Positions 1 through 62,536 of a stretch of 62,536 nt of DNA are shown one piece after another. Each line of letters starts with the position of its first letter. Within the stretch, counting starts at the first letter, position 1. The notes under the pieces are model-generated. The model did no database searches. It was given only the letters and a program-made list of their open reading frames with translations, and had not been told where the DNA came from. Source of the stretch: an uncultured Gammaproteobacteria bacterium (GTDB lineage Bacteria; Patescibacteriota; Microgenomatia; UBA8517). The translations under genes were made by a program, and so were the position numbers. The DNA is taken from the NCBI GenBank assembly GCA_964357925.1, contig CAYHMW010000004.1, positions 1 through 62,536 on the forward strand, written 5' to 3'.

Positions 1-75
1 TGGAGTGGACAATCACAACAGTCTGTAAAACTGTCGGCCGAACGGCCTACCCTGGTTCGAATCCAGGCCTCAGCA
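1..75 (+). tRNA. tRNA-Tyr(GTA), 3' portion; the 5' acceptor strand lies off the window edge
   Basis: Hand fold. Anticodon arm ACAGT-CTGTAAA-ACTGT. Long variable arm GGCC-GAAC-GGCC. T arm CCTGG-TTCGAAT-CCAGG. 3' acceptor CCTCAGC plus A. Confidence 0.75.
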
Positions 76-157
76 CACACTACCCCATAGCTATATTTAC
101 AACCTCGTTTAGTCTATAATTGCCCCACTGTTTAAGGTCTTTAAAAGGAGAAAGCTC

Positions 158-544
158 ATGCCGAGCAAAAAAGTCGAAGCATATGTTCTGGTAGCATTTT
201 TGGGTGTAGTCATCGTAATTGGGACACTCCTAGTCAGACTATCCGATCCGACAAATCAAGCCGACTACCGCCTACTCACAAAGTCCTTCTTTGTAGAAGA
301 CGGCAAGCTCACAGAGTATAAAGATTTCAAACCCCACGATGCAGACATGTCAACCTATGTGCTTCAGGATCAAAGAGACCCCATCGTCGAAATGCCCCAG
401 GGTTATACGAAGATTTATATTCCGCCATACATCAAAGCCGGCTATGACTACAACAAAGGCGAAGTAATCTACCCTATCATACTCGAAATGATAGGTGTGG
501 CAAAAAACGGAGAATCGCACCTCCTTATTTACGACATACCCTGA
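158..544 (+). CDS. hypothetical protein with an N-terminal TM anchor
   Basis: ORF track. AAGGAG-like RBS (aaaaggagaaagctc) just upstream of the ATG. Hydrophobic segment AYVLVAFLGVVIVIGTLLV. Confidence 0.55.
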   Translation: MPSKKVEAYVLVAFLGVVIVIGTLLVRLSDPTNQADYRLLTKSFFVEDGKLTEYKDFKPHDADMSTYVLQDQRDPIVEMPQGYTKIYIPPYIKAGYDYNKGEVIYPIILEMIGVAKNGESHLLIYDIP

Positions 545-579
545 ACAAATACAATCCCCTCCCCACGAGGGGATTATTT

Positions 580-960
580 TTATGAAGCAATCAAAACATT
601 GTTCAGCACTTCAATCTTCTCCTGAGGTAAACTTGATCTCAACTCACTCACAAAATCCTCGAAAACAGCCAAGAGCGAAGACCTAAACTCTTCTTCAAAA
701 TTCAAACTAGATTCACTAATCAAAGTCTCCAAATTAGCCTGAAAGCTTAGTGCATCCTCAGTGGACTCACCAACTTTTACAGATAACACCGAGCTATCAA
801 ACTTATCACCCAATTTATCAATAACTTTATTTTGTAAATCAATATAAGTCGCGGCCAGCAAATTTTGCTTTACAGATTCGCTAGACATCTCAGGATTAAG
901 TGCCACAATTATTCGGTCAACCTTGTCTCCAATTAGATTATTAAAATTCTCACTCATCAA
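580..960 (-). CDS. hypothetical protein
   Basis: ORF track only. Tandem with 967..1329 on the same strand. Confidence 0.4.
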   Translation of the reverse strand: MMSENFNNLIGDKVDRIIVALNPEMSSESVKQNLLAATYIDLQNKVIDKLGDKFDSSVLSVKVGESTEDALSFQANLETLISESSLNFEEEFRSSLLAVFEDFVSELRSSLPQEKIEVLNNVLIAS

Positions 961-966
961 AATACA

Positions 967-1329
967 TTACCCACCAGATCTGTAGCGCACTCCACCGGCG
1001 TAGGCGCTATAGCCAATTCCTTGTGATTCATTAAGTTTACCGACCATTCCAGATAATGTTTTCTCACGAGCAACTTCCTTAATTCCAGTATCAACTCCAT
1101 AGCTCTCAGCGATCGCTGACAACCGCTTTACAAGCGTTGCTCCAAAACGGTCAGCATTCTGTAGTGCCTCTTGCGCATCAAAATTCTTAATTTTCTCTTT
1201 TATTTTTTCATACAATGCGGTGGCTTTTTTATCTAAAGTCACAAACGCCGCACTATTTATCAATTTCTGGAGCATCTCCCCACCTTTACCTCTCTCAACT
1301 TTTGGTCCACCAATCCCCGAAGTTTCCAT
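967..1329 (-). CDS. hypothetical protein
   Basis: ORF track only. Confidence 0.4.
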   Translation of the reverse strand: METSGIGGPKVERGKGGEMLQKLINSAAFVTLDKKATALYEKIKEKIKNFDAQEALQNADRFGATLVKRLSAIAESYGVDTGIKEVAREKTLSGMVGKLNESQGIGYSAYAGGVRYRSGG

Positions 1330-1343
1330 TCACCAATCCTACA

Positions 1344-1949
1344 CTACTTTTTATTTATCGTAAAGTTCAAATTATTTGGTACGCTCAATATATTTACAGG
1401 ACTCTCCTCCTTCGTCATCATCTTTGTCTGATCATTATTAAACTCAAGCGTAAACGCTCCAGCATCGGGAACATCCTCAGCCTTAAAATAAATACTTGCA
1501 ATAGTCTTAGACGCATCTTCCATATAACCATCCAAACTTGTATTAACAGCCGCAAAATCGATTACAACACTCCCAGCTCCTTCTTGCACACTCCTCACAG
1601 GAAAGGTCCACTCACCACTTTGCAAAAACTCGGTAGCAGGATACAGAGTGTCCGAAATTACACCATTTTCATCCACAACCTGAACGTCAGGATTATCCCC
1701 AGAATAATCATAAGTTAGTCGAAAACTCATAGCGCTAACTGGTTTTGCCTCCCCATTTGTCCCTGTCCTAAAATTAACATCCACTCGAAAAACATCACCC
1801 TTGACAGCCGAAGGGACAGAAGGAGTAATGTCAAGGCCTCCAACTTTCTTGACCTCTCGTGTGCGTCCAAAAAACCAATATCCCAACACAAAAAGCAACA
1901 ACAAAATCAAAAGCGCAATCACTAATAACAATTTTTTACGGTTACTCAT
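1344..1949 (-). CDS. membrane-anchored cohesin-like domain protein
   Basis: N-terminal TM (LLLVIALLILLLLFVLGYWFF) followed by a beta-rich domain. The pattern resembles cohesin modules (VKGDVFRVDVNF...FRLTYDY...GEWTFPV...DFAAVNTS). Assignment by eye. Confidence 0.5.
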   Translation of the reverse strand: MSNRKKLLLVIALLILLLLFVLGYWFFGRTREVKKVGGLDITPSVPSAVKGDVFRVDVNFRTGTNGEAKPVSAMSFRLTYDYSGDNPDVQVVDENGVISDTLYPATEFLQSGEWTFPVRSVQEGAGSVVIDFAAVNTSLDGYMEDASKTIASIYFKAEDVPDAGAFTLEFNNDQTKMMTKEESPVNILSVPNNLNFTINKK

Positions 1950-2994
1950 CTCCGATTATTTCAAGTTGATTATAATTTGTTAAAACTACCACAATGTCCT
2001 TGGCTTCCAATACTCCATTGCCATCAATATCAAAATAACTATTTCCCTCATCCAACTCAACACTCAACTGAGTATATGGAGCGAGCAACAAGGCAATATC
2101 GAAAACATCAAGTCTATTATTCCCATCAAAGTCTCCTGCTCGAAGTTTGATAGTACCCCAATTCCAAGTATTCACACCACGGACCACCGCTACCTTAGTA
2201 AACTTCTTCGCCAAGTGCCCCTCGCCTTTTACAACTACATCATATGTCCCAGGCACAATTCCCTCGAGACGACCACTGTACACTCCTTTGTCATTCGCAG
2301 AAACCAAAACATCGTCAAACAAATAAACAACGTCTTCATTTTGTTTAAAACTTACTCTTACTTTCTTATTGGCACCCTGCCCAAAAACCCCTTGAAAAGC
2401 AATGTTAAAGACAAAAGTTGAGCCATCGCTAGCAGATGTTGTTACCAATTGCTGCTGAGAAGAAGTAGGTGTGCTAGGAATAGGTGTAGAACTGGCGTCA
2501 GATCCACCAGTAGATCCACCAGTATTGGTGACATTCACAGTCACATTGGTCGTGCTACTACTATTGGGCTGTGAAATGGCCTGCCCGCCTGTCCCACTAG
2601 GCGTGGACGTCGGTGCTGGTGTCGCTGTAGGCGCTTGTGTGGGTGCTTGTGTGGGTTGTTGTGTAGGTGCTTGTGTCGGTACAGCAGTTGGCGCAAGAGT
2701 CGCCGGCGGCTGAGTCGGGGTTTCCGTAGCAGGCGGTGGTGCATCAGTTGGAGGAGGTGCACTCGGACAATCTCCCACGCTGTCACCATGCTCCAAGTGA
2801 GCAGGAATAGCATTCTCATCAACTTCAATCGTATTCTGTCCAGAACCAGTCTGGTGACACAATTTGACTTTATGCTCCTCACCAGCAAACCTACGAAGCT
2901 CTTGCGAAGTCTGTACTAAAATAACCCCAACCACCAAACCACCAAGCAAAACCGCTAAACTAACATAATTAAAAACTCGTCCCATGCTATACAT
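1942..2994 (-). CDS. membrane-anchored surface protein with a Pro/Thr linker and a C-terminal dockerin-like tandem Ca-binding repeat
   Basis: N-terminal TM, then a Cys/His motif (CHQTGSG...HLEHGDSVGDCP) and a PT-rich linker. C-terminus carries DFDGNNRLDVFDIALLL and DIDGNGVLEAKDIVVVL, two dockerin-type loop-helix repeats. Confidence 0.6.
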   Translation of the reverse strand: MYSMGRVFNYVSLAVLLGGLVVGVILVQTSQELRRFAGEEHKVKLCHQTGSGQNTIEVDENAIPAHLEHGDSVGDCPSAPPPTDAPPPATETPTQPPATLAPTAVPTQAPTQQPTQAPTQAPTATPAPTSTPSGTGGQAISQPNSSSTTNVTVNVTNTGGSTGGSDASSTPIPSTPTSSQQQLVTTSASDGSTFVFNIAFQGVFGQGANKKVRVSFKQNEDVVYLFDDVLVSANDKGVYSGRLEGIVPGTYDVVVKGEGHLAKKFTKVAVVRGVNTWNWGTIKLRAGDFDGNNRLDVFDIALLLAPYTQLSVELDEGNSYFDIDGNGVLEAKDIVVVLTNYNQLEIIGDE

Positions 2995-3038
2995 TCAGAT
3001 TATCACAAATTAAAAAGGAGATACACAAGCAACAATTC

Positions 3039-3956
3039 TTACTCAAGAAACACAGGCTGCGCCCAATTCTTCATATAGATCTCCCGCCTTTGTTCTCCTA
3101 CAAATTCACCATCTTTAAATAACAATCGAACAACTAGACCACGCCGTGTACCCTCACTCCACATCTGGTCAAACACAAAGTTGCCGAGCGAGTAATAAAC
3201 CGGCCGCTCGTTTATATACTCCACACTTTGCACCCAATGTGGATGGTGCCCAGAAATCACATCGGCTCCAGCCATTACAAGCTGTTTCGCCCATACCCTC
3301 TGTTGGGCAGTCGGCTCACTTGTATACTCTACTCCCCAATGCACACCAAGAAACAAAACGTCAACCTGGCCATCAGAGGATCGAACAAGTTCCAGGTCTT
3401 CCTCTGCAAGCTTTTTATCAAAGAAATTAAACCCCAAAAATCCAAATTTAGTATTCCCAACCTCTACTATCTTTAATGCTCCACGCCCAGTATAACCAAT
3501 GCCAGCCTCCCGCAAGTGCTCTTCCGTTTCAACTGCTCCAATTCCACCATAATCATTTGCATGATTATTCGCCAAACTCACAATATCAATATAATTTTTC
3601 AAGCCATCGAGCGCAGATGGCGGTGCGCAAAATACAGTACCTGTATTACTCGTCGGGCACTCTTCAATAATCGGATTTTCCAGATTCGCATACACAATAT
3701 CTCCAGTCCCCAAATATTCAGAAACATGAACAAAAGGATAATTCCAATCCCCTGCCTTCAAGGAAGTACTGTTAACTGTTCTCCCAAGCATAATATCTCC
3801 AACCATAATCACAGCAATCCCAGGCTCTTCAAATTGAGGAATAACTCTCCGTATGGCACCGCCAATGTCGTCACTACCCAGATTCTTCAATACAAATACA
3901 GAACCAATCACAAAAACAAAGATGATAAAAATAGCCAACGAAGTCTTATCCCTCAA
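3039..3956 (-). CDS. capA: CapA-family (poly-gamma-glutamate synthesis / metallophosphatase-like) protein
   Basis: N-terminal TM. Motifs VGDIMLGR, ANLENP, SLANNHANDYG, GVHWGVEY and GHHPH are typical of the PGA_cap/CapA family. Confidence 0.8.
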   Translation of the reverse strand: MRDKTSLAIFIIFVFVIGSVFVLKNLGSDDIGGAIRRVIPQFEEPGIAVIMVGDIMLGRTVNSTSLKAGDWNYPFVHVSEYLGTGDIVYANLENPIIEECPTSNTGTVFCAPPSALDGLKNYIDIVSLANNHANDYGGIGAVETEEHLREAGIGYTGRGALKIVEVGNTKFGFLGFNFFDKKLAEEDLELVRSSDGQVDVLFLGVHWGVEYTSEPTAQQRVWAKQLVMAGADVISGHHPHWVQSVEYINERPVYYSLGNFVFDQMWSEGTRRGLVVRLLFKDGEFVGEQRREIYMKNWAQPVFLE

Positions 3957-4775
3957 CTATATCGCCAAAAGAAGTGCACCAATTATTAATACTACTCCCA
4001 CAGAAACTCCCATCATTGTAGGAGCCACAATACCAGCATTAGGAAGTACCGCAACAGGAGTCCCAGATCCAGTTGCCCTTGGCGTAGCACTCCCTGTCGC
4101 CTTTGATGTCGCAGTCGCCTTGCCACTACCAGTCGGGCTGGCAGTACCAGTGCCCGATCCTGTAGCGGATGATGTAGAACCAACACCCCCAACTCCAAGA
4201 ACTCTGTAGGTACCAGTAGTTGAAGGAGTGAGAAGTACATCTTCTCCAGTTTCCTTCGCTGCAATAATGCTATTGTTCGGAGCAAAAGCAAGCACAACAG
4301 GGTTAATTTCAGGTGCCGAAGCAGCTACTAGGTCGAAGGTTGCAAGCTGCGTGTCCACCTCAGTTGAATAACCAGTCGTGCTTGTGTTGAAACACGAAAT
4401 GTCAATCGTGGCTATTCCTGCACTGGCGTTAAATTGAGTCACAGGACACGTCCACTCCCCAGTTCCCAGAAGTCCGCTACTTATCGTTATGTTCTGAACA
4501 TCCACAGGCGCCGAAACCTCACTATAAGTATAGTTAAGCTTTGCAGCTATCCCCGAAATAGAAAGCCCACCAGTATTAAATAACACACTCACACGAGTTG
4601 ATTCACCAATTGAAATTGTAGAAGTGTCTGGACTTACAGTAACCGTCGATGTACCACCAGGAACAGAGGCTTTCTCTCGAATATCCTGTTGCTGTCGAAG
4701 CAAATAAACAGCAGCAACAACCCCAAGAACAAGAACTAAAATGAGAATTACAATTACTAACACCCTTTTATTCAT
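3957..4775 (-). CDS. cohesin-like surface protein with a C-terminal LPxxG-like sorting motif plus a hydrophobic tail
   Basis: N-terminal TM and a cohesin-like beta domain (ISGIAAKLNYTY...GEWTCPV...DISCFNTS). Then a GS/T-rich linker and LPNAG followed by a hydrophobic segment at the C-terminus. Confidence 0.5.
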   Translation of the reverse strand: MNKRVLVIVILILVLVLGVVAAVYLLRQQQDIREKASVPGGTSTVTVSPDTSTISIGESTRVSVLFNTGGLSISGIAAKLNYTYSEVSAPVDVQNITISSGLLGTGEWTCPVTQFNASAGIATIDISCFNTSTTGYSTEVDTQLATFDLVAASAPEINPVVLAFAPNNSIIAAKETGEDVLLTPSTTGTYRVLGVGGVGSTSSATGSGTGTASPTGSGKATATSKATGSATPRATGSGTPVAVLPNAGIVAPTMMGVSVGVVLIIGALLLAI

Positions 4776-4866
4776 TGGCAGATAACTAACGTTATATACT
4801 TTTTACATAGTCGTCAAGCAGGACTTTGGTGCATGCGGCAAAGCTTGATCTATAGTAGAATTAGCA

Positions 4867-5466
4867 ATGGACAAAGAAGAGCTTGTCACTCTCTATTCTT
4901 CGGGGAAATCCATGAACGAAATATCAATCATAAAGGAATGCTCAATTAATAAAATCGTTTATTGGATGGATAAACACAACATCGCAAGAAGGTCACTTAG
5001 CGAAGCGATTTACCAAAAATCAAACCCAAGTGGGCATCCATTTAGTATAAAGAAAAACATGAATAACGCTGAACAAATACTTTACGGACTGGCTCTTGGA
5101 ATTTATTGGGGAGAAGGAAACAAAGCAGATAAATATCAAGTGCGAGTTACCAACACTGATCCAAAGATGATTTTGATATTCAGGGCGTTTTTACTAAATA
5201 TCTGTGGAGTAAAGCCAGACAAGATTTCATATAGCATAGTATCATTTCACGATCTAGATGAATTGAAGATTAGAAGGTACTGGAGCAAACAACTCAAGAT
5301 ATCCGAAGAAAAATTTGGTAAAATCGTCAAGATTCCGTCGCAAAGCAAAGGGACATACAAAAAGAAGTCAAAAAAAGGTGTTGCAAGCATCACTGTGTCG
5401 AACACTAAGTTTAAAGAGTGGATTCTGAACGAAATAGATTCAACACACAACTTTTTGCCCAAGTAG
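4867..5466 (+). CDS. HTH plus LAGLIDADG-like homing-endonuclease-type protein (putative)
   Basis: N-terminal HTH-like segment (SGKSMNEISIIKECSINKIVYWM). LAGLIDADG-like motif ILYGLALGIYWGEGNK. The stop codon overlaps the first 10 nt of tRNA-Thr. Confidence 0.45.
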   Translation: MDKEELVTLYSSGKSMNEISIIKECSINKIVYWMDKHNIARRSLSEAIYQKSNPSGHPFSIKKNMNNAEQILYGLALGIYWGEGNKADKYQVRVTNTDPKMILIFRAFLLNICGVKPDKISYSIVSFHDLDELKIRRYWSKQLKISEEKFGKIVKIPSQSKGTYKKKSKKGVASITVSNTKFKEWILNEIDSTHNFLPK

Positions 5467-5529
5467 CTCAGTTGGTAGAGCGTACCCTTGGTAAGGGTAA
5501 GGTCAGCAGTTCAATCCTGCTCTTGGGCT
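5457..5529 (+). tRNA. tRNA-Thr(GGT)
   Basis: Hand fold. Acceptor GCCCAAG/CTTGGGC. D arm GCTC-AGTTGGTA-GAGC. Anticodon arm TACCC-TTGGTAA-GGGTA. T arm AGCAG-TTCAATC-CTGCT. Confidence 0.9.
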
Positions 5530-5603
5530 CACTCTTCATTTGACACGCGAGAGGCGGCAAGGCCCCTTTTTTATTGCCCAAAAATATCTGCTAAAGTTAG
5601 TTT

Positions 5604-6057
5604 ATGCAACTAATTAGCCACATAGCATACCCATCCCTCCTCTACCTCGCGATATCGCAATTAACTTCAACTCCTCTACAAAACGAGTATTACCTACCGT
5701 TTTTGTTTGGTAGCATCTTCCCTGATCTCGATGGCATATATCAAATCGCAATTGTGAGGAAGCTTGGCCAATTGCTTATGCCCCGCTACTGCTCATATCG
5801 TATTTAATTGGGAGTCCCCACTTGTTTCTATTTACACTTGGAGTTTATTCACACCTTTTCTTGGACACTTTTTTCGTAGGTGACGGCATGATGTGACTCT
5901 ACCCATACTCTCATAAAATGTACGCATTTTTAGGAGCAAAAGTCCGACATCACCACGGCACTGACTGGTTCAATCTTTACAAAACCTTATCCATCTTCAA
6001 AATCGACATTGTGGCTATAAAGGCCACAATTTTAATTCTACTTTTCAACTACCTGTA
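5604..6057 (+). pseudogene. degraded YdjM-like membrane-bound metal-dependent hydrolase gene (one frameshift plus an in-frame TGA)
   Basis: Frame A gives MQLISH...FGSIFPDLDG and stops at 5807. A second frame continues ...GVYSHLFLDTFFVGDGMM*LYPYS... with TGA at 5894-5896, at about the position of the family's conserved Trp (E. coli YdjM ...GVPLLWP). Confidence 0.5.
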
Positions 6058-7147
6058 AGCTCCCCACAGCCTCACTTATATTTTTATATCCATCGCGCTC
6101 AAGTCGCGCAACTACCCCACGATTTATATCCCCAATAACTTGAGGCCCTTCAAAAATCATCCCCGTAATCACCTCAACAAGGCTCGCACCCCTGCAAATC
6201 TTCTCGTAAGCATCTTCTGCACTAAATATTCCCCCAACTCCAATAATCTTAATTTTGTCACCGAACTCTTGATAAGTTCTACTAATCAACTCATTACTAA
6301 GCCTCCATGTCGGCCTTCCACTGATTCCTCCTTTAATATGTTTTGGGATTTCATCTTTTATGGTCATAGATTTATGATCCTTATTGAGGTTCCCAATAAC
6401 CAATGCATCAATCTTATATCTCACCGCCACCTCGACAAGCTTCTTAAACTCACCCCAAGGTAAATTAATCGGCATTTTAATGAATATTGGCCTTGAAGTC
6501 TTAATTTTCCTTATTTCATGAAGAAGTGCCTTCAATCTTAATGGTGTTGTGTAAGGCTCTCCACCAAAAGTATTAGGGCAAGAAATATTTATTGTGTAAT
6601 ATTCGGCAACTCCGCTTTTCTCAAACTCCCGCAAGCAAGCGACATAGTCTTTTATGCCATCGTCCAAACTCACCGTCTTTTTGCTATTTGTCTTCCCAAT
6701 CGATGCACCCAACACAATATCCTCGTGATATGACGACTTGATCCTACCAATCACACGCACTGCCCCCTCATTTTTCAAGCCATAATAAACAACTAAAGCT
6801 TTTGACTTCGGAAGCCTATAAAGCCTTGGTTTAGGATTCCCCCCGTATGGACTAAAAGTAACAGTTCCAAGCTCAGTAAATCCAAACCCCACAGAACCCA
6901 TAATTGAAACTAACTTTGCATCCTTATCAAATCCAGCAGAAAGTCCAACAGGATTTGAGAACTTTACTCCACAAACCGTGCTCTCAAGCATTTTATTTTG
7001 ATAACCAAAAAGCGCAGAGGTGATATGTCTTGTGAGTTGACTCTTGCCCAATAAACTGCCGATTTGAGTAAATCTGTCGTGCACACTCTCAGGATCTTGA
7101 GTAAAAAGGATTGGCTTCAGCAGATTCCTGTATATGATCCCGGTCAT
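6038..7147 (-). CDS. pyrD: dihydroorotate dehydrogenase with class-2-like architecture
   Basis: Collinear by eye with E. coli PyrD: N-terminal extension, GNPKPRLYRLP, NISCPNT, GGISGRP and IIGVGGI. Confidence 0.85.
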   Translation of the reverse strand: MTGIIYRNLLKPILFTQDPESVHDRFTQIGSLLGKSQLTRHITSALFGYQNKMLESTVCGVKFSNPVGLSAGFDKDAKLVSIMGSVGFGFTELGTVTFSPYGGNPKPRLYRLPKSKALVVYYGLKNEGAVRVIGRIKSSYHEDIVLGASIGKTNSKKTVSLDDGIKDYVACLREFEKSGVAEYYTINISCPNTFGGEPYTTPLRLKALLHEIRKIKTSRPIFIKMPINLPWGEFKKLVEVAVRYKIDALVIGNLNKDHKSMTIKDEIPKHIKGGISGRPTWRLSNELISRTYQEFGDKIKIIGVGGIFSAEDAYEKICRGASLVEVITGMIFEGPQVIGDINRGVVARLERDGYKNISEAVGSLQVVEK

Positions 7148-7243
7148 GCTAGACCAATTCTACACCTATCTGCTATACCGAAAAAAACTCTGGTTTGCAT
7201 TTTTTTAAAGAGATTTTTTGAGGTATATAAACATCTACGAGAG

Positions 7244-7273
7244 TTGCAAACTCGAGTTAAATGAGTATATAAT
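7244..7273 (+). promoter_or_regulatory. sigma70-like promoter abutting the rpmG start codon
   Basis: TTGCAA (7244-7249), an 18-nt spacer, then TATAAT (7268-7273). The ATG at 7285 implies a very short leader. Confidence 0.45.
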
Positions 7274-7284
7274 TCCTCCCTGAT

Positions 7285-7476
7285 ATGGCAAAAAGTAAAA
7301 GCGACATTGTGGCGATGGTTTGCGAAGTTTGTAAAAGCCAAAACTACGTCACAACAAGAAACAAGACAAATATTCAGGTAAAGTCTCCAGCGGGCTCAGG
7401 CAAGCTCTTGCTAATGAAATTCTGCAAAACCTGCCGGGTATCTACAAAGCATAAAGAAACCGACAAAACTAAATAA
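7285..7476 (+). CDS. rpmG: 50S ribosomal protein L33
   Basis: MAKSKSDIV...CEVCKSQNY...KFCKTCRVSTKHKETDK: L33 length and CxxC...CxxC pattern. Confidence 0.85.
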   Translation: MAKSKSDIVAMVCEVCKSQNYVTTRNKTNIQVKSPAGSGKLLLMKFCKTCRVSTKHKETDKTK

Positions 7477-7514
7477 GGCTTCTAGTCTTTTTTCTTCTTG
7501 GCACAATTGATAGA

Positions 7515-7844
7515 ATGTTCAAAGAACGCATGTCAGATATAGACCACCTAGAACAGCACTTCCAGCAAACTCTCGACGCACCTGCTGGAGAGTGCCCACT
7601 ACCAGAGCCTGGCAGAGAAACCGCAGGTAGACATGGTACAAATGAAGCCGCACCCATTATGGAGCACGCCGGCCACATGAAGATCAAAAACCAGCCAATT
7701 GATGTCCACGGCAAATACGACTACGACATAGATCAAAATACCGAAGAACAAGGGCGCTACCTAGAACAACTTAAGGAAATGCTCAAAACAGGTCAAATCA
7801 CACAGCAGGAATTCGAAGAATTCTCTCAGTTGGAAAAAGTTTGA
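7515..7844 (+). CDS. hypothetical protein
   Basis: ORF track only; no obvious RBS. Confidence 0.35.
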   Translation: MFKERMSDIDHLEQHFQQTLDAPAGECPLPEPGRETAGRHGTNEAAPIMEHAGHMKIKNQPIDVHGKYDYDIDQNTEEQGRYLEQLKEMLKTGQITQQEFEEFSQLEKV

Positions 7845-7941
7845 GCAATGACCTCTAAAAAAGACGGCTACGATAAGGTATACTTCTGATATTCGCACAG
7901 CTGATCGCCAAAGCGACAGCTTAGTACATTTCAGGAGATTC

Positions 7942-8388
7942 TTGATGTCAATCAAAAACGGTAGGCTAAAAATAGCATACAGTGATAGGTGCGACCTTAA
8001 TCTAAGGCTGACTTCGGGCCACTGCGCCAAGTGTGGTAAACGCACAACAGGTGCAAGATTAGGATTCCAGGCTAACCTGATCTACTGTGAAGAATGCAGA
8101 CAATCACTTGATCCAAAAAAGCCTGAAAACCACCTCTTTGTAAGAGGTGGTGAATGTCAGCACGCGCCCAACTGTATAGACCCAGCCTACGGCCTACTTA
8201 AAGAGGTAGTTTCTAATAACGCAGATTGTGCCGATCATATTGTCATTGAAGGCAGGTGTACAAACTGCGGTACAATAATGAGCGGACCTAAACTAAGGTT
8301 CGAACTTGGAGTTGCATACTGCAGCGAACCCTGCGGGATGGAGCTCCAGGAAAGTGTATTCCAAAGACTCAACATTGCAGAAGCATAG
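7942..8388 (+). CDS. Cys-rich protein with two TRASH/zinc-ribbon-like repeats
   Basis: Internal duplication: CAKCGKRTTGARLGFQANLIYCEECRQSL versus CTNCGTIMSGPKLRFELGVAYCSEPCGMEL. Followed by an intrinsic terminator. Confidence 0.55.
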   Translation: MMSIKNGRLKIAYSDRCDLNLRLTSGHCAKCGKRTTGARLGFQANLIYCEECRQSLDPKKPENHLFVRGGECQHAPNCIDPAYGLLKEVVSNNADCADHIVIEGRCTNCGTIMSGPKLRFELGVAYCSEPCGMELQESVFQRLNIAEA

Positions 8389-8402
8389 TACCACGCCTTG
8401 CT

Positions 8403-8436
8403 AGAGCCGCTAGTGCGATAAGCGGCTCTATTTTTA
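8403..8436 (+). terminator. intrinsic terminator
   Basis: 9-bp stem AGAGCCGCT/AGCGGCTCT with a 9-nt loop, followed by ATTTTTAT. Confidence 0.8.
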
Positions 8437-8531
8437 TGCGCAATTTTGACACAATCTCACACAAAGAACTAAAATCAACTGAGTCAGATATTTTCGACCA
8501 TTAAAGTACGTTTTAGTTCAAAGAAGGAACT

Positions 8532-8777
8532 TTGGTCATGAGCAACTATGGCAAAGGAAGCGTCCCGAGGGGCAGGCTAACTATCCCAATGCCCTATGTT
8601 TCACAAAGGAGGACAGAACATGGCATCTTAAGATGCCTTGCCAACTTTGACTGTGAAGACCAAAAACTAGCTGAGCAGCGCGTCACCGAAGCTTTCACTA
8701 TACCAATTCCAGATAACATTGCGCAGCTCATCAACAATATTTTAGCTAAGGAAGCCCAAATTCGAGGCTTCACCTAA
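8532..8777 (+). CDS. hypothetical protein (the ATG at 8538 is the more likely start)
   Basis: ORF track, with an AGAAGGA RBS upstream and its own terminator downstream. Confidence 0.5.
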   Translation: MVMSNYGKGSVPRGRLTIPMPYVSQRRTEHGILRCLANFDCEDQKLAEQRVTEAFTIPIPDNIAQLINNILAKEAQIRGFT

Positions 8778-8807
8778 GGCTACCAACATTAGGTAAACAG
8801 AATAAAA

Positions 8808-8846
8808 GCGCGCTCACAAGTAGCCTCAACTGAGCGCGCATTTTTA
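8808..8846 (+). terminator. intrinsic terminator
   Basis: 9-bp stem GCGCGCTCA/TGAGCGCGC followed by ATTTTTAT. Confidence 0.8.
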
Positions 8847-8941
8847 TAAAACTCCCCCTTGCAAAATTCCACTATAGGATATACAATACTCAGTATAAAG
8901 TTCGCAGCCGGATAACCGGCCTTTACAATAAGGAGGGTAAA

Positions 8942-9151
8942 ATGCCCAAAAGTACTTTAAGCCAAGTCAACCCTGCCCCGGCCAGCCTGCTGGATCGGGC
9001 CAGGCAAAATGGAAAAAAATGCCTGGCACACTGCCAACAGGTCGCCGAAAAAAGGCAAACGGACCTGAACCGCCAAACAGCGGCAGCAGTCGCCCGAGCA
9101 CGACAGAACTCGTTGATTACATCGATTTATTTTGATAGCCTCCCAGATTAA
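8942..9151 (+). CDS. hypothetical protein
   Basis: Strong RBS (aaggaggg) about 7 nt upstream of the ATG, and a terminator downstream. Confidence 0.55.
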   Translation: MPKSTLSQVNPAPASLLDRARQNGKKCLAHCQQVAEKRQTDLNRQTAAAVARARQNSLITSIYFDSLPD

Positions 9152-9161
9152 TTTTCTCACC

Positions 9162-9188
9162 GGGCCGCCACAGAGCGGCCCATTTTTA
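9162..9188 (+). terminator. intrinsic terminator
   Basis: Stem GGGCCGC/GCGGCCC, loop CACAGA, followed by a T run. Confidence 0.75.
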
Positions 9189-9254
9189 TGGGCAAAAAAC
9201 CGGTTTCTCCCCCCTCTACTCCTGTTTCTGATAAAATACCGGAAGAATACACAT

Positions 9255-9307
9255 AGGCCCGTAGTTTATCCTCGCCGTTCGCGAACGGCGGGATGAAATG
9301 GCATAAT
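9255..9307 (+). pseudogene. decayed partial copy of the tRNA-Trp 5' end (acceptor strand plus D arm), itself interrupted by a GC hairpin
   Basis: AGGCCCGTAGTT (9255-9266) is identical to 9568-9579 of the intact tRNA-Trp. After a 30-nt insert containing the hairpin CGCCGTT-CGCG-AACGGCG, AATGGCA.AAT again matches the tRNA D loop. Confidence 0.6.
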
Positions 9308-9312
9308 CAAAC

Positions 9313-9558
9313 ATGTATTACGTTTATGTGTTGAGAGATGTCAACAGTAAGATATATATCGGCTATTCAGCAGACTTAAAAAAACGTATTAACCATCATA
9401 AAAGCGGCAGAGTCAAATCTACAAAGACAATGCTTGGAATACAACTCTTTTATTATGAGGCCTACATAAACAGGAGAATGGCCACAGAAAGAGAGAGAAA
9501 ACTTAAGACATTTGGCTCAAGCTACCAAGGATTAATGAAACGAATTGGATTGAAATAA
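9313..9558 (+). CDS. GIY-YIG nuclease family protein (small, YhbQ-like)
   Basis: MYYVYVLRDVNSKIYIGYSADLKKRINHHKSG... matches the GIY-(x)-YIG motif and carries the conserved downstream R/E positions. Confidence 0.8.
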   Translation: MYYVYVLRDVNSKIYIGYSADLKKRINHHKSGRVKSTKTMLGIQLFYYEAYINRRMATERERKLKTFGSSYQGLMKRIGLK

Positions 9559-9567
9559 ACCAACTTT

Positions 9568-9638
9568 AGGCCCGTAGTTCAATGGCAGAATAGAGGTCTC
9601 CAAAACCTTTGACGGGGGTTCGAATCCCTCCGGGCCTG
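9568..9638 (+). tRNA. tRNA-Trp(CCA)
   Basis: Hand fold. Acceptor AGGCCCG/CGGGCCT. Anticodon arm GAGGT-CTCCAAA-ACCTT. T loop TTCGAAT. Confidence 0.9.
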
Positions 9639-9848
9639 CAAATTTAATCAAACTTTCTCCACTCTAATTTCTCTAAGGTGAATTCAAATACCGGCTTTTC
9701 TTCTATTTTTCTTTTTCTTCTTCTGACATACTCTATCTATGAAGATCATTGCCACAATATATATAATATTAGTCTTGATAAGCTTCAAAAAACTCCTGAT
9801 ACTCTTGCTCAAAAAATATAAAAACTTTTAAAAATTACAAATCCTTCT

Positions 9849-11159
9849 TTATCTTCTTTGCCCATAAAAATCTTGCCTTTCTCTTCTAGCCACTTCCCAA
9901 ATCTTTTTTAATCCAAACCTGTAATTTGCATCAACATCCACCTCGTACTCTTTTCCTTCGATCGGTGCCGGGCGCAGCTTACCGACATAATAATTTATAC
10001 TACCTTCCTCCAAATACGCCGTGAAATGGCCAACCACAAGCTTACTCGGAAACCCACTTGTGAAATATTCATAAACTCCTCTCTTCTCTCGCCTACCCAT
10101 ATCCCCTCTAGGGTCAGCCAGAATTTTCAATCCCGTCTCAATGGATTGATCCGCATCTTCCTTGAGCCAATTAACTTCTTTTCCTGTTTCAGTAAGTCGC
10201 GCCTGCCGCTCTCGCATTTCAACATAAAGCTCTGCATCCCCTTTGCCCCATTCACTACGGTTTCTGGGAAAAGCCGCCTCAGAAAAATTTTGCATCTCAT
10301 CGTCCAGCGGACAATTCGCTTGGGCCACTATCAAACGATCTCCAATCCTAGCAGGCTCTAATACTTTTATTTTGTCTGCAGCGAACTCCACAGACGCTAT
10401 CTTTGGATGCTCACAAGCGCCTGCTAAATGTATCGCATAGCCCCCATCAAACTTGCCACCGGGAAGCTTCTCAATGTTTCTTACCAGCTCCTCCACAAGA
10501 CCAACTTCACCCAAATCCAAGGTCATAAAAGCCATTGCATTGGCCCATATTGGGCCCAACCCATATACAGAATTTATATACAGATCATCTACAGCTTGGA
10601 CCACACCTTTACTTACATTCACACCAAATGCTGGTCCCCAACTACAAAGACCTGGATAGGCAAAGAAACGAACTTCCTGATCAGGCAGCTCCATCCTCAC
10701 CCATTTATACCAATACTCTCCAGTATAGAATCCCGGATTAATATCCTCCTCAGAATGAACAAGCCTGATAATTCCAGTTTTACCATCTTGGACAAACAGC
10801 GATTGGCACCCAGCATCCAGTTCTGTTTGCAAAAACGCACATTCTGCACCACTTAAACCACTCCCTTCCATATATCCTGTAAAGCACTCAAGGTACCTGG
10901 CCAATCGATTCTCCCCACCTACCAAAAACTCTTCTTTTTTAGCCCAAAGCTTAAGCTCTGCAAGCTTTTGATCTGCGATCGCGAACGCTTTATCTTTCGC
11001 TGTCTGGCTTATACCTCGCATCTCATGATCAATAAATTTTCTGTTGATTTCTGCCATCTCGCGTCCAAGAATCACTGAAGCTTGATATAAGTTATCGGCT
11101 TTTATAGTCAAAACCTGGTTATCAGCAAAGCCCTTGCGTTTCCCCCATACCTTAATCAT
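9849..11159 (-). CDS. hypothetical protein, possibly a Cys-Ntn-hydrolase / peptidase-C45-like acyltransferase
   Basis: The motif ...DAGCQSLFVQDGKTGIIRLVHSEED resembles the G|C autoprocessing-site region of C45/Ntn hydrolases. This is a weak, by-eye match. Confidence 0.3.
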   Translation of the reverse strand: MIKVWGKRKGFADNQVLTIKADNLYQASVILGREMAEINRKFIDHEMRGISQTAKDKAFAIADQKLAELKLWAKKEEFLVGGENRLARYLECFTGYMEGSGLSGAECAFLQTELDAGCQSLFVQDGKTGIIRLVHSEEDINPGFYTGEYWYKWVRMELPDQEVRFFAYPGLCSWGPAFGVNVSKGVVQAVDDLYINSVYGLGPIWANAMAFMTLDLGEVGLVEELVRNIEKLPGGKFDGGYAIHLAGACEHPKIASVEFAADKIKVLEPARIGDRLIVAQANCPLDDEMQNFSEAAFPRNRSEWGKGDAELYVEMRERQARLTETGKEVNWLKEDADQSIETGLKILADPRGDMGRREKRGVYEYFTSGFPSKLVVGHFTAYLEEGSINYYVGKLRPAPIEGKEYEVDVDANYRFGLKKIWEVARRERQDFYGQRR

Positions 11160-11162
11160 TGC

Positions 11163-12188
11163 CTACAACTGTTTGGCATACTTTCCAAGAAGACTAATTA
11201 ACATATCCTCAAAACTCACCCCATGCATCGCCATGACCTCCGTCATCGGAAGACCCATATCCGGTCCAAACGCAGTATTCGGATTTGAATCTGTAAAATA
11301 AGGCGTACCGGTTTCGTTATCTACCCTAACATCAAACTTTGCGTAATCCTCATGATGCAGTCCATGAAAGGCTTTAATAGCAAGCTTCGAAATCCTATCA
11401 TAAAGCGCATCGTCGACAGGCTTGTATTTATAAGCATCTAAATCACGATACGATTCAAGACTTGTAAATTCATGTTTACCGTCCGCCTTCGATTTAAAAA
11501 CTTTTTCCCCCATTGCCACATGCCTTTTGGCACCGTCGTCAAAAACAATAACTGTAATCTCAGGCCCGTCGATAAACTCTTCAACTATAACCGGCAACTT
11601 ATAGGTAGAAATTAAATCATCTACCCTTTTATTTACTTCTTTTTCAGTTTCTTTAACCGCTTTATTATCAATCCCCACACTTCCCCCACTCTCATTGAGC
11701 TTCACAATACACGGATACTTAAGCTCGCTATCAAGTTCTGTACCAGCTCGCCTCACAAATTGAAAGTTGGGCGTAGGAATATCATAAGCAACCATAAGCC
11801 TTTTCGTTAAATTCCTATCGTTACCTATTACAAGGCCGGCAAGCCCTGCCCCAGTGTATTGAACACTAGCAAGCTCCAAGGCTGCAGGGACTGAAGATTG
11901 AAGTTCATCTTTGCCTCTAAGAGTATCAACGAGATTTAGTACCAAATTCGGCCTGTCAACTAATAAACAGGTTAAAAAATACTGGTCTCCCGGGACTCCT
12001 TTTGCCGGTACACCCAAATCGATGAGCACCTTCACTACATCTTTGGCACGCTCCTCTACCTCTACTTCTGCCTCATAAGCTTCTTTTGTGGGGAACATAT
12101 CTCGCTCAACATTAGAATAAGCAACGGTCACAAGATTTAATTTTTTAAGGATGTTCTTATCTTTGGATAATTTAATCTTCGCAGCCAT
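11163..12188 (-). CDS. ATP-grasp ligase, D-Ala-D-Ala-ligase-like
   Basis: Ddl-like ATP-grasp pattern: YPCIVKLNESGGSVGI, PVIVEEFIDGPEITV, FDVRVD...PYFTDSNPN. Start moved to the internal ATG (MAAKIKL) to avoid overlap with the upstream MFS gene. Confidence 0.7.
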   Translation of the reverse strand: MAAKIKLSKDKNILKKLNLVTVAYSNVERDMFPTKEAYEAEVEVEERAKDVVKVLIDLGVPAKGVPGDQYFLTCLLVDRPNLVLNLVDTLRGKDELQSSVPAALELASVQYTGAGLAGLVIGNDRNLTKRLMVAYDIPTPNFQFVRRAGTELDSELKYPCIVKLNESGGSVGIDNKAVKETEKEVNKRVDDLISTYKLPVIVEEFIDGPEITVIVFDDGAKRHVAMGEKVFKSKADGKHEFTSLESYRDLDAYKYKPVDDALYDRISKLAIKAFHGLHHEDYAKFDVRVDNETGTPYFTDSNPNTAFGPDMGLPMTEVMAMHGVSFEDMLISLLGKYAKQL

Positions 12189-12210
12189 CAAAATGATGAT
12201 ATCACAGACG

Positions 12211-13449
12211 CTACTTCCACCTCTCAATCTGCTTCTGAGGCAACTTCAATTTCTTGGGCAAGACAAAAAACAACATCAAACACATTACACTCATAGCCCC
12301 GCCAACGACAGAAAAGGTCATCTTTTCACCAAACTGACTTGCAATAAGTCCACCAAGCATGGGGCCAATAATATATGAAACACTGGTGGCAGAATTTGTT
12401 AATCCCACCAAATGAAGCCTTTGCCTCCCCATTCTGGCGATAACATCTGAGTACACCGCATCAATCAAGGGATATGAAAAAGCAGATAAACAACTAGATA
12501 TAAAAACTAAAAGCAAAATTAAGAAAACGCTATCACTTATTCCAAGCATCGCAAGAAGTAATCCAGAAGCCGCTAGTGACATTGTAGCCTTCCGCTTCTT
12601 GCCACTCACTATATTGAGTCTCATCACCCAAAAACCCATAAACAACGATGGGGCCATATAAACCGACAAAAAAAGTCCACCTAACCAACTGGTTTCCGAA
12701 AGCATATCAGCGTATACCGCCCCTACAGTCCAAAAGATTGCTTCGACGGTCCCCACCAATAAACTCAATACAACAACAGGCCACACACGCCAAAATAAAG
12801 CGATCCAATGGCCAACCTCAGCCGTAAAGTTTATATGCTTGAAGCTAACCTTTTCCTCCACACTTTTAGTCATCCCAAACAGCAAAATCAAATAATATCC
12901 GACAACGGCAAGAGTTATTGCAAATATGATCATTTGGCGATCACCCCACTTCAGTAATAAACCAGCTACGAATGGCCCAAGTGTATACGCCAAAGACCTG
13001 AATGTACTGATAAAAGCCCAAGTAGAAGCGTGTAAGGCCGATGGAACAGAATTTGCAACAAACTGTTGAGTAGCAAAGCCCAAAAATTCATAATAAATTC
13101 CCCACACTGCCATCCCAATTAAAAAAACGAAAACGTATGGAAACCAAGTGGCAGACAACATAAAGCCCGAAAATGCAAAGCTCGTCACAGCAGCTAATAT
13201 TATTAGCTTCACAGAGGATACATTCTTAAACATCTGAGGAAGGACGATATCAGCAAGTAATCCCACAATAGACGAAAATCCCAAAATAAACCCCATCCAA
13301 ACTGCACTATTTGTAGTATCTTGAATAAAAACAGGTACCCAATACGACAAAAGTGCATCTGAAAAATAAATAAAAAACAAAACAGAAGTCAAAGAAGTCA
13401 CCCGAATCCAAACCGGATCACGACTTATGACAAACCTTTTAATTTGCAT
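12211..13449 (-). CDS. MFS-type transporter
   Basis: 412 aa with about 12 hydrophobic segments and an MFS-like layout. Confidence 0.65.
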   Translation of the reverse strand: MQIKRFVISRDPVWIRVTSLTSVLFFIYFSDALLSYWVPVFIQDTTNSAVWMGFILGFSSIVGLLADIVLPQMFKNVSSVKLIILAAVTSFAFSGFMLSATWFPYVFVFLIGMAVWGIYYEFLGFATQQFVANSVPSALHASTWAFISTFRSLAYTLGPFVAGLLLKWGDRQMIIFAITLAVVGYYLILLFGMTKSVEEKVSFKHINFTAEVGHWIALFWRVWPVVVLSLLVGTVEAIFWTVGAVYADMLSETSWLGGLFLSVYMAPSLFMGFWVMRLNIVSGKKRKATMSLAASGLLLAMLGISDSVFLILLLVFISSCLSAFSYPLIDAVYSDVIARMGRQRLHLVGLTNSATSVSYIIGPMLGGLIASQFGEKMTFSVVGGAMSVMCLMLFFVLPKKLKLPQKQIERWK

Positions 13450-13589
13450 TTTTATTAATCCCTCTCTATCACCTCAAAGTGATACTTCCCTCCATATCTT
13501 TTCTGAAGTAATTCAGCAGTTTTGCGGTCCATTAATTCCTTATCCACAGCCCCAGTACCAGTTATCATCTTACCCAGATCCTTGCCCCC

Positions 13590-13886
13590 CTAAGCTGTCA
13601 AACCACCAGACGATCCTGTCAAATAAACATAGCCACCCCGCACTGCAGCCAACCCAGCATTTCTGACAAAAGTCCCCTGAGCCTTCTCTCTGTCTTTTGG
13701 ATCTATGAGTTGCCAATGACTAACCGCTTCTTCCAAACCAAAAACCACTTTCCCGTCTGGCATTTCAACATACTTATATAATTCGCCGTCTGTTAACTCA
13801 GGCAAATCTTCACCCTCACGCACAACGACACTTTCAGGAATTTTTTGACCGGACTCCACACCCAAAGAATTTTCAGCATCACTCAT
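13590..13886 (-). CDS. hypothetical protein; the reading frame stays open for 44 more codons past its TAG
   Basis: ORF track. My translation beyond the TAG at 13590-13592 gives GGKDLGKMITGTGAVDKELMDRKTAELLQKRYGGKYHFEVIERD*. Confidence 0.4.
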   Translation of the reverse strand: MSDAENSLGVESGQKIPESVVVREGEDLPELTDGELYKYVEMPDGKVVFGLEEAVSHWQLIDPKDREKAQGTFVRNAGLAAVRGGYVYLTGSSGGLTA

Positions 13887-13986
13887 TCTATATAAACTCT
13901 AAATCATTTATAGCGCTAAATGCAAATCATCAATAAAAAGCCAACAATACGGGAAAAATCACGTATGAAACTTGCAAATTGATTGA

Positions 13987-14016
13987 TTGACACGCCTTCA
14001 CAAAAAGGTTTAAATT
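13987..14016 (+). promoter_or_regulatory. sigma70-like promoter
   Basis: TTGACA (13987-13992), a 17-18 nt spacer, then TTAAAT/TAAATT (14010-14016). Confidence 0.45.
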
Positions 14017-14126
14017 AAAATAATATTACTACCGTGCAAAAACTACTCTCACTGCTCCACTTCGCTGACCCATGCCGAATGGTAAATAAGGGTCATCATT
14101 AAATTTATTTAAAGGGGGTGGTGACC

Positions 14127-14210
14127 ATGCCAGCAAAGAAAAAGAAGAAAGCAACAAAAAAGAAAGTTGTTAAAAAAACAGCAAAAAGGAAAACCAAAAA
14201 GAGAAAATAG
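14127..14210 (+). CDS. 27-aa lysine-rich small protein (MPAKKKKKATKKKVVKKTAKRKTKKRK)
   Basis: AAAGGGGG RBS 8-9 nt upstream of the ATG, and an intrinsic terminator directly downstream. Below the ORF-track size cutoff. Confidence 0.5.
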   Translation: MPAKKKKKATKKKVVKKTAKRKTKKRK

Positions 14211-14228
14211 TTCTCTTTCATAAGCTGA

Positions 14229-14262
14229 ACCAGCACTTGGATTTCAGGTGCTGGTTTTTTAT
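14229..14262 (+). terminator. intrinsic terminator
   Basis: Stem ACCAGCAC/GTGCTGGT followed by TTTTTTAT. Confidence 0.8.
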
Positions 14263-14352
14263 TTCATGTAGCCAAGGCGCTACCGCCACCATCCGCTTTA
14301 CTTTGGGATACACCATCACAAACAATAATAATCATCTGCTAAACTTAACATC

Positions 14353-15321
14353 ATGCCACCAGAAACCAAAGCCAATATCAATAATCCCCTTAATATCCCA
14401 GGACCAGAACTTACGAAACGAGATGAACCAGCACCTTTACCCAAATACAAAGACCCATATCTGAAACATAAAATTGCAGGTGCCATCATACTTCTCCTAT
14501 TTTTAGTCGGTATTTTGGGTAATGCACTCATCGGCGATGAAGCTCCAGAAGAAATAAAGGGCTTGATCTCACAAGCAAATAAACAACTCTCGAATCTACC
14601 ATTCCAATCACCACCCCCAACGCCAGAAATTGTAAAGAACCCACAAATCCACCATTTATATTTAGGATCAATCAACAACCAATCCGTAATCTACCGAACC
14701 GATGAAGAATACAAAGAGCTAAACAATGAAAGAAGGAGTGCCACAAACATCCCATACTTTGGCGAAGCACTAGATGCAAATAGCCAAAACTACAAAACAG
14801 TACCTTTCTCTGATATAGAAAAACCTATTGAGATTTTCTTCAACGAAGACATAACAATCAACAAAGTTGAACAATACTTTGTCAGTAGCAGTGATCCAAA
14901 CACAATTTTTCTCTCCATTATAAGTCCTGGATCAAGCATCAACTATGTCGGCATCACACAAAGGTTATACAAAACAAACAAGATGACAGGTGAATCCCGA
15001 TTAATTCTTGCCCATGAAGTTGGATCCGAAAAATACGATGGTGGCTACGGCAAAATCAAGATTGAAGAAGAATACGGACCATCCCACTTGCTATTGTCCA
15101 TTGTGCGATGCCTTACAGAAGACTGCATAGCAAAAGGACCGGTTGGACATATCGTAATAAACACACTCTCACGCGCAGAGCGCTACCATACGAGAGTTGG
15201 CGGCTTCCTGTTTCACCCTGACTCAAAAGAATACACTGTCAGAATCCTCATACCCTTCAGTGACGGTGATAAAAAATTCTACAAACCTATTGGTTCGGAA
15301 TCGAGGTTCACTCTTCCTTAA
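14353..15321 (+). CDS. hypothetical membrane-anchored protein
   Basis: ORF track, with one TM (IAGAIILLLFLVGILGNALI). Confidence 0.5.
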   Translation: MPPETKANINNPLNIPGPELTKRDEPAPLPKYKDPYLKHKIAGAIILLLFLVGILGNALIGDEAPEEIKGLISQANKQLSNLPFQSPPPTPEIVKNPQIHHLYLGSINNQSVIYRTDEEYKELNNERRSATNIPYFGEALDANSQNYKTVPFSDIEKPIEIFFNEDITINKVEQYFVSSSDPNTIFLSIISPGSSINYVGITQRLYKTNKMTGESRLILAHEVGSEKYDGGYGKIKIEEEYGPSHLLLSIVRCLTEDCIAKGPVGHIVINTLSRAERYHTRVGGFLFHPDSKEYTVRILIPFSDGDKKFYKPIGSESRFTLP

Positions 15322-15958
15322 ACTCAAAACTGGCGAGAATCTTCCTATAGACGCTTTCACCCTCCGGATAGCCATCAGGATCATACCCAAACCTAATTAC
15401 GTAGCTATCACCCAAGTGCATCGCGCGCGCTTCCCACAATTCCCCCTCCTTAATAATGTCATCCCTATAATTAAATTCGTAGCCAGATTCACCACCAATC
15501 AAGACATCGCCATAATACTTAGTAGCATCGAGGGTAGGCCAATAAGATGACTGACTCTCCCCACTATAAACAGAAACCGTCACAAAACCACCATTCCGGT
15601 AATACACATCATAAATTCCGTCAGCAATCTCCCGTTTATCCACAAGCATATCTGGATCAACCAATCCAAAATTTGAAATCAAGTCAGAAGTCAACTGAAG
15701 CTGCTGATTCTTCCAATCCTTGGGAACCTCAACACTGTAGTAACCATAAGGATCATCGACTCTAGCAACCTCGCCTTGGTATTCCGTCTTTTCAACACCA
15801 CCCACCTGAGTCTTATCCCGAACTATATATATCCCAAATCTTGGATATTTAATTTTCCAGTAAACCAGGAAAACACTGACCAAGCCAATTATCAAAAGCG
15901 AAATCTTGAGATACCTCCAAGTCCGCCCACTGAATCTTCCAGCAATTTTTTCCTTCAC
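15308..15958 (-). CDS. hypothetical membrane-anchored protein
   Basis: ORF track, with an N-terminal TM (ISLLIIGLVSVFLVYW). Confidence 0.5.
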   Translation of the reverse strand: MKEKIAGRFSGRTWRYLKISLLIIGLVSVFLVYWKIKYPRFGIYIVRDKTQVGGVEKTEYQGEVARVDDPYGYYSVEVPKDWKNQQLQLTSDLISNFGLVDPDMLVDKREIADGIYDVYYRNGGFVTVSVYSGESQSSYWPTLDATKYYGDVLIGGESGYEFNYRDDIIKEGELWEARAMHLGDSYVIRFGYDPDGYPEGESVYRKILASFEFKEE

Positions 15959-16003
15959 ACCAAATTATACACAATAATTCTTGCAAACCCACACCCCTCA
16001 GTC

Positions 16004-17035
16004 CTACGAGGGGTTTTTCAATCTTGCAATATTAGCGTCCACCAACATCTCAACCAATTCCTGAAAAGAAACTTTTGGTTTCCACCCCAACTTTTTCTTG
16101 GCCTTGCTTGAATCCCCAATCAGCGGACCAGTTTCAGTTGGCCTTACAAATCTCTGGTCCACATAAATGTAATCTTTGTAATTCTTTCCAACATAGGCGT
16201 ACGCTACTCGGCAAAGCTCACGAATCGTACGCGTCTCCCCAGTCGCAATCACATAATCATCAGGTTTAGTCTGCTGCATCATTAGCCACATCGCCTCTAC
16301 AAAATCCCCTGCATACCCCCAATCCCTCTTCGCAGCCAAATTCCCAAGCGCCACCTTACCGTTTTTCACCACAGGCTCACCCTCCTCATTTAGGTGTTGA
16401 CTATTTTCAATCCCAAGCTTAGCGCAAGCCGCAGCATATGCGACTTTCTGAGTCACAAACCCAAATCCACGCCTTGGAGATTCATGATTATAAAGAACCC
16501 CACAGCATATAAACATTCCATAACTTTTTCTATAAATACTTGCAATATTATGAGCATACAATTTTGCAGCTGCATACGGATTAGCCGGATTTGGAGCCGT
16601 TTTCTCAGATTGCGGAATTGCATTCACCCACCCGTACATCTCACTGCTGCTTGCCTGATAAATTTTTGCTTTAGGAACAATATCACGAGCAGCCTCAATC
16701 AATCGGTGCGCACCAACAGCAGTAATCTCAACTGTATGAATAGGTTGTTTAAAACTCTCAAGAGGCGAGCTCTGTGCAGCAAGATTATAAATCTCATCTG
16801 GCATAACTTTCTCGATAGCAGTAGATAGCGAAACCCCATCAATCAAATCCGCATAAACCAAATTCAACCGGTCTTGTATATGCTCAATATTTGCATGTTT
16901 AAAGTGGCTAGTCTTTCGCACAATTCCGGCAACCTCATATCCCTTTTGCAAAAGAAGCTCTGCCAAATAACTTCCATCCTGCCCAGTTACCCCGGTTATA
17001 AGTGCTTTTCTTTTTTTTCTGGCCGCCATGACCAC
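16004..17035 (-). CDS. gmd: GDP-mannose 4,6-dehydratase
   Basis: ALITGVTGQDGSYLAELLL, SSSEMYG, YAAAKLYA and the C-terminal GWKP... pattern are typical of Gmd. Confidence 0.9.
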   Translation of the reverse strand: MVMAARKKRKALITGVTGQDGSYLAELLLQKGYEVAGIVRKTSHFKHANIEHIQDRLNLVYADLIDGVSLSTAIEKVMPDEIYNLAAQSSPLESFKQPIHTVEITAVGAHRLIEAARDIVPKAKIYQASSSEMYGWVNAIPQSEKTAPNPANPYAAAKLYAHNIASIYRKSYGMFICCGVLYNHESPRRGFGFVTQKVAYAAACAKLGIENSQHLNEEGEPVVKNGKVALGNLAAKRDWGYAGDFVEAMWLMMQQTKPDDYVIATGETRTIRELCRVAYAYVGKNYKDYIYVDQRFVRPTETGPLIGDSSKAKKKLGWKPKVSFQELVEMLVDANIARLKNPS

Positions 17036-17101
17036 ATGAGTATATCAGATGCAGAATTAAAACTAGTCTGCTAAAATACAACCCAAAAGGAGGCGATATT
17101 T

Positions 17102-17299
17102 ATGGTAATGGTAAAAAAACTAAAAGGTGAATCCGAAGACAAGCTCATTGCACGCTTCAGAAAGAAAGTGCTTAACTCTGGCGTGATTTTGGAATACAAA
17201 GACCGCGAACGCTTTAAGAAAAAATCTGAGAGAAGAAAAGAGCAAAAGTACAGGATCCGTCACCAAATAGAAATCGAGAAAAAACGAGAGGCTAGATAA
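17102..17299 (+). CDS. rpsU: 30S ribosomal protein S21
   Basis: AAGGAGG RBS. The sequence ...GESEDKLIARFRKKV...EYKDRERFKKKSERRKEQK is S21-like. Confidence 0.85.
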   Translation: MVMVKKLKGESEDKLIARFRKKVLNSGVILEYKDRERFKKKSERRKEQKYRIRHQIEIEKKREAR

Positions 17300-17996
17300 A
17301 CTTCCTCACAAACAAACTCCTATGGTGAGGTGTCAGCCCGTATAGTGCTATCGCGTCTCTGTGTGCTTTTGTACCATAACCAACATTACTACCCCAGTAG
17401 TATTGTTCGTGCTCACAAGCAAGCCTGTGCATAAGCTCGTCTCTATAAACTTTAGCGATTATCGAGGCAGCAGCAATTGAAAAACTAACTGAATCTCCCT
17501 TCACAATTGCAGTTTGCCTAGTTCTTGGAATTCCCCTCAAATACGGGATATAAAACGCATCAACCAGAAGATGGGATGTCTGATGTGACATTTGTGCAAT
17601 AGCCCTTCTGTAAGCCATATTCGTGGCGAGAACAATGCCAAACTTGTTAATTTCAGCTACAGATCCTTCCCCGATCCCAAATGTTAAACAATTTCCCCTA
17701 ATCCACTTATCCGCCACCTCGCGCTCAAGCCTTGTGAGTTGCTTCGAATCATCAATCCGAACACTGTCATCCCGGACAAGTGAAACGCGATCCGGGATCT
17801 TAAAGTTAAAAGGCGCAAAGACGACAGTTGCAGCCACCACCGGTCCCGCCAACGCCCCTCTACCAACCTCATCCGCACCTGCCACCATCAATCCACGCTC
17901 CCAATGTGCCCTCTCATATTGAAAACCAATCATATAACCCAATAGTATAAACCACCCCAATTTTTTCAAATTATAGGATACAATCTCCTTATACAT
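17292..17996 (-). CDS. rnhB: ribonuclease HII
   Basis: GADEVGRGALAGPVVAA, DDSKQLT and DSVSFSIAAASIIAK motifs. Confidence 0.9.
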   Translation of the reverse strand: MYKEIVSYNLKKLGWFILLGYMIGFQYERAHWERGLMVAGADEVGRGALAGPVVAATVVFAPFNFKIPDRVSLVRDDSVRIDDSKQLTRLEREVADKWIRGNCLTFGIGEGSVAEINKFGIVLATNMAYRRAIAQMSHQTSHLLVDAFYIPYLRGIPRTRQTAIVKGDSVSFSIAAASIIAKVYRDELMHRLACEHEQYYWGSNVGYGTKAHRDAIALYGLTPHHRSLFVRKFI

Positions 17997-18084
17997 TCAC
18001 ATTAACAAAAGGAATTTTTCATATGACTATGGAAGATCTTCTGTACCCACACATCGAGCCAAACGAAGAGTTTATCGTTAATGC

Positions 18085-18272
18085 GCCACAGTGCCAGAAC
18101 TCGTGTTGCCACCCCTTGGGGGACAAAACCGGCAAAGAATTAGTCCAGGCACTATTGACCACCAATATTTGGCAAGGCGTCAGAACGTTGCCATTCGCAT
18201 ACACGCTAAGTGGCAAATACCTGCCGCAATCTGTGGCCGTAGTCGGAATTCGACGACAGGCCCGAGGCTAAT
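18085..18272 (+). ncRNA. candidate structured RNA with RNase P CR-I/CR-V-like motifs; identity uncertain
   Basis: GC-richer intergenic block that is open in several frames. Long-range helix GCCACAG (18085-91) / CTGTGGC (18231-37). TTAG-T-CC (18140-46) can pair with GGCTAA (18266-71), leaving a bulged T as in helix P4. ACGACAGGCCCGAGGCTAA resembles ACGACAGAACCCGGCUUA. A strong terminator follows. Confidence 0.25.
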
Positions 18273-18280
18273 TACCAAAA

Positions 18281-18314
18281 AGGTGTCCCGATTTAATCGG
18301 GACACCTTCATTTA
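18281..18314 (+). terminator. intrinsic terminator upstream of secE
   Basis: 11-bp stem AGGTGTCCCGA/TCGGGACACCT with loop TTTAA, followed by TCATTTA. Confidence 0.7.
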
Positions 18315-18347
18315 CCTCCCACTCCATGTTAAAATAGCCAGGCACAA

Positions 18348-18530
18348 ATGATTAACCCCTTAACCTACTTATCAGAAGTAAACACTGAGCTTAAAAAAGT
18401 CACCTGGCCAAAAGCAAAGGACACTATCAAATTAACCACAACCGTACTCATCATCGCAGCCATCGTAGGTGCATTTCTAGGAGCTCTCGACATCGGCTTC
18501 ACCAAATTATTGGAATTTGTCCTCACTTAA
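18348..18530 (+). CDS. secE: preprotein translocase subunit SecE
   Basis: 60 aa with the motif ELKKVTWP, a single TM, and a position directly upstream of nusG. Confidence 0.85.
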   Translation: MINPLTYLSEVNTELKKVTWPKAKDTIKLTTTVLIIAAIVGAFLGALDIGFTKLLEFVLT

Positions 18531-18564
18531 TGTATAATATTTGACATCCCCTATAACCTAAGTA

Positions 18565-19215
18565 TTGTTTTCAATGGCAGACAAAAATATAACAACAAAT
18601 CAAGCTCCCACCGGCAATGCCGGTGTGGATGAACGTGGAACAGGAAAAAAGAAAATTCCCGGTCACATTACAATTACAACTACAGATAATCCCGAAGCCA
18701 AATGGTATGTTGTACACACTGCTTCCGGCCATGAAGCGCGTGTAAGTGAAACTCTCCGCCAAAGAGTCGAATCGATGTCACTTCAAGATTTAGTATTCGA
18801 GCTCCTAGTCCCCACTCAAGATAGAGTTGTAATAAGGGGTGGCAGAAAAGCAACAGTCAAAGAAAAAATCTTCCCAGGCTATCTTCTTGTTAAAATGATC
18901 GTCACAGACAATTCCTGGCTCGCAGTACGCACAACTCCAGGAGTCACAGGATTCGTAGGAACAGGCAATCAACCCACCCCACTTTCAGACGCAGAAGTCG
19001 CAAATATCCAAAAATTCGTCAGCTCCCCAGCCCCAAGATACAAAACAAAGTTGAGCGAAGGTGAAGCAGTTAAAATCACAGATGGTCCATTCAGCGATTT
19101 CTTGGGCACAGTTCATGAGGTAGACGAAGCACGAGGCAAAGTCAAAGTCTTGGTCAGTATTTTCGGAAGAGAAACCCCAGTCGAGCTTGACTTCCTCCAA
19201 GTAGCCAAGGTCTAA
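18565..19215 (+). CDS. nusG: transcription termination/antitermination factor NusG, with an N-terminal extension
   Basis: KWYVVHTASGHE..., FPGYLLVKM and the KOW-like C-terminus GEAVKITDGPF...G.V. Confidence 0.9.
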   Translation: MFSMADKNITTNQAPTGNAGVDERGTGKKKIPGHITITTTDNPEAKWYVVHTASGHEARVSETLRQRVESMSLQDLVFELLVPTQDRVVIRGGRKATVKEKIFPGYLLVKMIVTDNSWLAVRTTPGVTGFVGTGNQPTPLSDAEVANIQKFVSSPAPRYKTKLSEGEAVKITDGPFSDFLGTVHEVDEARGKVKVLVSIFGRETPVELDFLQVAKV

Positions 19216-19262
19216 ACAAACTTAAGTCTTGACATTCCATATCCAACAGTGGAAAATAAGCC

Positions 19263-19463
19263 ATGCCAAATCACGAACCAAAAACAGAACACATTCCTAC
19301 TGGTTCAAAGGAAACCCACGCTGAAAGAGAAGCCAGAGGCAATGAATACATGAGAGAAGAAATCACACAAAAACAAAAGGCTCTTGATGCCAAACCTAAG
19401 ACGCTCCAAGCAATGCAGGATGCTTCGACACGATACCACACAAGGTTTAAGCCAACAAGTTAA
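19263..19463 (+). CDS. hypothetical protein
   Basis: ORF track only. Confidence 0.35.
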   Translation: MPNHEPKTEHIPTGSKETHAEREARGNEYMREEITQKQKALDAKPKTLQAMQDASTRYHTRFKPTS

Positions 19464-19585
19464 CATCTAACAAGATCCCTTAGGTATTCAAAATTTCAAG
19501 ACCTCACTTGACGCCCATTACAAAAGAAGGTTGCCAGACAAGAGTACAAGGGACAGAGGTCAAGGTACTAAAAGTAAAACCCCCT

Positions 19586-19614
19586 TTGACATTTTCTGCC
19601 ATACCCCATATAAT
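19586..19614 (+). promoter_or_regulatory. consensus sigma70 promoter
   Basis: TTGACA (19586-19591), a 17-nt spacer, then TATAAT (19609-19614). The ATG at 19626 implies a leader of only a few nt. Confidence 0.6.
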
Positions 19615-19625
19615 AACAATCAACA

Positions 19626-20201
19626 ATGCCTATATATTTAGAAAGAGACCCAAACAACCAGGCTACCTTTTTGGATCCCAGTGAAGCCCGCAAAAGAGAA
19701 CAAGAAGCGGCAGATACAGGCCGCAAGACACCTATTCAAGTGATCCACGCACAGCTTGGCGAGTTAGAACCACTTATTAGACAACATCATAAATTCCGCA
19801 CTGGCGGCTTTGGCGAAAGAGTGATCGATATAACTAAAAAGGAAATAGCCTCAACAATCAGACACCTAGGTGCATCCTATGTTATTGCATCATCATCCAA
19901 ACAATCAATTGAACTAACAGAGAAAGCTCTTAATAAACATGATTTGTCCATAACAGAACAAGCTGCTCACAAAGCCCTAGATCCTCGGGAGACTCAAACC
20001 ATATATCTCAATCCAGATCTTGCAGACACCCAAGAATCACCACGAGTAGAGTTCAATACTTTTGATGAAATTTCTACCCAAGAAGCCCTGGAGTTATCAA
20101 ATGCAGATCTCAAAACCTTCGAAACAGGTATCGCCCAGCACGACGCCGACGTTTTATCAGACCTCAGACAGCTTGTTGCCTCGATGGGTGCTGGAGACTA
20201 A
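19626..20201 (+). CDS. hypothetical protein
   Basis: ORF track, with a consensus promoter directly upstream. Confidence 0.5.
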   Translation: MPIYLERDPNNQATFLDPSEARKREQEAADTGRKTPIQVIHAQLGELEPLIRQHHKFRTGGFGERVIDITKKEIASTIRHLGASYVIASSSKQSIELTEKALNKHDLSITEQAAHKALDPRETQTIYLNPDLADTQESPRVEFNTFDEISTQEALELSNADLKTFETGIAQHDADVLSDLRQLVASMGAGD

Positions 20202-20229
20202 TTAATTTTATCTACTAAAAGACGTCGTC

Positions 20230-20964
20230 CTATCTACGCTTACCAACATAAGCAGGATCCGCTGGCCTCTCAGGAGCATCCCCTTCAAAATCTGGATCGA
20301 ATTTGACAGTTTCAGCCTCTTGAGTGGCATGTTCATCATCATCAAAATCGTCACCAAATCTCACTTGCTTAGTAGGCTGAGTATCTGTACCAGACCCTTT
20401 ATCAGAATATACTGTATGCATAGTCTGCTCACGCCTAGGATCAAAATGCTCACTGGCTTCTTCTTCCTGAACTACCTGAAAAAAAGCATCTAAAACGAGA
20501 GATCGATCTTCCCCACGAGCTTCAGCTACCTCCGTCAATCTGCCCTTCGCGAAACTAATAGCTGCCGGATTATATTTACCCAGCAATTCTCTCACCTTAT
20601 CTAGCCAATAATCCTTATTTCCATCATCTTCCCCACTAACTTGAAATTTATGTATGTCATCATAGCCCACAAAAATAGAAATATCCGTCACAAGATGTTG
20701 CCCTTTCTCAGCTTCCGATATGCGTCTTTCTAGCTCCTTCGGATCAATCGCTTTCAATGCTTTTTTTTGTGCTTCATCCAAATTTAATACATCAATCCTT
20801 CTTTCATAAACGACATCAGCTACTTTCCTTCCCTGTGGTATTTCACTTGCTCTATAAGCTTTTAAAGCTTCTGCCTCGTGAGTCAAACGATCCGGGCCTG
20901 CTTTTTTAAGAACATCAAGCACACTCCCGTGCCAAGGACTTCTCTCTAGTGTACTTACTCCCAT
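20230..20964 (-). CDS. hypothetical acidic protein
   Basis: ORF track only. Confidence 0.45.
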   Translation of the reverse strand: MGVSTLERSPWHGSVLDVLKKAGPDRLTHEAEALKAYRASEIPQGRKVADVVYERRIDVLNLDEAQKKALKAIDPKELERRISEAEKGQHLVTDISIFVGYDDIHKFQVSGEDDGNKDYWLDKVRELLGKYNPAAISFAKGRLTEVAEARGEDRSLVLDAFFQVVQEEEASEHFDPRREQTMHTVYSDKGSGTDTQPTKQVRFGDDFDDDEHATQEAETVKFDPDFEGDAPERPADPAYVGKRR

Positions 20965-21072
20965 AGTTCCAATATTTTATCACAACAACTTTACTTTTTC
21001 CACTTATTCCCCTAAAATACCCCTACCTCGCTTAAGCACGCTTATTCGAGGGAGATTTTTTATAAAATCGAA

Positions 21073-21498
21073 ATGGCAAAGAAAATCAAAACAACTGTAA
21101 AAGTAAACCTCAAAGCTGGTGAAGCAACCCCAGCTCCTCCACTTGGACCCATTTTAGGCCAGCATGGTGTTGCAATCATGGAATTCGTCAAGGCTTATAA
21201 CGACCGTACCATGGCAATGAAAGGCAACGTGCTCCCCGCCCTCATTACAATTTACGAGGACAGAAGTTTTGATTTTGAGATCAAAATTGCCCCAGTATCC
21301 AATCTTATCAAGAAACAGTTGCAAATTGACAAAGGCTCAGGCACAACTCCACGCGCAATAGTAGGTACCCTTACAAAAGCTGATCTAGGGTCCATCGCAC
21401 AAGAAAAACTTGGAGACCTAAATACCAAAGACCTCGAAGCAGCAAAGAAAATAGTAGCAGGAACAGCCCGCTCAATGGGCGTCAAAGTAGAAGAATAA
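21073..21498 (+). CDS. rplK: 50S ribosomal protein L11
   Basis: KLKAGEATPAPPLGPILGQHGV..FVKAYND is a canonical L11 N-terminus. Confidence 0.95.
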   Translation: MAKKIKTTVKVNLKAGEATPAPPLGPILGQHGVAIMEFVKAYNDRTMAMKGNVLPALITIYEDRSFDFEIKIAPVSNLIKKQLQIDKGSGTTPRAIVGTLTKADLGSIAQEKLGDLNTKDLEAAKKIVAGTARSMGVKVEE

Positions 21499-22205
21499 TG
21501 GGCAAGACCAAAACAGCACCAGTCAATGATGATGTCAAATCAAAAAAAGAGGAGACTAATGCTGTCGTGGATAAAAAAGTTGAAGCCAAGACCAAAAAAT
21601 CCCGCGTAAGGGGCAAAAACTACCTCGCGGCACGAGCAGGCATCGACAAAAACAGAAGTTACCCTCTAAACGAAGCAATTGCCAAAATAAAGGAGACTTC
21701 GTACACAAAATTTGATGCGACAGTTGAGCTTCACGTCACAGTCAAAAAACAGGGCCTTAGCGTCCAGACAACCCTTCCCCATGGCACAGGCAAACAAAAA
21801 AAAGTAGAGGTTGCAAACGACGAAACCATCAAAAAGCTTGAGGATGGCAAAGTCGATTTCGATGTCCTATTGGCCACTGCCGATATGATGCCACGACTTG
21901 TTCCCTTTGCCAAAATTCTTGGTCCCCGAGGCCTCATGCCTAATCCAAAAACAGGGACATTAATAAAAACAGCAGGAGACGCCAAAAATTTCTCTCAAAA
22001 TAAAATCACCATAAAAACAGAGAAGAAAGCTCCCATTATTCATGTTTCAGTCGGAAAGTTAAGCCTCACTGACAGTCAAATTACAGAAAACACACAAACA
22101 GTAATCGAAGCACTCGGCAAAAACCAAGCAGTAAAGGCTCATCTCAGCTCCACAATGTCTCCTAGCTTAAAGCTGAGCCTTGATGGTCTTGAGCGACCTG
22201 TTTAA
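21498..22205 (+). CDS. rplA: 50S ribosomal protein L1
   Basis: FDATVELHV, LPHGTGK and LGPRGLMPNPKTGT motifs. Confidence 0.95.
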   Translation: MGKTKTAPVNDDVKSKKEETNAVVDKKVEAKTKKSRVRGKNYLAARAGIDKNRSYPLNEAIAKIKETSYTKFDATVELHVTVKKQGLSVQTTLPHGTGKQKKVEVANDETIKKLEDGKVDFDVLLATADMMPRLVPFAKILGPRGLMPNPKTGTLIKTAGDAKNFSQNKITIKTEKKAPIIHVSVGKLSLTDSQITENTQTVIEALGKNQAVKAHLSSTMSPSLKLSLDGLERPV

Positions 22206-23157
22206 TAACATTAAAATAAGATTTTTCATTGGGATTCTCCGTAACGTACTCCTCCATCCACCCCACAAACTCTTTTGACCTAAAACCCTTACTAACCACT
22301 TCCTCGTCAACAGGCGACTGTTCCTTTCCCCACACGCTCCTCACAAATTCCTGACGCTTTTCAGGAGGATCCCAGTCCACTAACTGTCCAAACCTCATAG
22401 TAGCAAAATTAAGAAAAAATCTAGGATTTACGGTACTTTTATCAGGGTCCTCAGACGCACCCTCACGAATCAACCCTGCTACAGAGCCTTCATCATCTTT
22501 CCTAAAATAAGAACTGCCTATCTGATCCATCGCCATCACAAATCGAAAAAACTCAGGTTCCCTTTGATCCCGTACGTATTCCCGTACGCCAAAAATAAAA
22601 CGGGTGTTTGATATTAAAAGCGTAGAGAGCTTGATGTAAGCTTCCTTTTTATCCAGAGGAATACTATTATCATTTCGAATCATCTGCTGCATAATAGCAA
22701 TACTCCTGTCCTCTGCTTCTTGTGGATTTCCATTAGCGTCCGTTTTTGCACGGTATTTATCAAGATATTTGGGAACTAAATTGCCTCTTTGGTCAACGCT
22801 TACCCCCTCCATTATATTCCCCGTATCATGCGCCGAAAACGCTATCTCACACACAACTTTAAACTCCTGCAAATCCACAATCTCATGGCCAGGATTATTT
22901 TCGTTCCAACGCTCAAGATCTTTTTGAAGATTAAACCACTCATCTTTCCCTTCTATAGCAGCATCAATAGTAACAAGTGCAGATTCTATCGCAGCATCAA
23001 TATGTTCCTCATTGTGAAAATCTGGCCCCTCAATTTTTTTATGAAACTCTCCATGCCACTCCAATGCCTGGCGGTGAATCTCCGACGGATTAACAGCCTC
23101 TTTTTCCCCACCATCCTTCGATATCTCACTAACACTCTGCTCTGGAACTTCAACCAT
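22162..23157 (-). CDS. hypothetical protein, possibly HD-domain-like
   Basis: ORF track. An H...HD-like pattern (HNEEHIDAAI ... FSAHDTGNI) seen by eye. Confidence 0.4.
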   Translation of the reverse strand: MVEVPEQSVSEISKDGGEKEAVNPSEIHRQALEWHGEFHKKIEGPDFHNEEHIDAAIESALVTIDAAIEGKDEWFNLQKDLERWNENNPGHEIVDLQEFKVVCEIAFSAHDTGNIMEGVSVDQRGNLVPKYLDKYRAKTDANGNPQEAEDRSIAIMQQMIRNDNSIPLDKKEAYIKLSTLLISNTRFIFGVREYVRDQREPEFFRFVMAMDQIGSSYFRKDDEGSVAGLIREGASEDPDKSTVNPRFFLNFATMRFGQLVDWDPPEKRQEFVRSVWGKEQSPVDEEVVSKGFRSKEFVGWMEEYVTENPNEKSYFNVIKQVAQDHQGSALS

Positions 23158-23207
23158 ACGCCCAATATAACAAAAAAGGGGGTAGTAAACAACTACCCCT
23201 CAACTTC

Positions 23208-23690
23208 CTAGCGGACAGCACGAGATTCAAAAATCTCAATTGCTCTCCCCAACGCTTCAGGCGGCCACTGCCCACCAGCCAGCTTCTTATTTAAGCTCTC
23301 CCGAGCGATCGACTGATTGTTTTGAAAGATTCGGACATCCCTCCAAGCAATTAGCAACATCCGAACAAAAAAACGGACTCCTTCATCACGACCCATCTCA
23401 TCCTCGCCAACCACGACATCAATCAATTTTTGTACTTTAGCCTCGGTCGGATATCTCCCCGTCGCACTTGCAGATTTTAAGTCCATTCCCAACACATCAT
23501 CGATCACCTTTACCATCTGATCTGGAAAACTCAAATTGACGAATTTTACAAACGTTTCCGTCTGCCATGCTCTAAGATGGTCTTCTCTATAGGAAAAAAC
23601 CACATCCTGCGCCAATGTTGCCATCATTCCCTCACTCTCACTAACATTCCAACTGAGGGTATTATATATGAATAGTTTGCCAATCATCAA
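23208..23690 (-). CDS. hypothetical protein
   Basis: ORF track only. Confidence 0.4.
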   Translation of the reverse strand: MMIGKLFIYNTLSWNVSESEGMMATLAQDVVFSYREDHLRAWQTETFVKFVNLSFPDQMVKVIDDVLGMDLKSASATGRYPTEAKVQKLIDVVVGEDEMGRDEGVRFFVRMLLIAWRDVRIFQNNQSIARESLNKKLAGGQWPPEALGRAIEIFESRAVR

Positions 23691-23814
23691 ATTCTTCTGC
23701 TATACTAACCCGACAACCAAAGACAGGAGGCTCCGCCTATTGGCAGAATAAGCCCTCCCGAGGCTGATACTTCATTTAGTACCCCTCATATTTGGTTCAT
23801 TATTAATCTGACAC

Positions 23815-24342
23815 ATGACACCTAAATCAAAAATTAAACAAGAAAAAGTAGACGCAGTCAAAATGCTTTCTGATGCATTTAAATCAGCTCACTCTGCTAC
23901 ATTTATCGACTACACAGGGATGAACGTAGTCGCTATGAACAATCTTCGCACAAAACTCTCAGAAGTCGGTGCCAGAATCCTCATTGCCAAAAATACCCTC
24001 ATCGGCATCGCAGCTCACGAAGCCAAAATGCCAGAAGAGCTCTCGTCAGTGCTTGAAGGACAAACCGCAGTCATTTTCGGCGACAATGATGCAGTTGCCC
24101 CAATCCAAGCTATAGGCAAATTCACAAAAGAAACAGAGCTAGCAACTTTCAAAGCAGGAATCGTTGAAGGTGCATTCCAAGACAAAGTTGGTCTTACAAA
24201 AATCTCCACTCTCCCCAACCGAGAACAATTATATGCAAATACCCTCGGAGCAATCTCTGCTCCACTTTATGGCATTGTTGGCACACTACAAGGCAATCTA
24301 CAAAAATTAGTATATTTATTGGATCAAAAATCTAAACAGTAA
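23815..24342 (+). CDS. rplJ: 50S ribosomal protein L10
   Basis: L10-like sequence (FIDYTGMNV...LR..L). Position immediately upstream of rplL. Confidence 0.9.
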   Translation: MTPKSKIKQEKVDAVKMLSDAFKSAHSATFIDYTGMNVVAMNNLRTKLSEVGARILIAKNTLIGIAAHEAKMPEELSSVLEGQTAVIFGDNDAVAPIQAIGKFTKETELATFKAGIVEGAFQDKVGLTKISTLPNREQLYANTLGAISAPLYGIVGTLQGNLQKLVYLLDQKSKQ

Positions 24343-24356
24343 GGGGGGTGATTACT

Positions 24357-24791
24357 ATGACAGACAAACAAGACAAAACAAGCGAAGCGAAGTCCGCCTC
24401 TGGCGGAAACGTAGCAAGCTTAGTTGAAGATATCAGCAAACTGACTGTCCTCGAATTGAGCGAACTCGTTTCCGAGCTTCAAGACAAATTAGGCGTTTCC
24501 GCCATGCCAATGGCAGCTGCACCAGTAGCAGGCGCCGCCGCAGTAGCCGAGGCTGGAGCCGCCGAAGATGACGGTGGGAACAAGACTGTTGTAATCACCG
24601 CTGTCGCAGACGACAAAAAGATTTCAGTCATCAAAGCAATCCGTTTGATCGACCAAAATCTAGGATTAAAAGAAGCAAAAGATATGACAGAAAATGTCCC
24701 TGCAGAAGTATTAAAAGACGCAAAACCAGAAGCAGCGAAAGAAGCAGCCGCTAAATTAAAGGAAGCCGGAGCGACAGTAGAATTGAAGTAA
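24357..24791 (+). CDS. rplL: 50S ribosomal protein L7/L12
   Basis: AAGGGGGG RBS. N-terminal dimerisation helix, Ala-rich hinge, and C-terminal KIxVIKAIR...GLKEAKD...KLKEAGA.VELK. Confidence 0.95.
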   Translation: MTDKQDKTSEAKSASGGNVASLVEDISKLTVLELSELVSELQDKLGVSAMPMAAAPVAGAAAVAEAGAAEDDGGNKTVVITAVADDKKISVIKAIRLIDQNLGLKEAKDMTENVPAEVLKDAKPEAAKEAAAKLKEAGATVELK

Positions 24792-24816
24792 TGTTCTACT
24801 TCCAACCAAAAAAAGT

Positions 24817-24832
24817 GGGCCCCTCGGGGCCC
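24817..24832. terminator. GC hairpin between convergent units; the T run lies on the minus-strand side
   Basis: GGGCCC-CTCG-GGGCCC, preceded on the plus strand by AAAAAAA. This reads as hairpin plus T run on the minus strand. Confidence 0.5.
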
Positions 24833-25158
24833 GCTGTATCGGTAGATACATCTAATTTACAACCGTTTCTACGACCTTAACCTCGCTAATATCCAAGGTA
24901 CGACAAAGTTCCTCAAGGTCCCTCCGACGCCCAAGCAAGTTTGAATAAGCAACAAACCCACTCGGAACCAACAAATCGTTGACTTCGGTAAATCCACTTG
25001 GAATTTCTCTACTTCGCTCCAAATCAATTGGAACGACAAGAAGCCAAAGCGATAGCCCTTAAACACTCCTCTCTCTAAGACCAAATTATGATACTAGATA
25101 CTACAAATATCTCCTAACATAAATTGGGGCAGGCCTCAGCCTACCCCAATACGCTACG

Positions 25159-25503
25159 CTACACATACAAATGGACATCCTCCACCCCCATTCCAAAGAC
25201 CTTGGCCACATCTGAAATGTTTCTTACTCCTTCCAAAGTCTTATAGACGAACCCCTTGGTTCCAATCTGCCAACCTTCGACTCCCAGGGTTCTCCAAAAA
25301 AACTCTGAGTCCCGCCGACAGATACAAACCGCGTCCATTACTTTACCCCTTCGGGCTTCCATCAAGATGACGGCATTGCAGCCATCTTCAAAAGCCCCTT
25401 TCAACGCCTCTCGGCAGGTAACAAAACCCACCTTCAAAACCACTGTTCTTGTGGCCATCGAAATCTCCTTTCCAGCCATAACTATACACGCAGCTTGCAC
25501 CAA
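25159..25503 (-). CDS. hypothetical small protein (the likely start is the internal ATG at 25458, MATRTVVLKV...)
   Basis: ORF track. Possible paralog of the adjacent 91-aa ORF. Confidence 0.4.
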   Translation of the reverse strand: MVQAACIVMAGKEISMATRTVVLKVGFVTCREALKGAFEDGCNAVILMEARRGKVMDAVCICRRDSEFFWRTLGVEGWQIGTKGFVYKTLEGVRNISDVAKVFGMGVEDVHLYV

Positions 25504-25757
25504 ATTTCCTCTGCGCCACTTGGGCCCAGATTGTAAACTTTCTTCACCAAAATCGATGTGTCTGCGACACGAGTATACGCAATTGCCTCAGGCACAACTT
25601 GCGCAACAATGCGCGCAACCCTTAAGTCCCGACAATAAACAGCAACATCTTGCGGCGCATCACCAACGAGCAGTAACGCAACATCACACCTTGCATTTAG
25701 CCTCTCCTCAGCTTCTTTAGGGCTTTTTACCAAAACAACCTTTAAAAGTGCAGTCAT
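25482..25757 (-). CDS. hypothetical small protein
   Basis: ORF track only. Confidence 0.4.
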   Translation of the reverse strand: MTALLKVVLVKSPKEAEERLNARCDVALLLVGDAPQDVAVYCRDLRVARIVAQVVPEAIAYTRVADTSILVKKVYNLGPSGAEEIWCKLRV

Positions 25758-25870
25758 AACCTACCTCCCATCGAAACAAAAGATAAATCAATTATAGGCT
25801 ACATGTTTACAATCCACAAATTGACTAGTAAAATAGCCAATCAGAAAGTAGTTTCAAAAGGAGAACAACT

Positions 25871-26314
25871 GTGGACACCACAGAACGTCTGATTGCAGAA
25901 CTTAACCAGTTTCTATTTGAAGAAGGTTGCACTTTGCGCATCAGAACAGAAGGGAGTAGTACGTTCTTAGGAAATTCGAGGCTGGAAATCCAAGTCAGAA
26001 TTTCTGACATCGTCCGGCAACACACCAATTCGCTCACTGCCCCAAAATCTAATGCCGATACGCTTAGGGCAGAAGTGACCAAACTCTGCGAACAGTACCG
26101 GTCCAAAACCGACCCGACTGGCAGAAAAGGTGCATTAGTGGCAACGGTTTTTCACGCTATTTTTGAACTTGGCATATACTCAAATTCCAAAAACATAAAT
26201 GGTATCACCGTTGCTGTAACGCCTAATACCATCAACCCAGATTTACGCGAGAAGATCGACTACCAGGAGATCAGTTTACACATTGCACTCGCTACTATCG
26301 ATTTATGGGGCTAG
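25871..26314 (+). CDS. hypothetical protein
   Basis: ORF track, with an AAGGAG RBS upstream and an intrinsic terminator downstream. Confidence 0.5.
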   Translation: MDTTERLIAELNQFLFEEGCTLRIRTEGSSTFLGNSRLEIQVRISDIVRQHTNSLTAPKSNADTLRAEVTKLCEQYRSKTDPTGRKGALVATVFHAIFELGIYSNSKNINGITVAVTPNTINPDLREKIDYQEISLHIALATIDLWG

Positions 26315-26332
26315 TAGTAGCAGAAATCTTTT

Positions 26333-26370
26333 CCCCGCTCCACCAATTGGCGCAGCGGGGATATTTTTTA
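26333..26370 (+). terminator. intrinsic terminator
   Basis: Stem CCCCGCT/AGCGGGG followed by ATATTTTTTA. Confidence 0.7.
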
Positions 26371-26372
26371 CA

Positions 26373-26410
26373 TAAAAAAAGTGCGCTCCGGGTACATACC
26401 AAGAGCGCAC
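26373..26410 (-). terminator. intrinsic terminator for the minus-strand ORF 26434..26922
   Basis: Stem GTGCGCTC/GAGCGCAC, with a T run on the minus strand (AAAAAAA on the plus strand at 26374-26380). Confidence 0.7.
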
Positions 26411-26433
26411 CGGCAAAAGTGATTCGGAGGCAA

Positions 26434-26922
26434 CTAACCTCCAAAGCCCAACACGAACTCGATCATTTCGGTCAGATGATTCTGAAAAACGCTGATGACA
26501 CTGACATCATCGTCTGCACCAGCCGCTTTCAGAACATTATCAACCAACCGATTAGCAAAGGCTGCCTCGTCATGTTGCTGATAAAGATCAACAATCGCAA
26601 CCACAACGGCTAGCCGTGCCCGGCTGTCATTATCTTTGGCAAGAAAAAACTCGGCAGCCTTGCCAAATACTTCCCGCACAAACTCGCGCCGTGGCGCGAG
26701 GCGCACGCCGGGCTTACCCGGGATGTTATCGAATTCCCGGATCATGCCCATTCCTTCAAGCCGAGCAACGACCACATTATTTAAGTCCATAAGTAAGTTG
26801 CTGGCTAATGTGTGCAACCACACCTCAGGACTTGTATGCTTCGAGTCCGCGACATTCGCTTTGGCGAATTCATAAACTCGTCCGACACATTCTTTTTCTT
26901 GGACACTCAATTGTCGTGGCAT
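26434..26922 (-). CDS. hypothetical protein
   Basis: ORF track, with a terminator downstream. Confidence 0.5.
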   Translation of the reverse strand: MPRQLSVQEKECVGRVYEFAKANVADSKHTSPEVWLHTLASNLLMDLNNVVVARLEGMGMIREFDNIPGKPGVRLAPRREFVREVFGKAAEFFLAKDNDSRARLAVVVAIVDLYQQHDEAAFANRLVDNVLKAAGADDDVSVISVFQNHLTEMIEFVLGFGG

Positions 26923-26979
26923 TTAAGCCTCCACTATATTAACAGTACCCCCATATTATAGGCCAGAAGTCTACCTTAA

Positions 26980-27996
26980 TCAAATATATATCCCCTTTTT
27001 CGGCAAGAAGAAGCCACGCTTCAATTCCTTGATGAAGACATTAAGATTCGGCCCCAGATTCAGTTTGTCCCAATCGGACAATAACATTATCGCCAATATG
27101 TTACGGTGCTCCAGTCTCTCCAAAGTTGATTTCGCTCCCTCTTTTGGAATAAGCCCACGGTCCTCATCAAATACTTCGATCAAATAGTCTTGGCACTTCT
27201 TAACAATTTCGTGATCACCCTTGCCACACAATCTAAAGACCAACCCAACTTCAGCAATCAAATCAGCATTCCGCTCCTGCAAAATCCTTTCAAAATTCTC
27301 TTCAAAAAACTTGAGAACCCACTCAAACTTCTCACCATCCAAAGTCCTCTGGTAATAATAAGAAGCCGCCAAAATCAAGTGGGTGTGGCCATATATTTTA
27401 TTCTCAAAGAGGAGACCCTTGAAATCCTTTTTGTTAGCCCAATAGTCACGAATGGCATCAATCAAACGGTCTTCGTAATCATGTGTCCGCAAAAACTGAA
27501 GATAAAAAGTATAATTTGAAACGCCAGAAGGGTTGTCTTTTAGCATTTCTGGGCTAAACAGCCACTTCGCAAAATCAATTTTCTTAAGTTCCTGCAAAGC
27601 AACATCAAAAAAAGGCTTTACCTTCGGGTGTTCATGCAAATAAAAGGTTTTCAAATAAAACATGTACTTAATTACCTGGAAGTAGTAAAGCTGTTGCGGA
27701 TCTCCCATATAAAGCTCGCGACGGGCAACCATCCTCTCTGTCTTCCCACTCCATTTAGAAAGTTTCCTCTTGCCCTCCTCTTCTACATATTTCCTGTTCG
27801 CGATATTGACTACATAGTCAAAACCTCGAAGCGAAAGAAGTTGATAACTGGCAAGTATCGGCTGGATATAAAGATGGTCATTATCAATCCTCCATTTACG
27901 AACAAGGTAATGCCACTGAAATTTCGGCCGCAAAAAGACCAAATTATCCTCATAGGTTTCCACGATTTTATCGGCAATTTTTGTATATTTACTCAC
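26980..27996 (-). CDS. hypothetical protein; last gene of the ATP-grasp operon
   Basis: ORF track. Lies 5 nt downstream of the RimK-like gene on the same strand. Confidence 0.55.
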   Translation of the reverse strand: MSKYTKIADKIVETYEDNLVFLRPKFQWHYLVRKWRIDNDHLYIQPILASYQLLSLRGFDYVVNIANRKYVEEEGKRKLSKWSGKTERMVARRELYMGDPQQLYYFQVIKYMFYLKTFYLHEHPKVKPFFDVALQELKKIDFAKWLFSPEMLKDNPSGVSNYTFYLQFLRTHDYEDRLIDAIRDYWANKKDFKGLLFENKIYGHTHLILAASYYYQRTLDGEKFEWVLKFFEENFERILQERNADLIAEVGLVFRLCGKGDHEIVKKCQDYLIEVFDEDRGLIPKEGAKSTLERLEHRNILAIMLLSDWDKLNLGPNLNVFIKELKRGFFLPKKGIYI

Positions 27997-28001
27997 AAAA
28001 T

Positions 28002-28877
28002 TTATATTTTGGTCTTCCCTATTAATGACTCAACATGCTCTACAAGCTTCAGTGGTACATTGTCGCCAGTTGCCTGGTGATAACCTTTAAAATTCGCGCT
28101 TCTGTTGATTTCAAGTATGTGAGGTTTATTGTGCTCATCATACATAATGTCCACCCCACAATAATCTGATTCAAATACAGCTGCCGCCCTCTCAGCCAAA
28201 TCGGCGAGTTCTGGTGTTGTATCCTCAGAAGTCACGATCCCACCCTGAGAAAAATTAGTAACATGCGATCCCTCCCTTGCTTTCTTCTTCATCATACGAG
28301 GCAATGCCCGACCACCAATCACAATAATTCGATAATCCTGAGCAGTTGGTAAAAAATCCTGAATGAGGTAATCAGTTGCTCGTTCACCTAAAGTTATCTC
28401 AAGCTCATGGCCATGATGTGCTTTCACAATCCCTTCCCCAAGCCTCCCAAAATTGGGTTTTACCATTACAGGGAAGTCTTTTTCACCCTGAAGAGCCTGA
28501 TCCTTGGTTGAATAAAGCCTGGTGCTAACAACAGGCAAGTGAGCTCTACTTAGCTCGAAGTTTTGAACAAGCTTCCCCAAATGTGGAAACTTAACAAAAG
28601 AAGCTCCATTAATGACAGGTATATTGTGCTCCATCAAATGCCTCGTCAAGATATCCTTATACCAAATCATCGACTTTCCCTCCGCCATCCGGAGAATCGC
28701 AGCACCATAGTTGCCAATCTGCTCACCGCCAAAACTAATATTGCGATCGCTGCCAATCTCAATACTCAAATCTCCATAATATCTGAGGTCAACTTCATGT
28801 CCTCTCGCTTCAAACGCGCCCGTTAGCTCACCGCTTATGAAGCTCGAGCCCGGCATAGTGACAATTAATACTTTCAT
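28002..28877 (-). CDS. RimK-family ATP-grasp ligase (alpha-L-glutamate-ligase-like)
   Basis: FPVMVKPNFGRLGEGI, DYRIIVIGGRA, THVTNFSQGG-like segment and GVDIMYD...ILEINRSANF are typical of RimK. Confidence 0.8.
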   Translation of the reverse strand: MKVLIVTMPGSSFISGELTGAFEARGHEVDLRYYGDLSIEIGSDRNISFGGEQIGNYGAAILRMAEGKSMIWYKDILTRHLMEHNIPVINGASFVKFPHLGKLVQNFELSRAHLPVVSTRLYSTKDQALQGEKDFPVMVKPNFGRLGEGIVKAHHGHELEITLGERATDYLIQDFLPTAQDYRIIVIGGRALPRMMKKKAREGSHVTNFSQGGIVTSEDTTPELADLAERAAAVFESDYCGVDIMYDEHNKPHILEINRSANFKGYHQATGDNVPLKLVEHVESLIGKTKI

Positions 28878-30175
28878 TTTTCTTTCTTTTTCCTGGGATT
28901 TATTAGAAATCCAACCAAATCTTTCCTCCCTATTATAACTTTAAATCGTAAATTTTTTCGGGTAGTAACTGATGCAACAGTATCAACTCTTCGGCCGGAA
29001 ATCCAGTATGTGAGTCCAATAACTGTACGTTTTTGCTTCCCAAGTGCAGACCGAAACTGCCTCTCCCAAAGTATATTTGATGGAACCAATAACCCAAGGG
29101 ACTCCGCCAACTCACGATCAACCGAGGTCCTCCAGGCACCGGAGTCGATTTTAGCACGCGCCTTAAAGCGTTTTTTCTTGCCTTTACCCTTCACAATTAC
29201 GTCCTCTATAACACTAACTGTCTTTACGCCCTCCTCATTTTTTATTAAATGTGTAAAGTGAGTCGCAAACAAAGCCTCAGAAATCTTTACCCCACGCTCT
29301 GGGGTCTTTACAGGGAGGTCATCCACCCGATCAAGTCGCTTCCGCAGTCCCGCATTGTTGGCAAGCTGTATCTGAAGTCCCGGTTGGCTATTAACCTCCA
29401 CAACCATCGGACCACGTTCAGGATGTAAAAAGATATCAACCCCAAGATACCCAAGCCCTTCAATATCTTGACATCGAGCAGCGATGCTTAAAATTTCTTT
29501 CCAATGTGGAATACGAATACCATGAAGCTTTCGCTTAGTGCCTGGCTTAAGGTTCACCGGCTCGCCATGCCACACAGCATGGGTAGTTATACCACTTGCA
29601 ATATCGACACCCACCCCAATTGCTCCTTGATGAAGATTGGCGCGACCCCCAGATTCACGCGTAGGGAGCCTAAGCATTGCCATTACAGGCACATAATTAA
29701 AAATAATAATTCGAATATCGGGCGTCCCACGGTATGCATACTTTCTAAATGCTTTATGCCTGGGAACATACTCTTGAATGAGTGCCATATCACGACTAGA
29801 TCTTTGGCTATAGGCACCTTCGAGTATGTCCAGAACGTGAAGTTGCAGATCACTCTTGTTTACCTTTTCTCGAGTAGTTGTAATCCAACTCGTGCCATCC
29901 TTGGATTTCTTCTTAACAACCAAAATCCCGTCACCGCCAAGCCCTTTATTTGGTTTAACCACAAAGGCAGCCGGCAAGCTATCCCAGTTAAATTCAAGTA
30001 CATCAGACGGTTTCTTAAACTTTTTGAAGATTCTTGGAGTCGGAATATCAAGTTTCTTAAGTGCTTTATTTGTGAGATTCTTCGATCTGGCGACTTTCTT
30101 GCCCCGCTTCTTATTATACGGGTAAGAAAATAAAGCTGCTCTTGAATTTAAACCCAAAATTGATGACGGCTTCAT
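28874..30175 (-). CDS. alpha-L-glutamate-ligase-related ATP-grasp fused to a C-terminal retropepsin-like domain (the family annotated as ATP-dependent zinc protease)
   Basis: N-terminus ILGLNSRAALFSYPYN...K.L.TK and the ATP-grasp core (VVKPNKGLGGDGI, NLHQGAIGVGVD, LGVDIFL...VVEVNSQPG). The C-terminal AKIDSGAWRTSVD...IIGRKDL resembles the PF05618-type domain. Confidence 0.7.
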   Translation of the reverse strand: MKPSSILGLNSRAALFSYPYNKKRGKKVARSKNLTNKALKKLDIPTPRIFKKFKKPSDVLEFNWDSLPAAFVVKPNKGLGGDGILVVKKKSKDGTSWITTTREKVNKSDLQLHVLDILEGAYSQRSSRDMALIQEYVPRHKAFRKYAYRGTPDIRIIIFNYVPVMAMLRLPTRESGGRANLHQGAIGVGVDIASGITTHAVWHGEPVNLKPGTKRKLHGIRIPHWKEILSIAARCQDIEGLGYLGVDIFLHPERGPMVVEVNSQPGLQIQLANNAGLRKRLDRVDDLPVKTPERGVKISEALFATHFTHLIKNEEGVKTVSVIEDVIVKGKGKKKRFKARAKIDSGAWRTSVDRELAESLGLLVPSNILWERQFRSALGKQKRTVIGLTYWISGRRVDTVASVTTRKNLRFKVIIGRKDLVGFLINPRKKKEK

Positions 30176-30187
30176 GCGACATTATTA

Positions 30188-31126
30188 TTAACTTTTGATA
30201 AGCTTCCTAAACCTCCAATATTCCAAAAAGCGAAGGCCAACATACTTACCTAAACCATAATTTATAATTGCTACCACAAGAAGCAGGAGTTCAGGGTTCA
30301 AAAGTGCCCACGATTGCATCGCACGGAGTGTTAAAAACATAAACGATACAAGTGATAATATTATTGTCTCAGTTGTCACCATTACAGCCGTCCTTCCGCT
30401 TTTTCCTATCTGCACTTTACTGAATTCCTCACTCAAAAGAACAAGTATTAAGACTGGGAAAATAGATACGTTAGTAAAATCCGGGTGACGGACTATTGGA
30501 GCCAAATACAAAAGTACCGCAAGCACACCAACAACTACAAACCAAAGTATGAAAGCAAGCCTCGGCAGATACTGAAGTCTTATGTGAGTTTGTCTAAACA
30601 CAATACGCAGGAACATCGAAGCAGAAACTATAACCATAAAGAGCCCGATCCCAACAATTGGTCCGATAGCCAAAAATACAATTGACAAAGCAGCCGGCAA
30701 AAAAAGTCCAAATCCTCGAAGCCCAATAACATGTCGGGCGCCAGCAATTACAGTGGCAACAACAGGCAACAAAAGAAGAAGCACAATTGTGTTAACAGGA
30801 ACACCAACATTGACAGAGTTCCTAATAGCGTATTTAAGTGGGTTGAATGGAAACAAAGACCCAATCTCTTGATCTCGAAGTAGTTTAACAAGTGGCTCCA
30901 CCGTCTCGGGAACATCTTGAGTTATATCAGGACGAACAATAGGCATCGGCTGAGGCGTGATCTCTGCAGAAGCCGTAGCACTGGCAGACGCAGTAGCATC
31001 CTCCACCTTAACCACCGTCGACTTCAGACTCGGACTCGCTTTTTTAGCTTGAGCTGAGGCGACACCCGGAGTCCCAAAGAACACAGCCACGACAAAAAGC
31101 AAAGTTATAAAAAATCTGGAGTTCAT
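30188..31126 (-). CDS. 7-TM membrane protein of the type associated with RimK-like ATP-grasp systems (7TM_transglut-like, without a transglutaminase domain)
   Basis: Signal peptide and a short extracytoplasmic segment, then about 7 hydrophobic helices (GLRGFGLFLPAALSIVF...). Gene context supports the call. Confidence 0.55.
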   Translation of the reverse strand: MNSRFFITLLFVVAVFFGTPGVASAQAKKASPSLKSTVVKVEDATASASATASAEITPQPMPIVRPDITQDVPETVEPLVKLLRDQEIGSLFPFNPLKYAIRNSVNVGVPVNTIVLLLLLPVVATVIAGARHVIGLRGFGLFLPAALSIVFLAIGPIVGIGLFMVIVSASMFLRIVFRQTHIRLQYLPRLAFILWFVVVGVLAVLLYLAPIVRHPDFTNVSIFPVLILVLLSEEFSKVQIGKSGRTAVMVTTETIILSLVSFMFLTLRAMQSWALLNPELLLLVVAIINYGLGKYVGLRFLEYWRFRKLIKS

Positions 31127-31167
31127 GGGGCTATTATACTACAAAAAAGCCGAAAGCAAGCGAGATC

Positions 31168-31392
31168 TCAATCTTGTATCTGAATCCCAAGCATGTAAAG
31201 AACCGCCTCTTTTTTGTAGCGACGATCGCCACGGGAATTGATCCTAATTGGAGGAAGTTTCCCCCGCTTACCCCACCTCTTAATCGTCAACGGAGAAACT
31301 CTCAAAAGATCAGCAACCTCACGTACAGTCAGAAGATCAGGGAGATTCTTCATGTCCACTTGCCTCTTAATCGCTTTGGTATTCATAATCAT
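31168..31392 (-). CDS. excisionase/MerR-type HTH DNA-binding protein
   Basis: LLTVREVADLLRVSPLTIKRWGKRGKLPPIRINSRGDRRY matches the HTH_17/excisionase-like pattern. Confidence 0.75.
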   Translation of the reverse strand: MIMNTKAIKRQVDMKNLPDLLTVREVADLLRVSPLTIKRWGKRGKLPPIRINSRGDRRYKKEAVLYMLGIQIQD

Positions 31393-31450
31393 AGTTTGAG
31401 CTAGTCTTGAGCCTAAGTCACATCAAACTCTGATCAGAAGATATCAAAGC

Positions 31451-31801
31451 ATGTCGCGATGTGCAAGAACCAAATATGCTAAAATTTACATAATGCAATT
31501 GAAGCACTACCCTGTCCAAGAATTGGAATCGGAAATCAAGGCAATAATCGGCCAAAAACTCGACCTTAATGAATATGAACTTTTCTATTTTGGCAGTAGA
31601 GTTACAGACAGAGGAGATGAACACTCAGATATAGACATCGGCATAAAAGGCCCAAAAAAAGTTCCACTTAACATCTTGAGTGAAATTGAAGAAGATATAG
31701 AATGGATACCAACATTATATTCGATTGATGTTGTAGACTTTAATTCTGTATCAGATGACATGAAGAGCGTTGCCTTAGAAAAAATAGAAAAAATAATATG
31801 A
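31451..31801 (+). CDS. nucleotidyltransferase (MNT-type) domain protein
   Basis: The GS...D.D signature: YFGSRVTDRGDEHSDIDIGI. Confidence 0.75.
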   Translation: MSRCARTKYAKIYIMQLKHYPVQELESEIKAIIGQKLDLNEYELFYFGSRVTDRGDEHSDIDIGIKGPKKVPLNILSEIEEDIEWIPTLYSIDVVDFNSVSDDMKSVALEKIEKII

Positions 31802-32184
31802 CAAAACAAGAAGCTCAAATCTAACAACTTAAGGATGCAATAGAAAGTCTCAAGGAAGTTCTCAATCTCCCCAAAAACGAGATTATCCGCGATTCATCAA
31901 TCAAGAGATTTGAGATTACAATAGATCTTGCTTGGAAGACCCTCAAAACAATTCTTGAAGAAAATGAAAATGTAATCGTCCAATCTCCAACAAAAGCATT
32001 CAGAGAAGCATACAAACAGGGCTTAATCGACAATGAAGGGAAATGGATTAAGTTTATTAAAATGAGAAACGAAACAACACACATGTACAAAGAATCAATG
32101 GCCGATGAGGTCTACCAAAAACTCCCTGAGGTCCTTCAGAGCCTAGAAAAGCTCTACGCTACCTTGTCCTTCAAGGCCTCATAG
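31798..32184 (+). pseudogene. HEPN / HI0074-family nucleotidyltransferase-substrate-binding protein gene with an in-frame TAA at codon 9
   Basis: Its ATG overlaps the MNT stop (ATGA). Translation is MTKQEAQI*QLKDAIESLKEVL...RDSSIKRFEITIDLAWKTLK...MRNETTHMY..., with no alternative ATG/GTG/TTG start near the stop. Absent from the ORF track. Confidence 0.65.
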
Positions 32185-33401
32185 TATAAGAGAAGATAAT
32201 CAGAAGCCTTATCCCACCGCTCACCTTGTGCCTCATTTGCAGCCAGTGCACGAAGGTGCGCCGCCTTCTTAGCTTGAAAATCCGAAAGCCTATAAACTTC
32301 AGCCAATTGTGTCCGCATAGTCTCCTCAACTTCCCCATTCATTGGAGCGCGCATATCCTTCCACAGCTTGACTTGGAGCGATGCCGCAATCGACGGCTCG
32401 AAAGCAAGCTTCACCTCATCGCGCAGTAGCTTATAAAACTCCTTCAAGCTCTCAGTTGCCTGCTTCCATTTGTTTTCGTTACGCTCCACACTTGCCTGCA
32501 CCATCAAAGTCGCCGCACGAGCTGCAAGACCTTTTGATATACCCCACTGCTCCCGCAAGTGCGAAAGAGCATAATCTCGGAATCTCGTCCCTTCAGGAAT
32601 ATTCTGAAGCCTCCACCACTCAATCTCAAGCTTTGCCGCCAACCTTGGCTTAAACTTAAAATGCTCTTCCTTATCATTCCCGCCAAACCTTCTCCTGCGC
32701 CTCGAATAATCAAGGATTGCTTCCCGAAAAAGCGAGTTACTAAAACCAGGAAAATGAGCGTCGACCCAATACATCTCAGCGTAATTCATTTGCCACATCA
32801 AAAACCCACTAACTCTCTGTTCCCCAGAAGTTCGAATCACAAGATCAACATAAGGATACGGCTGGTCACGAGTATCTAAATATTTAGAAAAAAGGTCTGC
32901 ATTAATGTCTTGAACTTGTACTTCGTCTTGAACTATAGCGCGAACCGCGCGAAGAATATCATCCTGTCCACCATAATCTATAGCTATATTTCCGATGTGC
33001 TTTTTGTAGTGCATAGTTTCACTCTCTGCCCATTCAATTTTTTTGAGCAAAAACCCTGGAATCCGATCTTTTCTTCCTAAATGAACAAGACGAATCTTTT
33101 CCTTGTGTGCATCCTTTATGTATATATCTATAAGCCTCGCATAAAGCCTCATGAGATAATTAATCTCACGCCGAGCCCTATCCCAATTTTCTGTCGAAAA
33201 ACCCCAAAGTGTAACAGTGTGAACCCCCATCGCCCGAGCTGCACGAGCCAGCTCAACCGCACGATCGAAACCAGCCTTATGTCCCTCCAAAGTATTTAAA
33301 CCACGAGCGCGTGCCCAACGCCTATTCCCATCAGGGATAAGAGCAATGTGGTTAGGAATCTTGGTCCCGGCTGGAAGTTTAATGATTTCGCTTGAAGTCA
33401 T
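32154..33401 (-). CDS. uppS: undecaprenyl-diphosphate synthase with a C-terminal helical extension of about 170 aa
   Basis: HIALIPDGNRRWA, TLWGFSTENW and RTSGEQRVSGFLMWQ motifs form the cis-prenyltransferase core in about the first 245 aa. No family was recognised for the remainder. Confidence 0.85.
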   Translation of the reverse strand: MTSSEIIKLPAGTKIPNHIALIPDGNRRWARARGLNTLEGHKAGFDRAVELARAARAMGVHTVTLWGFSTENWDRARREINYLMRLYARLIDIYIKDAHKEKIRLVHLGRKDRIPGFLLKKIEWAESETMHYKKHIGNIAIDYGGQDDILRAVRAIVQDEVQVQDINADLFSKYLDTRDQPYPYVDLVIRTSGEQRVSGFLMWQMNYAEMYWVDAHFPGFSNSLFREAILDYSRRRRRFGGNDKEEHFKFKPRLAAKLEIEWWRLQNIPEGTRFRDYALSHLREQWGISKGLAARAATLMVQASVERNENKWKQATESLKEFYKLLRDEVKLAFEPSIAASLQVKLWKDMRAPMNGEVEETMRTQLAEVYRLSDFQAKKAAHLRALAANEAQGERWDKASDYLLLYYEALKDKVA

Positions 33402-33455
33402 ATCAGAAGGACCAAATTATACCACAGCATAACCTTAAATTCCTCTCATTTACTC

Positions 33456-33968
33456 TCAAGAAAGTACATCACTATAATCATTGATTATAATCTTAAACCA
33501 CGGAGTATAAATCTCGGGGTGCTTTGCCATGTCGGCTCTAAGTTCCTCAATACCCACCCATTTGTGATCGGAGAGCTCCTTCGGATCAGGCTTAAACTTC
33601 CCATCATAAATCCCTGTAAACACATGATCAATTTCATTCTCCCCATATTGCTCATCATATACAGCACTATATATAAAGCTAAACTTTTCTATCAAACCAG
33701 TGCTAATTCCCAATTCTTCCTTAAGACGCCTATCTGCACAATCATTGTAGCTTTCACCTGGAAAGACATTTGCACAAACACTATTTGTCCAATAGCCCGG
33801 CCACGTAAACTTCTCAGGTGCCCGCTTCGTTATAAGCATCTCCCCCCTAGAATTAAACAGAAGAATCGAAATCGCTCGATGAAGCTTTGCGGGGTTTCGA
33901 TGTGCTTCATAAATCTCCGCTACACCCAACTCCCTGTCATTCTCATCCACCAATACTACCTCACGCAT
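33456..33968 (-). CDS. idi: isopentenyl-diphosphate delta-isomerase, type 1 (Nudix fold)
   Basis: LHRAISILLFNSRGEMLITKRA..K..WPGYWTNSVC and ...NEIDHVF are Idi type 1 motifs. Confidence 0.8.
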   Translation of the reverse strand: MREVVLVDENDRELGVAEIYEAHRNPAKLHRAISILLFNSRGEMLITKRAPEKFTWPGYWTNSVCANVFPGESYNDCADRRLKEELGISTGLIEKFSFIYSAVYDEQYGENEIDHVFTGIYDGKFKPDPKELSDHKWVGIEELRADMAKHPEIYTPWFKIIINDYSDVLS

Positions 33969-34109
33969 AGATGCACATTATAATGTAGCCGCCACCCCGC
34001 AAATACTCTCGAAAATACCAGGAATAATTGCTAATGACTATTCAGGGCTGATATCATACACCTTGTACTTTGAGAGAGAGGCAGAGCGCAACTAAAAAAG
34101 GAGGCACAG

Positions 34110-34301
34110 ATGAATAAGCGACACAAAAAGAGCAAGAGTCGTTCATTGCACAGCACAAGCACAAACCTATTTTCACAAGCTCAATTTCAGAAAGACGACG
34201 TTCCCAAACAAAAGCCTATTCAAACCCACGAACAGTGGATCAACTTTTTGATCCACCTAACCCCTCAAGAAAGAAGAGACTGGGGTGGTGCTATCGATTG
34301 A
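34110..34301 (+). CDS. hypothetical small basic protein
   Basis: Strong AAGGAGG RBS upstream of the ATG. Confidence 0.45.
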   Translation: MNKRHKKSKSRSLHSTSTNLFSQAQFQKDDVPKQKPIQTHEQWINFLIHLTPQERRDWGGAID

Positions 34302-34308
34302 TTTGATC

Positions 34309-35070
34309 TTAAGTTCTCCTCTCTCTCAGCACCATCCACAGGAAAACTGCAGTTGCCTTCCAAACTCGCTTGTAATGCCCGCCCTCCATCAATAATCTCC
34401 ACAACCACTCTAACCCAAACCTCGCCATAAACTGGGGGGGCAGAGTCTTCGATCCTGCATAATAATCGAGAGCGCCGCCAACGACCATAACTCCACCAAC
34501 TTTAAGTTGGTTGTAATTTCTAGCTACCCACAACTCTTGCTTCGGAGCACCAAAGGCAACAATCAACAAATCCGGACCAAATTTATTGATTCTGTCAACT
34601 ATATCTTTCTCATAACTAAGAGCTAATTTTGTGTCAGGGACGCCATCCCGGCCAATAACAAGTATCCCGTCACCATCAAACTTAGCGCCACCAAATTCCT
34701 TACTGGCTTTATCAACTGCCCAATTGTTTACAGTCGCCGACGCCCCCAGCAAAAAAACTTTTAAATTACGTTTACCTGCAAACTCAAACAACTTGAGCAT
34801 CATCTCCCTACCGGTTATTCGCTCAAGACTACTGTTTATGAGTAATAGTCCAACTCCATCTGGCAATGCTATGTCCGAAGTGTTCAAAGCCTCCAAAAAA
34901 ACAGGATTATCTGTAGACTCCACTATCATTTCAGGGTTCGGAGTTACTATAAAAAATTTACGCCTCAATTTGAGGCTAGACTCCACAAAGTCTAGCACTT
35001 CTCCTACGGAAGTGCTAGATAACTCAACATTTAATATCTTGACGTCTTTACGGGGTTTATTTAGTCTCAT
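34309..35070 (-). CDS. WecB/TagA/CpsF-family glycosyltransferase
   Basis: ...TPNPEM..., ALPDGVGL, FGAPKQELW and LEWLWRL motifs. Start set at the internal ATG (MRLNKPRK), because the upstream extension runs through repeat elements. Confidence 0.8.
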   Translation of the reverse strand: MRLNKPRKDVKILNVELSSTSVGEVLDFVESSLKLRRKFFIVTPNPEMIVESTDNPVFLEALNTSDIALPDGVGLLLINSSLERITGREMMLKLFEFAGKRNLKVFLLGASATVNNWAVDKASKEFGGAKFDGDGILVIGRDGVPDTKLALSYEKDIVDRINKFGPDLLIVAFGAPKQELWVARNYNQLKVGGVMVVGGALDYYAGSKTLPPQFMARFGLEWLWRLLMEGGHYKRVWKATAVFLWMVLRERRT

Positions 35071-35140
35071 AATATTTATTTGAACCTGCTGTGCCCTTCC
35101 GTAGCCTTGGCGAAGGAGGGTCATCTCGCACTTCCCAACT

Positions 35141-35171
35141 GTCATCCCGCACGGAGATGCGGGATCCAGAA
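35141..35171 (+). repeat. 31-nt palindromic element, copy A (intergenic)
   Basis: GTCATCCCGCACGGAGATGCGGGATCCAGAA with hairpin ATCCCGCA-N6-TGCGGGAT. Near-identical copies lie at 48554 and 57602. Confidence 0.85.
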
Positions 35172-35394
35172 TGTTTAGCCGATACTAAATTAACCACTTT
35201 TTCACTCACCTTTCACGACCTAAAACTATAAGTTCTAAATCCCAAACAACTTTATTTGCAAAATTGCAAGTTTGTACACAAAATTAATTCAGATTTTTAA
35301 GTTCAAATATAGGGGCTTACCCTCACCCTATCCACAATATCTTTCTCCACCTACCCCTATTACTATACACACAATACAAATCTTGCGTTCCAGT

Positions 35395-36405
35395 TTACCT
35401 TCGTGTAGTCACACTCCTCTTCCAAAGCTCAATATTCTCCATCACCATCCCAGTGCCCCGCACAACACAATAAAGACTATCCTCAGCAACATGACTAGGC
35501 ACACCAGTCTCCTCAGTCATCAGTTTAGCAAAATTCCTAAGGTTACTGGTACCCCCACTCATCACGATCCCCTTATCAATAATGTCAGCAGCAAGCTCAG
35601 GCGGAGTATCCTCTAAAACACCTTTCACAGCCCCAATTATCTGCTGTAAGGGTGGTCTGATAGCCTCAACCATGTCATCTGAAGTGATCACAACTGTACG
35701 TGGAAGCCCAAAAACCAGATCACGCCCAGATATCTCAAGTCTCTCTGGCTTGGGCAGCGGAGTAGCTGAAGCCAGCTTAATCTTAATCTCCTCAGCTGTC
35801 TGATCACCCACAATGAGGTTATATTTTTTCTTAATATAATTTTGTATCGCCTCATCAATCTTGTTACCAGCGACACGCACACTCTTGTGAATAACAACAC
35901 CGCCCAGGGAAATTACAGCAGCCTCGGCAGCTCCACCTCCCATGTCTACAATCATGTGACCAGATGGAGCGGAAACCGGAATATTCGCCCCAATTGCAGC
36001 AGCCAGCGGCTCGTCAATTAAATACGCATGAGCAGCCCCAGCCTCAAGTGTCGCATCAAGCGCAGCACGCCTTTCAACTTGAGTGCACCCAGCCGGAACA
36101 CAAACCATGACATCAGGCCTCAATAACTGCACTCTCCCTGCTACCTTATTAATAAAATACTTCAGCATGGCTTTAGTCACCTGGTAGTCTGCAATGACAC
36201 CATCACGCATCGGCCTCGAAGCAATCAAGCTATCAGGTGTCCTCCCAAGCATACGTTTTGCGTCCTCTCCAATCGCAACGACAGCATTATCCTCAGCTGA
36301 TACTGCAACAACAGAAGGCTCATTCGCCACAATCCCCTCACCCGCCACCCAAACAAGAGTGTTTGCTGTCCCCAAATCAATCGCCAGTCTTTTCCTAAGT
36401 TGCAT
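35395..36405 (-). CDS. mreB: rod-shape-determining protein MreB
   Basis: DLGTANTLV, DMGGGAAEAAVISLGG and the actin-like fold motifs throughout. Confidence 0.95.
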   Translation of the reverse strand: MQLRKRLAIDLGTANTLVWVAGEGIVANEPSVVAVSAEDNAVVAIGEDAKRMLGRTPDSLIASRPMRDGVIADYQVTKAMLKYFINKVAGRVQLLRPDVMVCVPAGCTQVERRAALDATLEAGAAHAYLIDEPLAAAIGANIPVSAPSGHMIVDMGGGAAEAAVISLGGVVIHKSVRVAGNKIDEAIQNYIKKKYNLIVGDQTAEEIKIKLASATPLPKPERLEISGRDLVFGLPRTVVITSDDMVEAIRPPLQQIIGAVKGVLEDTPPELAADIIDKGIVMSGGTSNLRNFAKLMTEETGVPSHVAEDSLYCVVRGTGMVMENIELWKRSVTTRR

Positions 36406-36481
36406 TTAATTTATTTTGATATAATTTAATAATAATAAGCACCAGTTATGGAAACCTCAAGAAATCCATTATAATATCCAC

Positions 36482-37699
36482 ATGACGAAAGTTCGACTCC
36501 TTATTTTGTTGCTAACTTTCGCTTTCCTCGGAGTATTTGGAACAGCTACAATCTACTATGCCCAAGGCTACAGGCTCAATAACGAAAGCCTCACACTCTC
36601 CCAAAAAGGTCTCCTCGTCGCGAATTCAGAGCCCAACGGAGCAGAAGTAATTGTAGATGGTGAGCTTAAAACCGCCACTAACAATACTATTGCCCTCGAC
36701 CCAGGCAATCACGATATCATAATTCAAAAAGAGGGATTCATTCCTTGGTCCAAGAAAATTGTCATCGCAGAAGAGGAAGTTACTCAAATAAACGCTTTTC
36801 TCCTTCCTGTTGCCCCCTCACTCTCAGCACTCACTCTCTCGGGTGCCAGCAACCCAATCATTAATACCGAGATGACCAAAATTGCCTTTGCTGTCTTCCC
36901 AGAAACTTTACCTGCGCAGGCAGGAGCCTCCCCATCTGCCACACCCATCCCAAATAGCAATGGCAAGGATAAGTCAGGGCTCTGGATTTTTGAAATGAAT
37001 AACCTACCACTAGGATTCAATCGAGAACCACGCCAAATCACATCTGGTGATCTAGGAGGAGCATCATGGGAGTTCTCACCGGACAACACTCAAATTCTAC
37101 TTACTACAAAAACTGGAAGCTTTCTTGTAGATACCGCCAAGCTCAACACATCAAGCGACTTAGTAAATATTGCCTCGAGCCTACCCACGATCAGAAAAGA
37201 ATGGCAAAAGGACAAAGATAGAAAATTGGAATCACAACTCACATCATTCCCTGAGAAACTCGACACTGCAATGAGAAAATTTGCAAAAGACATCAATCTC
37301 TCGCCCGATGCGAATAAAATATTATACACCGCTTCTGTCAGCGGCACACTCGACAACGGCTTAGTCGTTCCACTTCCAGGTGCTTCCACCCAAGTCGAAT
37401 CAAGACAACTCGAAGAAGGCAACAAATACGTCTACGACACCAAAGAAGACAAAAATTTTGTAGTAGGCACCAAAGAAGACATAATCTATTGGCTCCCGAA
37501 CTCCCTAAATCTTTTGAACCCTCAAACTAATGGTGTATCCGTACTCGATTACGATGGCACAAATAAGAAAGTAGTATTCACTGGCAACTACCAATTTCCA
37601 CACGCCTACCCATCAAGCTCAACAGGAAGGGCAATAATACTTACAAGTTTTGGCTCCGCAACTTCACCGCTCAATCTCTACTGGCTCAGTCTGAAATAG
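36482..37699 (+). CDS. membrane-anchored PEGA-domain protein
   Basis: N-terminal TM. The PEGA-like segment SEPNGAEVIVDGELKTATNNTIALDPGNHDIIIQKEGFIPW. Confidence 0.6.
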   Translation: MTKVRLLILLLTFAFLGVFGTATIYYAQGYRLNNESLTLSQKGLLVANSEPNGAEVIVDGELKTATNNTIALDPGNHDIIIQKEGFIPWSKKIVIAEEEVTQINAFLLPVAPSLSALTLSGASNPIINTEMTKIAFAVFPETLPAQAGASPSATPIPNSNGKDKSGLWIFEMNNLPLGFNREPRQITSGDLGGASWEFSPDNTQILLTTKTGSFLVDTAKLNTSSDLVNIASSLPTIRKEWQKDKDRKLESQLTSFPEKLDTAMRKFAKDINLSPDANKILYTASVSGTLDNGLVVPLPGASTQVESRQLEEGNKYVYDTKEDKNFVVGTKEDIIYWLPNSLNLLNPQTNGVSVLDYDGTNKKVVFTGNYQFPHAYPSSSTGRAIILTSFGSATSPLNLYWLSLK

Positions 37700-37721
37700 T
37701 TTTGTACCCCAGGAAGGAATC

Positions 37722-37763
37722 CCTGCCCGCCATTGGCTACGCCGCAGGCGTTGGCAGGCGGGG
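37722..37763 (+). repeat. GC-rich hairpin element, copy beside tRNA-Arg
   Basis: CCTGCCCGCCAT...GCAGGCGGGG. Outer stem CCCGCC/GGCGGG, inner stem ACGCC-GCA-GGCGT. Both termini match 39637..39679. Confidence 0.7.
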
Positions 37764-37777
37764 AACCTGAACTCTTG

Positions 37778-37849
37778 TGCTCCAACCAGGAATCGAACCT
37801 GGATCTAGCCCTTAGGAGGGGCTTGTTCTGTCCATTGAACTACTGGAGC
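37778..37849 (-). tRNA. tRNA-Arg(CCT)
   Basis: Hand fold of the reverse complement. Acceptor GCTCCAG/TTGGAGC. Anticodon arm AGCCC-CTCCTAA-GGGCT. T arm CCAGG-TTCGATT-CCTGG. Confidence 0.9.
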
Positions 37850-37923
37850 GGACAATCCCTATTATACCAGCCAATTTTTAAGCCACAAAAAAGGCTGGTT
37901 AAGATAACCAGCCAACGAACAAA

Positions 37924-38187
37924 TCACTCTGGGCGCGTAATAACCTTAAAACTCGTACCCTCTATCACAAATGTGTGTGGCCACGAAGTTGGCTCAGTTG
38001 TCATTTCATGCGCCACCTGATAGCCAACGAGTTGAACAAAAGGTTCAAACGCTTTCCATCTACTTTCCCCGACCAACTCAGACTGGATTCGACCGAGCTC
38101 GTCCATATATTGCCCATTCGCATGGGACACAAGTCTCAAGGTGAAAAGCAAGTTCCGATCATAGAACACCTCAGCAATTACACCCAT
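37924..38187 (-). CDS. hypothetical protein
   Basis: ORF track only. Confidence 0.35.
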   Translation of the reverse strand: MGVIAEVFYDRNLLFTLRLVSHANGQYMDELGRIQSELVGESRWKAFEPFVQLVGYQVAHEMTTEPTSWPHTFVIEGTSFKVITRPE

Positions 38188-38287
38188 TTTCCCTCCCTAA
38201 CACGATAACGCTCTAACTATATTCTCCAGGCTGCAAGCCCTAAAAAGGCCAGCCACAAGGCTGGCCAAAGGACAAGAAACCGACTCT

Positions 38288-38521
38288 CTACCGCTCCTCC
38301 GCAACGTAAATACTGAGTACACCCTTCTTGAGTTCGAAGGGCACCTCTCGATGAGCCACTATCTCCTCGCTCACATATCGAGCGACTCTTCGAGCTGCTA
38401 TGTGCAATCCCGGATCTGTTGCCATCAGATCAAGAGAATATTCCCCTTGATCGTCAAAAACAACAATGAATCCGAACCCGCCCAAACCTCCTTCAACGCG
38501 AGTCAAAACCTTCAACTTCAT
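38288..38521 (-). CDS. hypothetical protein
   Basis: ORF track only. Confidence 0.4.
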   Translation of the reverse strand: MKLKVLTRVEGGLGGFGFIVVFDDQGEYSLDLMATDPGLHIAARRVARYVSEEIVAHREVPFELKKGVLSIYVAEER

Positions 38522-38590
38522 ATACCCTCCTTAAAATTGGGCTATGTCTTCTTTGATTCTACATTAGCACCCCATAGTAGTCAACCACTA

Positions 38591-39373
38591 CTACTTTAAC
38601 TCGACCACTACACTAATCTCTCCCTTAAGAACCTTCATTTCGCAAAGTTCGCTCATAACCTCACCCACTTGCCCTCTATAATGAGTCTCATATAGCTTTG
38701 TCATTTCCCTCCCAACGAGCACTCGCACTTCCCCAAAAACCTCTCTAACCATCTCCAAGTTTTTAATTACCCTATGTGGGGAATCAAAATATACAAAAGG
38801 ATAATTTAATTTCCGCAAATTTTGTAACTGCTTCAAAGCCTTTCTTTTTGGAAAAAAACCAATGAATATATATCGTGACACATCAAACCCACACACACTA
38901 AGCACCGCACTCACCGCGCTCACACCCGGTATGGGAATGATTTTAATTTGATCTCCAGCAACACTGTTACGCGACGTAGGCATATCAGCAGCTAAACGAC
39001 TGGCTGCCCCGCCACCGGCGGGGCCCTCGAAGGAGTGAAGACCTGATATGCCGAGAGGAGCGCTGTTATTGTACAAAAAATCAATTAACTCATTCCCTGG
39101 ATCACTTATTCCTGGCGTCCCAGCATCCGTAATAAGTGCCAAATCCTGTCCCTGTAGAAGCATGTTAAGTACCTCGTATTTGAGGGCCTCATTACTATGT
39201 TGATGATAAGATCTGACCGACGTTTTTATATCAAAATGTGTCAGCAATTTTTTAGCACTCCTCGTATCTTCTGCCAAAATTAAATCCACATTGCCCAAGA
39301 TTTGAACTGCACGAGAAGTCATATCCGAGAGATTTCCAATTGGTGTAGCAACGATGTAGAGGCTTCCTAACAT
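38591..39373 (-). CDS. rsmI: 16S rRNA (cytidine1402-2'-O)-methyltransferase RsmI, carrying an internal insertion of about 35 aa
   Basis: LYIVATPIGNL.D...RA...L..VDLILAEDTR, DAGTPGISDPG, IPGVSA and GFFPKRK motifs. Confidence 0.85.
   Translation of the reverse strand: MLGSLYIVATPIGNLSDMTSRAVQILGNVDLILAEDTRSAKKLLTHFDIKTSVRSYHQHSNEALKYEVLNMLLQGQDLALITDAGTPGISDPGNELIDFLYNNSAPLGISGLHSFEGPAGGGAASRLAADMPTSRNSVAGDQIKIIPIPGVSAVSAVLSVCGFDVSRYIFIGFFPKRKALKQLQNLRKLNYPFVYFDSPHRVIKNLEMVREVFGEVRVLVGREMTKLYETHYRGQVGEVMSELCEMKVLKGEISVVVELK
38979..39052. repeat. 74-nt GC-rich palindromic insertion, in frame inside rsmI
   Basis: 10-bp terminal inverted repeat GGCATATCAG (38979-88) / CTGATATGCC (39043-52). Central hairpin CCCCGCC-ACC-GGCGGGG (39007-39023). 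Confidence 0.65.
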
Positions 39374-39614
39374 ATGTCTACACTATTATATATCACCACA
39401 CACACCTACTCCACAATCCAAGGGCCAGGAACCCATCTCAGCAACGAACAATATAATTATAGGTATAGAAATATTGTACACAGAAATTGTGGATAACTTG
39501 TTACTCAATCCTTACTATAAGATATCAATAATAACTATGTATTAATTTACACGCATGAAAACATATGAGGAGTATTTGTATACATAGGAAGTTTGGGCTA
39601 TATTAAGGAATATT

Positions 39615-39758
39615 CGGGGAGTAGCTCAGGGGTAGACCTGCCCGCCATCAGCTGTCGCCTCAGGCGACTGCAGGCGGGGTGCGCAGCGGGGACTAGTGTA
39701 TCGGCAACACGCCATGTTCGGGACATGGAGACACCGAGTTCAATTCTCGGGTCCCCGA
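39615..39758 (+). tRNA. tRNA-Pro(CGG) interrupted by a GC-rich insertion of about 70 nt in the D-arm region; possibly a pseudogene
   Basis: 5' part CGGGGAG-TA-GCTC-AGGGGTA-GA. 3' part CCATG-TTCGGGA-CATGG, AGACA, CCGAG-TTCAATT-CTCGG, GTCCCCG-A. Acceptor pairs 1-72 through 6-67 are Watson-Crick. Confidence 0.65.
39637..39679 (+). repeat. GC-rich hairpin element, copy inside tRNA-Pro
   Basis: CCTGCCCGCCAT...GCAGGCGGGG. Outer stem CCCGCC/GGCGGG, inner stem GTCGCC-TCA-GGCGAC. Confidence 0.7.
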
Positions 39759-39767
39759 CAAAAATCA

Positions 39768-39872
39768 TTATCTTAACCCAGATTTTTTGACGTAGTCTCA
39801 AAAACTGGAGTTATCTTAACCCAGATTTTTTGACGTAGTCTCAAAAACTGGAGTTATCTTAACCCAGATTTT
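39768..39872. repeat. 43-bp tandem direct repeat: two full units plus a 19-nt partial unit formed by the 3' end of atpC
   Basis: TTATCTTAACCCAGATTTTTTGACGTAGTCTCAAAAACTGGAG at 39768-39810 and 39811-39853. TTATCTTAACCCAGATTTT again at 39854-39872, which is the last codons plus stop of atpC. Confidence 0.9.
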
Positions 39873-40117
39873 ATACCTAAATAAACCGATATCTTATTAT
39901 TAAAGACCTTCATTACTCCATTTTCTGCCGCGACTTCCAGTGCATTACCATCTGGTAGTAAAATCTTAAGTGGAGCATCAAGAAGAGTTATAAAGTTTGT
40001 GTGCATATCGACAACATCAAAAGTCCCTTTCTGGTTCCGGGATGAAACAGCTGCCACTCTCCCCTGGTAAACAATCCCATTTCTGTTAATGACCTTAAGG
40101 TAAAGTGCCTCCGCCAT
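39854..40117 (-). CDS. atpC: F-type ATP synthase epsilon subunit, short form (beta-sandwich only)
   Basis: Position after atpD. The N-terminal epsilon-like beta domain is present, but at 87 aa there is no C-terminal helical hairpin. Confidence 0.7.
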   Translation of the reverse strand: MAEALYLKVINRNGIVYQGRVAAVSSRNQKGTFDVVDMHTNFITLLDAPLKILLPDGNALEVAAENGVMKVFNNKISVYLGIKSGLR

Positions 40118-40189
40118 AATTTATATATTTTATCTTATCCAACTCTTTAACAACTGGCCAAAGGCCAGGTGCCAAGGTTCTGACTCCTG

Positions 40190-42457
<2,268 letters not shown>

Positions 42458-42461
<4 letters not shown>

Positions 42462-43933
42462 GATGACTTAAAATCCAACTGATATTCTCCGATTCTCCCG
42501 TCGTTCTGCTTCAATACATTTACAAGCTCAACGAACGATTTAGTCGTAATAACAGCTTGATCAATATATGATCTAATTTTTATGTCCTGAGCGTACTTAG
42601 TTGCAACGTTCTCCATTTGATTCTTCATTTCGTTTATCCCGGTCCCTTTCCAAAATCCTGCCCAAAGCCCGGCCAATAGCACTGCATTTACGTGCAAAGG
42701 TACAGGCACGAGCTTCGGCTGAAAGAAAAACGCCTGCACACGATCCCCCAAAGCCAATTCCTGCTTGACCTGCTCATTAAGCTCGGCTCCAAACTGCATA
42801 AATTGCCTCAAGCGCTTCTGCTTCACCAAAAACTTAGAAAGCTCAACACTCATCTCCTGCACAATTGGTGCATGAGCTTGCCTTCCTACACGGCTAACAG
42901 ACAGGAATGGACTAATTGCAGGCCGTTTACCTTCAGAAAAAAGCTCGGTATCAAAAAATATGTGCCCGTCAGTCATGCTCATAATGTTGGTTTGAATATA
43001 TCCGGCCAAATCACCTTGAATTGATTCAGCCAATGGCATACAAGTAATTGAAGTCTTATCAAAATTCCCAGCTCTCTCCATTAAGCGCGAATGGACATAA
43101 AAAATGTCTCCTGGATACGAACTTCTTCCAGGAAAACGATTAGCAAGAAGCGAGATCTCTCGGTAATACTTAGCGTGTGTTGTTAAATCATCAAGAACAA
43201 TGAAAACATGATAACCTTTATCACGAAAATACTCAGCAATAGTCATTGCAGTATAGGGAGCCATAAACACCTTCCCTGAGGGCTCATTCGCTCGAGCACT
43301 TACAAGCACTGTGCTTTTCTGAACACCAAGCCTTGCAAACGTCTCGTAAACATCTTCTATATCAGCTTGTTTCTTGCCCAAAGCAGCATAGACGCACACA
43401 ACTCCTGCCTTAGCCTGAGTCACAATCGTTTTCATAATAAAACTAGTTTTCCCTGTTTTCCTGTCTCCAATAACTAGCTCCCTCTGGCCACGCCCAAGAG
43501 GAACAACCAAATCAACAATAGTCACTCCTGTCATGAAAGGCTCGCTTATTTGGCGACGAGCAGTTATTGGTGGCGGCTCAATATCTACGTATCTAGACTC
43601 AACATCACGCCCAGTTATACTCCCTTCTATGGGATTACCTAACCCATCCACTCGAAGTCCCAGAAGTGCCATCCCAACTTTCACTTTGAACTGATCACCG
43701 GTCCTCGCAACTCTTGCCCCCACTTTCTCCTCGCGATGCGTCAAGAGAAGTACCTCCACCACCTCTTTGTCCAATGAAACAACCTTGCCCAATCCGCCAG
43801 ATTCAAAGACTACAACCTCATCTGGCCTGGCCTTTGGGATACCAGACACCCTTACCAATGAATGCTGAACTTCCTCCACGAAGCCTATTTCTTTCGTTTT
43901 CTTAAGTAGTGCATCAAATTCCATCATAATCAA
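42458..43933 (-). CDS. atpA: F-type ATP synthase alpha subunit
   Basis: Walker A GDRKTGKT and conserved alpha motifs. Confidence 0.95.
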
Positions 43934-44345
43934 TCATCTTACCTCCAAAAGAATAGTCGCCATATTTTCCCTTATACGCAATTGTTGCCCCAACAATAAG
44001 TCTAGGATCATAGTGGATATCAAGAACAATGCCAGTACCCACATTAGAAAGTACCCAATCGTACATTTTTGTAATCGATTCATCAGAAGGTTCAAACGCC
44101 AGCGTTAACTGTAAAGTCGCAATCTTCTCAATCGCTTCAGTAAGCCCAGTTAAGTATTTCTCAACACCAACATCCCTATACTCTGCCAGAATACTTTGAC
44201 CCACCCAATACCTTACAGATTTCGACAACACTTCCTCAAAATTACCATCAAAAACATACTCACTTTGGGCAATAACCTCAATTTCGTGCCTAAGAGTCAT
44301 CAACTCCTCGAGAGTTCTTGTGCGTGAAATCAACTCAGAGTACAT
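43914..44345 (-). CDS. atpH: F-type ATP synthase delta (OSCP) subunit
   Basis: Operon position. C-terminal ...DPRLIVGATIAYKGKYGDYSF pattern. Confidence 0.7.
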   Translation of the reverse strand: MYSELISRTRTLEELMTLRHEIEVIAQSEYVFDGNFEEVLSKSVRYWVGQSILAEYRDVGVEKYLTGLTEAIEKIATLQLTLAFEPSDESITKMYDWVLSNVGTGIVLDIHYDPRLIVGATIAYKGKYGDYSFGGKMIDYDGI

Positions 44346-44991
44346 TTTCCTTTTTAGCTTGCTTCATTGCTTCAATAACAATCCGTTCATGCTCGCTATC
44401 GCTTAATCCACGACCAAAGTACTTCTTCGCCAATTTGTCAGCTAGCTTCAAGACTTCACTATCTATCGCCGCCATCCGCACCTTCTTATACTTTTCAAGC
44501 TCGGCAGTTATACTCTTAACGGTTGCGTCCACCATCTGAGTAATCTTGCCTTGGCTTTCAGCCACTTGCCCCTGAAGTTCCTTTTGAAAATTTGCCAACT
44601 GATTACTACTATTGGTCTGTATATCAGAAGATATCTTATGCAAGCTCCTCACAACCTCGTTGCTAGTTTTACTTAACACCTCAGTATACTGAACTACCTG
44701 AGCTTCCTTTGATTCATTAAAAGCGCGGGCAAACTCTTCACTCATCTGAGAACTAACGAGGGTGGCACTTGATATTATCTGCTTTGCCTGAGCACGAGCG
44801 CTCACAATAATATCATTAGCCTGGCGAGCTGCCTGTTCTCTGGCATCCTTCTCCCGAATCTCCAAATCGATAAATTTCTGCACCAGCCGCTTGTAGGAAC
44901 GAAAAAGAACAAAATACATGCCAATCAGCGGCCCCACGATAACAAGGGATATTAACGAAGATAAAAATATAGCTTCCTCAGGAAGATTCAT
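44335..44991 (-). CDS. atpF: F-type ATP synthase b subunit
   Basis: Single N-terminal TM followed by a long charged helix. Operon position. The ATG at 44991 lies 5 nt after the gpmI stop. Confidence 0.7.
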   Translation of the reverse strand: MNLPEEAIFLSSLISLVIVGPLIGMYFVLFRSYKRLVQKFIDLEIREKDAREQAARQANDIIVSARAQAKQIISSATLVSSQMSEEFARAFNESKEAQVVQYTEVLSKTSNEVVRSLHKISSDIQTNSSNQLANFQKELQGQVAESQGKITQMVDATVKSITAELEKYKKVRMAAIDSEVLKLADKLAKKYFGRGLSDSEHERIVIEAMKQAKKENVL

Positions 44992-44996
44992 AATTA

Positions 44997-46700
44997 TCAC
45001 TGTAAACTAGCTTCCAACAAATTTCTACCTTTCATCTCAGGAGGTATCGGAAGTTCTAATAATCTCAATATAGTTGGGGCGACATCGTACAATGCTCCGC
45101 GGGGAAGGACGCGCGGGTTTCCTTCCCAGGCTTTATTAATCGCAATAAACGGCACAGGATTATTTGTATGGTCTGTATTAACGTCACCCGTTGTAGTAGT
45201 AAAGAAGAACGAAGTCTCAGCATAAGTAAGCATTGATTCAGCATTGCCGTGGTCAGCTGTAATTAATACTGTCCCATGGTGCTTGAGTACAGCTTCCACA
45301 ACCATTCCAATCGCACGGTCCAGGGCTTCAATTGCAACAATAGCCGCCGGAACACTCCCGCTGTGGGCTACCATGTCAGCATTTGCAAAGTTCGCGACCA
45401 AAAAACTGTACTTCCCTTTCGATAACGCATTTTTTATCTCATCGGTAACGCCAAAGACAGACATCTCAGGCCGCTTATCATATGTAGCAACTTTAGGGGA
45501 CGCTACAATTTTATATTCCTCTCCAGCAAAAGGACCTTCTCGAAGCCCATCAAAATAATACGTAACAAATCTTTCCTTCTCACTTTCAGACAAATGAATC
45601 TGAAGAAGCGAGTGCTCTGATATCACCTGCGCAAGTGGTTGCGCAACCACCTCCGGAGGATAAACTATTGCCCCAACAGGAAGACCCTTCTGGTATTCAG
45701 TCATCGTTACAAAAAAAACATTCTTCAGTCTTTTTTGGCGCTTAAACGTACTACCAAAGTCCACCTTCCCCTCCTTGTGAGCCGTATTAGGCTCAATTGG
45801 CTCATGTCCAAAATCGTACGATCGAAGTGTTTCAAAATCAGGTAAAACAAAGGCCATCGTCAGCTGTCTCGGTCTATCAATTCTAAAGTTAAAAAATATT
45901 ACAGCATCATTATCATCAATCGTTGCAACAGGCCGGCCATCTTCCGAAATCACAGTCGGCTCTATAAATTCATCGGTCTGCCCGATCGCGTACGAAGTAG
46001 TCACTGCTTCAAATGCGGAGTTAACTATCCTACCCTGTCCTAGAACCAATGCATTATAGGCACGCTCCGTCCTCTCCCACCTTCTATCACGATCCATTGC
46101 CCAATACCTCCCAGTAACACTTGCAATCCTCCCGGCACGATTAATGCGAAGCATCTCCTCCAATTCCTTAATCACATTCTCAGCATCATTCGGAGGCGAG
46201 TCCCTCCCATCAGTAAAGGCATGAATATAAAAGTTTGAAAAGTCAGAAGACTTACAAAACTGAATGATCGACTTCAAGTGGGGCAAGCTCGAGTGGACAT
46301 TGCCGTTCCCGACAAGCCCCATGATATGGAGCTTCGATCCATTCTGATTGGCATAACTTATAGCCTGTGCAATTGCTCGATTATCAAAAAAGCTCCCGTC
46401 GGCAATTGCCGAATTTATGCGCTTCAAATCTTGATTCATCGTGCGGCCAGCCCCAAGTGTCAGATGCCCAACCTCAGTATTCCCCACCTCATTCGCTGGC
46501 AAGCCCACTGATTCCCCCGAAGCAATAAGATCACAATGAGGGTAGGTTCGATAATACGAATCCATATTTGGTGTACGCGCATTAGAAATCGCATTCCCCT
46601 TATTCGGCGGCGCCAATCCCCACCCATCCAAGACCAGAAGCATTACAGGCCTCAAGCCATTTGAGCCAGAATTGTTCCTATTAAATAGATCAAAAAACAT
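44997..46700 (-). CDS. gpmI: 2,3-bisphosphoglycerate-independent phosphoglycerate mutase
   Basis: VLDGWG, NTEVGHLTLGAGR, ADHGNAE and other iPGM motifs. Confidence 0.9.
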   Translation of the reverse strand: MFFDLFNRNNSGSNGLRPVMLLVLDGWGLAPPNKGNAISNARTPNMDSYYRTYPHCDLIASGESVGLPANEVGNTEVGHLTLGAGRTMNQDLKRINSAIADGSFFDNRAIAQAISYANQNGSKLHIMGLVGNGNVHSSLPHLKSIIQFCKSSDFSNFYIHAFTDGRDSPPNDAENVIKELEEMLRINRAGRIASVTGRYWAMDRDRRWERTERAYNALVLGQGRIVNSAFEAVTTSYAIGQTDEFIEPTVISEDGRPVATIDDNDAVIFFNFRIDRPRQLTMAFVLPDFETLRSYDFGHEPIEPNTAHKEGKVDFGSTFKRQKRLKNVFFVTMTEYQKGLPVGAIVYPPEVVAQPLAQVISEHSLLQIHLSESEKERFVTYYFDGLREGPFAGEEYKIVASPKVATYDKRPEMSVFGVTDEIKNALSKGKYSFLVANFANADMVAHSGSVPAAIVAIEALDRAIGMVVEAVLKHHGTVLITADHGNAESMLTYAETSFFFTTTTGDVNTDHTNNPVPFIAINKAWEGNPRVLPRGALYDVAPTILRLLELPIPPEMKGRNLLEASLQ

Positions 46701-46701
46701 A

Positions 46702-47469
<768 letters not shown>

Positions 47470-47966
47470 TTACTACTTTTAAACTTGCAAAATGCAACGT
47501 CACAAAATACACCACATATACGGACATAATGTCAATTTACGGAAATAAAATATATTATTGCGGGTATTTCTAAATACTGCGGGTAACGCAAAACATAACT
47601 AACTATTAACCGCATTTTAAGTATACTTGCATGCAGAAAATTACAATATATACAAGAACACCATCCAAGGAACACTAAAGATTGCCAAACAAAACAACTA
47701 CTATTTCTCCTTCACCTAATCAAACCTAAAGGGTCCCAGATCACTTTAAAGTACTGATTCACCCTTATAAAACCCACGCTCAAATTTTATATATTCGATT
47801 TTATTAGCCTGGCAACAGTCGAATCGAATACTCTGCTTAACGACAGAATTTAATTACTGCATCAAACACCATCATAATTTGTGTAGTTACTTAACCGCAA
47901 TCGGTAATTATTTCTGCTTGACTTATGTGTCCAAATTTGGCTTAATGAATATATTAAATTAAGTTC

Positions 47967-47992
47967 AAAGTCCAAGTTAAAAAGTCCAAGTT
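47967..47992 (+). promoter_or_regulatory. 12-nt direct repeat (x2) about 20-45 nt upstream of the giant gene; candidate operator
   Basis: AAAGTCCAAGTT at 47967-47978 and again at 47981-47992. Confidence 0.3.
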
Positions 47993-48013
47993 TTAAATAT
48001 CCGAACTGCCCAA

Positions 48014-51000
48014 ATGACATATCTACCCAACAATACCCAAAACCAACCCTTAAGTATCCATGAAGCATCTGAATTTCTTGGCGTCTCAACTAAAACTCTC
48101 CGAAGGTGGGAAGCAAAAAAAGTTCTCGTCCCTGTTCGTACCGCTGGCGGCCACAGACGCTACAGTTTTAAAAAGCTTGTAGAATTCAAAAACAAAGGCG
48201 CCAAAAGTAAATCAAATACAACCTACGATTCATCAACAATCTTCCCCCCAAGCTTCGACGCACTCCCAACAGTTTCCTACTTCACAAAACCCCTGCCGGA
48301 AACCCAAACGTCGATTGAGCCTGTATTGCTTCCGCATTTAAAACCCCTCGAACCAAGCGAAGTACCAGGGGCAACTGATCTACTCAAAAATGCAATTTCC
48401 GCAACAATATTAACCTCACTCGTAGCCTTAGTCTTGGCTGGATTTTCTATTCTATTTACCGCAGTCAAAATCAACCTACCAAGCATCGGGGATGCGCAGC
48501 CCCGAGGCGATCGGAGTGAGCTTTTCGGGGCCAACCCCAACCAAGAGAACACAGTCATCCCGCACGAAGATGCGGGATCCAGAATTGAAAACGATGTATT
48601 GGCTGCCAGTTCCATTCTCCAAGATGTAAATCTCAACATTAACGTCCCCACAAACATCGATAATAGCTTTCGCGTCAGCGGCGCTTCAACCTTCGATGAC
48701 GACATTGCCTTAAACGGCACAAACGTCACATCTACCCAAGATGAAGTGAATCTCTTCATTGGCACTAGTCCAGGGACGATCAACATCGGCGGTGGAGCTT
48801 CAACCACAAGCATCGGTGGAATTGCAAATCTGGGAGGCAATTCTCTCATCTCCCCTGGCGATCTACTGATTGACCCGGGCGGAGGCGGCGTGTCCATAGG
48901 CACGGGAACTGCAAGTACCATCAATCTGGCAGGAGACGATTTTTTCGTTTCTGGGGACTTCGAAGTTGACGGCTCCCTTGTCGTCGGCAGCGATTCAATT
49001 ACTGACCTCACAGGTTCCGGTCTTCAAGTAAGCTCAGGTGCTCTCCAAGCAACCCTAGGTACCTCAATCACAACCGGCGAAATAGAAAACGACACAATCC
49101 TGGAAGTCGATTTGGATATCACAAACGATCCGACAGACAACTACATTCTAACCTACGATTCGGCAACAGCCGGCTTTACTTGGGTAGCATCAAGTGCCGC
49201 AGTAATCACAATCGAAAACAACGACACAGGGGTAGGCACAGATGTCACGACAATCGACTTCTCAACAGACTTCACAGTTGCAGCTTCCCCAGCAAGTGAA
49301 ACAAACGTTTCCATCGCAGACGATATATTAAGCTTTACAGAATTCAGTGACACCCTGACAGCAGAAGACGGTACAATCCTCGACCTCTCGTCAATCAATC
49401 ATTCAACAACAGCTATTGAAGGTATCAAACTACCGCAAAGTGCTCTCTCAAGCGGCCCGAGTTCTGGTGATGGCTTCTTGGCATTCGACACTGATGATAA
49501 TCAAGTCAAAGTTTGGTACTCTGGTGCCTGGAGCTCAATTGCCGGAGCCTCAACCACCCTCCAACAGTCCTACGCCAATGATGCCGATGGCTCAGACGCA
49601 ATAATCGCCCTTACAGCTGACGACGATTCCATAATCGTAAGAAACCCCAGCTCAAGTGGCACAGACTCTGGATACTTAATGAGCCTTGATCAGCTAAATA
49701 CAGGCAGCGTTGATGCTCTTCAAGTCAGCAATTCCGGCACCGGCGACAGTGTCCAGATAACAAATTCGTCAACTGGTTTAATAATGAACCTCGCGGCTTC
49801 CGGTTCAGGAACTACAGCAGATGGCATATTAATATCTCAAACAGGATCGGGAACGATCACTGACGCAATTGATCTAAGCGATGAAACGATCACAAACGCA
49901 CTAAACATCGGTGCGAATATAATCATAGGAACAACCGCTTCAATCGACTTCACCAACTTTGATGTTGCAACAACAGGTGCAATTACAACAGGTGCAGCAG
50001 GTCAAGATGGCCAACTCGTAATCTACAATGACCTGGCCACTGATAGAAGCATAACGATTAACCCAAGTTCCTCTCAGGGAGCAGACATCACCTATACACT
50101 CCCCCCAGATGATGGTGCAGCTGATAATTATGTGTTAACAACAGATGGCAGTGGAGTTCTCAATTGGGAAGCAGTTACGGGAGCAGGCGCTGTTGATGAG
50201 ACAGGAACAAACACATCCGGCCAAATAGCGTACTTTACAGACGACAACACTCTCACCTCTTCATCGAATTGGGTATTTGTAGACAGTCAAACAACAGGCA
50301 ACACACTCTCAGTAGCTGCAACGACTCTAACCACAGGTAACCTGCTTGATGGAACCGCAACCTATGTCGACGCAACAGGAGGGACAGATAGTGCAATTGA
50401 TATCAATCTAACTAATAATCCAGTAACCAACGCAAACACGCTCCGTGGCTTAGACATTGGTTTCACTGATGCAGGAAGCCTTGCAAACACAATTTATGGG
50501 GTATACATAGATGCAACAACAGCAAACTCTAGTGACACTACATATGCAGGAGTGCTTCTTGGCGGCAACGTAGGAATCAATGATGCCACTCCAGATGCCA
50601 GACTTGAGATTTTAGCTACAACTGAACAACTAAGACTCACCTACACCGACGGTACTGTTGATGCAAGATTTACCGTAGACAGTAGCGGCAATCTCAATAT
50701 AGACGTTACAGGAACCAAGACCATCATAACCGACGATCTTCAGGTAACAGGCAACGACATTCTAAGCTCAAGCGCCACGGCAGCCCTAACATTATCAGGA
50801 ACAGATGTCACAGTAGCAGGTGATTTGACAGTTTCAGGCGGAGACATCATCGGCATCGCAACCACCAATCTCCTAAATACTGCCTCCACAACCATAAACT
50901 TCGCCTCTGCAGCCACCACTCTAAACATGGCAGACGCCGCAATCACAGGGACAATCGATATTGGAGGCGTCACAAGCGATGGCACAAGCACTATAAATAT

Positions 51001-54000
51001 CGCAACAAACGGTGCTGCTAACGCAGATGTTATAACAATTGGTAATTCAAATGCAGGAACAACACTTGCCTTGACAGGTGGAGATGACTGGAATATATCA
51101 ACAACTGGCATACTAACTCTTTCTGCATCAGCTGCACAAACCAGTGCAATAGTGGCCACAGATACCGACTACACAAACTTCGCAGATATCGGCGACAACG
51201 ATATAACAGGGACCACGTTCGATATCATTGGAACAACAGGAACAATTAACTTAACATACTTCGACGTATCGGCAACCGGTGCGATCACAACAGGAGGGGC
51301 CACCCAAGATGGCCAATTTATAATCTACAATGACCTTGCGACAGACCGCACAATCACCATAAACCCAAGCTCCTCCCAGTCTCTAGATATCACCTACACC
51401 CTTCCACCAGATGATGGCGGAGCTGACAATTATGTGTTGACTACAGATAGTACGGGAGTCCTAAACTGGGAAGCTATAACAGGAGCAGGTGGAGTTGGCG
51501 GCTCTGGCACTCAAAACGCGCTAGCCAAATTCACAGTCACTGGCAACACTATTGGAGACTCAAGTATCACCGACGATGGCACTACAGTAACTCTCTCAAC
51601 TGACGTCTCCTTAAGTTTAGGAGCGGGCGAAGAAGTCTCCCTTTCAAACACCGGTGCAAACTCTGATCAACTATCACTCTCCGTATCAGGAGTAACTACA
51701 ACTGGGATTGACGCATTATCACTTTCCTTCACCCAGGCAGACGACATCGACGCAACCGACGACAACGCAGCCGCACGAATCGCACTTACATCCTCCTCCA
51801 CTCAAGCGGATCTCCTATATGGAATCGACTTGGCAAATATCACGGCAGGAGCAGCGACAGAGACCGCTCTAAGAATTGGCTCTGGCTTTGATAATCTATT
51901 CGAACTTGAAGGCTCAACAAATGACGGCATAGAACTATTTGTTCAACTAACAGATCCAACTAGTACCGACAAAACAATAACATTCCCTAACGACACAGGA
52001 ACAGTCTGTCTCAGTTCAGGCAACTGTGCAGGTGGATCAGGAGGCAGTAAATGGACCGATAGTGGTGTAATCACCTACTTCACAGCCTACACAACAGACG
52101 ATGTCGCAATTGGTGATACCACAAGCGCCTCTGAATTCTACTTTGATATTTTGAGCACAGATAGCGGCCAACTATCGATGAACCCAAGCTCAGTTGGAAC
52201 AAAGATCGACATCAATCTTGAAACTGAATGGACTAGCGGGACCCTAATCAACGCAGACTTCGGAAGTAGCACCACACAAGGGGCTGACCTAGACATAACC
52301 GGCTTGGTGCTTAATCTTAATACTAATCTAACCGCAAACGCTGATGCGGACGTGACGGGAATAAATGTCCAAACCCCAGTCTTAACCTCCACAGAAGCCG
52401 TAACTACAAATTACTCTGTATACAATAATTCCGCCTCAGGGGCTCTTACTCAAAACACAGCTGCAGGAACAATTAATTGGCGAGGGCTAAATCTCACTAT
52501 GCCCAATATTACAGCGACGACTGGCACCATTACATCTGATGGCGTCAGAGTAGCAAACGGGACAATCACCACAGGGGGCACACAATCTCTCTTCCATGCC
52601 ATAACAACTGGCGTCGGAGCAGGAACACTTTACGGCCTAAATATTGACGGCATCACAGCAAGTGGTGGCACAGAACAAGCAATCGCTATCGGCGCAGGCT
52701 GGGACACTGACATAAACGCAACAACTTCTCTCGAAATTGGCATCGGTGGAGCCAACGAGTTAACACTAACTGCAACAGCTCTAGCTCCATCGACTGATTC
52801 AGGGCAAGATCTCGGCACCTCAAGTCTTCAATTTGCAGATCTCTATCTTGATGGTGGAAATGTGAATATCGATAACGCAACAGACATTGATATAGATGAC
52901 AATGTATCAGGTGCTCTTTCTATATCACAAGGTACCAATGACTATATAAATATAACAACAACAGACACGACTACTACATTTCTAATTGACATGCCCGTTG
53001 CCGGATCAAGCTCAACCACGGCAAACCTATTCACCTCAAATCTCACAAAAACAATAAATATAGGAACAGGGACAGACGGCGACACAATTAATCTAGGGGA
53101 TGGAACAGGCACAAACGCAATTGATATTGGCGGGGTGGGAAACTCTGGAACAGACACTATAAACATCTCAACCGAAGCTACAGCGTCCGATGTCATTACT
53201 ATTGGCAACTCCCACGCCTCTACAACCCTGGCTCTCACCGGTGGTGATGATTGGAGCATAAGTACGGCTGGGCTCGGCATATTCAGCCAGGTTGGTATAG
53301 GTACCACTGCTCCTGATGCAGCTCTTGAGATTAACCATGCAACAGGAGATAGCTTGAGGTTGACATATAACGATGCAAATGGCTCTGCTGCTGATTACAC
53401 AGACTTCTCTCTAAGTTCAACCGGTGCACTCACCTTGACTGGATCTGCAGCAACACTGGCAGCCAGCGCAACAGCAGAGAAAACATTCTTGACCCTAACC
53501 CCAGGAACAATAACCTTAACCGCTCCAACAGCCGTGACATCTTTGATGGAAACCTCAGTGATAACAGGGGCAACAATTGCAGCAAATGCAGCAACCACAG
53601 TGGATAAGGCAACAACACTGTCTCTGGTAGCACCAATTGACAGTACTAATGCAACACTAACTGCAGACTCAGCTCTCCGAATATTAAATGTAACCTCTGG
53701 TGCAGGTACCCTCACAACTCAGTATGGATTGTTTGTAGAGGACCTAACAGCAGGAGCAAGCGACTACGGCATCTACATTGCAGGCGCTGATACCTACTCT
53801 CTATATACAGCAGCCGGGTCAGTGAGCCATCTCTTTGAAGCAGCAGAAGGCCTTGTCCTCGATTCAGAAGCAACTGATTCAACCGGCACAGCTGGAGTAA
53901 TTGATCTTGATCTTGATGCCACAAGCTCACAGCAAGCCATTAACCTCGATATTGAAACCATAGCTGATGCAGGAGTAGATACTTTGATTGGTTTGGATAT

Positions 54001-57000
54001 ATTAGCAACGCAGACCTCCACAGACGATGATGTCGTCTACGGGATGAGAGTCCAAAACCTCGGAGGGACTCCTGATGCTGGTAACGAATATGGCATCTAC
54101 CAAGCAGGCATAAGCTGGGACTATGGACTATATGTAGAAGATGCAGCACTTTTCAACACAACTGCCGTAATCAACGGAACGTATCTTGGACTTGACTACG
54201 ATGCAGATGCAGGAAATGTAATATCGGTTGGAACCGGGCCCGAACAATCAACAGGGTCGCTATTCTGGGGCAATGACTTACTTTGCGATCCGGCACTAAC
54301 TAACTGCGGCTGGGCAACTTCAGCCAGCTCTCCTTTTACCCAATCAGGAGCTGATCCGAATGAGATTATTGATAAAAGCGATCTTACAGCCAGACTGAGA
54401 CTCCAATATGGTGATGCAGGAGATATCCAACTTGAAATTGACTCAACAAGTAACACAATTGTCCCCACAGCAGATGCGGTCTCGATTGATTTAAGCTCAG
54501 GAGCCACAAACACAGGAATCATAACAGCAGATGTTGATGGACTCTACTTGGTCATGGAAGCAGGTAATATAGTTGCAGATGGAGCAATCTCAGGGGTCCA
54601 CATTAACTTTGATCCAATCACAGGTGGTGGTGCAGGAGATCTGTTCTACGGATTAAACATTGATGGCATCACAGCAACAGGTGCAACTGAGGCAGCCATC
54701 AATATTGGCTCAGGCTGGGATACAGGCATCGCCATTTCATCAGCCATCGCTGGTGAAGCACTTGATCTAACGAGTGTTGCGGGCATCAGGACAACCGCCC
54801 TCATTGATCTCAACGAAAACAATACAACAGGAACTGTTCCAACCATCCAATGGGATAGTGCCGCAGATACCACAAGGGGTGGATTCATGGACATCAACCT
54901 TGCAGGTGCTCTTGCTACTGAAAACTTAATTGACCTAACAACCTCAGCCGCCTGGACCAGTAACCTACTCGATATCAACCTAGGAGCTGGCATCTCAACT
55001 GGCAATGTCATGGATATAACCTTTGGAACTGCAGCCCACACAGGTAATGCCATTGATCTAAACATGGGAACCAATGTGGCAGGCCAAGCCATCGATATTA
55101 ATTTGACAGGTGCAAGGACAGATGACGGCATCAACATTGATGATGATTCAACAGGCAATACTCCCATTCTTGACATGAACATTAGTGGAGTGCGAACGGG
55201 CAATGCCATCGATATTACATATGCAACTGCCGCCGCCACAGAGAATGCCATTGATCTAAATATGGGCACCAATGTGGCAGGAGATGCCATAAACATCAGT
55301 GCCGCCGCTACAACCGGAGATTCAATTGACATTACTCCCGGTGCAGCCAGGACTTCAGGTGCTGCTCTCAAGATTACAGACGGTTCCCTAGCAGCTGCAG
55401 TCACCGACGCCCTCATCCAACTCGACATCACAGGAACATCAGACACCAACAGCCTTGATTTTGACATCTCAGGAGGCAGCGCAGTCTCCGGTAACCAGCT
55501 TGACATCACCTACTCAAGTGCAGCCCACACAGGTAATGCCATTGACCTCAACATGGGCACCAATGTGGCAGGAAACGCTCTTGCCATCGCTACCGCCGGT
55601 ACCACGACTGGCCGCGCTATTGAAATCATTTCTGATGGTACTATTGTGGACTCACTCATCGATGTGGATATGAATTCGGGTGATTGGCAAGGCAACATTT
55701 TGGAAGTCACCACCGGCGGCTCTGCTTCTGACGGTGACGTGTTTAACATTACTTTGGAAGCTCTCGATGTTGCTGTACAAAATATGGTGGTAACAAACGC
55801 CGCCGCTACAACTGCAGCAGGATGGCTCATGGATGTCGATACTTCAGCTGCCTGGACTGGCATTGCCATGGATATTGATATTGCTGGTGCCGTCATCTCA
55901 ACTGGTAACTTCCTGGATGTCACCTACTCAAGTGGAGCTCACACAGGTAATGCATTCGACTTAAACATGGGTACAAACGTGGCAGGTAATGCAATTGACA
56001 TAGCAACTGCAGCCACAACTGGTAATGCAATCGACATAACAACAACCGGGGTCTTCACCAACGAACTCATCGATATCAATGTAGGAGCCAATGCTGCCAC
56101 AGGCGATGTAATTAATATAGATATGGGCTCAACGGCCACTGGTGCCCAAGCCTTTGTTCTAACTAACACCTCAGCCTCAACAGTCAACCAAGTTGACTTA
56201 ACAGCCAACTCACTCGTTAGTGGCAATCTAATTGACCTAAACTCCACCTCAACAGGGCTAACAACAGGAAGCTTCATATCATCGTCATTCACAGGTAATT
56301 CAACCTTCACTGGAGACCTAAACTACTTTGAATGGGCACCAACCACCTCGACAACTGCCAGTGGCGATATCTTCCAAATAAACATCGGTACAAGTGGCAC
56401 CACAACAGGCAAGCTTTTCCGTGTCAGCGATACAGGCAGTGACTTATTCGCCATAAGCGAGACAACTATCACAAGCGCTCTTCCTCACGAATTCACAGCC
56501 GCAGGAGACCTAAGCGTCGCCTACGATATCGCCTTTACAAATCAGACAGCCAGCTACATCAAATCAAACGGCCCAGTAACAATCGAGGCAGGCGAGTCTT
56601 TTGAGAGCAATAACCTTACACTCAAAACCTACAACTCAGGCGATATCGTCTTTGACGTTCCAGCAACCGGAACAGCAATTGTACAGGGAGCATTCTCAGT
56701 TGATTCTCAACAAACTTTAACTGCGAATAGTACCACTCCCTCAGTTGCTGCCGGTTCGCACTTTATAACTGCAAATACCTCTGATCCTACTCTTATATCT
56801 AATTTTACAAGTGGAACCACAGGTCAAATGATTTTCGTTGAAGCGGGGGATGCAGTAACAGATTTTGATTGTACTGCTTCTAGTCTGAACTGCGGCAATG
56901 CAGATATTACCGCAGTTACTGCTGGAGACACATTCAATTTTATATACGATGGAACCAATTGGAACATGATTAGCTGGATAGATAACGGCACCAGCTATGC

Positions 57001-58111
57001 CACCGGCGGCGCAGATTTAGCAGAGCTATTCGTTAGCTACATTCCTCTGGTCCCAGGCGAAATTGTGAAAGTCGATCCAGACAACGACAAACAAATTGTC
57101 CCAACTAACTCAAGCTATGACCACTCAGCTGTAGGGGTTGTATCAACAGCTCCCGGAATCACTCTAGGCACGGAGACCGAAGGGAAAACAAACTATGCCA
57201 TAGCCCTCGCAGGCCGCGTCCCCGCCAGGATCGCCGAAAACTCAGAACCAATCAGAAAAGGCGACTTTATTGCTACATCAAATGAAGTTGGACGTGCAAT
57301 GAAGGCAACTTCCCAGGGCAATGTAATCGGTACCGCTATGGAAGACTGGACCCCGGGATCCGGCCAAGACAAGATCGTCATGTTCATAAACAACAGTTAC
57401 GCCAATCCAAACCCAGCCCCCGCAGATTCGGGCAGTGTCATCCCGGACCCGGATCCGGGATCTGAAACATTGGTATCAGACGTTGAGTCCCTTGAAAGTC
57501 GTGTCACCCTCCTCGAAGACCAACTCGACATATTCTTGAGCACAACCCTCAACACACCAGTCGCCACTGATTCGGGAACAGCAACATCATCCGGAAATAT
57601 TGTCATCCCGCACGAAGATGCGGGATCTGGAAGCTTCGAGAAGCTGACCACGACTGACCTGTCTGTCTCAGGAGATGCAGTCCTTGGGGATGTCACAATC
57701 ACAGGTAATCTCAACATCGGTACGCTATCAGTTGACGGTTTTGGCAATTCTATTGATGCAATAGGAACATTGGCCATCCAACCACTGGCCCTAGGCAACA
57801 TCGAGTTCTTGGGAGGCCTCATAACCTTTGATACAGATGGCAACATAGTGGCCAAAACTATTGAGGTAGAAAAGATCTCAATCAAAGGCGATTCAGCCGG
57901 CATTGGTGCAATTCCAGAAGGTGAAAACGAAGCCTACATCGCCACAGATCAAGTCACAACAGACTCACTAATATTAGTAACACCAACAAGCGGCACCCGC
58001 TATCCATTGGTCGTAGCCACCAAAGAGCCAGGCCTCGGCTTCACCGTTCAAATCCCAGTGGCACCACTCTCAGACATTAATTTTGATTGGTTAATTGTGG
58101 ACAAACGATAG
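48014..58111 (+). CDS. giant (3365 aa) surface protein: N-terminal MerR/excisionase-like HTH, one TM, a long repetitive T/S/G/A/D/N-rich ectodomain and a C-terminal globular region
   Basis: Uninterrupted ORF. HTH LSIHEASEFLGVSTKTLRRWEAKKVLVPVRTAGGHRRY (aa 13-50). TM AISATILTSLVALVLAGFSILFTAV (aa about 127-151). Multiple long internal repeats. Confidence 0.85.
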   Translation: MTYLPNNTQNQPLSIHEASEFLGVSTKTLRRWEAKKVLVPVRTAGGHRRYSFKKLVEFKNKGAKSKSNTTYDSSTIFPPSFDALPTVSYFTKPLPETQTSIEPVLLPHLKPLEPSEVPGATDLLKNAISATILTSLVALVLAGFSILFTAVKINLPSIGDAQPRGDRSELFGANPNQENTVIPHEDAGSRIENDVLAASSILQDVNLNINVPTNIDNSFRVSGASTFDDDIALNGTNVTSTQDEVNLFIGTSPGTINIGGGASTTSIGGIANLGGNSLISPGDLLIDPGGGGVSIGTGTASTINLAGDDFFVSGDFEVDGSLVVGSDSITDLTGSGLQVSSGALQATLGTSITTGEIENDTILEVDLDITNDPTDNYILTYDSATAGFTWVASSAAVITIENNDTGVGTDVTTIDFSTDFTVAASPASETNVSIADDILSFTEFSDTLTAEDGTILDLSSINHSTTAIEGIKLPQSALSSGPSSGDGFLAFDTDDNQVKVWYSGAWSSIAGASTTLQQSYANDADGSDAIIALTADDDSIIVRNPSSSGTDSGYLMSLDQLNTGSVDALQVSNSGTGDSVQITNSSTGLIMNLAASGSGTTADGILISQTGSGTITDAIDLSDETITNALNIGANIIIGTTASIDFTNFDVATTGAITTGAAGQDGQLVIYNDLATDRSITINPSSSQGADITYTLPPDDGAADNYVLTTDGSGVLNWEAVTGAGAVDETGTNTSGQIAYFTDDNTLTSSSNWVFVDSQTTGNTLSVAATTLTTGNLLDGTATYVDATGGTDSAIDINLTNNPVTNANTLRGLDIGFTDAGSLANTIYGVYIDATTANSSDTTYAGVLLGGNVGINDATPDARLEILATTEQLRLTYTDGTVDARFTVDSSGNLNIDVTGTKTIITDDLQVTGNDILSSSATAALTLSGTDVTVAGDLTVSGGDIIGIATTNLLNTASTTINFASAATTLNMADAAITGTIDIGGVTSDGTSTINIATNGAANADVITIGNSNAGTTLALTGGDDWNISTTGILTLSASAAQTSAIVATDTDYTNFADIGDNDITGTTFDIIGTTGTINLTYFDVSATGAITTGGATQDGQFIIYNDLATDRTITINPSSSQSLDITYTLPPDDGGADNYVLTTDSTGVLNWEAITGAGGVGGSGTQNALAKFTVTGNTIGDSSITDDGTTVTLSTDVSLSLGAGEEVSLSNTGANSDQLSLSVSGVTTTGIDALSLSFTQADDIDATDDNAAARIALTSSSTQADLLYGIDLANITAGAATETALRIGSGFDNLFELEGSTNDGIELFVQLTDPTSTDKTITFPNDTGTVCLSSGNCAGGSGGSKWTDSGVITYFTAYTTDDVAIGDTTSASEFYFDILSTDSGQLSMNPSSVGTKIDINLETEWTSGTLINADFGSSTTQGADLDITGLVLNLNTNLTANADADVTGINVQTPVLTSTEAVTTNYSVYNNSASGALTQNTAAGTINWRGLNLTMPNITATTGTITSDGVRVANGTITTGGTQSLFHAITTGVGAGTLYGLNIDGITASGGTEQAIAIGAGWDTDINATTSLEIGIGGANELTLTATALAPSTDSGQDLGTSSLQFADLYLDGGNVNIDNATDIDIDDNVSGALSISQGTNDYINITTTDTTTTFLIDMPVAGSSSTTANLFTSNLTKTINIGTGTDGDTINLGDGTGTNAIDIGGVGNSGTDTINISTEATASDVITIGNSHASTTLALTGGDDWSISTAGLGIFSQVGIGTTAPDAALEINHATGDSLRLTYNDANGSAADYTDFSLSSTGALTLTGSAATLAASATAEKTFLTLTPGTITLTAPTAVTSLMETSVITGATIAANAATTVDKATTLSLVAPIDSTNATLTADSALRILNVTSGAGTLTTQYGLFVEDLTAGASDYGIYIAGADTYSLYTAAGSVSHLFEAAEGLVLDSEATDSTGTAGVIDLDLDATSSQQAINLDIETIADAGVDTLIGLDILATQTSTDDDVVYGMRVQNLGGTPDAGNEYGIYQAGISWDYGLYVEDAALFNTTAVINGTYLGLDYDADAGNVISVGTGPEQSTGSLFWGNDLLCDPALTNCGWATSASSPFTQSGADPNEIIDKSDLTARLRLQYGDAGDIQLEIDSTSNTIVPTADAVSIDLSSGATNTGIITADVDGLYLVMEAGNIVADGAISGVHINFDPITGGGAGDLFYGLNIDGITATGATEAAINIGSGWDTGIAISSAIAGEALDLTSVAGIRTTALIDLNENNTTGTVPTIQWDSAADTTRGGFMDINLAGALATENLIDLTTSAAWTSNLLDINLGAGISTGNVMDITFGTAAHTGNAIDLNMGTNVAGQAIDINLTGARTDDGINIDDDSTGNTPILDMNISGVRTGNAIDITYATAAATENAIDLNMGTNVAGDAINISAAATTGDSIDITPGAARTSGAALKITDGSLAAAVTDALIQLDITGTSDTNSLDFDISGGSAVSGNQLDITYSSAAHTGNAIDLNMGTNVAGNALAIATAGTTTGRAIEIISDGTIVDSLIDVDMNSGDWQGNILEVTTGGSASDGDVFNITLEALDVAVQNMVVTNAAATTAAGWLMDVDTSAAWTGIAMDIDIAGAVISTGNFLDVTYSSGAHTGNAFDLNMGTNVAGNAIDIATAATTGNAIDITTTGVFTNELIDINVGANAATGDVINIDMGSTATGAQAFVLTNTSASTVNQVDLTANSLVSGNLIDLNSTSTGLTTGSFISSSFTGNSTFTGDLNYFEWAPTTSTTASGDIFQINIGTSGTTTGKLFRVSDTGSDLFAISETTITSALPHEFTAAGDLSVAYDIAFTNQTASYIKSNGPVTIEAGESFESNNLTLKTYNSGDIVFDVPATGTAIVQGAFSVDSQQTLTANSTTPSVAAGSHFITANTSDPTLISNFTSGTTGQMIFVEAGDAVTDFDCTASSLNCGNADITAVTAGDTFNFIYDGTNWNMISWIDNGTSYATGGADLAELFVSYIPLVPGEIVKVDPDNDKQIVPTNSSYDHSAVGVVSTAPGITLGTETEGKTNYAIALAGRVPARIAENSEPIRKGDFIATSNEVGRAMKATSQGNVIGTAMEDWTPGSGQDKIVMFINNSYANPNPAPADSGSVIPDPDPGSETLVSDVESLESRVTLLEDQLDIFLSTTLNTPVATDSGTATSSGNIVIPHEDAGSGSFEKLTTTDLSVSGDAVLGDVTITGNLNIGTLSVDGFGNSIDAIGTLAIQPLALGNIEFLGGLITFDTDGNIVAKTIEVEKISIKGDSAGIGAIPEGENEAYIATDQVTTDSLILVTPTSGTRYPLVVATKEPGLGFTVQIPVAPLSDINFDWLIVDKR
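48554..48584 (+). repeat. 31-nt palindromic element, copy B (in frame, encodes VIPHEDAGS)
   Basis: GTCATCCCGCACGAAGATGCGGGATCCAGAA, with the hairpin at 48557-48578. Confidence 0.85.
57602..57632 (+). repeat. 31-nt palindromic element, copy C (in frame, encodes VIPHEDAGS)
   Basis: GTCATCCCGCACGAAGATGCGGGATCTGGAA, with the hairpin at 57605-57626. Confidence 0.85.
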
Positions 58112-58117
58112 TTTGTC

Positions 58118-58134
58118 AAATTTTCAATTTTCAA
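58118..58134. repeat. left arm of a 17-nt perfect inverted repeat flanking the four-helix-bundle gene
   Basis: AAATTTTCAATTTTCAA is the reverse complement of 58569-58585. Additional ATTTTCAA octamers lie nearby. Confidence 0.8.
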
Positions 58135-58158
58135 AACTCAATTTTCAATCAAATTAAA

Positions 58159-58530
58159 ATGAATAAAAACCAAAACAGTAAATACGATCTCGAAGAACGA
58201 ACTGCAAAATTAGCCGAAGATATCATTACCCTTGTCAAAAAAGTAAAGGCCAACCACATTAACAAAAGAATAATATCCCAACTTGTCGGAAGTGGAGGTT
58301 CCTTAGGAGCGAACTATTGTGAAGCAAATGAAGCTGAAAGCAAAAGAGATTTTATACACAAAATAGGCATCTGTAAAAAAGAGACAAAAGAAACTAAACA
58401 TTGGTTAAGATTATTGGCAACCTCAAACCCTGAAATTAAAGACAGCCTAAAGTTGATCTGGAAAGAAACCCATGAGTTACTATTAATCTTTAGCAAAATA
58501 AAAGAAAATGCTAAACAAACAAAACATTGA
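58159..58530 (+). CDS. four-helix-bundle protein (23S rRNA intervening-sequence protein family)
   Basis: YDLEERTAKLAEDIITLVKKV...QLVGSGGSLGANYCEANEAESKRDFIHKIGICKKETKETKHWLRLL matches the family pattern. Start set at the ATG at 58159. Confidence 0.8.
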   Translation: MNKNQNSKYDLEERTAKLAEDIITLVKKVKANHINKRIISQLVGSGGSLGANYCEANEAESKRDFIHKIGICKKETKETKHWLRLLATSNPEIKDSLKLIWKETHELLLIFSKIKENAKQTKH

Positions 58531-58535
58531 AAATT

Positions 58536-61500
58536 ATGAAATTTAAAAGTTCATTGAAAATTGGTGGCTTGAAAATTGAAAATTTACACATAAAAACTTA
58601 CGTTGCCCTTGGTCTCATCCTCATCCTCTCCCCAATCATCTTGTTTGGAATCTTTAAACCCAAAGGAGCAGAAGCTGAATGGTTTGATGATAGTTACTCA
58701 TACAGACAAAGGTTCAGCTTTACCCACAATGCAACAATATCGGCAGAACGCGCCATTACAGTTACCTTTGACAATGCAGAGATGATCACAGACACTGTAA
58801 TGCAGAGTGACTGTGATGATGTGCGCTTTACTGATATCAATGGCAAGGTACTTCTTCACGATTTAACAAGTACTTGTAATAACGCATCAGCAACGTATGA
58901 GGTAATCTTCAACTCAATTATAAATGGTACAAATGTAGGATTCATCTACTACGGAAACCCCAGCGCAGTGAATGCTGAAGTAGACTCAACAGTCTACACT
59001 GCCCTAACGCCCTCAGGCGGTGACCCAGCAGCCATTACAAACCGCACAAATGAAACCAAAGGCCCAGGCCCTATAGGTTGGTGGAAATTTGATGAAGGAG
59101 TAGACAATACCTGTAGTGGTGGAACAAATGATGTATGCGATAGTACACCAGGTGCCAACAATGGCGCCATGACAGGGGGCACAACCTGGAAAACCAATGA
59201 TTTCTGCATCTCCGGTAACTGCGTCCAATTCGACGGCATCAACGACGATATCGTCCTCACAGACAACGATCAACTGGACATGGGCACCGGATCATTTACC
59301 ATACAATACTGGATGAAGCACACCAGCACCTTTGGCGAATGGATACTCAGGAAAAACGAGACCGTAGGCGCTGATGGAGGATACGGATTTGACATCCGAA
59401 GCGACGGAGATATCCATTTTGGTATCACGGATCAAGCGGGATTTCCGAGAGACGCCGCGGAGTCCGCGTTTAACGACAACAGGTGGCACGACGACGCCTG
59501 GCACTTCGTCGTCGGAGTCAGAAACGGATCGACAAGCCTTCTCCTGTATGTTGATGGCGTGGAAGTCGCATCTGACCTAAGTATATCGACATCCACCACC
59601 ATTTCCAACGACGATCCGCTCTATTTCGGTCAAAACGGGTCAAACGGAAATTACTTTGTCGGCATGCTGGACGAAATCAAGATGTACAAGTATGCACGGT
59701 CAGCGGCCCAGATCAAAAACGACTATATCCGATACACAAGTTCCGAAGGACTATCGGCAGCGATAGGTACCAAGAGTCAATCGCCACTGGCGGACGGCCT
59801 CCAAGGATATTGGCCCATGAACGAGACAGGCACTACCGCACCGGTCGACTATTCCAATAATGGCAATGATCTGCTCAGGAGAAATACTCCCACTATGGCA
59901 GCAGCAAAGTACGCCAACGGAGCAGACCTTGAAAGCGCGAGTACGACATACTTCTCACGCTCTGATGACTCCACGTTCTCCATCACCGGCGATCTCTCCA
60001 TAGCCACCTGGATCAAGCCGGAGTCCAATACAGCGTCCACGCAGTACAACATCGTCGCCAAGATGGATGGCGCCAACGATAGCTATGCCTTGGTCCAATA
60101 CGGCGACGAGCTAAGAATGTACATTGATTCAGAATCCGACTACGCCACAACTGACTCGACAAACCTGGCAACAGGTACCTGGTACCATGTACTGGGCACG
60201 TATGATGCCAGCGCACAAGAAATAAAAATCTATGTCAACGGTATCTCACAAGCGGTAACCGTCACCGGTACGATACCCACATCCATAGGTGATGACACCG
60301 GAGTTTTTCATGTCGGCGCACAGGACCATACCACAACACCGATCAACTCCTATGACGGCTTCATCGATGACGTACGTTTCTACAGCCGGACTCTCTCTCA
60401 AGACGACGTAAACATGCTCTACAACTGGGCCCCAAGACCCATCGGCTATTGGCCACTAGATGAGAATACTGGTTCCACAACAACGGATCGTTCTGGAAAT
60501 TCCTACGCAACTTCCATGGACAGTTTCACAGGTGATGGGTCGGACTGGGTACCAGGCAAATACGGATCAGCTCTCAACTTCGATGGTACAAATGATGAAA
60601 TTACGATTACAGACGGTGCAAGCTTTTCCACAAACACATATTCAATATCTGCCTGGGTATACCGCACAAGTGACAGTGGCACAAATGAGGTAGTCTTTGA
60701 TAACCGGGATGCACTCGACGACGGCACGAGAATAATTGTGGATGGAGATCTCGACAGACTCAGATGTACATATAACGCAACCAATACATCAACGGCCACT
60801 AGCTCAATATCGACTGGAATTTGGTACCACGTTGCGTGCACATCTGACGGTACAACCCAAACAACATACTTAAATGGCATAAAAATCAATTCAGACGCAA
60901 TCACAGGGAGCATTGCTGAAACGACAAATGCCGTAATTGGTGGCCAAAGCTACTCCGCAGGGAATAACTTCCCGGGCAACATAGACGATGTAAGGATCTA
61001 CAACTACCCCCGCACCCCAGGACAAATAGTGGAAGACATGAACGCCGGCCACCCCCTCGGCGGCTCCCCCATTGGAACCCAAACTATTTACTGGAAATTT
61101 GATGAGCAGTATGGAACAGGGTCGGGCGCTGCTAAAGATTCGATAGGCAATGAAAACGGCGACATCGATGCCTCTGCCAGCTGGCTCACACAAAACTCAT
61201 GTAAATTCAATGGCTGCCTACTCTTTGACGCGGCAGGAGAAGAAGTCTTAATAACAGATGCCAACGATACCGATATCAATTTCAACGGCAGTGAACCATT
61301 TTCTGGATCAGCATGGGTATACGTAACGACAATGCCGGGAGCCTCAGACGAGGATGCCATAATTGCAAAATGGGATGAATCAGCCGGAGCCGAAAAAAGA
61401 GCTTACAGAATGTACATAACAGACGCAGATGGTGATTCAGCTGCAAATCTCGTGGCAGAAGTATACGACGAATCGGCAAACCAAGCACTCTCTGCCGCAA

Positions 61501-62536
61501 CCACAACCGAACCCATTGCAGTAAACACTTGGTACTATGCTGCCTTCACCTTTAATGGTGGTGTAGCCGGAGCAGCTGGAGACCTCAAAGTCTACCTAAA
61601 CGGCAACATCACAGCACAAAACAGTGCAAATGCCAGCTTTCTCGGAGTTGAAGATGTAGCCACAGACCTCACAGTGGGAGAATACGATCCCTCTGATGCA
61701 TTCTCAGGAAATACAGCATTCACAGGTAGAATTGACGAAGTAAAAATTTACTCATCAGATTTATCTCAAACCCAAATCCTCATTGATATGAATGCAGGCT
61801 CAGCAACTAATGTAAGCACTGGCTACGATGAGTCCTCCACCACCTATGGCGGCCCCGGCGGCAATTCTCCACTTCTACTCTGGAATCTGGATGAGAATAC
61901 AGGGACAACTGCAAATGATACATCAGGAAATGACTACTCAGGTACAATCACCAACTCTCCAATATTTGCGCCAGGAAAAATTGGTAGCGGCCTAACTCTA
62001 GCCGGAAGCAATCAACATGTAACGAGAGCAGATACAGCTAGTGAATTAGATTTTGCTGCTTCAGCTGCATTTACCCTAGAAAGCTGGTTCAAACACAATA
62101 CAGCAAGTGCGATAGAGTCCATTGTTGCAAAACTAGAAAGCGTAGGTACAGATGGTGGTTACAAACTTAAAATGGAGAGTGATGGCGACATTACCTGCGA
62201 AACAGATGACGATGATGCAGATACAACAATTGATGATACAGCCACAACAACTGCTGCAACATACGACGACAATATCTGGCACCATGTAGCCTGTGTATAC
62301 GACACAACCAATACCGACCTACTTATTTATATAGACGGAATACTGACCGCATCGGACACAACCACTACCACAAACTCCCTAGCCAATGATGACGCCTTTT
62401 TCTACGGCATCGATGTAGCCACAGGAACTGAAGACTGGATAGGTGATCTTGATCACCTCACGATCTACAACTATGCCAGGTCTCAAGCCCAAGTTAGCTA
62501 CGACTTCAACCGCGGCCGACCAAATCATTGGTATAA
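58536..62536 (+). CDS. large secreted DUF2341 plus multi-LamG (Laminin_G_3-type) repeat protein; 3' end beyond the window
   Basis: My own translation; it is absent from the ORF track because it has no stop in the window. It begins MKFKSSLKIGGLKIENLHIKTYVALGLILILSPIILFGIF...AEWFDDSYSYRQRFSF...DCDDVRFTDINGK. At least 5 modules begin W(K/P/N)(F/L/M)(D/N)E..G... and contain W.H...V.. / ...DE(I/V)(K/R)(I/M)Y. The frame was spot-checked at 59580, 60420, 61800 and 62520. Confidence 0.8.
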   Translation, partial: MKFKSSLKIGGLKIENLHIKTYVALGLILILSPIILFGIFKPKGAEAEWFDDSYSYRQRFSFTHNATISAERAITVTFDNAEMITDTVMQSDCDDVRFTDINGKVLLHDLTSTCNNASATYEVIFNSIINGTNVGFIYYGNPSAVNAEVDSTVYTALTPSGGDPAAITNRTNETKGPGPIGWWKFDEGVDNTCSGGTNDVCDSTPGANNGAMTGGTTWKTNDFCISGNCVQFDGINDDIVLTDNDQLDMGTGSFTIQYWMKHTSTFGEWILRKNETVGADGGYGFDIRSDGDIHFGITDQAGFPRDAAESAFNDNRWHDDAWHFVVGVRNGSTSLLLYVDGVEVASDLSISTSTTISNDDPLYFGQNGSNGNYFVGMLDEIKMYKYARSAAQIKNDYIRYTSSEGLSAAIGTKSQSPLADGLQGYWPMNETGTTAPVDYSNNGNDLLRRNTPTMAAAKYANGADLESASTTYFSRSDDSTFSITGDLSIATWIKPESNTASTQYNIVAKMDGANDSYALVQYGDELRMYIDSESDYATTDSTNLATGTWYHVLGTYDASAQEIKIYVNGISQAVTVTGTIPTSIGDDTGVFHVGAQDHTTTPINSYDGFIDDVRFYSRTLSQDDVNMLYNWAPRPIGYWPLDENTGSTTTDRSGNSYATSMDSFTGDGSDWVPGKYGSALNFDGTNDEITITDGASFSTNTYSISAWVYRTSDSGTNEVVFDNRDALDDGTRIIVDGDLDRLRCTYNATNTSTATSSISTGIWYHVACTSDGTTQTTYLNGIKINSDAITGSIAETTNAVIGGQSYSAGNNFPGNIDDVRIYNYPRTPGQIVEDMNAGHPLGGSPIGTQTIYWKFDEQYGTGSGAAKDSIGNENGDIDASASWLTQNSCKFNGCLLFDAAGEEVLITDANDTDINFNGSEPFSGSAWVYVTTMPGASDEDAIIAKWDESAGAEKRAYRMYITDADGDSAANLVAEVYDESANQALSAATTTEPIAVNTWYYAAFTFNGGVAGAAGDLKVYLNGNITAQNSANASFLGVEDVATDLTVGEYDPSDAFSGNTAFTGRIDEVKIYSSDLSQTQILIDMNAGSATNVSTGYDESSTTYGGPGGNSPLLLWNLDENTGTTANDTSGNDYSGTITNSPIFAPGKIGSGLTLAGSNQHVTRADTASELDFAASAAFTLESWFKHNTASAIESIVAKLESVGTDGGYKLKMESDGDITCETDDDDADTTIDDTATTTAATYDDNIWHHVACVYDTTNTDLLIYIDGILTASDTTTTTNSLANDDAFFYGIDVATGTEDWIGDLDHLTIYNYARSQAQVSYDFNRGRPNHWY
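58569..58585. repeat. right arm of the 17-nt inverted repeat
   Basis: TTGAAAATTGAAAATTT. Further TTGAAAAT octamers at about 58528 and about 58553. Confidence 0.8.

Follow-up and report, generated by a model that had tools for sequence, protein, structure and literature searches.

How does a giant surface protein come to carry the same nine residues, VIPHEDAGS, near both ends of its ectodomain, encoded each time by a palindromic DNA sequence that also lies between two other genes? The question arose from an earlier note, which described a 31-nt element at three sites and offered several possible roles for it: recombination or deletion end points, RNA-processing hairpins, or a functional peptide such as a processing site. 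We analyzed the whole 62,536-nt stretch of DNA (a Patescibacteria contig from groundwater, hereafter the window), together with public genome, metagenome, and viral sequences.

The Window Holds Five Oriented Copies of a Short Hairpin

Scanning the window with the 31-nt consensus returned three matches without mismatches, at 35141-35171, 48554-48584, and 57602-57632, all on the + strand, where 100 dinucleotide shuffles lead one to expect 0. The three sites are therefore as reported, and so is the 8-bp stem ATCCCGCA/TGCGGGAT with its 6-nt loop, which is found in all of these main copies. When the window was searched for ATCCCG-N(2-30)-CGGGAT, five matches were obtained against 0.03 expected. The inventory of the earlier note is thus sound for the main sites and too short as a total, since variants at 57437 and 17766 and a half copy at 35120 had been overlooked. 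The copies are listed below (SRM, Ssn-related motif, is introduced further on).

35140..35171 (31-mer from 35141), + strand: copy 1; TGTC tag, stem ATCCCGCA/TGCGGGAT, loop CGGAGA, tail CCAGAA; non-coding, in the spacer between mreB and the tagA-like gene; matches the SRM pattern; ssDNA hairpin of -9.8 kcal/mol
48553..48584 (31-mer from 48554), + strand: copy 2; AGTC tag, loop CGAAGA, tail CCAGAA; the giant gene reads through it in frame, giving VIPHEDAGS (aa 181-189) in a variable linker that follows the TM helix; matches the SRM pattern
57601..57632 (31-mer from 57602), + strand: copy 3; TGTC tag, loop CGAAGA, tail CTGGAA; read in frame as VIPHEDAGS (aa 3197-3205) within the giant gene; matches the SRM pattern
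57436..57467 (from 57437, GTCATCCCGGA-CCCGGA-TCCGGGATCTGAAA), + strand: variant copy 4; TGTC tag, stem ATCCCGGA/TCCGGGAT, loop CCCGGA, tail CTGAAA; the giant gene reads it in frame as VIPDPDPGSE
17765..17804 (from 17766, GTCATCCCGGA-N14-TCCGGGATCTTAAA), + strand: variant copy 5; TGTC tag, stem ATCCCGGA/TCCGGGAT, 14-nt loop, tail CTTAAA; antisense within rnhB, where it reads as FKIPDRVSLVRDDSV in a loop of variable length
35120..35131, + strand: 5' half copy GTCATCTCGCAC, 21 nt upstream of copy 1

Alignment of the copies with 100 nt of flank on either side gives sharp repeat edges, and because the flanking sequences are unrelated, the unit can be delimited to about 31-35 nt. All five full copies occupy the + strand, and each is predicted to fold as ssDNA into a hairpin of -7.1 to -9.8 kcal/mol. 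Copies 1 to 3 are near-identical (29-31 of 31 nt). In every copy the stem is 8 bp long and starts with AT; it is preceded by a tag that reads TGTC in four copies and AGTC in one, closed by a loop of 6 nt (four copies) or 14 nt (one), and followed by a tail that begins with CCA in two of the five and with CTG, CTG, and CTT in the remainder. While loop and tail vary, the GTC before the palindrome and the C directly after it are found in five of five copies. The two forms of the stem, ATCCCGGA/TCCGGGAT and ATCCCGCA/TGCGGGAT, differ by a compensatory change of C-G to G-C. The copies are, in short, an oriented DNA hairpin repeat with an unpaired (T/A)GTC head, an 8-bp AT-first stem, a free loop, and a C right after the stem.

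The element stands by itself in the window, where no further family of repeated GC-rich hairpins was found. An Rfam scan of the window returned tRNAs only and no family matching the element, and scans for terminators, promoters, and tandem repeats around the intergenic copy gave nothing at the element. A CRISPR repeat was considered and rejected: the copies are spaced 17375, 13413, 8883, and 165 nt apart, and no array was found. A search of the literature for the derived peptides or the exact element sequence retrieved nothing relevant.

Four of the five copies lie inside genes, and all are singletons (five copies in 62.5 kb of one contig). The genes concerned are the following.

48014..58111, + strand: giant gene, 3365 aa; N-terminal MerR-type HTH, TM helix, and giant repetitive ectodomain; contains three of the five copies
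17292..17996, - strand: rnhB (RNase HII); carries variant copy 5 antisense
35395-36405, - strand: mreB; copy 1 lies 224 nt downstream

With 16% of the contig, the giant gene holds three of the five copies (binomial P ~0.03). Both VIPHEDAGS copies are indeed in frame, at aa 181-189 and 3197-3205 of the 48014-58111 ORF. That they bracket the ectodomain symmetrically is true only of this pair: a variant third copy sits 165 nt upstream of the second, which makes the arrangement less tidy than had been claimed. The copy at 35141 does fall between mreB and the tagA-like gene, upstream of a WecG/TagA-type gene whose longest ORF takes its start ATG from the CAT of the element's GTCAT; the true start of TagA is more likely some 70 nt further in.

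Proteins built like the giant one form a Patescibacteria family of 2000-4600 aa, in which a cytoplasmic MerR-type HTH is followed by one TM helix and a giant repetitive ectodomain (window 48014-58111; P0225, P0234, P0236, and P0238). It is curious to find a DNA-binding domain tethered to the membrane as part of a giant surface protein. The C-terminal module resembles phage tail-fibre and peptidase G2/S74-type domains (Pfam PF24146, PF11962, and PF13884 on homologues).

As for the strand, a negative GC skew along the entire window (1-62536; -0.03 to -0.31) and a majority of - strand genes together place the whole contig on one replichore. The five hairpins all occupy the C-rich + strand (P = 0.06), so that a cleavable strand would not be the lagging-strand template. 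A replication-linked orientation as a general rule was dropped, 184 public loci among the matches listed being split 92:92 with respect to GC skew.

Selection Targets the Nucleic Acid and Not the Peptide

The three main sites could be read as a protein feature, VIPHEDAGS being a conserved peptide motif that serves as a processing or sorting site of the giant protein; the giant gene does encode the same nine residues in frame at two places, one toward each end of the ectodomain. The peptide is nevertheless missing at both positions from all the homologues examined. VIPHEDAGS is in none of 12 homologous giant proteins with the MerR-HTH/TM N terminus, in which the segment from the TM helix to the conserved 'VLAATS..VNV' block is variable in both length and sequence. 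Likewise, neither VIPHEDAGS nor VIPDPDPGS is present in homologues of the last 316 residues (up to 48% identity), and the C-terminal sites fall, in the alignment of these homologues, in gap-rich linkers between conserved blocks. The same DNA, moreover, is non-coding at 35141 and antisense in rnhB, and the coding copies are identical at 29 of 31 nt with no synonymous drift, which is clearly not the pattern of a conserved peptide over drifting codons that the earlier note had named as evidence against a DNA element. We regard a functional peptide as extremely unlikely. Selection has instead acted on the nucleic acid, because the five copies include a non-coding and an antisense one besides the three in sense, because the stem variants keep their pairing through a double change, and because homologues of both ends of the giant protein do without VIPHEDAGS, the sites lying in linkers of variable length.

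How such an element persists inside genes is less of a puzzle. By inspection, five of its six reading frames are open, so that it can survive in frame wherever a protein tolerates about 10 extra residues, and its survival there is unremarkable. Here the tolerant places are two variable linkers of the giant surface protein and a variable loop of RNase HII. The rnhB copy lies between 'GPVVAA.VVF' and 'DSK', in a loop that ranges from ~8 to ~40 residues among orthologues. The collections contain no close relatives for an empty-site comparison, the best RNase HII being 57-59% identical and this contig the only long one of its organism.

In other Microgenomates, the rnhB loop has independently received palindromic inserts that keep the frame (L246 ~860-960, P0098; L247 ~250-400, P0021; L248 ~2450-2560, P0049). 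Two of these three begin and end GTCAT...ATGAC, that is, as head-to-head GTCAT-tagged units (ssDNA ΔG of -16.7 and -13.2 kcal/mol), and the third is a 60-nt palindrome unrelated to them (-20.3 kcal/mol); the loop seems to be a hotspot for insertions. Homologues of the C terminus of the giant protein have other repeat-like peptides in the same linkers, VIASEAKQSQTGIATDSSSPRNDV in P0006 and VVSSERSESRDL in P0007 (alignment columns ~280-400), which look like read-through of other palindromic repeat families.

The Copies Belong to the CGTC-Tagged REP/SRM Superfamily

Judged by their sequence, the copies are dispersed members of the CGTC/TGTC-tagged REP superfamily, also called SRMs. CGTC-tagged REPs have an unpaired CGTC tag, often TGTC or CCTC, an 8-9-bp stem with complementary A and T at positions 1 and 2, a loop of 4-5 nt (other lengths in some families), and a short unpaired CCA tail (Di Nocera et al. 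2013, BMC Genomics 14:522; PMC3733652). They occur in many dispersed copies, mostly intergenic and often as head-to-head dimers, include Neisseria dRS3 and Rickettsia RPE-4/RPE-6, and have no known transposase; in-frame intragenic copies occur, notably in DNA replication and repair genes (PMC3733652). The window copies resemble them in the TGTC variant of the tag, the 8-bp AT-first stem, in two of the five the CCA-type tail, and the presence of in-frame copies inside ORFs, including a replication/repair gene, rnhB. They differ in having loops longer than 4-5 nt, in being single units and not head-to-head dimers, and in coming from a phylum outside those listed (PMC3733652).

The best-studied relative for our purpose is the Neisseria Transformation Sequence (NTS), CGTCATTCCCGCGMAVGCGGGAATCYRG (Chenal et al. 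2025, Nat Commun 16:2388; PMC11893778). NTS/SRM is bound as ssDNA, on the forward strand only, by SsnA, a 94-aa single-domain GIY-YIG nuclease (CDD cd10448) that cuts a few nucleotides upstream of the motif and lowers transformation by NTS-bearing DNA; mutagenesis showed that the three bases before the palindrome are key to cleavage and the C after it to binding, and that the loop is dispensable (PMC11893778). Genes for SsnA are usually flanked by SRMs, 71% of homologues having at least one within 5 kb, and NTS cluster near membrane-protein genes, with 2% intragenic in Neisseria meningitidis (PMC11893778). The published search pattern, HGTCWYN(0-2)YYVSBRHN(0-5)WNVSBRGN(0-2)RNCYNB (PMC11893778), is matched in the window by the copies at 35140, 48553, and 57601, with 0.19 matches expected, and is narrowly missed by the other two, at 57436 on the last tail base only and at 17765 on loop length. 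The invariant GTC and 3' C beside a variable loop and tail mirror the published mutagenesis. With NTS the window copies further share the GTCAT head, the CCCGC/GCGGG core, and the ATCYRG tail, which, with the pattern matches, supports the suggestion that this is a nucleotide-level element of the kind whose translation yields VIPAKAGI-like peptides. As in the SRM/NTS system, the element has a defined orientation, folds into a hairpin when single-stranded, and is enriched in a gene for a surface protein, on a contig that carries a small single-domain GIY-YIG gene. The differences lie in the host, a member of the Patescibacteria, in the loop of 6 or 14 nt, and in the location of four of the five copies within genes, against 2% in N. 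meningitidis.

Two other groups of repeats are worth comparing. Like the Rickettsia palindromic elements (RPE), the window copies are palindromic DNA read through as extra residues in tolerant regions of conserved proteins; unlike the classical RPE-1 (100-150 bp), the unit measures 31-40 nt and is closer to RPE-4/6. GTAG-tagged REPs and REPINs, which are mobilized by RAYT transposases, are similar as short dispersed hairpins with an unpaired tetranucleotide tag and differ in that the tag here is GTC(A), not GTAG; no RAYT or IS200-type gene was found on the contig. The feature is thus largely explained by existing knowledge, and what is new is the phylum and the unusual intragenic bias.

The Hairpin Is Widespread and Its Stem Covaries

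Scanning one genome per species with the pattern GTCATCCCGSA-N(2-20)-TSCGGGATC yielded at least 120 loci, and the matches listed come from Alphaproteobacteria, Betaproteobacteria, Coxiellaceae, Chloroflexi, Omnitrophota, Fibrobacter, Balneolales, Sulfurovaceae, and Patescibacteria. Among them the commonest form is GTCATCCCGGA-CTTGA-TCCGGGATCCA(T/G), and a Candidatus Daviesbacteria contig has ...GTCATCCCGGACCCGATCCGGGATCCAGAAT, with the CCAGAA tail of window copies 1 and 2. A metagenome scan limited to 6-nt loops listed matches on contigs of 31-70% GC. Since the search pattern left two stem positions free, it allowed a direct covariation test: these positions pair in 268 of the 270 genome and metagenome matches listed (Fisher P <= 1e-16). 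Among the public matches listed, 360 of 389 have C or T ahead of GTC, C-CA(T/G/C) usually follows the stem, and loops fall into classes of 5, 6, and 14-20 nt. Long ORFs are strongly depleted of these public copies (26% inside vs. 82% background among the matches listed), whereas four of the five window copies are inside genes. In IMG/VR, 105 loci on viral or proviral contigs bear the motif (L249-L353), a count that may include host flanks as well as true phage DNA; one of these contigs, L315, has five same-strand copies in 14.6 kb. A Ca. Daviesbacteria locus (L022, 7638-7702) has two GTCAT-tagged hairpins, with stems ATCCCGGA and ATTCCAGC, tail to tail and 13 nt apart, which indicates that more than one variant of the family coexists in a Patescibacteria genome.

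A Small GIY-YIG Protein Is a Candidate Partner

When all six reading frames of the contig were scanned for the motif, a single GIY-YIG gene emerged, the sole candidate there for a partner nuclease. Two features are relevant.

9313..9558, + strand: 81-aa single-domain GIY-YIG protein, candidate Ssn-type nuclease; directly 5' of tRNA-Trp; Pfam PF01541, E = 4.6e-13
9264..9298, - strand: degenerate SRM-like hairpin TTTCATCCCGCCGTTCGCGAACGGCGAGGATAAAC (TTTCATCCCGCC...GGCGAGGATAAAC); ends 14 nt upstream of the GIY-YIG start codon; has TCATCCCGC in common with the SRM; the G of GTC and the C following the palindrome are missing

The protein belongs to a Patescibacteria family of ~80-aa proteins. Contigs with an identical GIY-YIG sequence come from groundwater metagenomes (ENA ERZ1292625 and ERZ1292619, 'Hain_H41'). 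The profile of this family aligns with that of small GIY-YIG proteins from Sphingopyxis, Ciceribacter, and metagenome loci whose genes adjoin SRMs; hhalign gives the alignment a probability of 98.9% (E = 2.6e-17), with 41% identity over 69 columns. The family is equally similar to UPF0213 proteins and structures (profile E = 2.3e-11). It lacks the C-terminal segment of 20-25 residues (W.R.WK..LI...NP.W.DL) of the SRM-adjacent Ssn-like proteins and, at 81 aa, its window member is shorter than SsnA (94 aa). The closest SRM, strict or variant, is 8.2 kb from the gene, which is thus not in the SRM-gene-SRM arrangement of the known systems. Membership of this protein in the Ssn type is, on such sequence comparisons, a candidate assignment. 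An association of the family with the motif in relatives was also considered and dropped, as three loci (L243-L245, 45 kb in total) with GIY-YIG homologues of 56-62% identity have no GTCAT-tagged hairpin.

The GIY-YIG gene lies directly 5' of tRNA-Trp in four of four Patescibacteria loci (window 9254-9639; L243 9900-10441; L245 10001-10335; L241 2853-3179), a synteny that suggests another kind of biology, linked to tRNA. Partial copies of tRNA-Trp flank the gene: the window has the 13-nt TAGGCCCGTAGTT on either side of it, at 9254-9266 and 9567-9579, and L243 has a 5' half-tRNA upstream and a tRNA-like copy downstream. The ORF is preceded by a hairpin with a conserved loop, TTCGCGAA, and a covarying stem. 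This arrangement is suggestive of a mobile GIY-YIG cassette linked to tRNA, one that has entered at tRNA-Trp or targets it.

Discussion

Our preferred explanation, which we consider probable though well short of certain, is that the copies are oriented SRM/CGTC-REP hairpins that act at the nucleotide level as ssDNA sites for an Ssn-type nuclease. The + strand would be exposed single-stranded in incoming transforming DNA or in recombination or replication intermediates, and a small, Ssn-type nuclease with a single GIY-YIG domain would then bind its hairpin, the 81-aa protein encoded at 9313-9558 being a candidate for this enzyme. The enzyme would nick a few nucleotides 5' of GTC; the nick would shorten homology and could thereby modulate recombination around motif-bearing loci, above all the giant surface-protein gene, which, much as NTS cluster near membrane-protein genes in Neisseria, has three of the five window copies. 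The role of a nuclease is one that we infer from the parallels with Neisseria and Wolbachia. Against this explanation stand the loops of 6 and 14 nt, compared with 4-5 nt in typical CGTC REPs, and the fact that these are mostly intragenic singletons, where CGTC REPs are usually intergenic and often dimeric. The 81-aa protein adds further counterpoints in its equal similarity to UPF0213 proteins, its missing C-terminal segment, the 8.2 kb to the closest SRM, the homologue loci without a tagged hairpin, and the synteny with tRNA-Trp.

A bolder version holds that an SRM system has moved into coding sequence, the hairpins at both ends of the ectodomain being ssDNA cut sites for a minimal, tRNA-Trp-linked GIY-YIG nuclease of 81 aa and defining a cassette open to controlled replacement or deletion by incoming DNA; we find this rather doubtful.

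Several other readings compete with this explanation. The copies may simply be selfish or relict REP-like repeats, miniature elements that spread and decayed, are tolerated in linkers, and have no present function for the host, a possibility that we take seriously while thinking it the less probable one. CGTC REPs lack a known transposase and are on record inside genes (PMC3733652); the window copies are few and single, with variable loop and tail, and there is a half copy besides; independent palindromic inserts have entered the same rnhB loop in other Microgenomates; and the loci of GIY-YIG homologues are without the motif. Mere decay sits poorly, however, with three near-identical copies (29-31 of 31 nt), with pairing kept by compensatory change, and with a critical GTC and 3' C that are invariant in five of five copies while loop and tail drift. 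The two VIPHEDAGS copies could also be a recombination substrate, direct repeats mediating in-frame deletion or exchange of the 9-kb ectodomain and so surface variation. They share 26 nt of unbroken identity and are 9048 nt apart, a spacing of 3016 codons, so that deletion between them would keep the frame. Yet 26 nt is about the lower limit for RecA-dependent exchange, the third copy breaks the symmetry, and no variant contigs were found, the same-population contigs recovered spanning the GIY-YIG region only. Even though dRS3/NTS have long been proposed to promote or limit recombination beside surface genes (PMC11893778), we deem this role unlikely.

An action in RNA, as a hairpin in mRNA stability, processing, or termination, appeals to the position of most REPs downstream of ORFs and to the RNA-level action proposed for them (PMC3733652), and the stem could form in RNA too. 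What is constant, however, is the orientation on the DNA strand (five of five) and not that relative to transcription: the asymmetric tag and tail follow the DNA strand, being sense in the giant gene and antisense in rnhB and in the mreB-tagA spacer. There is no T-run, terminator-like tail or site, and no Rfam family, and Neisseria SsnA does not bind the RNA form of its motif (PMC11893778). RNA-processing hairpins, one of the roles first suggested, therefore fare badly, and we give the RNA reading little credence. A double-stranded operator for a dimeric regulator, such as the MerR-type HTH with which the giant protein begins, would account for a perfect palindrome of 22 bp; the motif is common, though, in phyla that lack proteins of this kind, a symmetric operator would not be expected to have a conserved asymmetric tag and tail, and four of the five sites are in coding sequence with none in a promoter-like spacer, which makes an operator very unlikely.

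The odd 'peptide repeat' of a giant surface protein thus turns out to be read-through of a known pan-bacterial DNA hairpin, which averts its misannotation as a processing motif, and the CGTC-REP/SRM family is extended to the Patescibacteria. These bacteria are thought to depend on DNA uptake, so that a system restricting ssDNA or modulating recombination would be biologically relevant to them. If the 81-aa GIY-YIG family is the cognate nuclease, a very small site-specific ssDNase would join the Ssn toolbox; if it is not, the element is simply an ordinary representative of a repeat family already on record. Should the coding-sequence cassette be real, Ssn biology would reach an ultra-small episymbiont phylum and intragenic sites, with the smallest Ssn-type enzyme.

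Other Repeats in the Window

Directly after the giant gene lies a gene for a protein of the 23S rRNA-intervening-sequence family (PF05635; window 58087-58600), bracketed by a 28-nt AT-rich inverted repeat (58118-58145/58558-58585). Elsewhere, a perfect 43-nt tandem repeat of 2.4 copies (39768-39872) stands directly 3' of tRNA-Pro (39687-39759), and an inverted partial copy of it at 37886-37908 adjoins tRNA-Arg (37777-37849); between them, the two bracket a 1.9-kb segment with a TP_methylase-family gene.

Follow-up and report, generated by a model that had tools for sequence, protein, structure and literature searches.

What are the short GC-rich hairpins that lie beside tRNA genes in this window (the whole stretch of DNA that was analysed, 62,536 nucleotides), and how did they come to lie within tRNA sequence? 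The first-pass annotation had joined four of them in one family, namely two long copies close to tRNA-Arg and tRNA-Pro, the centre of an insertion in rsmI and a hairpin in a fragment of tRNA-Trp, and all four sequences are present where it had placed them.

The two long copies and the tRNA remnants around them

The features of the tRNA-Arg and tRNA-Pro loci are these:

37700-37721, minus strand: 3' part of an old tRNA-Arg remnant, comprising the 3' half of the T loop and the 3' strands of T stem and acceptor, GATTCCTTCCTGGGGTACAAAA
37722-37763, plus strand: hairpin copy 1, 42 nt, in the T-loop of a dead tRNA-Arg 3' fragment
37764-37776, minus strand: 5' part of the old tRNA-Arg remnant, AAGAGTTCAGGTT, immediately after the complete tRNA-Arg
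37777-37849, minus strand: complete tRNA-Arg(CCT), found by ARAGORN, 66.2 bits in Rfam
39615-39636, plus strand: remnant of an older tRNA-Pro allele, with acceptor 5' strand, D stem and D loop, CGGGGAGTAGCTCAGGGGTAGA
39637-39679, plus strand: hairpin copy 2, 43 nt, between the 5' fragment of the old tRNA-Pro and the complete tRNA-Pro
39687-39758/39759, plus strand: complete tRNA-Pro(CGG), found by ARAGORN, 54 bits with the Rfam tRNA model

Copy 2 had been read as lying inside tRNA-Pro, which is not the case, as a complete and canonical tRNA-Pro(CGG), recognised by both ARAGORN and Rfam, starts 7 nt further on. Upstream of copy 2 is the 22-nt remnant, which agrees at every position with nucleotides 1-22 of the intact tRNA-Pro in the closest relative (L002) and sits behind the same conserved upstream region as it does there. 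The complete gene represents another allele type, with GTGT/ACAC in the D arm and TTCAATT as T loop, and this type is also found at the same locus in L205. Copy 2 has the conserved promoter region on one side and the tRNA-Pro(CGG) gene on the other; it would be transcribed within a 72-nt tRNA-Pro leader and would then be cut off by RNase P.

At the other locus, in the convergent gap between a PEGA-domain gene and tRNA-Arg, copy 1 splits the remnant T-loop of a tRNA-Arg (CAGGTT[C]-hairpin-GATTCCTTCCTGGGG). With the hairpin taken out the remnant matches the T arm and acceptor of the tRNA-Arg of L206 at 19 of 20 aligned positions, the alignment score being 36, compared with a mean of 14.6 and a maximum of 32 for shuffled sequences. 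This tRNA context of copy 1 had been overlooked in the first-pass annotation.

Each copy in the window is lodged in the loop of a tRNA fragment, copy 2 in the D arm of an old tRNA-Pro and copy 1 in the T-loop of an old tRNA-Arg, and next to each fragment is a complete gene of different allele type, both types being found at the same locus in relatives. The hairpins had been taken to interrupt working tRNA genes; in the window it is dead partial copies beside intact genes that carry them.

The two copies have the termini CCTGCCCGCCAT...GCAGGCGGGG in common, and these pair with each other, CCUGCC with GGCGGG and GCC(A) with (U)GGC, on either side of a C x A mismatch, whilst the inner stems differ in a compensatory manner (ACGCC/GGCGT in copy 1, GTCGCC/GGCGAC in copy 2). 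Folding gives a single hairpin in both cases, of -30.6 kcal/mol (z = -2.9) for copy 1 and about -25 kcal/mol for copy 2, so that the common termini and compensatory stems described earlier are borne out by sequence and folds alike. The covariance model that had been proposed as a check was built from 57 copies of other genomes and the two window copies (R1); it scores copy 1 at 62.6 bits (E = 1.1e-12) on the plus strand and 20 bits on the minus strand, and copy 2 at 60.3 bits (E = 3.9e-12), scores that are partly circular because both copies are in the model. R1 finds only these two strict copies in the 62.5 kb window. Rfam has no family for the hairpins, either in a search of the whole window at gathering thresholds or in a permissive search of 39500-39900.

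The hairpin family in other genomes and its insertion sites

An exact-pattern scan of species-representative genomes matched at least 120 stretches; the pattern fixed 22 terminal bases, and these counts are therefore no measure of family breadth or of the abundance of variants. The matches listed include Patescibacteria, Desulfobacteraceae, Bacteroidota and Ignavibacteriota, and many of the source genomes are MAGs, so that some taxonomic labels may be wrong. The family consensus is CCTGCCCGCCAT, a variable inner hairpin (mostly ..CGCC-TCA-GGCG..) and GGCAGGCGGGG, with a GC content of about 75%, whereas the median GC of the host loci among the matches listed is 44%. Some 104 of the 129 matches evaluated fold as single hairpins, and nested or tandem copies are found in L032, L051, L063 and L211. 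The interior positions CAGGCG, which the search left free, are more than 90% conserved among the matches listed, the remaining interior positions being variable. L085 and a Gottesmanbacteria MAG (L028) have copies that differ from copy 2 at one base, and near-identical 43-mers are present in unrelated MAGs.

The earlier argument for selection on structure also stands, as the interiors of 59 copies differ yet fold at a mean of -23.5 kcal/mol, compared with -19.5 kcal/mol for shuffled interiors, and 97% of them beat the shuffle. RNAalifold on a MAFFT alignment counted zero covariation, since the inner stems do not line up in it and the search itself had fixed the outer stem; the structural support is therefore that of the per-sequence shuffles.

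It is hardly conceivable that the hairpins are chance GC-rich structures without a common origin. Short GC-rich stems are low in complexity, and a minority of the matches (L017, L026, L043, L077) are no more than normal coding sequence of GC-rich genomes; against this, CCCGCC-N(3-33)-GGCGGG occurs three times in the window where shuffles lead one to expect 0.02, R1 gives E of about 1e-12 for both copies, the 43-mers recur in unrelated MAGs and the interior motif is conserved. A chance origin was rejected on the window excess, the stretches matched by the scan, the conserved interior and the R1 scores. The first-pass annotation held that a genome scan without further copies would speak against it; the scan found many, and with the constraint on the interior it establishes a genuine repeated family. 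Copies 1 and 2 are a miniature, non-coding, quasi-palindromic insertion element of ~36-45 nt, whose family is present in the chromosomes of many bacterial lineages, most of them uncultivated.

The hairpin in rsmI is a different matter:

38948-39064, minus strand: in-frame insertion in rsmI, 117 nt (39 codons), a long palindrome

The arms of this palindrome are at 38979-38988 and 39043-39052 and its centre is a 17-nt hairpin (CCCCGCC-ACC-GGCGGGG) at 39007-39023. The insertion is missing in the orthologues P0003 and P0004 and the same site is occupied in many others, those of L002, L205, L206 and L207 being palindromic with compensatory differences; a metagenome scan with RsmI returned mostly distant orthologues without it. 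The stem that had been reported at the centre is there, but R1 detects only the bare 6-bp stem, at 11 bits and E = 1.5, which is not significant and does not make it a strict member. The rsmI insertion is a separate, longer palindrome common to orthologues, of which only the 17-nt centre resembles the hairpin family. One family of four is not shown because this centre is weak and the tRNA-Trp hairpin (see below) goes undetected by R1; what holds of the original grouping is its two strict members, and the other two fall into a looser class of GC-rich mini-hairpins.

Sites at which the element is present in one copy of a sequence and absent from another are informative as to how it enters DNA. 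A CRISPR array of Lentimicrobium has 23 empty repeats, TTTCAAA-G-ATACAA, and 6 filled ones, TTTCAAA-[hairpin]-G-ATACAA, and interrupted tRNA copies of L098, L030, L022 and L057 align across the junction to the adjacent intact tRNA. Neither filled and empty CRISPR repeats nor tRNA copies have a target duplication beyond one ambiguous C or G. Entry into DNA is precise, without target-site duplication and in either orientation, and from filled as against empty sites we infer that the element is mobile. A check for target-site preference among the matches listed gave no clear motif, only a weak preference for T-R before the element and (G)A after it. Flanking stems of at least 6 bp surround 7% of the copies listed as opposed to 0.5% of controls, and insertion into the loop of another hairpin is therefore true of a minority only.

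In-frame residence in protein genes, which had been described for rsmI, characterises the family as such. In comparison with solved EF4 structures (PDB), LepA of L083 is longer by exactly 13 element-encoded residues, GatB has an additional segment where the element sits, and IleRS is likewise among the housekeeping proteins with an insertion. Among the matches listed the length is 3n+1 as matched, equivalent to 3n as inserted, in 14 of 16 ORF-embedded copies versus 43 of 84 intergenic ones, and ORF-embedded copies are translated in differing frames and orientations.

The link with tRNA genes is real, an intact tRNA lying within 300 nt of 23 of the 130 matches listed, but the proposed specificity for D arms is not, since anticodon and T-loops are used as well as D-loops in interrupted tRNA copies. 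The element persists only in places that can accommodate an additional hairpin: between genes, within the loops of other stem-loops, at in-frame positions in surface-tolerant protein regions and in tRNA remnants, with redundant or dead tRNA sequence as its foremost refuge.

The positions in D-, anticodon and T-loops recall the non-canonical tRNA introns of archaea, and one complete tRNA-Ser, in a 15-tRNA array (L106), has its T-loop interrupted by the element. It is nevertheless very improbable that the hairpins are introns removed from a tRNA precursor, as tRNA-Pro had been read: the complete tRNA-Pro of the window lies beside the hairpin and not around it, the carriers are truncated copies that adjoin intact genes, and in Rfam the hairpins match neither group I introns nor other RNA families. 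Splicing the element out in silico yields a complete tRNA in only one of the 130 matches listed, that of L106, and in none of the window, on which grounds a tRNA intron was rejected.

A role as RNA structures, be it as terminators, processing signals or stabilisers of adjacent tRNA or mRNA transcripts, would also seem improbable, if less so. The hairpins are stable, copy 1 lies in the convergent gap described above, copy 2 would belong to the tRNA-Pro leader, and transcripts of the GIY-YIG genes discussed below would begin with a hairpin. Against such a role, copies are found within coding sequence and CRISPR repeats, no Rfam family is matched, and among the matches listed 13 are oriented like the tRNA sense strand and 10 opposite to it, with 14 divergent versus 6 convergent contexts. 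With regard to GC skew no orientation bias was found among the matches listed (54/45, p = 0.42). Neither window copy has a U tract, and a terminator scan that flags the true terminators at 38247-38266, 37893-37913 and 9162-9181 flags neither of them; an intrinsic terminator was rejected for these reasons, together with the position of copy 2 upstream of its tRNA and the excess of divergent contexts.

The tRNA-Trp locus and a small GIY-YIG gene

At the tRNA-Trp locus the hairpin-bearing fragment is accompanied by a gene:

9255-9307, plus strand: 5' fragment of an old tRNA-Trp, AGGCCCGTAGTT..AATGGCATAAT, with a 23-nt GC hairpin in the D loop at 9270-9292
9313-9558, plus strand: predicted GIY-YIG nuclease gene, 81 aa, Pfam PF01541, E = 4.6e-13
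9568-9639, plus strand: complete tRNA-Trp(CCA), from a tRNA gene search

The hairpin at 9270-9292 does lie in the D loop of the fragment, as had been noted, and it folds at -23 kcal/mol (z = -3.4), but R1 has no match to it at all and it is not a strict member. It belongs to a TTCGCGAA-loop subfamily that recurs wherever a small GIY-YIG gene adjoins tRNA-Trp; in L211, L213, L215 and L216 this subfamily occupies the D-, anticodon or T-loops of fragments of tRNA-Trp. The nuclease gene is placed between the old fragment and the intact tRNA-Trp; in all loci retrieved by GIY-YIG homology and having enough flank (L211-L213, L215-L217) the gene adjoins tRNA-Trp or tRNA-Tyr, and the flanking tRNA fragments have GC hairpins in D-, anticodon or T-loops. 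The order in L213 and L032 is old 5' half with hairpin, GIY-YIG gene, intact tRNA, old 3' half with hairpin. The tRNA-Trp hairpin represents a sister subfamily, and the tRNA replacement at this locus came with a small predicted GIY-YIG nuclease gene.

These loci raise the possibility, which we consider unlikely, that the hairpins in general are working parts of a selfish cassette for the replacement of tRNA genes, made up of a small GIY-YIG gene and a replacement tRNA gene. They would then be recognition sites for the nuclease, or would plug the loops of the displaced halves and so block re-cleavage, recombination with the new copy or harmful tRNA-like transcripts. Three of the four small GIY-YIG ORFs at hairpin loci among the matches listed are within ~20 nt of a hairpin (L032, L076, L081), the gene adjoins hairpin-flanked tRNA genes in the six homologous loci, old halves with hairpins frame an intact tRNA and GIY-YIG gene in two loci, and there is a precedent in SegB of phage T4, a homing enzyme of the GIY-YIG type whose target is in a region of tRNA genes (PMC2330249). 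Most canonical copies among the matches listed, however, have no GIY-YIG gene nearby, copies are also present in unrelated intergenic DNA and within protein genes and CRISPR repeats, and the hairpins that adjoin GIY-YIG genes span several sequence subfamilies. Furthermore the co-occurrence is confounded because hairpins and GIY-YIG genes are both drawn to tRNA neighbourhoods.

Also quite unlikely is that the hairpins are the cis half of a mobility system without a transposase, common to several bacterial phyla, in which the ~80-aa GIY-YIG candidates open loop DNA and drive a selfish replacement of tRNA genes. Such a structure-specific nuclease would open loops in stem-loops at large, those of CRISPR repeats and tRNA genes included; a hairpin copied in would disable the resident tRNA gene, and the linked replacement allele would make the cell dependent on the cassette.

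Nature of the element and known systems

The best reading of the hairpins is that they are probably selfish miniature palindromic insertion elements lodged in dispensable tRNA remnants and similar places. As selfish DNA they may be akin to Rickettsia palindromic elements, REP/REPIN sequences and mitochondrial GC clusters, and they would be copied into loop DNA that is exposed or single-stranded, or would spread by short-patch gene conversion among like sequences such as tRNA arms and CRISPR repeats, with a putative enzyme acting in trans. The bias towards lengths in multiples of three may allow copies to survive in gene-dense genomes. One point against a selfish element is that such strong conservation of 40 nt across phyla is atypical of selfish repeats, and a conserved function or a recognition partner would fit it better.

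The ORFs within 400 nt of the 130 matches listed show no enriched protein family. A linked transposase was rejected after all-against-all clustering of the 669 ORFs in these neighbourhoods, which gave only response regulators, glycosyltransferases, Mur ligases and three GIY-YIG genes. An origin from viruses, plasmids or phages was likewise rejected, with three matches among 2.9 million viral contigs and none in the PLSDB plasmids or INPHARED phages.

If confirmed, these would be among the smallest widespread insertion elements of bacteria and apparently the first such family for the candidate phyla radiation; full-text literature searches, both for sequence strings and for the topic, brought up no account of it. 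The genes altered include conserved ones (LepA, GatB and IleRS, with the rsmI palindrome of like kind), and CRISPR repeats are altered too. In tRNA gene sets that are nearly single-copy, the elements flag sites where one tRNA allele replaced another. They are also a risk to annotation, as the hairpins mislead tRNA and gene callers and led the first-pass annotation to take remnant and hairpin for an interrupted tRNA. Peptides encoded by the hairpins are present in protein databases. The mechanistic puzzle is that of a 40-nt palindrome with neither target duplication nor linked transposase, which has spread across phyla with its sequence kept.

Rickettsia palindromic elements (RPEs) are non-coding palindromes of about 100-150 bp that sit in frame in conserved protein genes, where they are translated as extra loops, and also in RNA genes and intergenic DNA of small gene-dense genomes; they are AT-richer and confined to Rickettsia, and to our knowledge no transposase is associated with them. 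The hairpin family is like them in being in frame in conserved genes and absent from orthologues (LepA and GatB, with the rsmI palindrome alongside), but it is ~40 nt long, about three-quarters GC, spread across phyla and marked in tRNA loops and CRISPR repeats. The likeness is one of kind, and homology is not claimed because size and composition differ greatly.

REP/REPIN sequences (with RAYT, an IS200-like Y1 transposase) are similar in being imperfect palindromes of 20-40 nt in which conserved mismatches give polarity, dispersed as singlets or clusters without target duplication. They are extragenic and species-specific, whereas the hairpin family is often intragenic, lacks the GTAG/CGTC tag and ends in CCTGCC / GGCGGGG, and the ORFs within 400 nt of the 130 copies listed include no Y1/RAYT transposase. 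A MITE derived from a DDE transposon was rejected, there being no target-site duplication beyond a single ambiguous C or G in filled as against empty CRISPR repeats and tRNA copies, as was an integron attC site, there being no cassette arrays or integrase among the neighbours and copies within genes and tRNA fragments.

For the GC clusters and hairpin elements of mitochondria we know of no enzyme. In yeast, sponges and Volvox, according to PMC4478555, PMC2800124 and PMC2670323, these are likewise short GC-rich palindromes in AT-richer genomes, which nest in one another and invade both genes and spacers. They differ in being organellar where ours are in bacterial chromosomes, the sequences are unrelated, and the hairpin family is conserved across phyla.

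Finally, the comparison with T4 SegB covers the tRNA-Trp locus and not the canonical hairpins. The GIY-YIG proteins here are ~80 aa, with a predicted catalytic domain only, and their loci leave duplicated tRNA fragments, both of which are unlike SegB; what the two have in common (PMC2330249) is a GIY-YIG gene beside tRNA genes and a tRNA region that is apparently inherited together with it.

Hairpins of the window and their tRNA neighbours

The four sequences singled out in the first-pass annotation were all found in the window exactly as written, and the two hairpins at 37722-37763 (copy 1, by tRNA-Arg) and 39637-39679 (copy 2, by tRNA-Pro) do share the ends CCTGCCCGCCAT...GCAGGCGGGG; their inner stems differ in a compensatory way and each folds as a single hairpin. 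The window has 41-48% GC and contains three matches to the pattern CCCGCC-N(3-33)-GGCGGG, where 0.02 would be expected. A covariance model, R1, built from 57 copies from other genomes and the two window copies, whose scores are therefore partly circular, detected only these two strict copies, that is copies with the family termini. Other GC-rich palindromic islands lie within long ORFs at 26672-26726, 24813-24846 and 45093-45127, none of them picked up by R1; these may be in-frame palindromic insertions of other subfamilies. The window also has a single 3365-aa ORF at 48014-58111 (+), in its portion of higher GC and weaker GC skew.

Copy 2 had been placed inside tRNA-Pro. A complete tRNA-Pro(CGG) with a perfect acceptor stem lies instead at 39687-39758/9 (54 bits; ARAGORN and Rfam) and the hairpin is therefore not inside that gene, which was missed at 39687-39758 in the whole-window Rfam gathering-threshold pass, a filter effect, the 54 bits being obtained when the region was searched alone. 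The 22 nt upstream of copy 2, CGGGGAGTAGCTCAGGGGTAGA (39615-39636), recur exactly in the closest relative, L002 (RsmI 71% identical), as the start of an uninterrupted tRNA-Pro, and the region before them is conserved and the same in both. The window's complete tRNA-Pro is of a different allele type, with the D arm GTGT/ACAC, and this type is found at the same locus in another genome (L205). From these two comparisons the window reads, in order, allele A remnant, hairpin, 7 nt, full allele B.

In the spacer between rsmI and tRNA-Pro a motif, TTGTACACAGAAATTGTGGATAACTTGTTA (39474-39503), with a perfect DnaA box (TGTGGATAA) starting at 39488, is kept in L002, L003, L205 and L206; because the cumulative GC skew of the window has no turn there, the motif is probably regulatory and not a replication origin. 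Between tRNA-Pro and atpC lies a perfect 43-nt tandem repeat, TTATCTTAACCCAGATTTTTTGACGTAGTCTCAAAAACTGGAG, of 2.4 copies (39768-39872), which is absent at the same place in L002, and L003 is without a tRNA-Pro at the atpC/rsmI locus.

Copy 1 had been described as simply lying 15 nt beyond tRNA-Arg, which gives its place but misses its setting. On the tRNA strand the order is tRNA-Arg, AAGAGTTCAGGTT[C], the hairpin and GATTCCTTCCTGGGGTACA, and with the hairpin removed the flanks match the L206 tRNA-Arg at 19/20 positions over its T arm and acceptor, with a score of 36 (shuffles: mean 14.6, maximum 32). The flanks are the 3' remnant of another tRNA-Arg allele, its T-loop split by the hairpin. 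Elsewhere in the lineage, at L003 4140-4745, a 144-aa ORF is inserted after a PEGA-domain gene whose last ~10 codons (PLNLYWLGLK*) are duplicated beyond it; this is another event of replacement with a remnant.

GIY-YIG genes, tRNA replacement and the rsmI insertion

Features of the tRNA-Trp locus
9255-9307, 5' fragment of tRNA-Trp, its D loop carrying a 23-nt hairpin
9313-9558, GIY-YIG gene (81 aa, PF01541), after the tRNA-Trp fragment and before the intact tRNA-Trp

The hairpin of this fragment (9270-9292) had been counted with the family but is missed by R1, and is better placed in a sister subfamily of GC mini-hairpins. Small GIY-YIG genes directly adjoin canonical copies in three other genomes (L032, L076, L081), and when homologues of the window protein were retrieved independently of the hairpins, every one with enough flank adjoined tRNA-Trp. 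At L213 the order is the 5' part of an old tRNA-Trp with a D-loop hairpin, the GIY-YIG gene, an intact tRNA-Trp and the old 3' part with a T-loop hairpin; L211 has three generations of tRNA-Trp, and L216 repeats the pattern of GIY-YIG gene and fragment at tRNA-Tyr. By the anatomy of these loci, tRNA gene replacement with hairpin-bearing fragments left over is a recurrent event, in which the hairpins may be passengers or working parts of the cassettes. Their hairpins are of several subfamilies, including the TTCGCGAA-loop type seen at window 9270-9292 and, like the centre of the rsmI insertion, bare CCCGCC-NNN-GGCGGG hairpins, and a tRNA-Thr remnant in L216 ends ...GGTAGA|CCTGCCCGCC, a junction that matches those of the window tRNA-Pro, L027 and L028. 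Second GIY-YIG genes lie beside tRNA-Tyr (L211/L212 2773-3093; L216 441-746), where tRNA-Tyr fragments have varied mini hairpins in anticodon and T-loops, CCCGCC-AAA-GGCGGG and TCCGCC-TAAA-GGCGGA among them.

The window comes from a Microgenomates-like Patescibacteria genome: the named best matches of its RsmI are from Woesebacteria, Microgenomates and Patescibacteria, and an identical RsmI is encoded on a Hainich groundwater contig. The window rsmI has an insertion of 39 codons (38948-39064) that two orthologues with 74% identity at aligned positions, P0003 and P0004, lack; many other orthologues have an insertion of variable length at the same site. Its form in the window and in L002, L205, L206 and L207 is that of a long palindrome with compensatory differences between the arms, and it is thus a second, longer palindromic in-frame element. 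The window insertion has a mini hairpin at its centre. It is an element of the same general kind as the hairpins, but its centre, which had been counted with them, is at best a weak match to the strict family (11 bits, E = 1.5 with R1).

The family across genomes

Further copies were sought outside the window with the exact pattern CCTGCCCGCCAT-N(12-36)-GCAGGCGGGG, and at least 120 stretches in species-representative genomes matched. By record title, the matches listed include ones from many Patescibacteria lineages, Desulfobacteraceae, Bacteroidota, Ignavibacteriota and Elusimicrobia, as well as several Proteobacteria-labelled MAGs. Among them ~104 of 129 evaluated are single hairpins (median GC of loci 44%), a minority in GC-rich genomes being ordinary coding sequence. 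The interior is variable, yet one motif left free by the search pattern, CAGGCG, has a conservation above 90% among the matches listed, and 97% of 59 copies have interiors more stable than shuffled ones; one-base variants of copy 2 are listed from a Gottesmanbacteria MAG and elsewhere. Viral contigs gave three matches, and the plasmid and phage collections none.

Filled and empty sites can be compared within one CRISPR array of a Lentimicrobium MAG (L116, reverse strand 1354-3764), with 29 full repeats of 46 nt and 30-nt spacers. Twenty-three repeats are empty and six have the element, always at one fixed position, with no duplicated flanking bases between filled and empty repeats; the six fall among the last twelve, interspersed with empty ones, and one further repeat holds a truncated element. 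In proteins, the element encodes exactly 13 residues of LepA in L083 that are missing from solved EF4 structures, and an extra segment of GatB in L055 is located at it; IleRS, a glycosyltransferase and others also contain it, in varying frames and orientations. A matched length of 3n+1 (3n as inserted) was found in 14/16 ORF-embedded copies against 43/84 intergenic ones.

An intact tRNA lies within 300 nt of 23/130 matches listed, and for most of the 23 the element's flanks can be aligned to that tRNA across the junction. The sites in the partial tRNA copies are the D loop (L030, L098), the anticodon loop (L084) and the T-loop (L022, L057, L121 and others). Splicing out the element restores a complete tRNA in only one of the 130 matches listed, a tRNA-Ser in an array of 15 tRNAs. 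That dense array (Aquimarina, L106 3222-4896) has this additional complete tRNA-Ser(TGA) at ~3303-3431, its T-loop interrupted by the element.

Nature of the elements and comparison with known systems

That the hairpins act as terminators is unlikely: they have no T tract, a scan that finds the genome's real terminators does not flag them, copy 2 sits between a conserved promoter region and its tRNA, and across loci divergent contexts are commoner than convergent ones. Copies favour neither strand, whether judged by the sense of the tRNA (13 in the same direction, 10 opposite) or by GC skew (54 vs 45), no Rfam family matches the hairpins, and neither a linked transposase near the matches listed nor target duplication at element sites was found. 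On these grounds the elements are best interpreted as miniature palindromes of a selfish kind that persist where tolerated, dead tRNA arms being favoured. Gene conversion between similar sequences is a plausible secondary route of spread, as the interspersion of filled and empty CRISPR repeats suggests.

The hairpins lack the traits that define MITEs, terminators, tRNA introns and attC sites; they also lack the GTAG or CGTC end tag of REPs, and no RAYT gene was found among ORFs within 400 nt of 130 copies. Topic and sequence-string searches of the published literature found no description of the family. Its nearest counterparts in kind are mitochondrial GC clusters, REP/REPINs and the Rickettsia palindromic elements, from which it is set apart by being so small, by being conserved across phyla and by residing in CRISPR repeats and the loops of tRNAs. 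Its association with tRNA allele replacement is also unusual.

Follow-up and report, generated by a model that had tools for sequence, protein, structure and literature searches.

The known bacterial tRNA introns are group I introns that lie in the anticodon loop, and archaeal bulge-helix-bulge (BHB) introns can sit in the D or T arms. Rickettsia palindromic elements are 100-150 bp long, are found in one genus and lie inside genes, including RNA genes, and are carried in frame in proteins. The SDRs of Nostocaceae, reportedly described by Elhai et al. in 2008, are said to be tiny (<50 nt), structured sequences with compensatory changes. They reportedly measure 21-27 nt, occur in one cyanobacterial subgroup in association with HIP1 or heptamer repeats, and nest in themselves and in other palindromes; mobility without an enzyme of their own has been inferred for them. 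REP elements and REPINs are short, GC-rich imperfect palindromes, dispersed and non-autonomous, that nest or cluster and are found without target duplication (PMC3116915). The GC clusters of yeast mitochondria (GC42) are ~42-nt GC-rich palindromes in AT-rich DNA whose presence is sporadic between close relatives; they merge and nest, and may spread by recombination through conserved flanks (PMC4478555). The tRNA fragments associated with integrative elements are 3' parts, and a 9-23 kb island with an integrase lies between the fragment and the gene (PMC9897764).

The DNA analyzed in this work, referred to throughout as the window, is a stretch of 62,536 nt from an uncultured Gammaproteobacteria bacterium (GCA_964357925.1 CAYHMW010000004.1:1-62536). 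A preliminary description, made from the sequence alone, proposed that a tRNA-Pro(CGG) gene of this window is split in its D-arm region by a GC-rich insertion. We put forward a different reading, in which we place high confidence: the locus contains a stump, left by an older tRNA-Pro gene of type A and broken by a copy of a 42-nt mobile-like repeat, and then an intact type B gene with a presumably processed leader (Table 1). The proper annotation of the locus is one intact tRNA-Pro(CGG) and one pseudogene stump, and it is the repeat family, not the tRNA, that constitutes its interesting part and is worth a dedicated study.

The gene content of the window is bacterial, with the alpha, gamma, beta and epsilon subunits of an F-type ATP synthase, MreB and RsmI, and a G73 tRNA-Trp is also seen. 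Named homologues of the RsmI product belong to the Microgenomates, Woesebacteria or Patescibacteria group. The tRNA-Pro is flanked by the 3' end of atpC on one side and the 5' end of rsmI on the other, and the place and order of atpC, tRNA and rsmI are held in all relatives examined. The rsmI gene of the window also carries a palindromic insertion, which is in frame.

Table 1. Features of the tRNA-Pro and tRNA-Arg loci of the window, with positions counted from its first nucleotide
Feature	Position	Strand	Basis or remark
Outer part of partial tRNA-Arg T arm and degenerate acceptor 3' strand, GATTCCTTCCTGGGGTAC	37704..37721	-	Match beyond 14 nt suggestive
Second copy of the element, 41 nt	37722..37762	+	Sequence match to the 39637-39678 copy
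Inner stub of partial tRNA-Arg T arm, TTCAGGTTC	37763..37771	-	6 nt after intact tRNA-Arg
Intact tRNA-Arg(CCT)	37778..37849	-	ARAGORN; Rfam tRNA, 66.2 bits
Promoter-like motif (TTGTAT, 17 nt, TATATT)	39576..39604	+	~10 nt upstream of the stump; conservation
Stump of older, type A tRNA-Pro(CGG), positions 1-23	39615..39636	+	Identity to L125 gene
GC-rich palindromic element, CCTGCCCGCCAT...GCAGGCGGG, 42 nt	39637..39678	+	Absent from orthologous L125 site
Remainder of the stump, positions 24-31, GTGCGCAG	39679..39686	+	Match to L125 gene
Intact contiguous tRNA-Pro(CGG), type B	39687..39758	+	ARAGORN; Rfam tRNA; cloverleaf minimum free energy (MFE) fold

The gene that makes the tRNA is contiguous and ordinary, and nothing unusual is left in it. 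Its first 25 nt, at 39687-39711 (CGGGGAC TA GTGT ATCGGCA ACAC G), form a full 5' half whose acceptor 5' strand pairs 7/7 with GTCCCCG, and the contiguous gene is free of mismatches. It displays C1:G72, A73, G37, a D arm GTGT/ACAC and a T arm CCGAG TTCAATT CTCGG, and CCA is not encoded. ARAGORN calls tRNA-Pro(cgg) at 39687-39759 and returns the same contiguous gene when introns are allowed, a check that the preliminary description had proposed. A local Rfam search places RF00005 at 39687-39758 with 54.0 bits (model positions 1-71; gathering score 29) and flags no non-canonical pair in the alignment; the score is that of the local search, the whole-window run at gathering settings having lost the tRNA-Pro through a filter artefact. 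Folded alone, the 73-mer has a clean cloverleaf as its MFE structure (-30.6 kcal/mol, z = -3.1). A73, G35 G36 and G37 are established proline identity elements. Direct reading finds them all in 39687-39758 together with C1:G72, a hallmark of tRNA-Pro (PMC10164551), so that the gene combines the two traits of a canonical bacterial tRNA-Pro, a full cloverleaf above threshold and the proline identity set. The tRNA-Pro gene content was judged within the 62-kb window.

The sequence directly upstream has a different origin. The closest relative found, L125, has an RsmI 71-72% identical to that of the window and shares the order atpD-atpC-tRNA-rsmI, and its tRNA-Pro(CGG) is uninterrupted (CGGGGAGTAGCTCAGGGGTAGAGTGCGCCGTTCGGGACGGCGAGGCCGGCGGTTCGAATCCGCCCTCCCCGA). 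The segment at 39615-39636 (CGGGGAGTAGCTCAGGGGTAGA), which occurs once in the window, is identical to the first 22 nt of this intact gene and spans the acceptor 5' strand, the D stem 5' strand, the D loop and the first 2 nt of the D stem 3' strand. L125 then reads on continuously, as CGGGGAGTAGCTCAGGGGTAGA|GTGCGCCGTTCGGG..., where the window has the same 22 nt, an extra 42 nt and then GTGCGC-AG. The two loci thus constitute a filled-site and empty-site pair; in the window the element separates A23 from G24, no target site is duplicated, and one G could be assigned to either side of the boundary. After the element, GTGCGC corresponds to positions 24-29 of the L125 tRNA, position 30 differs and position 31 matches; 39615-39636 and 39679-39685 together reproduce the first 29 nt of the L125 gene. 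The old gene ends after position 31, and the intact gene begins at the next base.

The intact gene departs from this older sequence in the D arm (GTGT/ACAC in type B, GCTC/GAGT in type A), in the anticodon stem (CCATG and CGCCG, respectively) and in the T arm (CCGAG TTCAATT CTCGG and GGCGG TTCGAAT CCGCC). Judged from these sequences, it is of a different type throughout and not a repaired old copy. Both types recur at the same locus in the relatives: type A in L125, L135 and L137, and type B, the same sequence type as the intact gene, in L133 and L136. The locus of L128 holds a degenerate, type-B-like remnant and that of L126 no tRNA-Pro, and the window has the type A stump followed by a whole type B gene. 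This alternation of type A, type B, remnant and absence indicates that tRNA-Pro(CGG) is labile and apparently dispensable here. The hairpin element is absent from the loci of all these relatives, including the neighborhoods of tRNA-Pro and tRNA-Arg.

The stump is 29/29 identical to the L125 gene, and the adjacent promoter stretch differs at ~6/39 positions. Such high identity could reflect a recent origin or some constraint, rather than a decaying relic. A metagenome scan with the 22-mer of the stump returned three unrelated tRNAs and no further alleles of the locus. Upstream of the stump, TTGT...TTTGGGCTAT is invariant in an alignment of the window with L125, L128 and L133, and the promoter-like motif (TTGTATAC...TTTGGGCTATATTAAGG) stands directly 5' of the tRNA-Pro gene in L125, as it does in L133. 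A consensus promoter and terminator scan reported no sigma-70 site at its own threshold and found nothing else. We regard the conserved motif as the putative promoter of the whole stump-hairpin-tRNA transcript. Transcription would begin a few bases before 39615, the stump and hairpin would make up a structured 5' leader of ~72 nt, and RNase P would cut at 39686/39687. In the MFE fold of 39615-39759 the CGGGGA of the stump pairs with the 3' end of the tRNA, so the leader could interfere with folding.

Either strand of the inserted element folds as a DNA hairpin (-14.5 and -13.3 kcal/mol, z about -3), and the hairpin and leader match no Rfam family, be it intron, ribozyme or other, up to E = 10. 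A second copy lies 14 nt past the 3' end of the tRNA-Arg(CCT) gene, on the same strand as the first. The outer arms of the two window copies are identical and their inner stems differ, GTCGCC/GGCGAC in one and ACGCC/GGCGT in the other, with pairing retained. Read on the strand of the tRNA-Arg, the second copy sits between C56 and G57 of a T-arm-like fragment; when the element is removed, CAGGTTC^GATTCCT matches the T arm of the adjacent tRNA-Arg at 14/14 positions. On sequence grounds, a tRNA origin for the part of 37704-37721 outside this 14-nt match is suggestive. A comparison of the partial T arm with the trailer of L126 gave no significant homology (127/2000 shuffles). Two small ORFs between the copies match no family. 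The possibility that the two copies form the ends of a 1.9-kb composite element was rejected, the intervening rsmI being syntenic in all relatives.

The element belongs to a widespread family. A scan for the pattern CCTGCCCGCCAT-N15-30-GCAGGCGGGG, run on a single genome for each GTDB species and with exact outer arms required, located it at at least 120 loci in many phyla. The conservation of the outer arms is imposed by this pattern, and the size and conservation of the family are those of the exact-arm matches listed. Most of the matches listed come from Patescibacteria (Saccharibacteria, Levy-, Gottesman-, Doudna- and Curtissbacteria and others); the rest include Desulfobacteraceae, Bacteroidota, Ignavibacteriota, uncultured Gammaproteobacteria, Actinomycetota, Elusimicrobia and Verrucomicrobia, and a few look like chance occurrences, in GC-rich coding DNA. 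Near-identity over the whole element crosses phylum boundaries, L078 being equal to L026 and L041 close to the window copy. Among the matches listed, the element is 38-43 nt long and consists of CCTGCCCGCCAT, a variable inner stem-loop and GCAGGCGGG. The inner segment of these copies has 58% pairwise identity and yet folds better than shuffled sequences (mean z = -0.93, p = 3e-13).

The family is statistically associated with tRNA fragments, local palindromes and flanking repeats. Sixteen of the 132 listed copies lie at most 60 nt from a tRNA called by ARAGORN, against ~2% expected from the tRNA density of the same loci. In more than 20 cases among the matches listed, the flanks without the element align to an adjacent intact tRNA across the insertion point, as in L028 (28/28), L089 (29/29), L052 (30/30) and L123 (39/41). 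The tRNA-linked copies among these matches typically reside in a partial tRNA copy with an intact one directly beside it, and two layouts recur. In the first, a 5' partial copy lies upstream with the element in its D arm (the window tRNA-Pro, L025, L026, L028 and L089). In the second, a 3' partial copy lies downstream, and its T loop carries the element at C56^G57 (L030, L032, L052, L054, L066, L084, L100, L111 and L123), and the tRNA-Arg copy of the window follows this same arrangement. Occasional sites are the anticodon loop (L075, L077) and acceptor position 6^7 (L074, L069). The partial copy is the same as its intact neighbor in L028, L089 and L052 and is of another type elsewhere, as in the window, and the stub on the inner side of the element usually comprises just 6-13 nt. 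The orientation of the element relative to the tRNA is mixed, which argues for an element acting at the DNA level and against a motif of the tRNA transcript.

Complementarity of at least 7 bp between the flanks, which places the element at the tip of a local palindrome, is seen in 8% of the listed copies and at 0.44% of control positions. Flanking direct repeats of at least 10 nt accompany 13% of the listed copies versus 1.6%, with a perfect 14-nt pair in L038, and nested and tandem copies are found in L010, L018 and L030. Most listed copies lie neither in palindromes nor near tRNAs. Clustering of the ORFs within 1.5 kb of 130 copies yielded housekeeping families only and no recurrent transposase, and replication-strand bias relative to local GC skew was not significant (51 vs 65, p = 0.23). 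A viral collection gave a single match in 2.9 million contigs, indicating that the element is not phage-borne. Searches of the literature, by arm sequence and by subject, turned up no description, which is not proof of novelty; a small palindromic repeat distributed across phyla, often within the leftovers of tRNA genes, is apparently undescribed.

We call the element mobile-like because its occupancy differs between relatives, it occurs in either orientation and it forms nested and tandem copies, and because local hairpin tips and the neighborhoods of tRNA genes carry an excess of copies. The case for mobility is built on one filled and empty pair and on these patterns of distribution. The hairpin at the tRNA-Pro locus would accordingly be a piece of non-autonomous mobile DNA, one copy of a 38-43-nt palindromic repeat family, and not an intron. 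A distinctly less likely explanation is that it is a host cis-element (a protein site, a signal for RNA stability or processing, or a terminator-like structure) that has been recruited for use in tRNA transcripts. The enrichment of copies beside tRNA genes would suit such a role, as would an outer stem conserved across phyla over a maintained inner stem, but the conservation of the outer arms is a product of the search pattern, and the copies near tRNAs vary in position (upstream, downstream, in the D, anticodon or T loop, or in the acceptor stem) as well as in orientation. The T3-G wobble of the outer stem forms a pair on the '+' strand of the element only, and the stump is unexpectedly well conserved; against these two points stand copies that lie in dead tRNA fragments, at no fixed distance from live genes, and relatives that have the same genes without the element. 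Nested and tandem copies, and copies in unrelated palindromes, look like insertions.

Much less probable still is that the stump is an att relic, that is, that an element with a tyrosine integrase entered the tRNA-Pro and was later deleted, with the hairpin as its leftover. A partial tRNA beside a complete one is a known signature of integrative elements (PMC9897764), and several partial copies elsewhere begin in the anticodon loop (L075, L123). However, integrative elements duplicate the 3' part, at a distance of kilobases, and what is found here is a 5' segment with a spacer of 0-2 nt and no integrase in the neighborhood. Moreover, the hairpin lies inside the old tRNA sequence, at A23^G24, and not between repeats, and the stump is of another gene type than the intact copy.

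The reading of the preliminary description, in which one tRNA-Pro carries an intervening sequence of ~70 nt that is excised or tolerated and 39615-39636 is the mature 5' part, retains hardly any credibility. The bases at 39615-39758 are exactly as it quoted them, and 39712-39758 does contain the anticodon arm (CGG), 5-nt variable loop, T arm and GTCCCCG-A that it described as the 3' flank. These do not form the exon of a split gene, since they belong to the contiguous, complete gene at 39687-39758. The two flanks are 75 nt apart (39637-39711), and the last 25 nt of this interval, which went unrecognized, are the 5' half of the intact gene; the foreign part of the supposed ~70-nt insert is thus 42 nt (39637-39678). 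Nor do the flanks assemble into one canonical tRNA-Pro, as had been claimed, because, once joined, they are missing a proper 3' strand for the D stem and set G7 opposite G66. The 5' flank was rightly taken for a true tRNA-Pro fragment, as its match to L125 attests, but it is part of a different, truncated gene copy, orthologous to a type whose 3' part in L125 is unlike 39712-39758. This copy lacks its own 3' two-thirds, so removal of the insert could not yield a tRNA. ARAGORN accepts artificial joins of 39615-39636 to 39709/39712-39759, which makes such acceptance weak evidence, and the pairing of the distal CGGGGA with the 3' end in the MFE fold of the 145-mer also lends itself to the split-gene view. 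The hairpin, however, occurs elsewhere in both orientations and outside tRNAs, and it matches no intron or ribozyme family in Rfam.

Three explanations had been offered for the insertion. An extra arm tolerated by the tRNA and a new kind of intervening sequence both fall, an uninterrupted tRNA lying within the supposed insert. Inactivation of a tRNA gene by a small hairpin element comes close to the fate of the upstream copy, but the downstream gene is intact. The preliminary description acknowledged that an intact second tRNA-Pro(CGG), together with no transcript from the locus, would reduce the case to an ordinary pseudogene, and such a second copy is present within the very coordinates of the finding; the alignment of orthologous loci that it recommended places the 42-nt insertion in the other tRNA-Pro type. 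The existence of a split tRNA gene, or of a new intervening sequence in a functional tRNA, is refuted here. The case illustrates that a complete tRNA gene with a partial copy next to it can pass for a single gene that has been split.

That the arrangement is an artefact of assembly or binning, with tRNA-like pieces of different strains fused through the GC-rich repeat, is a negligible prospect, for although chimeric joins can arise at repeats and the supporting contigs have low coverage (cov 3-4), 39447-39810 is base-for-base identical, across both junctions, in the window and in contigs from three separate assemblies (Hainich H41 R1, R2 and R3), and on either side the flanks keep synteny with relatives. 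These contigs come from 0.1-µm metagenomes of replicate samples of groundwater well H41, Hainich; their identity indicates that the arrangement is real, and the chimera that had been named as a possible objection is not found at either junction.

Under the preferred reading, an older gene broken by a mobile-like repeat and followed by an intact gene of another type, two origins may be considered. An ancestral tandem pair, promoter-A-B, followed by differential loss, is a proposition that we consider evenly balanced between being right and wrong; recombination in which incoming type B DNA took the place of the 3' part of a disrupted A gene is plausible, if somewhat short of probable. Insertions would persist in tRNA-like sequence only where the copy concerned is redundant. 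Models of tandem duplication, template switching and target duplication were considered for the copies beside tRNAs, and none fits all of the recent cases L028, L052 and L089. Trailers and spacers differ between copies, and the layout X-[element]-Y-spacer-X-Y therefore fits no simple target or tandem duplication. One idea is that, once DNA has been taken up, conserved tRNA sequence might serve as the site of the recombination by which the element spreads, in which case only those events that leave an intact gene would survive.

A bolder proposal, which we offer tentatively and think rather unlikely to hold, is that the hairpin represents a new miniature class that occurs across phyla and inserts into hairpin loops in DNA or RNA, the D, anticodon and T loops of tRNA genes in particular, with insertion mechanistically coupled to the regeneration of an intact tRNA end, so that it drives the turnover of tRNA alleles and does not merely build up in dead fragments. 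Coupled insertion of this kind would give the recurrent layout X-[element]-Y(~8 nt)-spacer-X-Y, and recombination through conserved tRNA sequence is a possible route for its spread between lineages. If the element is mobile, it ranks among the smallest mobile DNAs known, and it would provide a model for movement without an encoded enzyme and for the crossing of phylum boundaries, as well as for the duplication, replacement and loss of tRNA genes in streamlined genomes.

Comparison with described systems places the element outside the known classes of tRNA intervening sequence. The joined flanks are incomplete as a split tRNA and an uninterrupted gene is present. A group I intron would lie in the anticodon loop and possess a P1-P9 core of >200 nt, and the insertion here has 42 nt and lies in the D stem. 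The gene content of the window is not archaeal, and the interrupted copy has no downstream exon, so a BHB motif cannot form. The palindrome shares with Rickettsia palindromic elements its location inside an RNA gene, and the in-frame insertion in rsmI is a further likeness. Partial tRNAs beside complete ones, mistakable for parts of genes, link the locus to the fragments of integrative elements (PMC9897764); unlike those, the pieces here lie at distances of 0-130 nt, may derive from the 5' part and have a 40-nt hairpin in a loop. MITEs have terminal inverted repeats and a duplication of fixed length, and the window and L125 pair shows no duplication; elsewhere, the flanking direct repeats vary in length and offset. 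As regards the traits of IS200/IS605-type elements, there is no target duplication, no fixed tetranucleotide in the left flank and no GC-skew bias (51 vs 65, as above).

In behavior, and by analogy, the closest relatives of the element are REP elements and REPINs, the GC clusters of yeast mitochondria and the SDRs of Nostoc. Like REP elements and REPINs, which are linked to RAYT, IS200-like transposases, it is short, GC-rich, palindromic and without target duplication, and it is dispersed: the 62 kb contain 2 copies, MAGs elsewhere have several each, and the hairpin folds are confirmed. REP families, however, are lineage-specific, have hundreds of copies, usually in inverted doublets, and gather near a RAYT gene. 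The present element is the same ~40-nt sequence across phyla, occurs mostly as singlets and has no strand bias, and within 1.5 kb of its copies no transposase-like family recurs. We know of no description of a preference for tRNA loops in REPs. With the GC clusters it has in common a ~42-nt GC-rich palindrome, sporadic occupancy and nesting; the GC clusters are organellar, have short AG/ACT flanking repeats that the window site lacks, and show no sequence similarity to it. Like the SDRs, it is tiny, structured, nested and found within other palindromes, and unlike them it crosses phyla and is associated with tRNAs; to our knowledge, no link between SDRs and tRNA gene fragments has been reported. 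What sets the element apart from all three is the combination of spread across phyla with residence in tRNA loops and partial tRNA copies.

The spacer that holds the stump of an older tRNA-Pro(CGG) gene contains a second instance of a duplicated gene end, that of atpC. The 43-nt unit arrayed in tandem here begins with the final 19 nt of atpC (TTATCTTAACCCAGATTTT, present in three copies) and folds into a hairpin overlapping the stop codon of this gene; in a contig from an independent assembly (L004), the array is shorter by one unit. The neighboring gene rsmI encodes an in-frame insertion of about 37 amino acids, shared with L125, the closest relative found, and absent from five other RsmI homologues. 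In the window, the DNA of this insertion is a nested palindrome, with perfectly matching outer arms of 10 nt each (GGCATATCAG/CTGATATGCC) flanking an inner GC hairpin, and looks like a further palindromic element, tolerated within the protein. The stretch at 37850-38590 is lineage-specific, and the two small ORFs between tRNA-Arg and rsmI show neither a Pfam match nor homology to the ORFs occupying the same position in L126, another relative compared at this locus. Over the whole window, perfect GC-rich hairpins with a stem of at least 7 bp number 10, versus roughly one expected from shuffled sequence; some may be terminators, and others additional palindromic insertions.

The intact tRNA-Pro (39687-39758) scores 54 bits against Rfam when 400 nt are searched alone, and was not reported at the gathering threshold in a scan of the whole window. 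This omission is a miss of the speed filter, and as such is relevant to automated annotation. In the minimum-energy fold of 39615-39759 (145 nt), CGGGGA in the stump pairs with UCCCCG at the 3′ end of the tRNA, enclosing everything between them, so that the stump-bearing leader could compete with the true acceptor stem in precursor folding.

Features in the window and at loci of other genomes and metagenomes
Feature	Sequence	Position	Strand	Remarks
Class II (long-variable-arm) tRNA	window	1-75		3′ part only, cut by window start; Rfam 34 bits
Perfect GC-rich hairpins (examples)	window	8404-8428, 8808-8839, 26332-26361, 48499-48531		
Small ORF	window	37924-38187	minus	between tRNA-Arg and rsmI
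Small ORF	window	38288-38521	minus	between tRNA-Arg and rsmI
rsmI	window	38591-39373	minus	
DNA of RsmI insertion	window	38979-39052		nested palindrome within rsmI
Inner GC hairpin	window	39006-39024		GCCCCGCC-acc-GGCGGGGC, inside rsmI palindrome
Tandem array of 43-nt unit	window	39768-39872		each unit opens with atpC 3′ end
tRNA-Pro(CGG), then array of three T-arm fragments	L011	~1960-2140		Saccharibacteria MAG CAYZYY010000025.1
GC-rich structured stretch	L135	2167-2225	minus	between promoter-like motif and tRNA-Pro
Unrelated metagenomic tRNA	L139	1236-1430		JGI Ga0102955_1015948; 22-nt 5′ end common with stump

Copies of the GC-rich palindromic element that lies in the stump were also found in other genomes. 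One of the T-arm fragments of the Saccharibacteria locus holds the element, and another holds two different T-loop hairpins (gccctatcattcgatagggc and ccccgccggatgacgggg), an arrangement which suggests that the same process was repeated in rounds and involved several hairpin families. At two further loci, larger repeats apparently carried the element along as a passenger when they were amplified: in L107 (~4260-5340), a repeat unit roughly 107 nt long, whose arms are GTTGTG...CACAAC, occurs six times at a spacing of 120-350 nt, each unit carrying one copy of the element at its center, and in L051 (3850-4680) a longer repeat containing the element is present in three copies.

The GC-rich structured stretch of L135, a relative sharing the locus with the window, contains TGACGTTTCGGGTCA, which resembles an anticodon arm; the stretch may represent a further relic of tRNA-Pro at this locus. 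The metagenomic tRNA matching the 5′ end of the stump carries about 130 nt of additional sequence, possibly a group I intron, ahead of a T arm and an acceptor end that are both normal.

Follow-up and report, generated by a model that had tools for sequence, protein, structure and literature searches.

The window, a 62.5-kb stretch of DNA from a tiny Microgenomates (Patescibacteria) bacterium, contains a 10-kb gene whose product combines an N-terminal helix-turn-helix (HTH) domain, a flexible linker, one transmembrane (TM) helix and a huge ectodomain in a single polypeptide, the architecture proposed in the first-pass annotation. The gene, its upstream region, its divergent neighbour and a second HTH gene of the window are laid out as follows.

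31168..31392, minus strand: stand-alone HTH_17/BldC-like protein, 74 aa
46702..47460, minus strand: p252, conserved divergent neighbour, with a signal peptide, a beta domain of about 100 aa and two C-terminal TM helices
47918..47947, plus strand: inferred sigma-70-type promoter (-35 TTGACT at 47918-47923, 18-nt spacer, -10-like TTAATG at 47942-47947)
47928..47938, minus strand: operator-like site 1, AAATTTGGACA, within the -35/-10 spacer, fitting the family consensus AAAnTTGGACA
47969..47979, minus strand: operator-like site 2, TAACTTGGACT, part of the first AAAGTCCAAGTT repeat
47983..47993, minus strand: operator-like site 3, AAACTTGGACT, second AAAGTCCAAGTT repeat, 14 bp from site 2
48006..48013, plus strand: CTGCCCAA, immediately 5' of the start codon, without a Shine-Dalgarno sequence
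48014..58111, plus strand: whole gene for the HTH-TM-fibre protein, 3365 aa
48050..48205, plus strand: BldC-like minimal MerR-type winged HTH, aa 13-64 (Pfam, AF2, Foldseek)
48206..48379, plus strand: disordered, probably cytoplasmic linker, K-rich and then P/S/T-rich, aa 65-122 (pLDDT < 50)
48380..48469, plus strand: single TM helix or signal anchor, aa ~123-152 (hydrophobicity, AF2)
48470..58108, plus strand: probable extracytoplasmic fibre region, aa 153-3365 (composition, Cys pairs, BLASTP against the family)
56894..58108, plus strand: conserved, phage-fibre-like C-terminal module, aa 2961-3365
57047..57349, plus strand: beta domain, aa ~3012-3112, homologous to the p252 ectodomain (BLASTP 31% identity, E 2e-8)

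An in-frame TAA stop lies at 47978, 12 codons upstream of ATG 48014, which is the only start codon 5' of the HTH. Between the HTH and the TM helix there is one further start codon, TTG at codon 105 (48326). Initiation downstream of the HTH, raised as a concern in the first-pass annotation, can be rejected, since within the aligned N-terminal 330 residues nothing is conserved as well as the HTH. A broader suspicion is that a small HTH gene was joined in silico to that of a giant secreted protein, or that TTG codon 105 is the true start. That codon does precede the TM helix, and ATG 48014 has no Shine-Dalgarno sequence. However, about 75 independent assemblies, drawn from several studies and species, show the identical in-frame layout, and TTG codon 105 is not conserved, the linker alignment being gapped there. 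The chance of an artefact of either kind is negligible, and this explanation can be regarded as effectively refuted by conservation of the HTH together with recurrence of the layout.

Of 73 family loci, 42 have the sequence CTGCC no more than 13 nt from the ATG, and just four have an SD-like motif. The leader CTGCCC is both unusual and conserved.

Whether an N-terminal HTH plus TM helix recurs in giant proteins of relatives, a survey proposed in the first-pass annotation, can be answered in the affirmative. An HTH, a linker of 19 to 135 aa and a single TM helix are present in 101 of 152 proteins, nearly all of the 152 having come from an exhaustive HMMER search, and at about 75 of 80 genome loci (GTDB species). 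Among the 101, 23 are longer than 1000 aa and five longer than 3000 aa. The layout is distributed over Woesebacteria, Levybacteria, Shapirobacteria and other Microgenomates, in proteins of up to 4594 aa. Complete ORFs in relatives reach 3524, 3516 and 3483 aa, and many others of more than 3400 aa run past the end of the stored locus. This recurrence excludes a chance fusion of HTH and TM helix. Many relatives carry two to eight tandem copies of the HTH. At 66 loci, tblastn detected a p252 homologue upstream of the HTH gene and divergent from it; no Pfam family matched p252. Public records automatically name homologues of 2000 to 4600 aa 'MerR family DNA-binding transcriptional regulator', a database habit that the fibre finding corrects.

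Recognition of a MerR/excisionase-type HTH at the N terminus held up against profiles, all of them above curated cut-offs. Residues 13-61 score 46.9 bits with MerR (PF00376; cut-off 28.2), 40.0 with MerR_1 (21.6) and 33.0 with HTH_17 (27). In the AF2 model (pLDDT 84-92 over aa 11-60), helices at 15-22 and 26-34 are followed by a beta hairpin at 41-50 and a helix at 52-64, which is the MerR-type arrangement of helix-turn-helix, beta-hairpin wing and further helix. The best Foldseek match was BldC bound to DNA (6amk_A; target-normalised TM-score 0.76, rmsd 1.6 A), with CarH-DNA and RacA-DNA (5i44) also near the top; all top matches are MerR-like winged-HTH complexes with DNA. Sequence matches in the PDB were a CarH/LitR-type protein and BldC. 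Of 20 invariant columns in a 12-sequence family alignment, 15 fall in the HTH, other regions being about 35% identical.

The likeness to BldC extends to the DNA-contacting surface. Nine contact side chains have been described for BldC (PMC5859096), and seven are identical here and invariant in the 12-sequence alignment: K27, T28, R31, W32, H47, R48 and R49, corresponding to BldC K26, T27, R30, W31, H46, R47 and R48. In BldC, K26 and R30 contact bases, T27 and W31 contact phosphates, and H46, R47 and R48 belong to the wing (PMC5859096). The two remaining phosphate contacts of BldC, T29 and K33, are replaced by R30 and A34, and R22, a residue of the head-to-tail salt bridge, by G23. From profiles, model and alignment, the domain is best described as a minimal BldC-like winged HTH. 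BldC itself (Streptomyces, 68 aa; PDB 6AMK/6AMA; PMC5859096) likewise consists of the winged HTH alone, without the coiled coil or effector domain of MerR. It differs in being free in the cytoplasm and in serving a developmental regulon, whereas the fibre HTH is covalently held on the membrane and attached to a 3200-aa ectodomain.

Several narrower assignments were considered and rejected. Membership of the small stand-alone BldC family does not fit a score of 29.7 bits with the NCBIfam model NF033787 (cut-off 77 bits) or the presence of a TM helix and some 3200 further residues in the same polypeptide. A canonical MerR regulator (MerR, CueR, BmrR, SoxR) would carry a coiled coil or effector domain, and here a K-rich stretch and the disordered linker follow residue 64; NCBIfam equivalogs such as CueR and HspR scored far under their cut-offs. 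A ToxR/CadC-like receptor, which would carry an OmpR/PhoB-type winged HTH (Trans_reg_C), is contradicted by the MerR-type domain and the lack of a Trans_reg_C match in Pfam.

The stand-alone HTH protein encoded at 31168..31392 had been said to resemble the fibre HTH closely. It is a real relative, although at 36% identity over 47 aa (BLASTP, E 1e-8) the resemblance is only moderate and that wording was somewhat generous. Read from the sequence, it has no equivalents of BldC K26 and H46.

The linker is unconserved in the 12-sequence alignment and disordered in the AF2 model (residues 64-118), and its median length in the family is 63 aa. The first-pass annotation gave its length as about 70 aa, which is nearer 60. 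The single TM helix placed at residues 127-151 was essentially correct: AF2 gives a helix at 120-152, and the sole hydrophobic segment of the whole protein lies at residues 123-158 (19-residue Kyte-Doolittle window > 1.6), the same scan revealing no N-terminal hydrophobic segment or signal sequence.

In the family, the 15 residues before the TM helix contain 3.25 K+R on average and the 15 after it 1.99; the N-terminal flank is the richer one in 105 of 149 proteins and the poorer in 19 (Wilcoxon p = 7e-16). Net charge before the TM helix averages +11 in the family and is +6 in the fibre protein itself. As the flanks of the window's own TM helix are neutral (one K+R on each side), the orientation is judged from the family bias and the N-terminal charge of +6. 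These suggest that the protein is probably of type II (N-in), in agreement with the cytoplasmic position earlier given to the HTH.

More than 3200 residues follow the TM helix, as had been counted. They are rich in T, G, A, D and S, contain 1.9% K+R and include three CxxxxxC cysteine pairs; the scarcity of K and R and the paired cysteines also speak for the N-in topology. A conserved membrane-proximal base, reaching to about residue 500, is followed by a variable stalk and a conserved C-terminal module. No Pfam domain, adhesin domains included, was detected in the fibre region; the adhesin role in the earlier label 'adhesin-like fibre' is a putative one, and the C-terminal module resembles the trimerisation modules of phage fibres or tailspikes. 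This module is conserved through the last residue in family members of 460 to 3679 aa (BLASTP). Among 11 aligned homologues, the module matches Peptidase_G2 in four (best E 4.6e-10) and K1-lyase_C in six (2.7e-8); that of the window protein gave no Pfam match at E ≤ 0.1. AF2 predicts two confident beta domains. Foldseek matched the model, at marginal E values of about 1e-3, to tailspike C-termini and to cement and head-fibre proteins of phages that are trimeric, which weakly supports trimerisation of the module. Phage tail fibres and tailspikes (phi29 gp12-type Peptidase_G2, K1-lyase_C, gpD/cement fold) end in C-terminal intramolecular chaperone or cement-like domains. Phage-type fibres with a chaperone module assemble as trimers and release the chaperone by autoproteolysis, steps that would be putative for the fibre protein. 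In contrast to these, the fibre protein is cellular and membrane-anchored, has a cytoplasmic HTH, and its own module is sub-threshold in Pfam.

The putative family promoter consists of CTTGACA, a spacer of 17 to 18 nt and TTAATA or TTAATG, about 100 nt 5' of the ATG, CTTGACA being present in 39 of 73 upstream regions (p = 3e-47). A simple consensus scan of the window did not call the fibre-gene promoter because its -10 element deviates. The AAAGTCCAAGTT direct repeats pointed out in the first-pass annotation are present at 47967-47978 and 47981-47992, and they hold two of the three copies of a motif common to the family in this window. Of 73 upstream regions of 150 bp, 57 contain TTGGACA or TGTCCAA, as do 190 of 6742 chunks of background (Fisher p = 3e-70). 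At least two TTRGACA sites were found in 46 of 63 target intergenic regions compared with nine of 201 others, and six of those nine are mis-binned targets. Exact matches to AAANTTRGAC number two in the 62.5-kb window, both in the fibre-gene promoter.

The sites are also phased. In family promoters the first site begins 33-34 or 44-48 nt past the -35 element, and in most of them the sites lie just past the -10 element. Fifteen pairs are direct repeats at exactly 10 bp and 23 are inverted at 18 to 22 bp. The arrangement in the window is atypical for the family, with three minus-strand sites, 14-bp spacing and one site inside the promoter spacer. Canonical MerR regulators use a palindromic operator in an over-long spacer of 19 to 20 bp; the spacer that holds one site in the window has 18 nt.

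BldC binds head-to-tail to direct repeats, with TGTCCGAATT as the optimised repeat and AATTNNNN(C) as the site rule (PMC5859096). The family consensus AAAnTTGGACA shares with both a GGACA core and an AT-rich 5' flank, and the candidate AAnTTGGAC sites and the 15 direct repeats at 10 bp fit the BldC rule. AAAnTTGGACA is a newly found, family-specific promoter motif and a putative BldC-like operator. Differences from BldC are that it lacks the inverted-pair mode used by many fibre-gene promoters, and that the candidate sites of the fibre gene are mainly in its own promoter. A test for covariation of HTH residues with the G/A variant of the operator was uninformative because the recognition helix hardly varies, an invariance imposed in part by the scan pattern.

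Rather than a DNA operator, inverted TTGGACA...TGTCCAA pairs could be an RNA hairpin of the 5' UTR that governs translation or mRNA stability. Convergent sites with a loop of 6 to 16 nt occur in 27 promoters and, provided that the promoter is correctly placed, would be part of the transcribed leader. An RNA hairpin is nevertheless very improbable. Direct-repeat arrangements (12 promoters with two sites in tandem, 11 with two in tandem and a third inverted, others with three or more in tandem, and three minus-strand sites in the window) are commoner than an inverted pair alone (14). Furthermore, there is no R/Y covariation, with A-C mismatches in six of 27 pairs against 7.3 expected under independence, and the 'n' position is complementary in just 12 of 27.

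The reading that we lean towards, with somewhat better than even confidence, is that the fibre protein is a membrane-tethered autoregulator of its own gene. The tethered HTH would bind the three AAAnTTGGACA copies within and just past its own promoter (47928-47993), so that the membrane-inserted product feeds back on transcription of a very costly gene. We infer this binding from the co-occurrence of HTH and motif and from the likeness to BldC. Repression is the most likely sign of the feedback because the sites surround the -10 element and the predicted start site. Clustered HTHs, brought together by fibre oligomerisation or, in relatives, by tandem copies, may bind two to three phased sites cooperatively, as BldC multimerises on direct repeats; arrays of two to eight HTHs fit such multi-site binding.

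A point against autoregulation is that the soluble BldC-like protein encoded at 31168..31392 could bind the candidate sites instead, or possibly compete for them. If so, the fibre HTH could be vestigial or a protein-protein adaptor, the motif being read by another factor such as the 74-aa protein. RodZ offers the model for an adaptor. In it, as in the fibre protein, an N-terminal cytoplasmic HTH, here of Xre type (HTH_25), is joined through a linker to one TM helix and an external domain; the RodZ HTH binds MreB and not DNA. HTH_25 is also the second commonest DNA-binding domain in a census of transmembrane regulators (PMC10269533). Such a soluble HTH is encoded in the window, and co-occurrence alone cannot assign the reader of the motif. 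However, both residues that contact bases in BldC, and five of its seven further DNA-contact residues, are invariant in the family, the soluble protein lacks equivalents of K26 and H46, the tandem arrays mirror multi-site DNA binding, and the motif is specific to promoters of genes with a fibre-type HTH. RodZ differs, too, in its HTH class (HTH_25), in having no cognate promoter motif and in its small external domain. An adaptor or vestigial HTH is therefore quite improbable.

The HTH might bind DNA in order to keep either the fibre-gene locus or the whole chromosome on the membrane. In cis, this could tie transcription and translation of the 10-kb gene to Sec insertion of its product (transertion); alternatively, it could be a RacA-like nucleoid anchor. 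In-cis binding is physically plausible because the HTH is the first segment to leave the ribosome and the sites are no more than 90 bp from the start codon of the gene, and the gene has the unusual conserved CTGCCC leader and no Shine-Dalgarno sequence. RacA of Bacillus subtilis, a pole-anchoring protein whose MerR-like winged HTH (5i44) ranks with the closest folds, connects DNA with the cell envelope, and the fibre HTH gives weak NCBIfam matches to it. RacA is soluble, has a coiled coil and depends on DivIVA to reach the membrane; as a symmetric dimer it binds many GC-rich, origin-proximal sites. The fibre protein, unlike RacA, has a direct TM anchor and AT-rich candidate sites at one promoter. 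RacA uses an Arg equivalent to BldC R30 for its YpG contact (PMC5859096).

Tethering of DNA as the function is improbable, since binding to sites that overlap the core of the promoter and the start region is expected to affect initiation anyway. RacA-type anchoring would require many sites around the origin, whereas the fibre-gene motif is concentrated at one promoter, and there is no coiled coil in the model and no DivIVA-type partner. The specific assignment as a RacA-type anchor was rejected (no coiled coil in AF2, motif at one promoter, NCBIfam RacA E 0.06-0.13).

The first-pass annotation favoured a relay from surface contact to transcription, in which the HTH is a contact-responsive regulator and does more than copy-number feedback. 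The fibre would sense contact with a host or surface, or its own assembly, and signal through regulated intramembrane proteolysis that frees the HTH or through load-dependent clustering. The architecture and the operator evidence speak for such a relay as they do for autoregulation, and the conserved distal module of the huge ectodomain suits ligand or host binding. Proteolytic activation has a precedent in transmembrane regulators such as CadC (PMC11484849). At least one other secreted-protein gene has the same promoter-operator layout (locus L075, 5668-5684, upstream of a 727-aa ORF), which hints at a small regulon. However, neither a protease site nor a partner protease or a sensing domain was identified, the linker shows no conservation, and paired sites outside the own promoter are rare (about three of 201 other intergenic regions, two of the three seemingly fortuitous). 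A signal relay is an unlikely alternative. The one-component, membrane-tethered part of the earlier proposal fits the own-promoter motif; the restriction of the sites essentially to that promoter favours autoregulation over a wider relay.

A distinctly doubtful elaboration is a 'fibre-to-gene' device for mechanosensing or assembly sensing. Three HTHs would be gathered when the fibre trimerises through its phage-like C-terminal chaperone module, or parted or released when a host is engaged, and the two to three phased sites, at the own promoter and a few secreted-protein genes, would read this state. Attachment and transcription would be linked directly in one protein, the nascent N terminus holding the 10-kb gene at the translocon in cis.

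In its general form the architecture is known. No characterised example was found, in keeping with the first-pass annotation, but transmembrane transcription regulators (TTRs) as a generic class are established (PMC10269533). A census of 50,302 TTRs includes 386 with MerR, 350 with MerR_1 and 151 with HTH_17 (PMC10269533), and Patescibacteria are absent from its text and from the supplementary files consulted. TTRs such as ToxR, TcpP, CadC and PsaE combine a cytoplasmic DNA-binding domain, TM segments (mostly single-pass) and an external domain in one polypeptide and regulate from the membrane. A DNA-binding domain and at least one TM segment are likewise found in the single polypeptide of the fibre protein and are conserved in its family. 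Characterised TTRs have an OmpR-type winged HTH and small periplasmic sensors of about 100 to 250 aa, and none has a BldC-type domain or a fibre of several thousand residues. The best reading of the sequence is that the fibre protein is a variant of the TTRs that would control transcription while membrane-bound, and the upstream repeats, as copies of a family-wide BldC-like operator motif, fit such a one-component regulator.

Giant surface proteins with a proposed role in attachment have been described in Vampirococcus (PMC8080830) and among the giant genes of Omnitrophota (bioRxiv 10.1101/2023.11.21.568195). These are likewise very large, membrane-associated and fibre-forming, in small-celled, host-dependent bacteria. 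Their N-termini are given as signal peptides or peptidase domains (PMC8080830; bioRxiv 10.1101/2023.11.21.568195). The terms 'helix-turn-helix' and 'MerR' are absent from both main texts, as are 'HTH' from that of PMC8080830 and 'DNA-binding' from that of bioRxiv 10.1101/2023.11.21.568195.

A giant surface fibre joined to a BldC-type domain is thus encoded by a lineage-wide gene, at a conserved position in most matching species genomes, and a concrete cis-element, the AAAnTTGGACA repeats of its own promoter, has been gained. Patescibacteria, including Microgenomates, are ultra-small, mostly uncultured and host-dependent, and few regulators can be recognised in them. The gene may bear on how these bacteria detect hosts and attach to them. 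If the proposed regulation is true, the TTRs would gain a new DNA-binding fold and ectodomains ten times the size of any yet studied, and the multimerisation mode of BldC would have a tethered version. The operator, the HTH and the conserved partner p252 would then provide an entry point to surface-to-genome signalling, or to control of the cost of giant proteins, in CPR bacteria.

The giant surface protein of the window is encoded by the following gene:

48014..58111 (+): giant ORF, 3365 open codons

An in-frame TAA at 47978 lies 12 codons 5' of the ATG at 48014, which is the sole ATG, GTG or TTG before the helix-turn-helix (HTH) region; the next candidate start is the TTG at codon 105. The HTH reported in the first-pass annotation was borne out, as residues 13-61 matched three Pfam models above their curated thresholds (MerR, 46.9 bits, threshold 28.2; MerR_1, 40.0 bits, threshold 21.6; HTH_17, 33.0 bits, threshold 27). 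Beyond the HTH, the full protein had no match in Pfam, NCBIfam, PHROGs or PDB sequence searches, and by sequence comparison its ectodomain fits no named family in these collections. An exact-sequence look-up of the protein found no database record.

A single TM helix had also been claimed. Residues 123-158 form the sole stretch with hydropathy above 1.6 (19-residue window), and in an AlphaFold2 model of the N-terminus, built with 11 homologues, residues 120-152 are helical. The winged HTH (wHTH) was modelled at pLDDT 84-92 (helices 15-22, 26-34 and 52-64; hairpin 41-50), residues 64-118 are disordered, and the model of residues 153-330 has low confidence. In the part after the TM helix, T (15%), G and A (11% each) and D and S (9% each) are abundant, and K+R is just 1.9%. 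An HTH-linker-TM-fibre architecture is very probable. Three CxxxxxC cysteine pairs (residues 1332/1338, 2091/2098 and 2953/2960) are present.

A word-indexed search for homologues with residues 1-200 gave six matches and was too insensitive, so an exhaustive HMMER search with residues 1-330 was used instead (1255 proteins at E ≤ 1e-3; 96 at E ≤ 1e-10). The 152 proteins analysed were nearly all drawn from it. An HTH was present in 148, and 101 had at least one HTH, then a linker of 19 to 135 residues (median 63), then a TM helix; the 47 HTH proteins with no TM helix, mostly < 200 aa, may be fragments. HTH-TM proteins reach 4594 aa (23 > 1000, 13 > 2000 and 5 > 3000 aa). Public names of homologues are 'MerR family DNA-binding transcriptional regulator' (RJR15965.1, 2815 aa; QQG47494.1, 2228 aa) or 'hypothetical protein'. 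Two HTH copies occur in 59 proteins and up to eight in single proteins; in such relatives, P0007 (623 aa), P0040, P0044 and P0081 among them, the tandem arrays precede the TM helix.

Scanning one genome from each GTDB species gave 80 loci, the named ones belonging to Candidatus Woesebacteria, Levybacteria/Levyibacteriota, Shapirobacteria, Microgenomates and 'Patescibacteria group'. Many are third-party assemblies titled 'uncultured Gammaproteobacteria', which we take to be a placeholder name. About 75 of the 80 loci have an HTH ORF with one TM helix at residues 72-230 that then reads on. Complete ORFs of this kind encode 3524, 3516, 3483, 1094, 1083, 741 and 720 aa, and many more exceed 3400 aa before leaving the 10-kb flank examined. 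The N-terminal HTH plus TM, whose recurrence in related genomes the first-pass annotation had left to a survey, does therefore recur, and the HTH-fibre genes form a conserved family rather than a peculiarity of the window's genome. Set beside this recurrence, an artefact of annotation or assembly is extremely improbable.

A 12-sequence N-terminal alignment has 20 invariant columns, 15 of them in the HTH (K27, T28, R30, R31, W32, E33, P40, R42, T43, G45, G46, H47, R48, R49 and Y50). This contradicts a downstream start with an unconserved HTH. The linker is unalignable, and conservation returns past the TM helix (VLAATSF-N--F-VNV...).

The N-terminal region of the family has a mean net charge of +11. 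In 149 members, K+R in the 15 residues flanking the TM helix averaged 3.25 on the N side versus 1.99 on the C side, the N side being greater in 105 proteins and smaller in 19 (Wilcoxon p = 7e-16). The giant protein itself has neutral flanks (K+R 1 versus 1) and an N-terminal region of +6, and a hydropathy scan found no hydrophobic segment N-terminal of residue 123. Given the family charge bias and the lack of a preceding hydrophobic segment, an N-in topology, which would place the HTH in the cytoplasm, is supported but unproven.

PDB sequence matches of the HTH were a CarH/LitR-type protein (8jbs), BldC (6amk, 6ama) and TnrA. In Foldseek the top matches were BldC-DNA complexes (6amk_A, target-normalised TM-score 0.76, rmsd 1.6 Å over 48 columns), followed by CarH-DNA, RacA-DNA, SoxR, GlnR/TnrA and mycobacteriophage Xis. 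As neither a coiled coil nor an effector domain follows the wHTH, the giant protein is not a canonical MerR regulator; its HTH is a minimal BldC-like module. By analogy, the tandem HTH arrays of relatives would be a covalent counterpart of BldC multimers.

BldC contacts bases through K26 and R30 and phosphates through T27, T29, W31 and K33, and places the wing residues H46, R47 and R48 in the AT-rich minor groove (PMC5859096). On the alignment of the PDB sequence search, seven of these nine residues are identical in the giant protein (K27, T28, R31, W32, H47, R48 and R49), all seven invariant in the 12-sequence alignment, whereas T29 and K33 are replaced by R30 and A34. A role for the HTH as a protein-protein adaptor is decidedly improbable. 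The stand-alone soluble HTH protein of 74 aa (31168..31392, - strand), said earlier to resemble the HTH closely, proved to be a genuine relative with moderate likeness only (36% identity over 47 residues, E 1e-8). In contrast to BldC it has L and D in place of K26 and H46.

The main new result is a candidate operator, recognized from sequence, at the family's own promoters. The pattern was first read by eye in the 120 nt upstream of 24 loci and then counted family-wide. Its recurrent order is CTTGACA, 17-18 nt, TTAATA, and then TTGGACA and/or TGTCCAA. TTGGACA/TGTCCAA was found in 57 of 73 upstream 150-bp regions versus 190 of 6742 background chunks (Fisher p = 3e-70), an enrichment greater than that of the -35 box itself. 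At least two TTRGACA sites were found in 46 of 63 target intergenic regions versus 9 of 201 others from the same loci, and six of these nine were targets mis-binned by ORF calling. The first site starts 33-34 or 44-48 nt from the start of the -35 element, and so directly after the -10 element. Neighbouring sites form 15 direct pairs at exactly 10 bp and 23 convergent pairs at 18-22 bp, and 151 sites give the extended consensus AAAnTTGGACA. In the window the corresponding elements, with the promoter assigned from family conservation only and not called in a consensus promoter scan, are:

47918-47923: -35 element of the inferred promoter, TTGACT, followed by 18 nt
47942-47947: -10 element of the inferred promoter, TTAATG
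47928-47938 (- strand motif): operator-like site 1, within the -35/-10 spacer
47969-47979 (- strand motif): operator-like site 2
47983-47993 (- strand motif): operator-like site 3, 14 bp from site 2

Sites 2 and 3 are the upstream direct repeats, AAAGTCCAAGTT, already picked out in the first-pass annotation. Exact AAANTTRGAC has only two matches in the 62.5-kb window, both in the giant gene's promoter. DNA tethering or transertion, in which the HTH would hold DNA at the membrane, is improbable.

The convergent pairs could instead form an RNA hairpin in the 5' UTR. At variable positions there is no covariation, A-C mismatches occurring in 6 of 27 pairs versus 7.3 expected, and fewer promoters have a single convergent pair than have direct repeats among their sites. 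Because compensatory covariation is absent and direct repeats are common, the hairpin was rejected as the main explanation of the inverted pairs and is very improbable. The family motif resembles the known BldC site. The optimised site is TGTCCGAATTGTCCGAATTG and the site rule AATTNNNN(C), in which R30 recognises the C-G pair (PMC5859096). Its reverse complement, CAATTCGGACA, has the GGACA core and AT-rich 5' flank of the family motif, and 10-bp direct-repeat phasing is common to both. The motif would be read by the giant protein's HTH, presumably not by the soluble one. No HTH position was associated with the G/A variant of the operator at p < 0.01, in an uninformative test since the recognition helix is near-invariant and KTLRRWE was imposed by the scan pattern.

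Of three non-target intergenic regions with paired sites, two (L011 and L055) were rejected as further targets; their sites are probably chance, since they have no A-rich flank and lie inside ATP-synthase gene clusters. In a Shapirobacteria genome (L075), a different gene, ORF 5834-8017, encoding a 727-aa secreted protein, lies downstream of the same layout, a -10 element and then two TTRGACA sites in direct orientation with 10-bp spacing (5668-5684); this gene is a possible second regulon member. A TTGCGGTTA-like element 5' of the -35, seen by eye in three loci, was not general (2 of 72) and was dropped. Between -300 and -95 from the ATG, 5' of the promoter or in the spacer, GTGAAAA (31 of 72) and TGAGGCTAA-like k-mers (20 of 72) are enriched; the window has TTAGCCT at about 47805-47811. 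Just 4 of 73 family loci have an SD-like motif, and CTGCC(C)A(A) directly 5' of the ATG is conserved in 42 of 73 (48006-48013 in the window), a possible leader or translation-initiation element of an unusual kind.

The N-terminal 400-500 and C-terminal ~400 residues are conserved across the family, even in members of 460-1000 aa, and the middle is variable. Among 11 C-terminal modules of homologues, four matched Pfam Peptidase_G2 (best E 4.6e-10), an intramolecular-chaperone autoproteolytic domain, and six matched K1-lyase_C (best E 2.7e-8); the window's own module had no Pfam match. Its model has two confident beta domains resembling trimeric phage cement/head-fibre proteins and tailspike/pyocin-fibre C-termini, with marginal E values of ~1e-3. 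From the homologue matches and the phage-like folds, a trimeric phage-fibre-like filament is a reasonable inference, not established. Contact with such a fibre, or its proteolysis, might trigger signalling to the HTH, a reading we consider unlikely.

By eye, the stalk contains a long internal duplication (residues ~655-735 and 1095-1175; FDVATTGAITTG...YVLTTDGSGVLNWEAVTGAG, twice). Residues 1743-2048 (306 aa) are 76% identical to part of homologue P0041, far above the family average, which suggests cassette exchange. A palindromic element (core CCCGCACGAAGATGCGGG, ~31 bp with flanks) has three copies in the window versus 0.02 expected:

48559-48576: in frame, near one end of the giant ORF, encoding VIPHEDAGS
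57607-57624: in frame, near the other end, encoding VIPHEDAGS
35146-35163: intergenic, abutting upstream the start of ORF 34309..35145 (-)

The palindrome may be a mobile hairpin element of small size, or else a signal for recombination or processing that brackets the ectodomain.

A divergent neighbour accompanies the HTH gene:

46702..47460 (-): p252, with a signal peptide, a ~100-aa beta domain and two TM helices (C-terminal hairpin)

A p252 homologue lies upstream of the HTH gene on the opposite strand in 66 loci, and the beta domain of p252 is homologous (E 2e-8) to the giant protein's residues 3012-3112. Pfam and PDB sequence searches gave no match to p252. The hairpin has a weak likeness to ATP synthase subunit c (NCBIfam E 0.09), but its second TM helix has no acidic residue. 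p252 leads a same-strand run of iPGM, atpF-like, atpH, atpA, atpG and atpD genes, with no a or c subunit gene evident beside it. A second secreted protein of very large size (58536-62534, +, > 1333 aa), whose ORF passes the window end, is set off from the fibre gene by a small gene for a 23S rRNA intervening-sequence protein (within ORF 58087-58530). Besides a signal peptide, this second protein carries five Laminin_G_3 (concanavalin-like) repeats (378 bits) and matches DUF2341 weakly. It lacks an HTH, and inspection by eye showed no operator motif upstream of its gene. A PEGA-domain protein (36482-37699, +, 405 aa) is a predicted envelope protein.

Characterised transmembrane regulators (ToxR, TcpP, CadC and PsaE) have OmpR-type domains and small sensor domains, whereas the giant protein combines a BldC-type domain with a giant ectodomain. 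Transmembrane transcription regulators are a described class, with MerR 386, MerR_1 350 and HTH_17 151 of 50,302 in one census (PMC10269533), whose main text and supplementary files, as far as available, do not mention Patescibacteria. 'Helix-turn-helix' and 'MerR' are absent from the main texts of two papers that deal with giant proteins in CPR and predatory bacteria (PMC8080830; bioRxiv 10.1101/2023.11.21.568195), and full-text literature searches, with most subscription journals outside their reach, found no description of an HTH-TM-fibre family. Within this class, a member that joins a BldC-type domain to a giant phage-fibre-like ectodomain, has a defined candidate operator and is conserved across Microgenomates appears to be new.

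The architecture noticed in the first-pass annotation is confirmed as a whole, and its interpretation stands in part, a membrane-tethered regulator being likely. The reading with most support, somewhat favoured, is that of a BldC-type autoregulator tethered to the membrane. Once inserted, fibre molecules would display their HTHs on tethers of ~60 residues and bind the phased sites at their own gene's promoter, with avidity supplied by oligomerisation of the fibre or, in relatives, by their tandem HTH copies. Such binding would limit further synthesis of the 3365-residue product.
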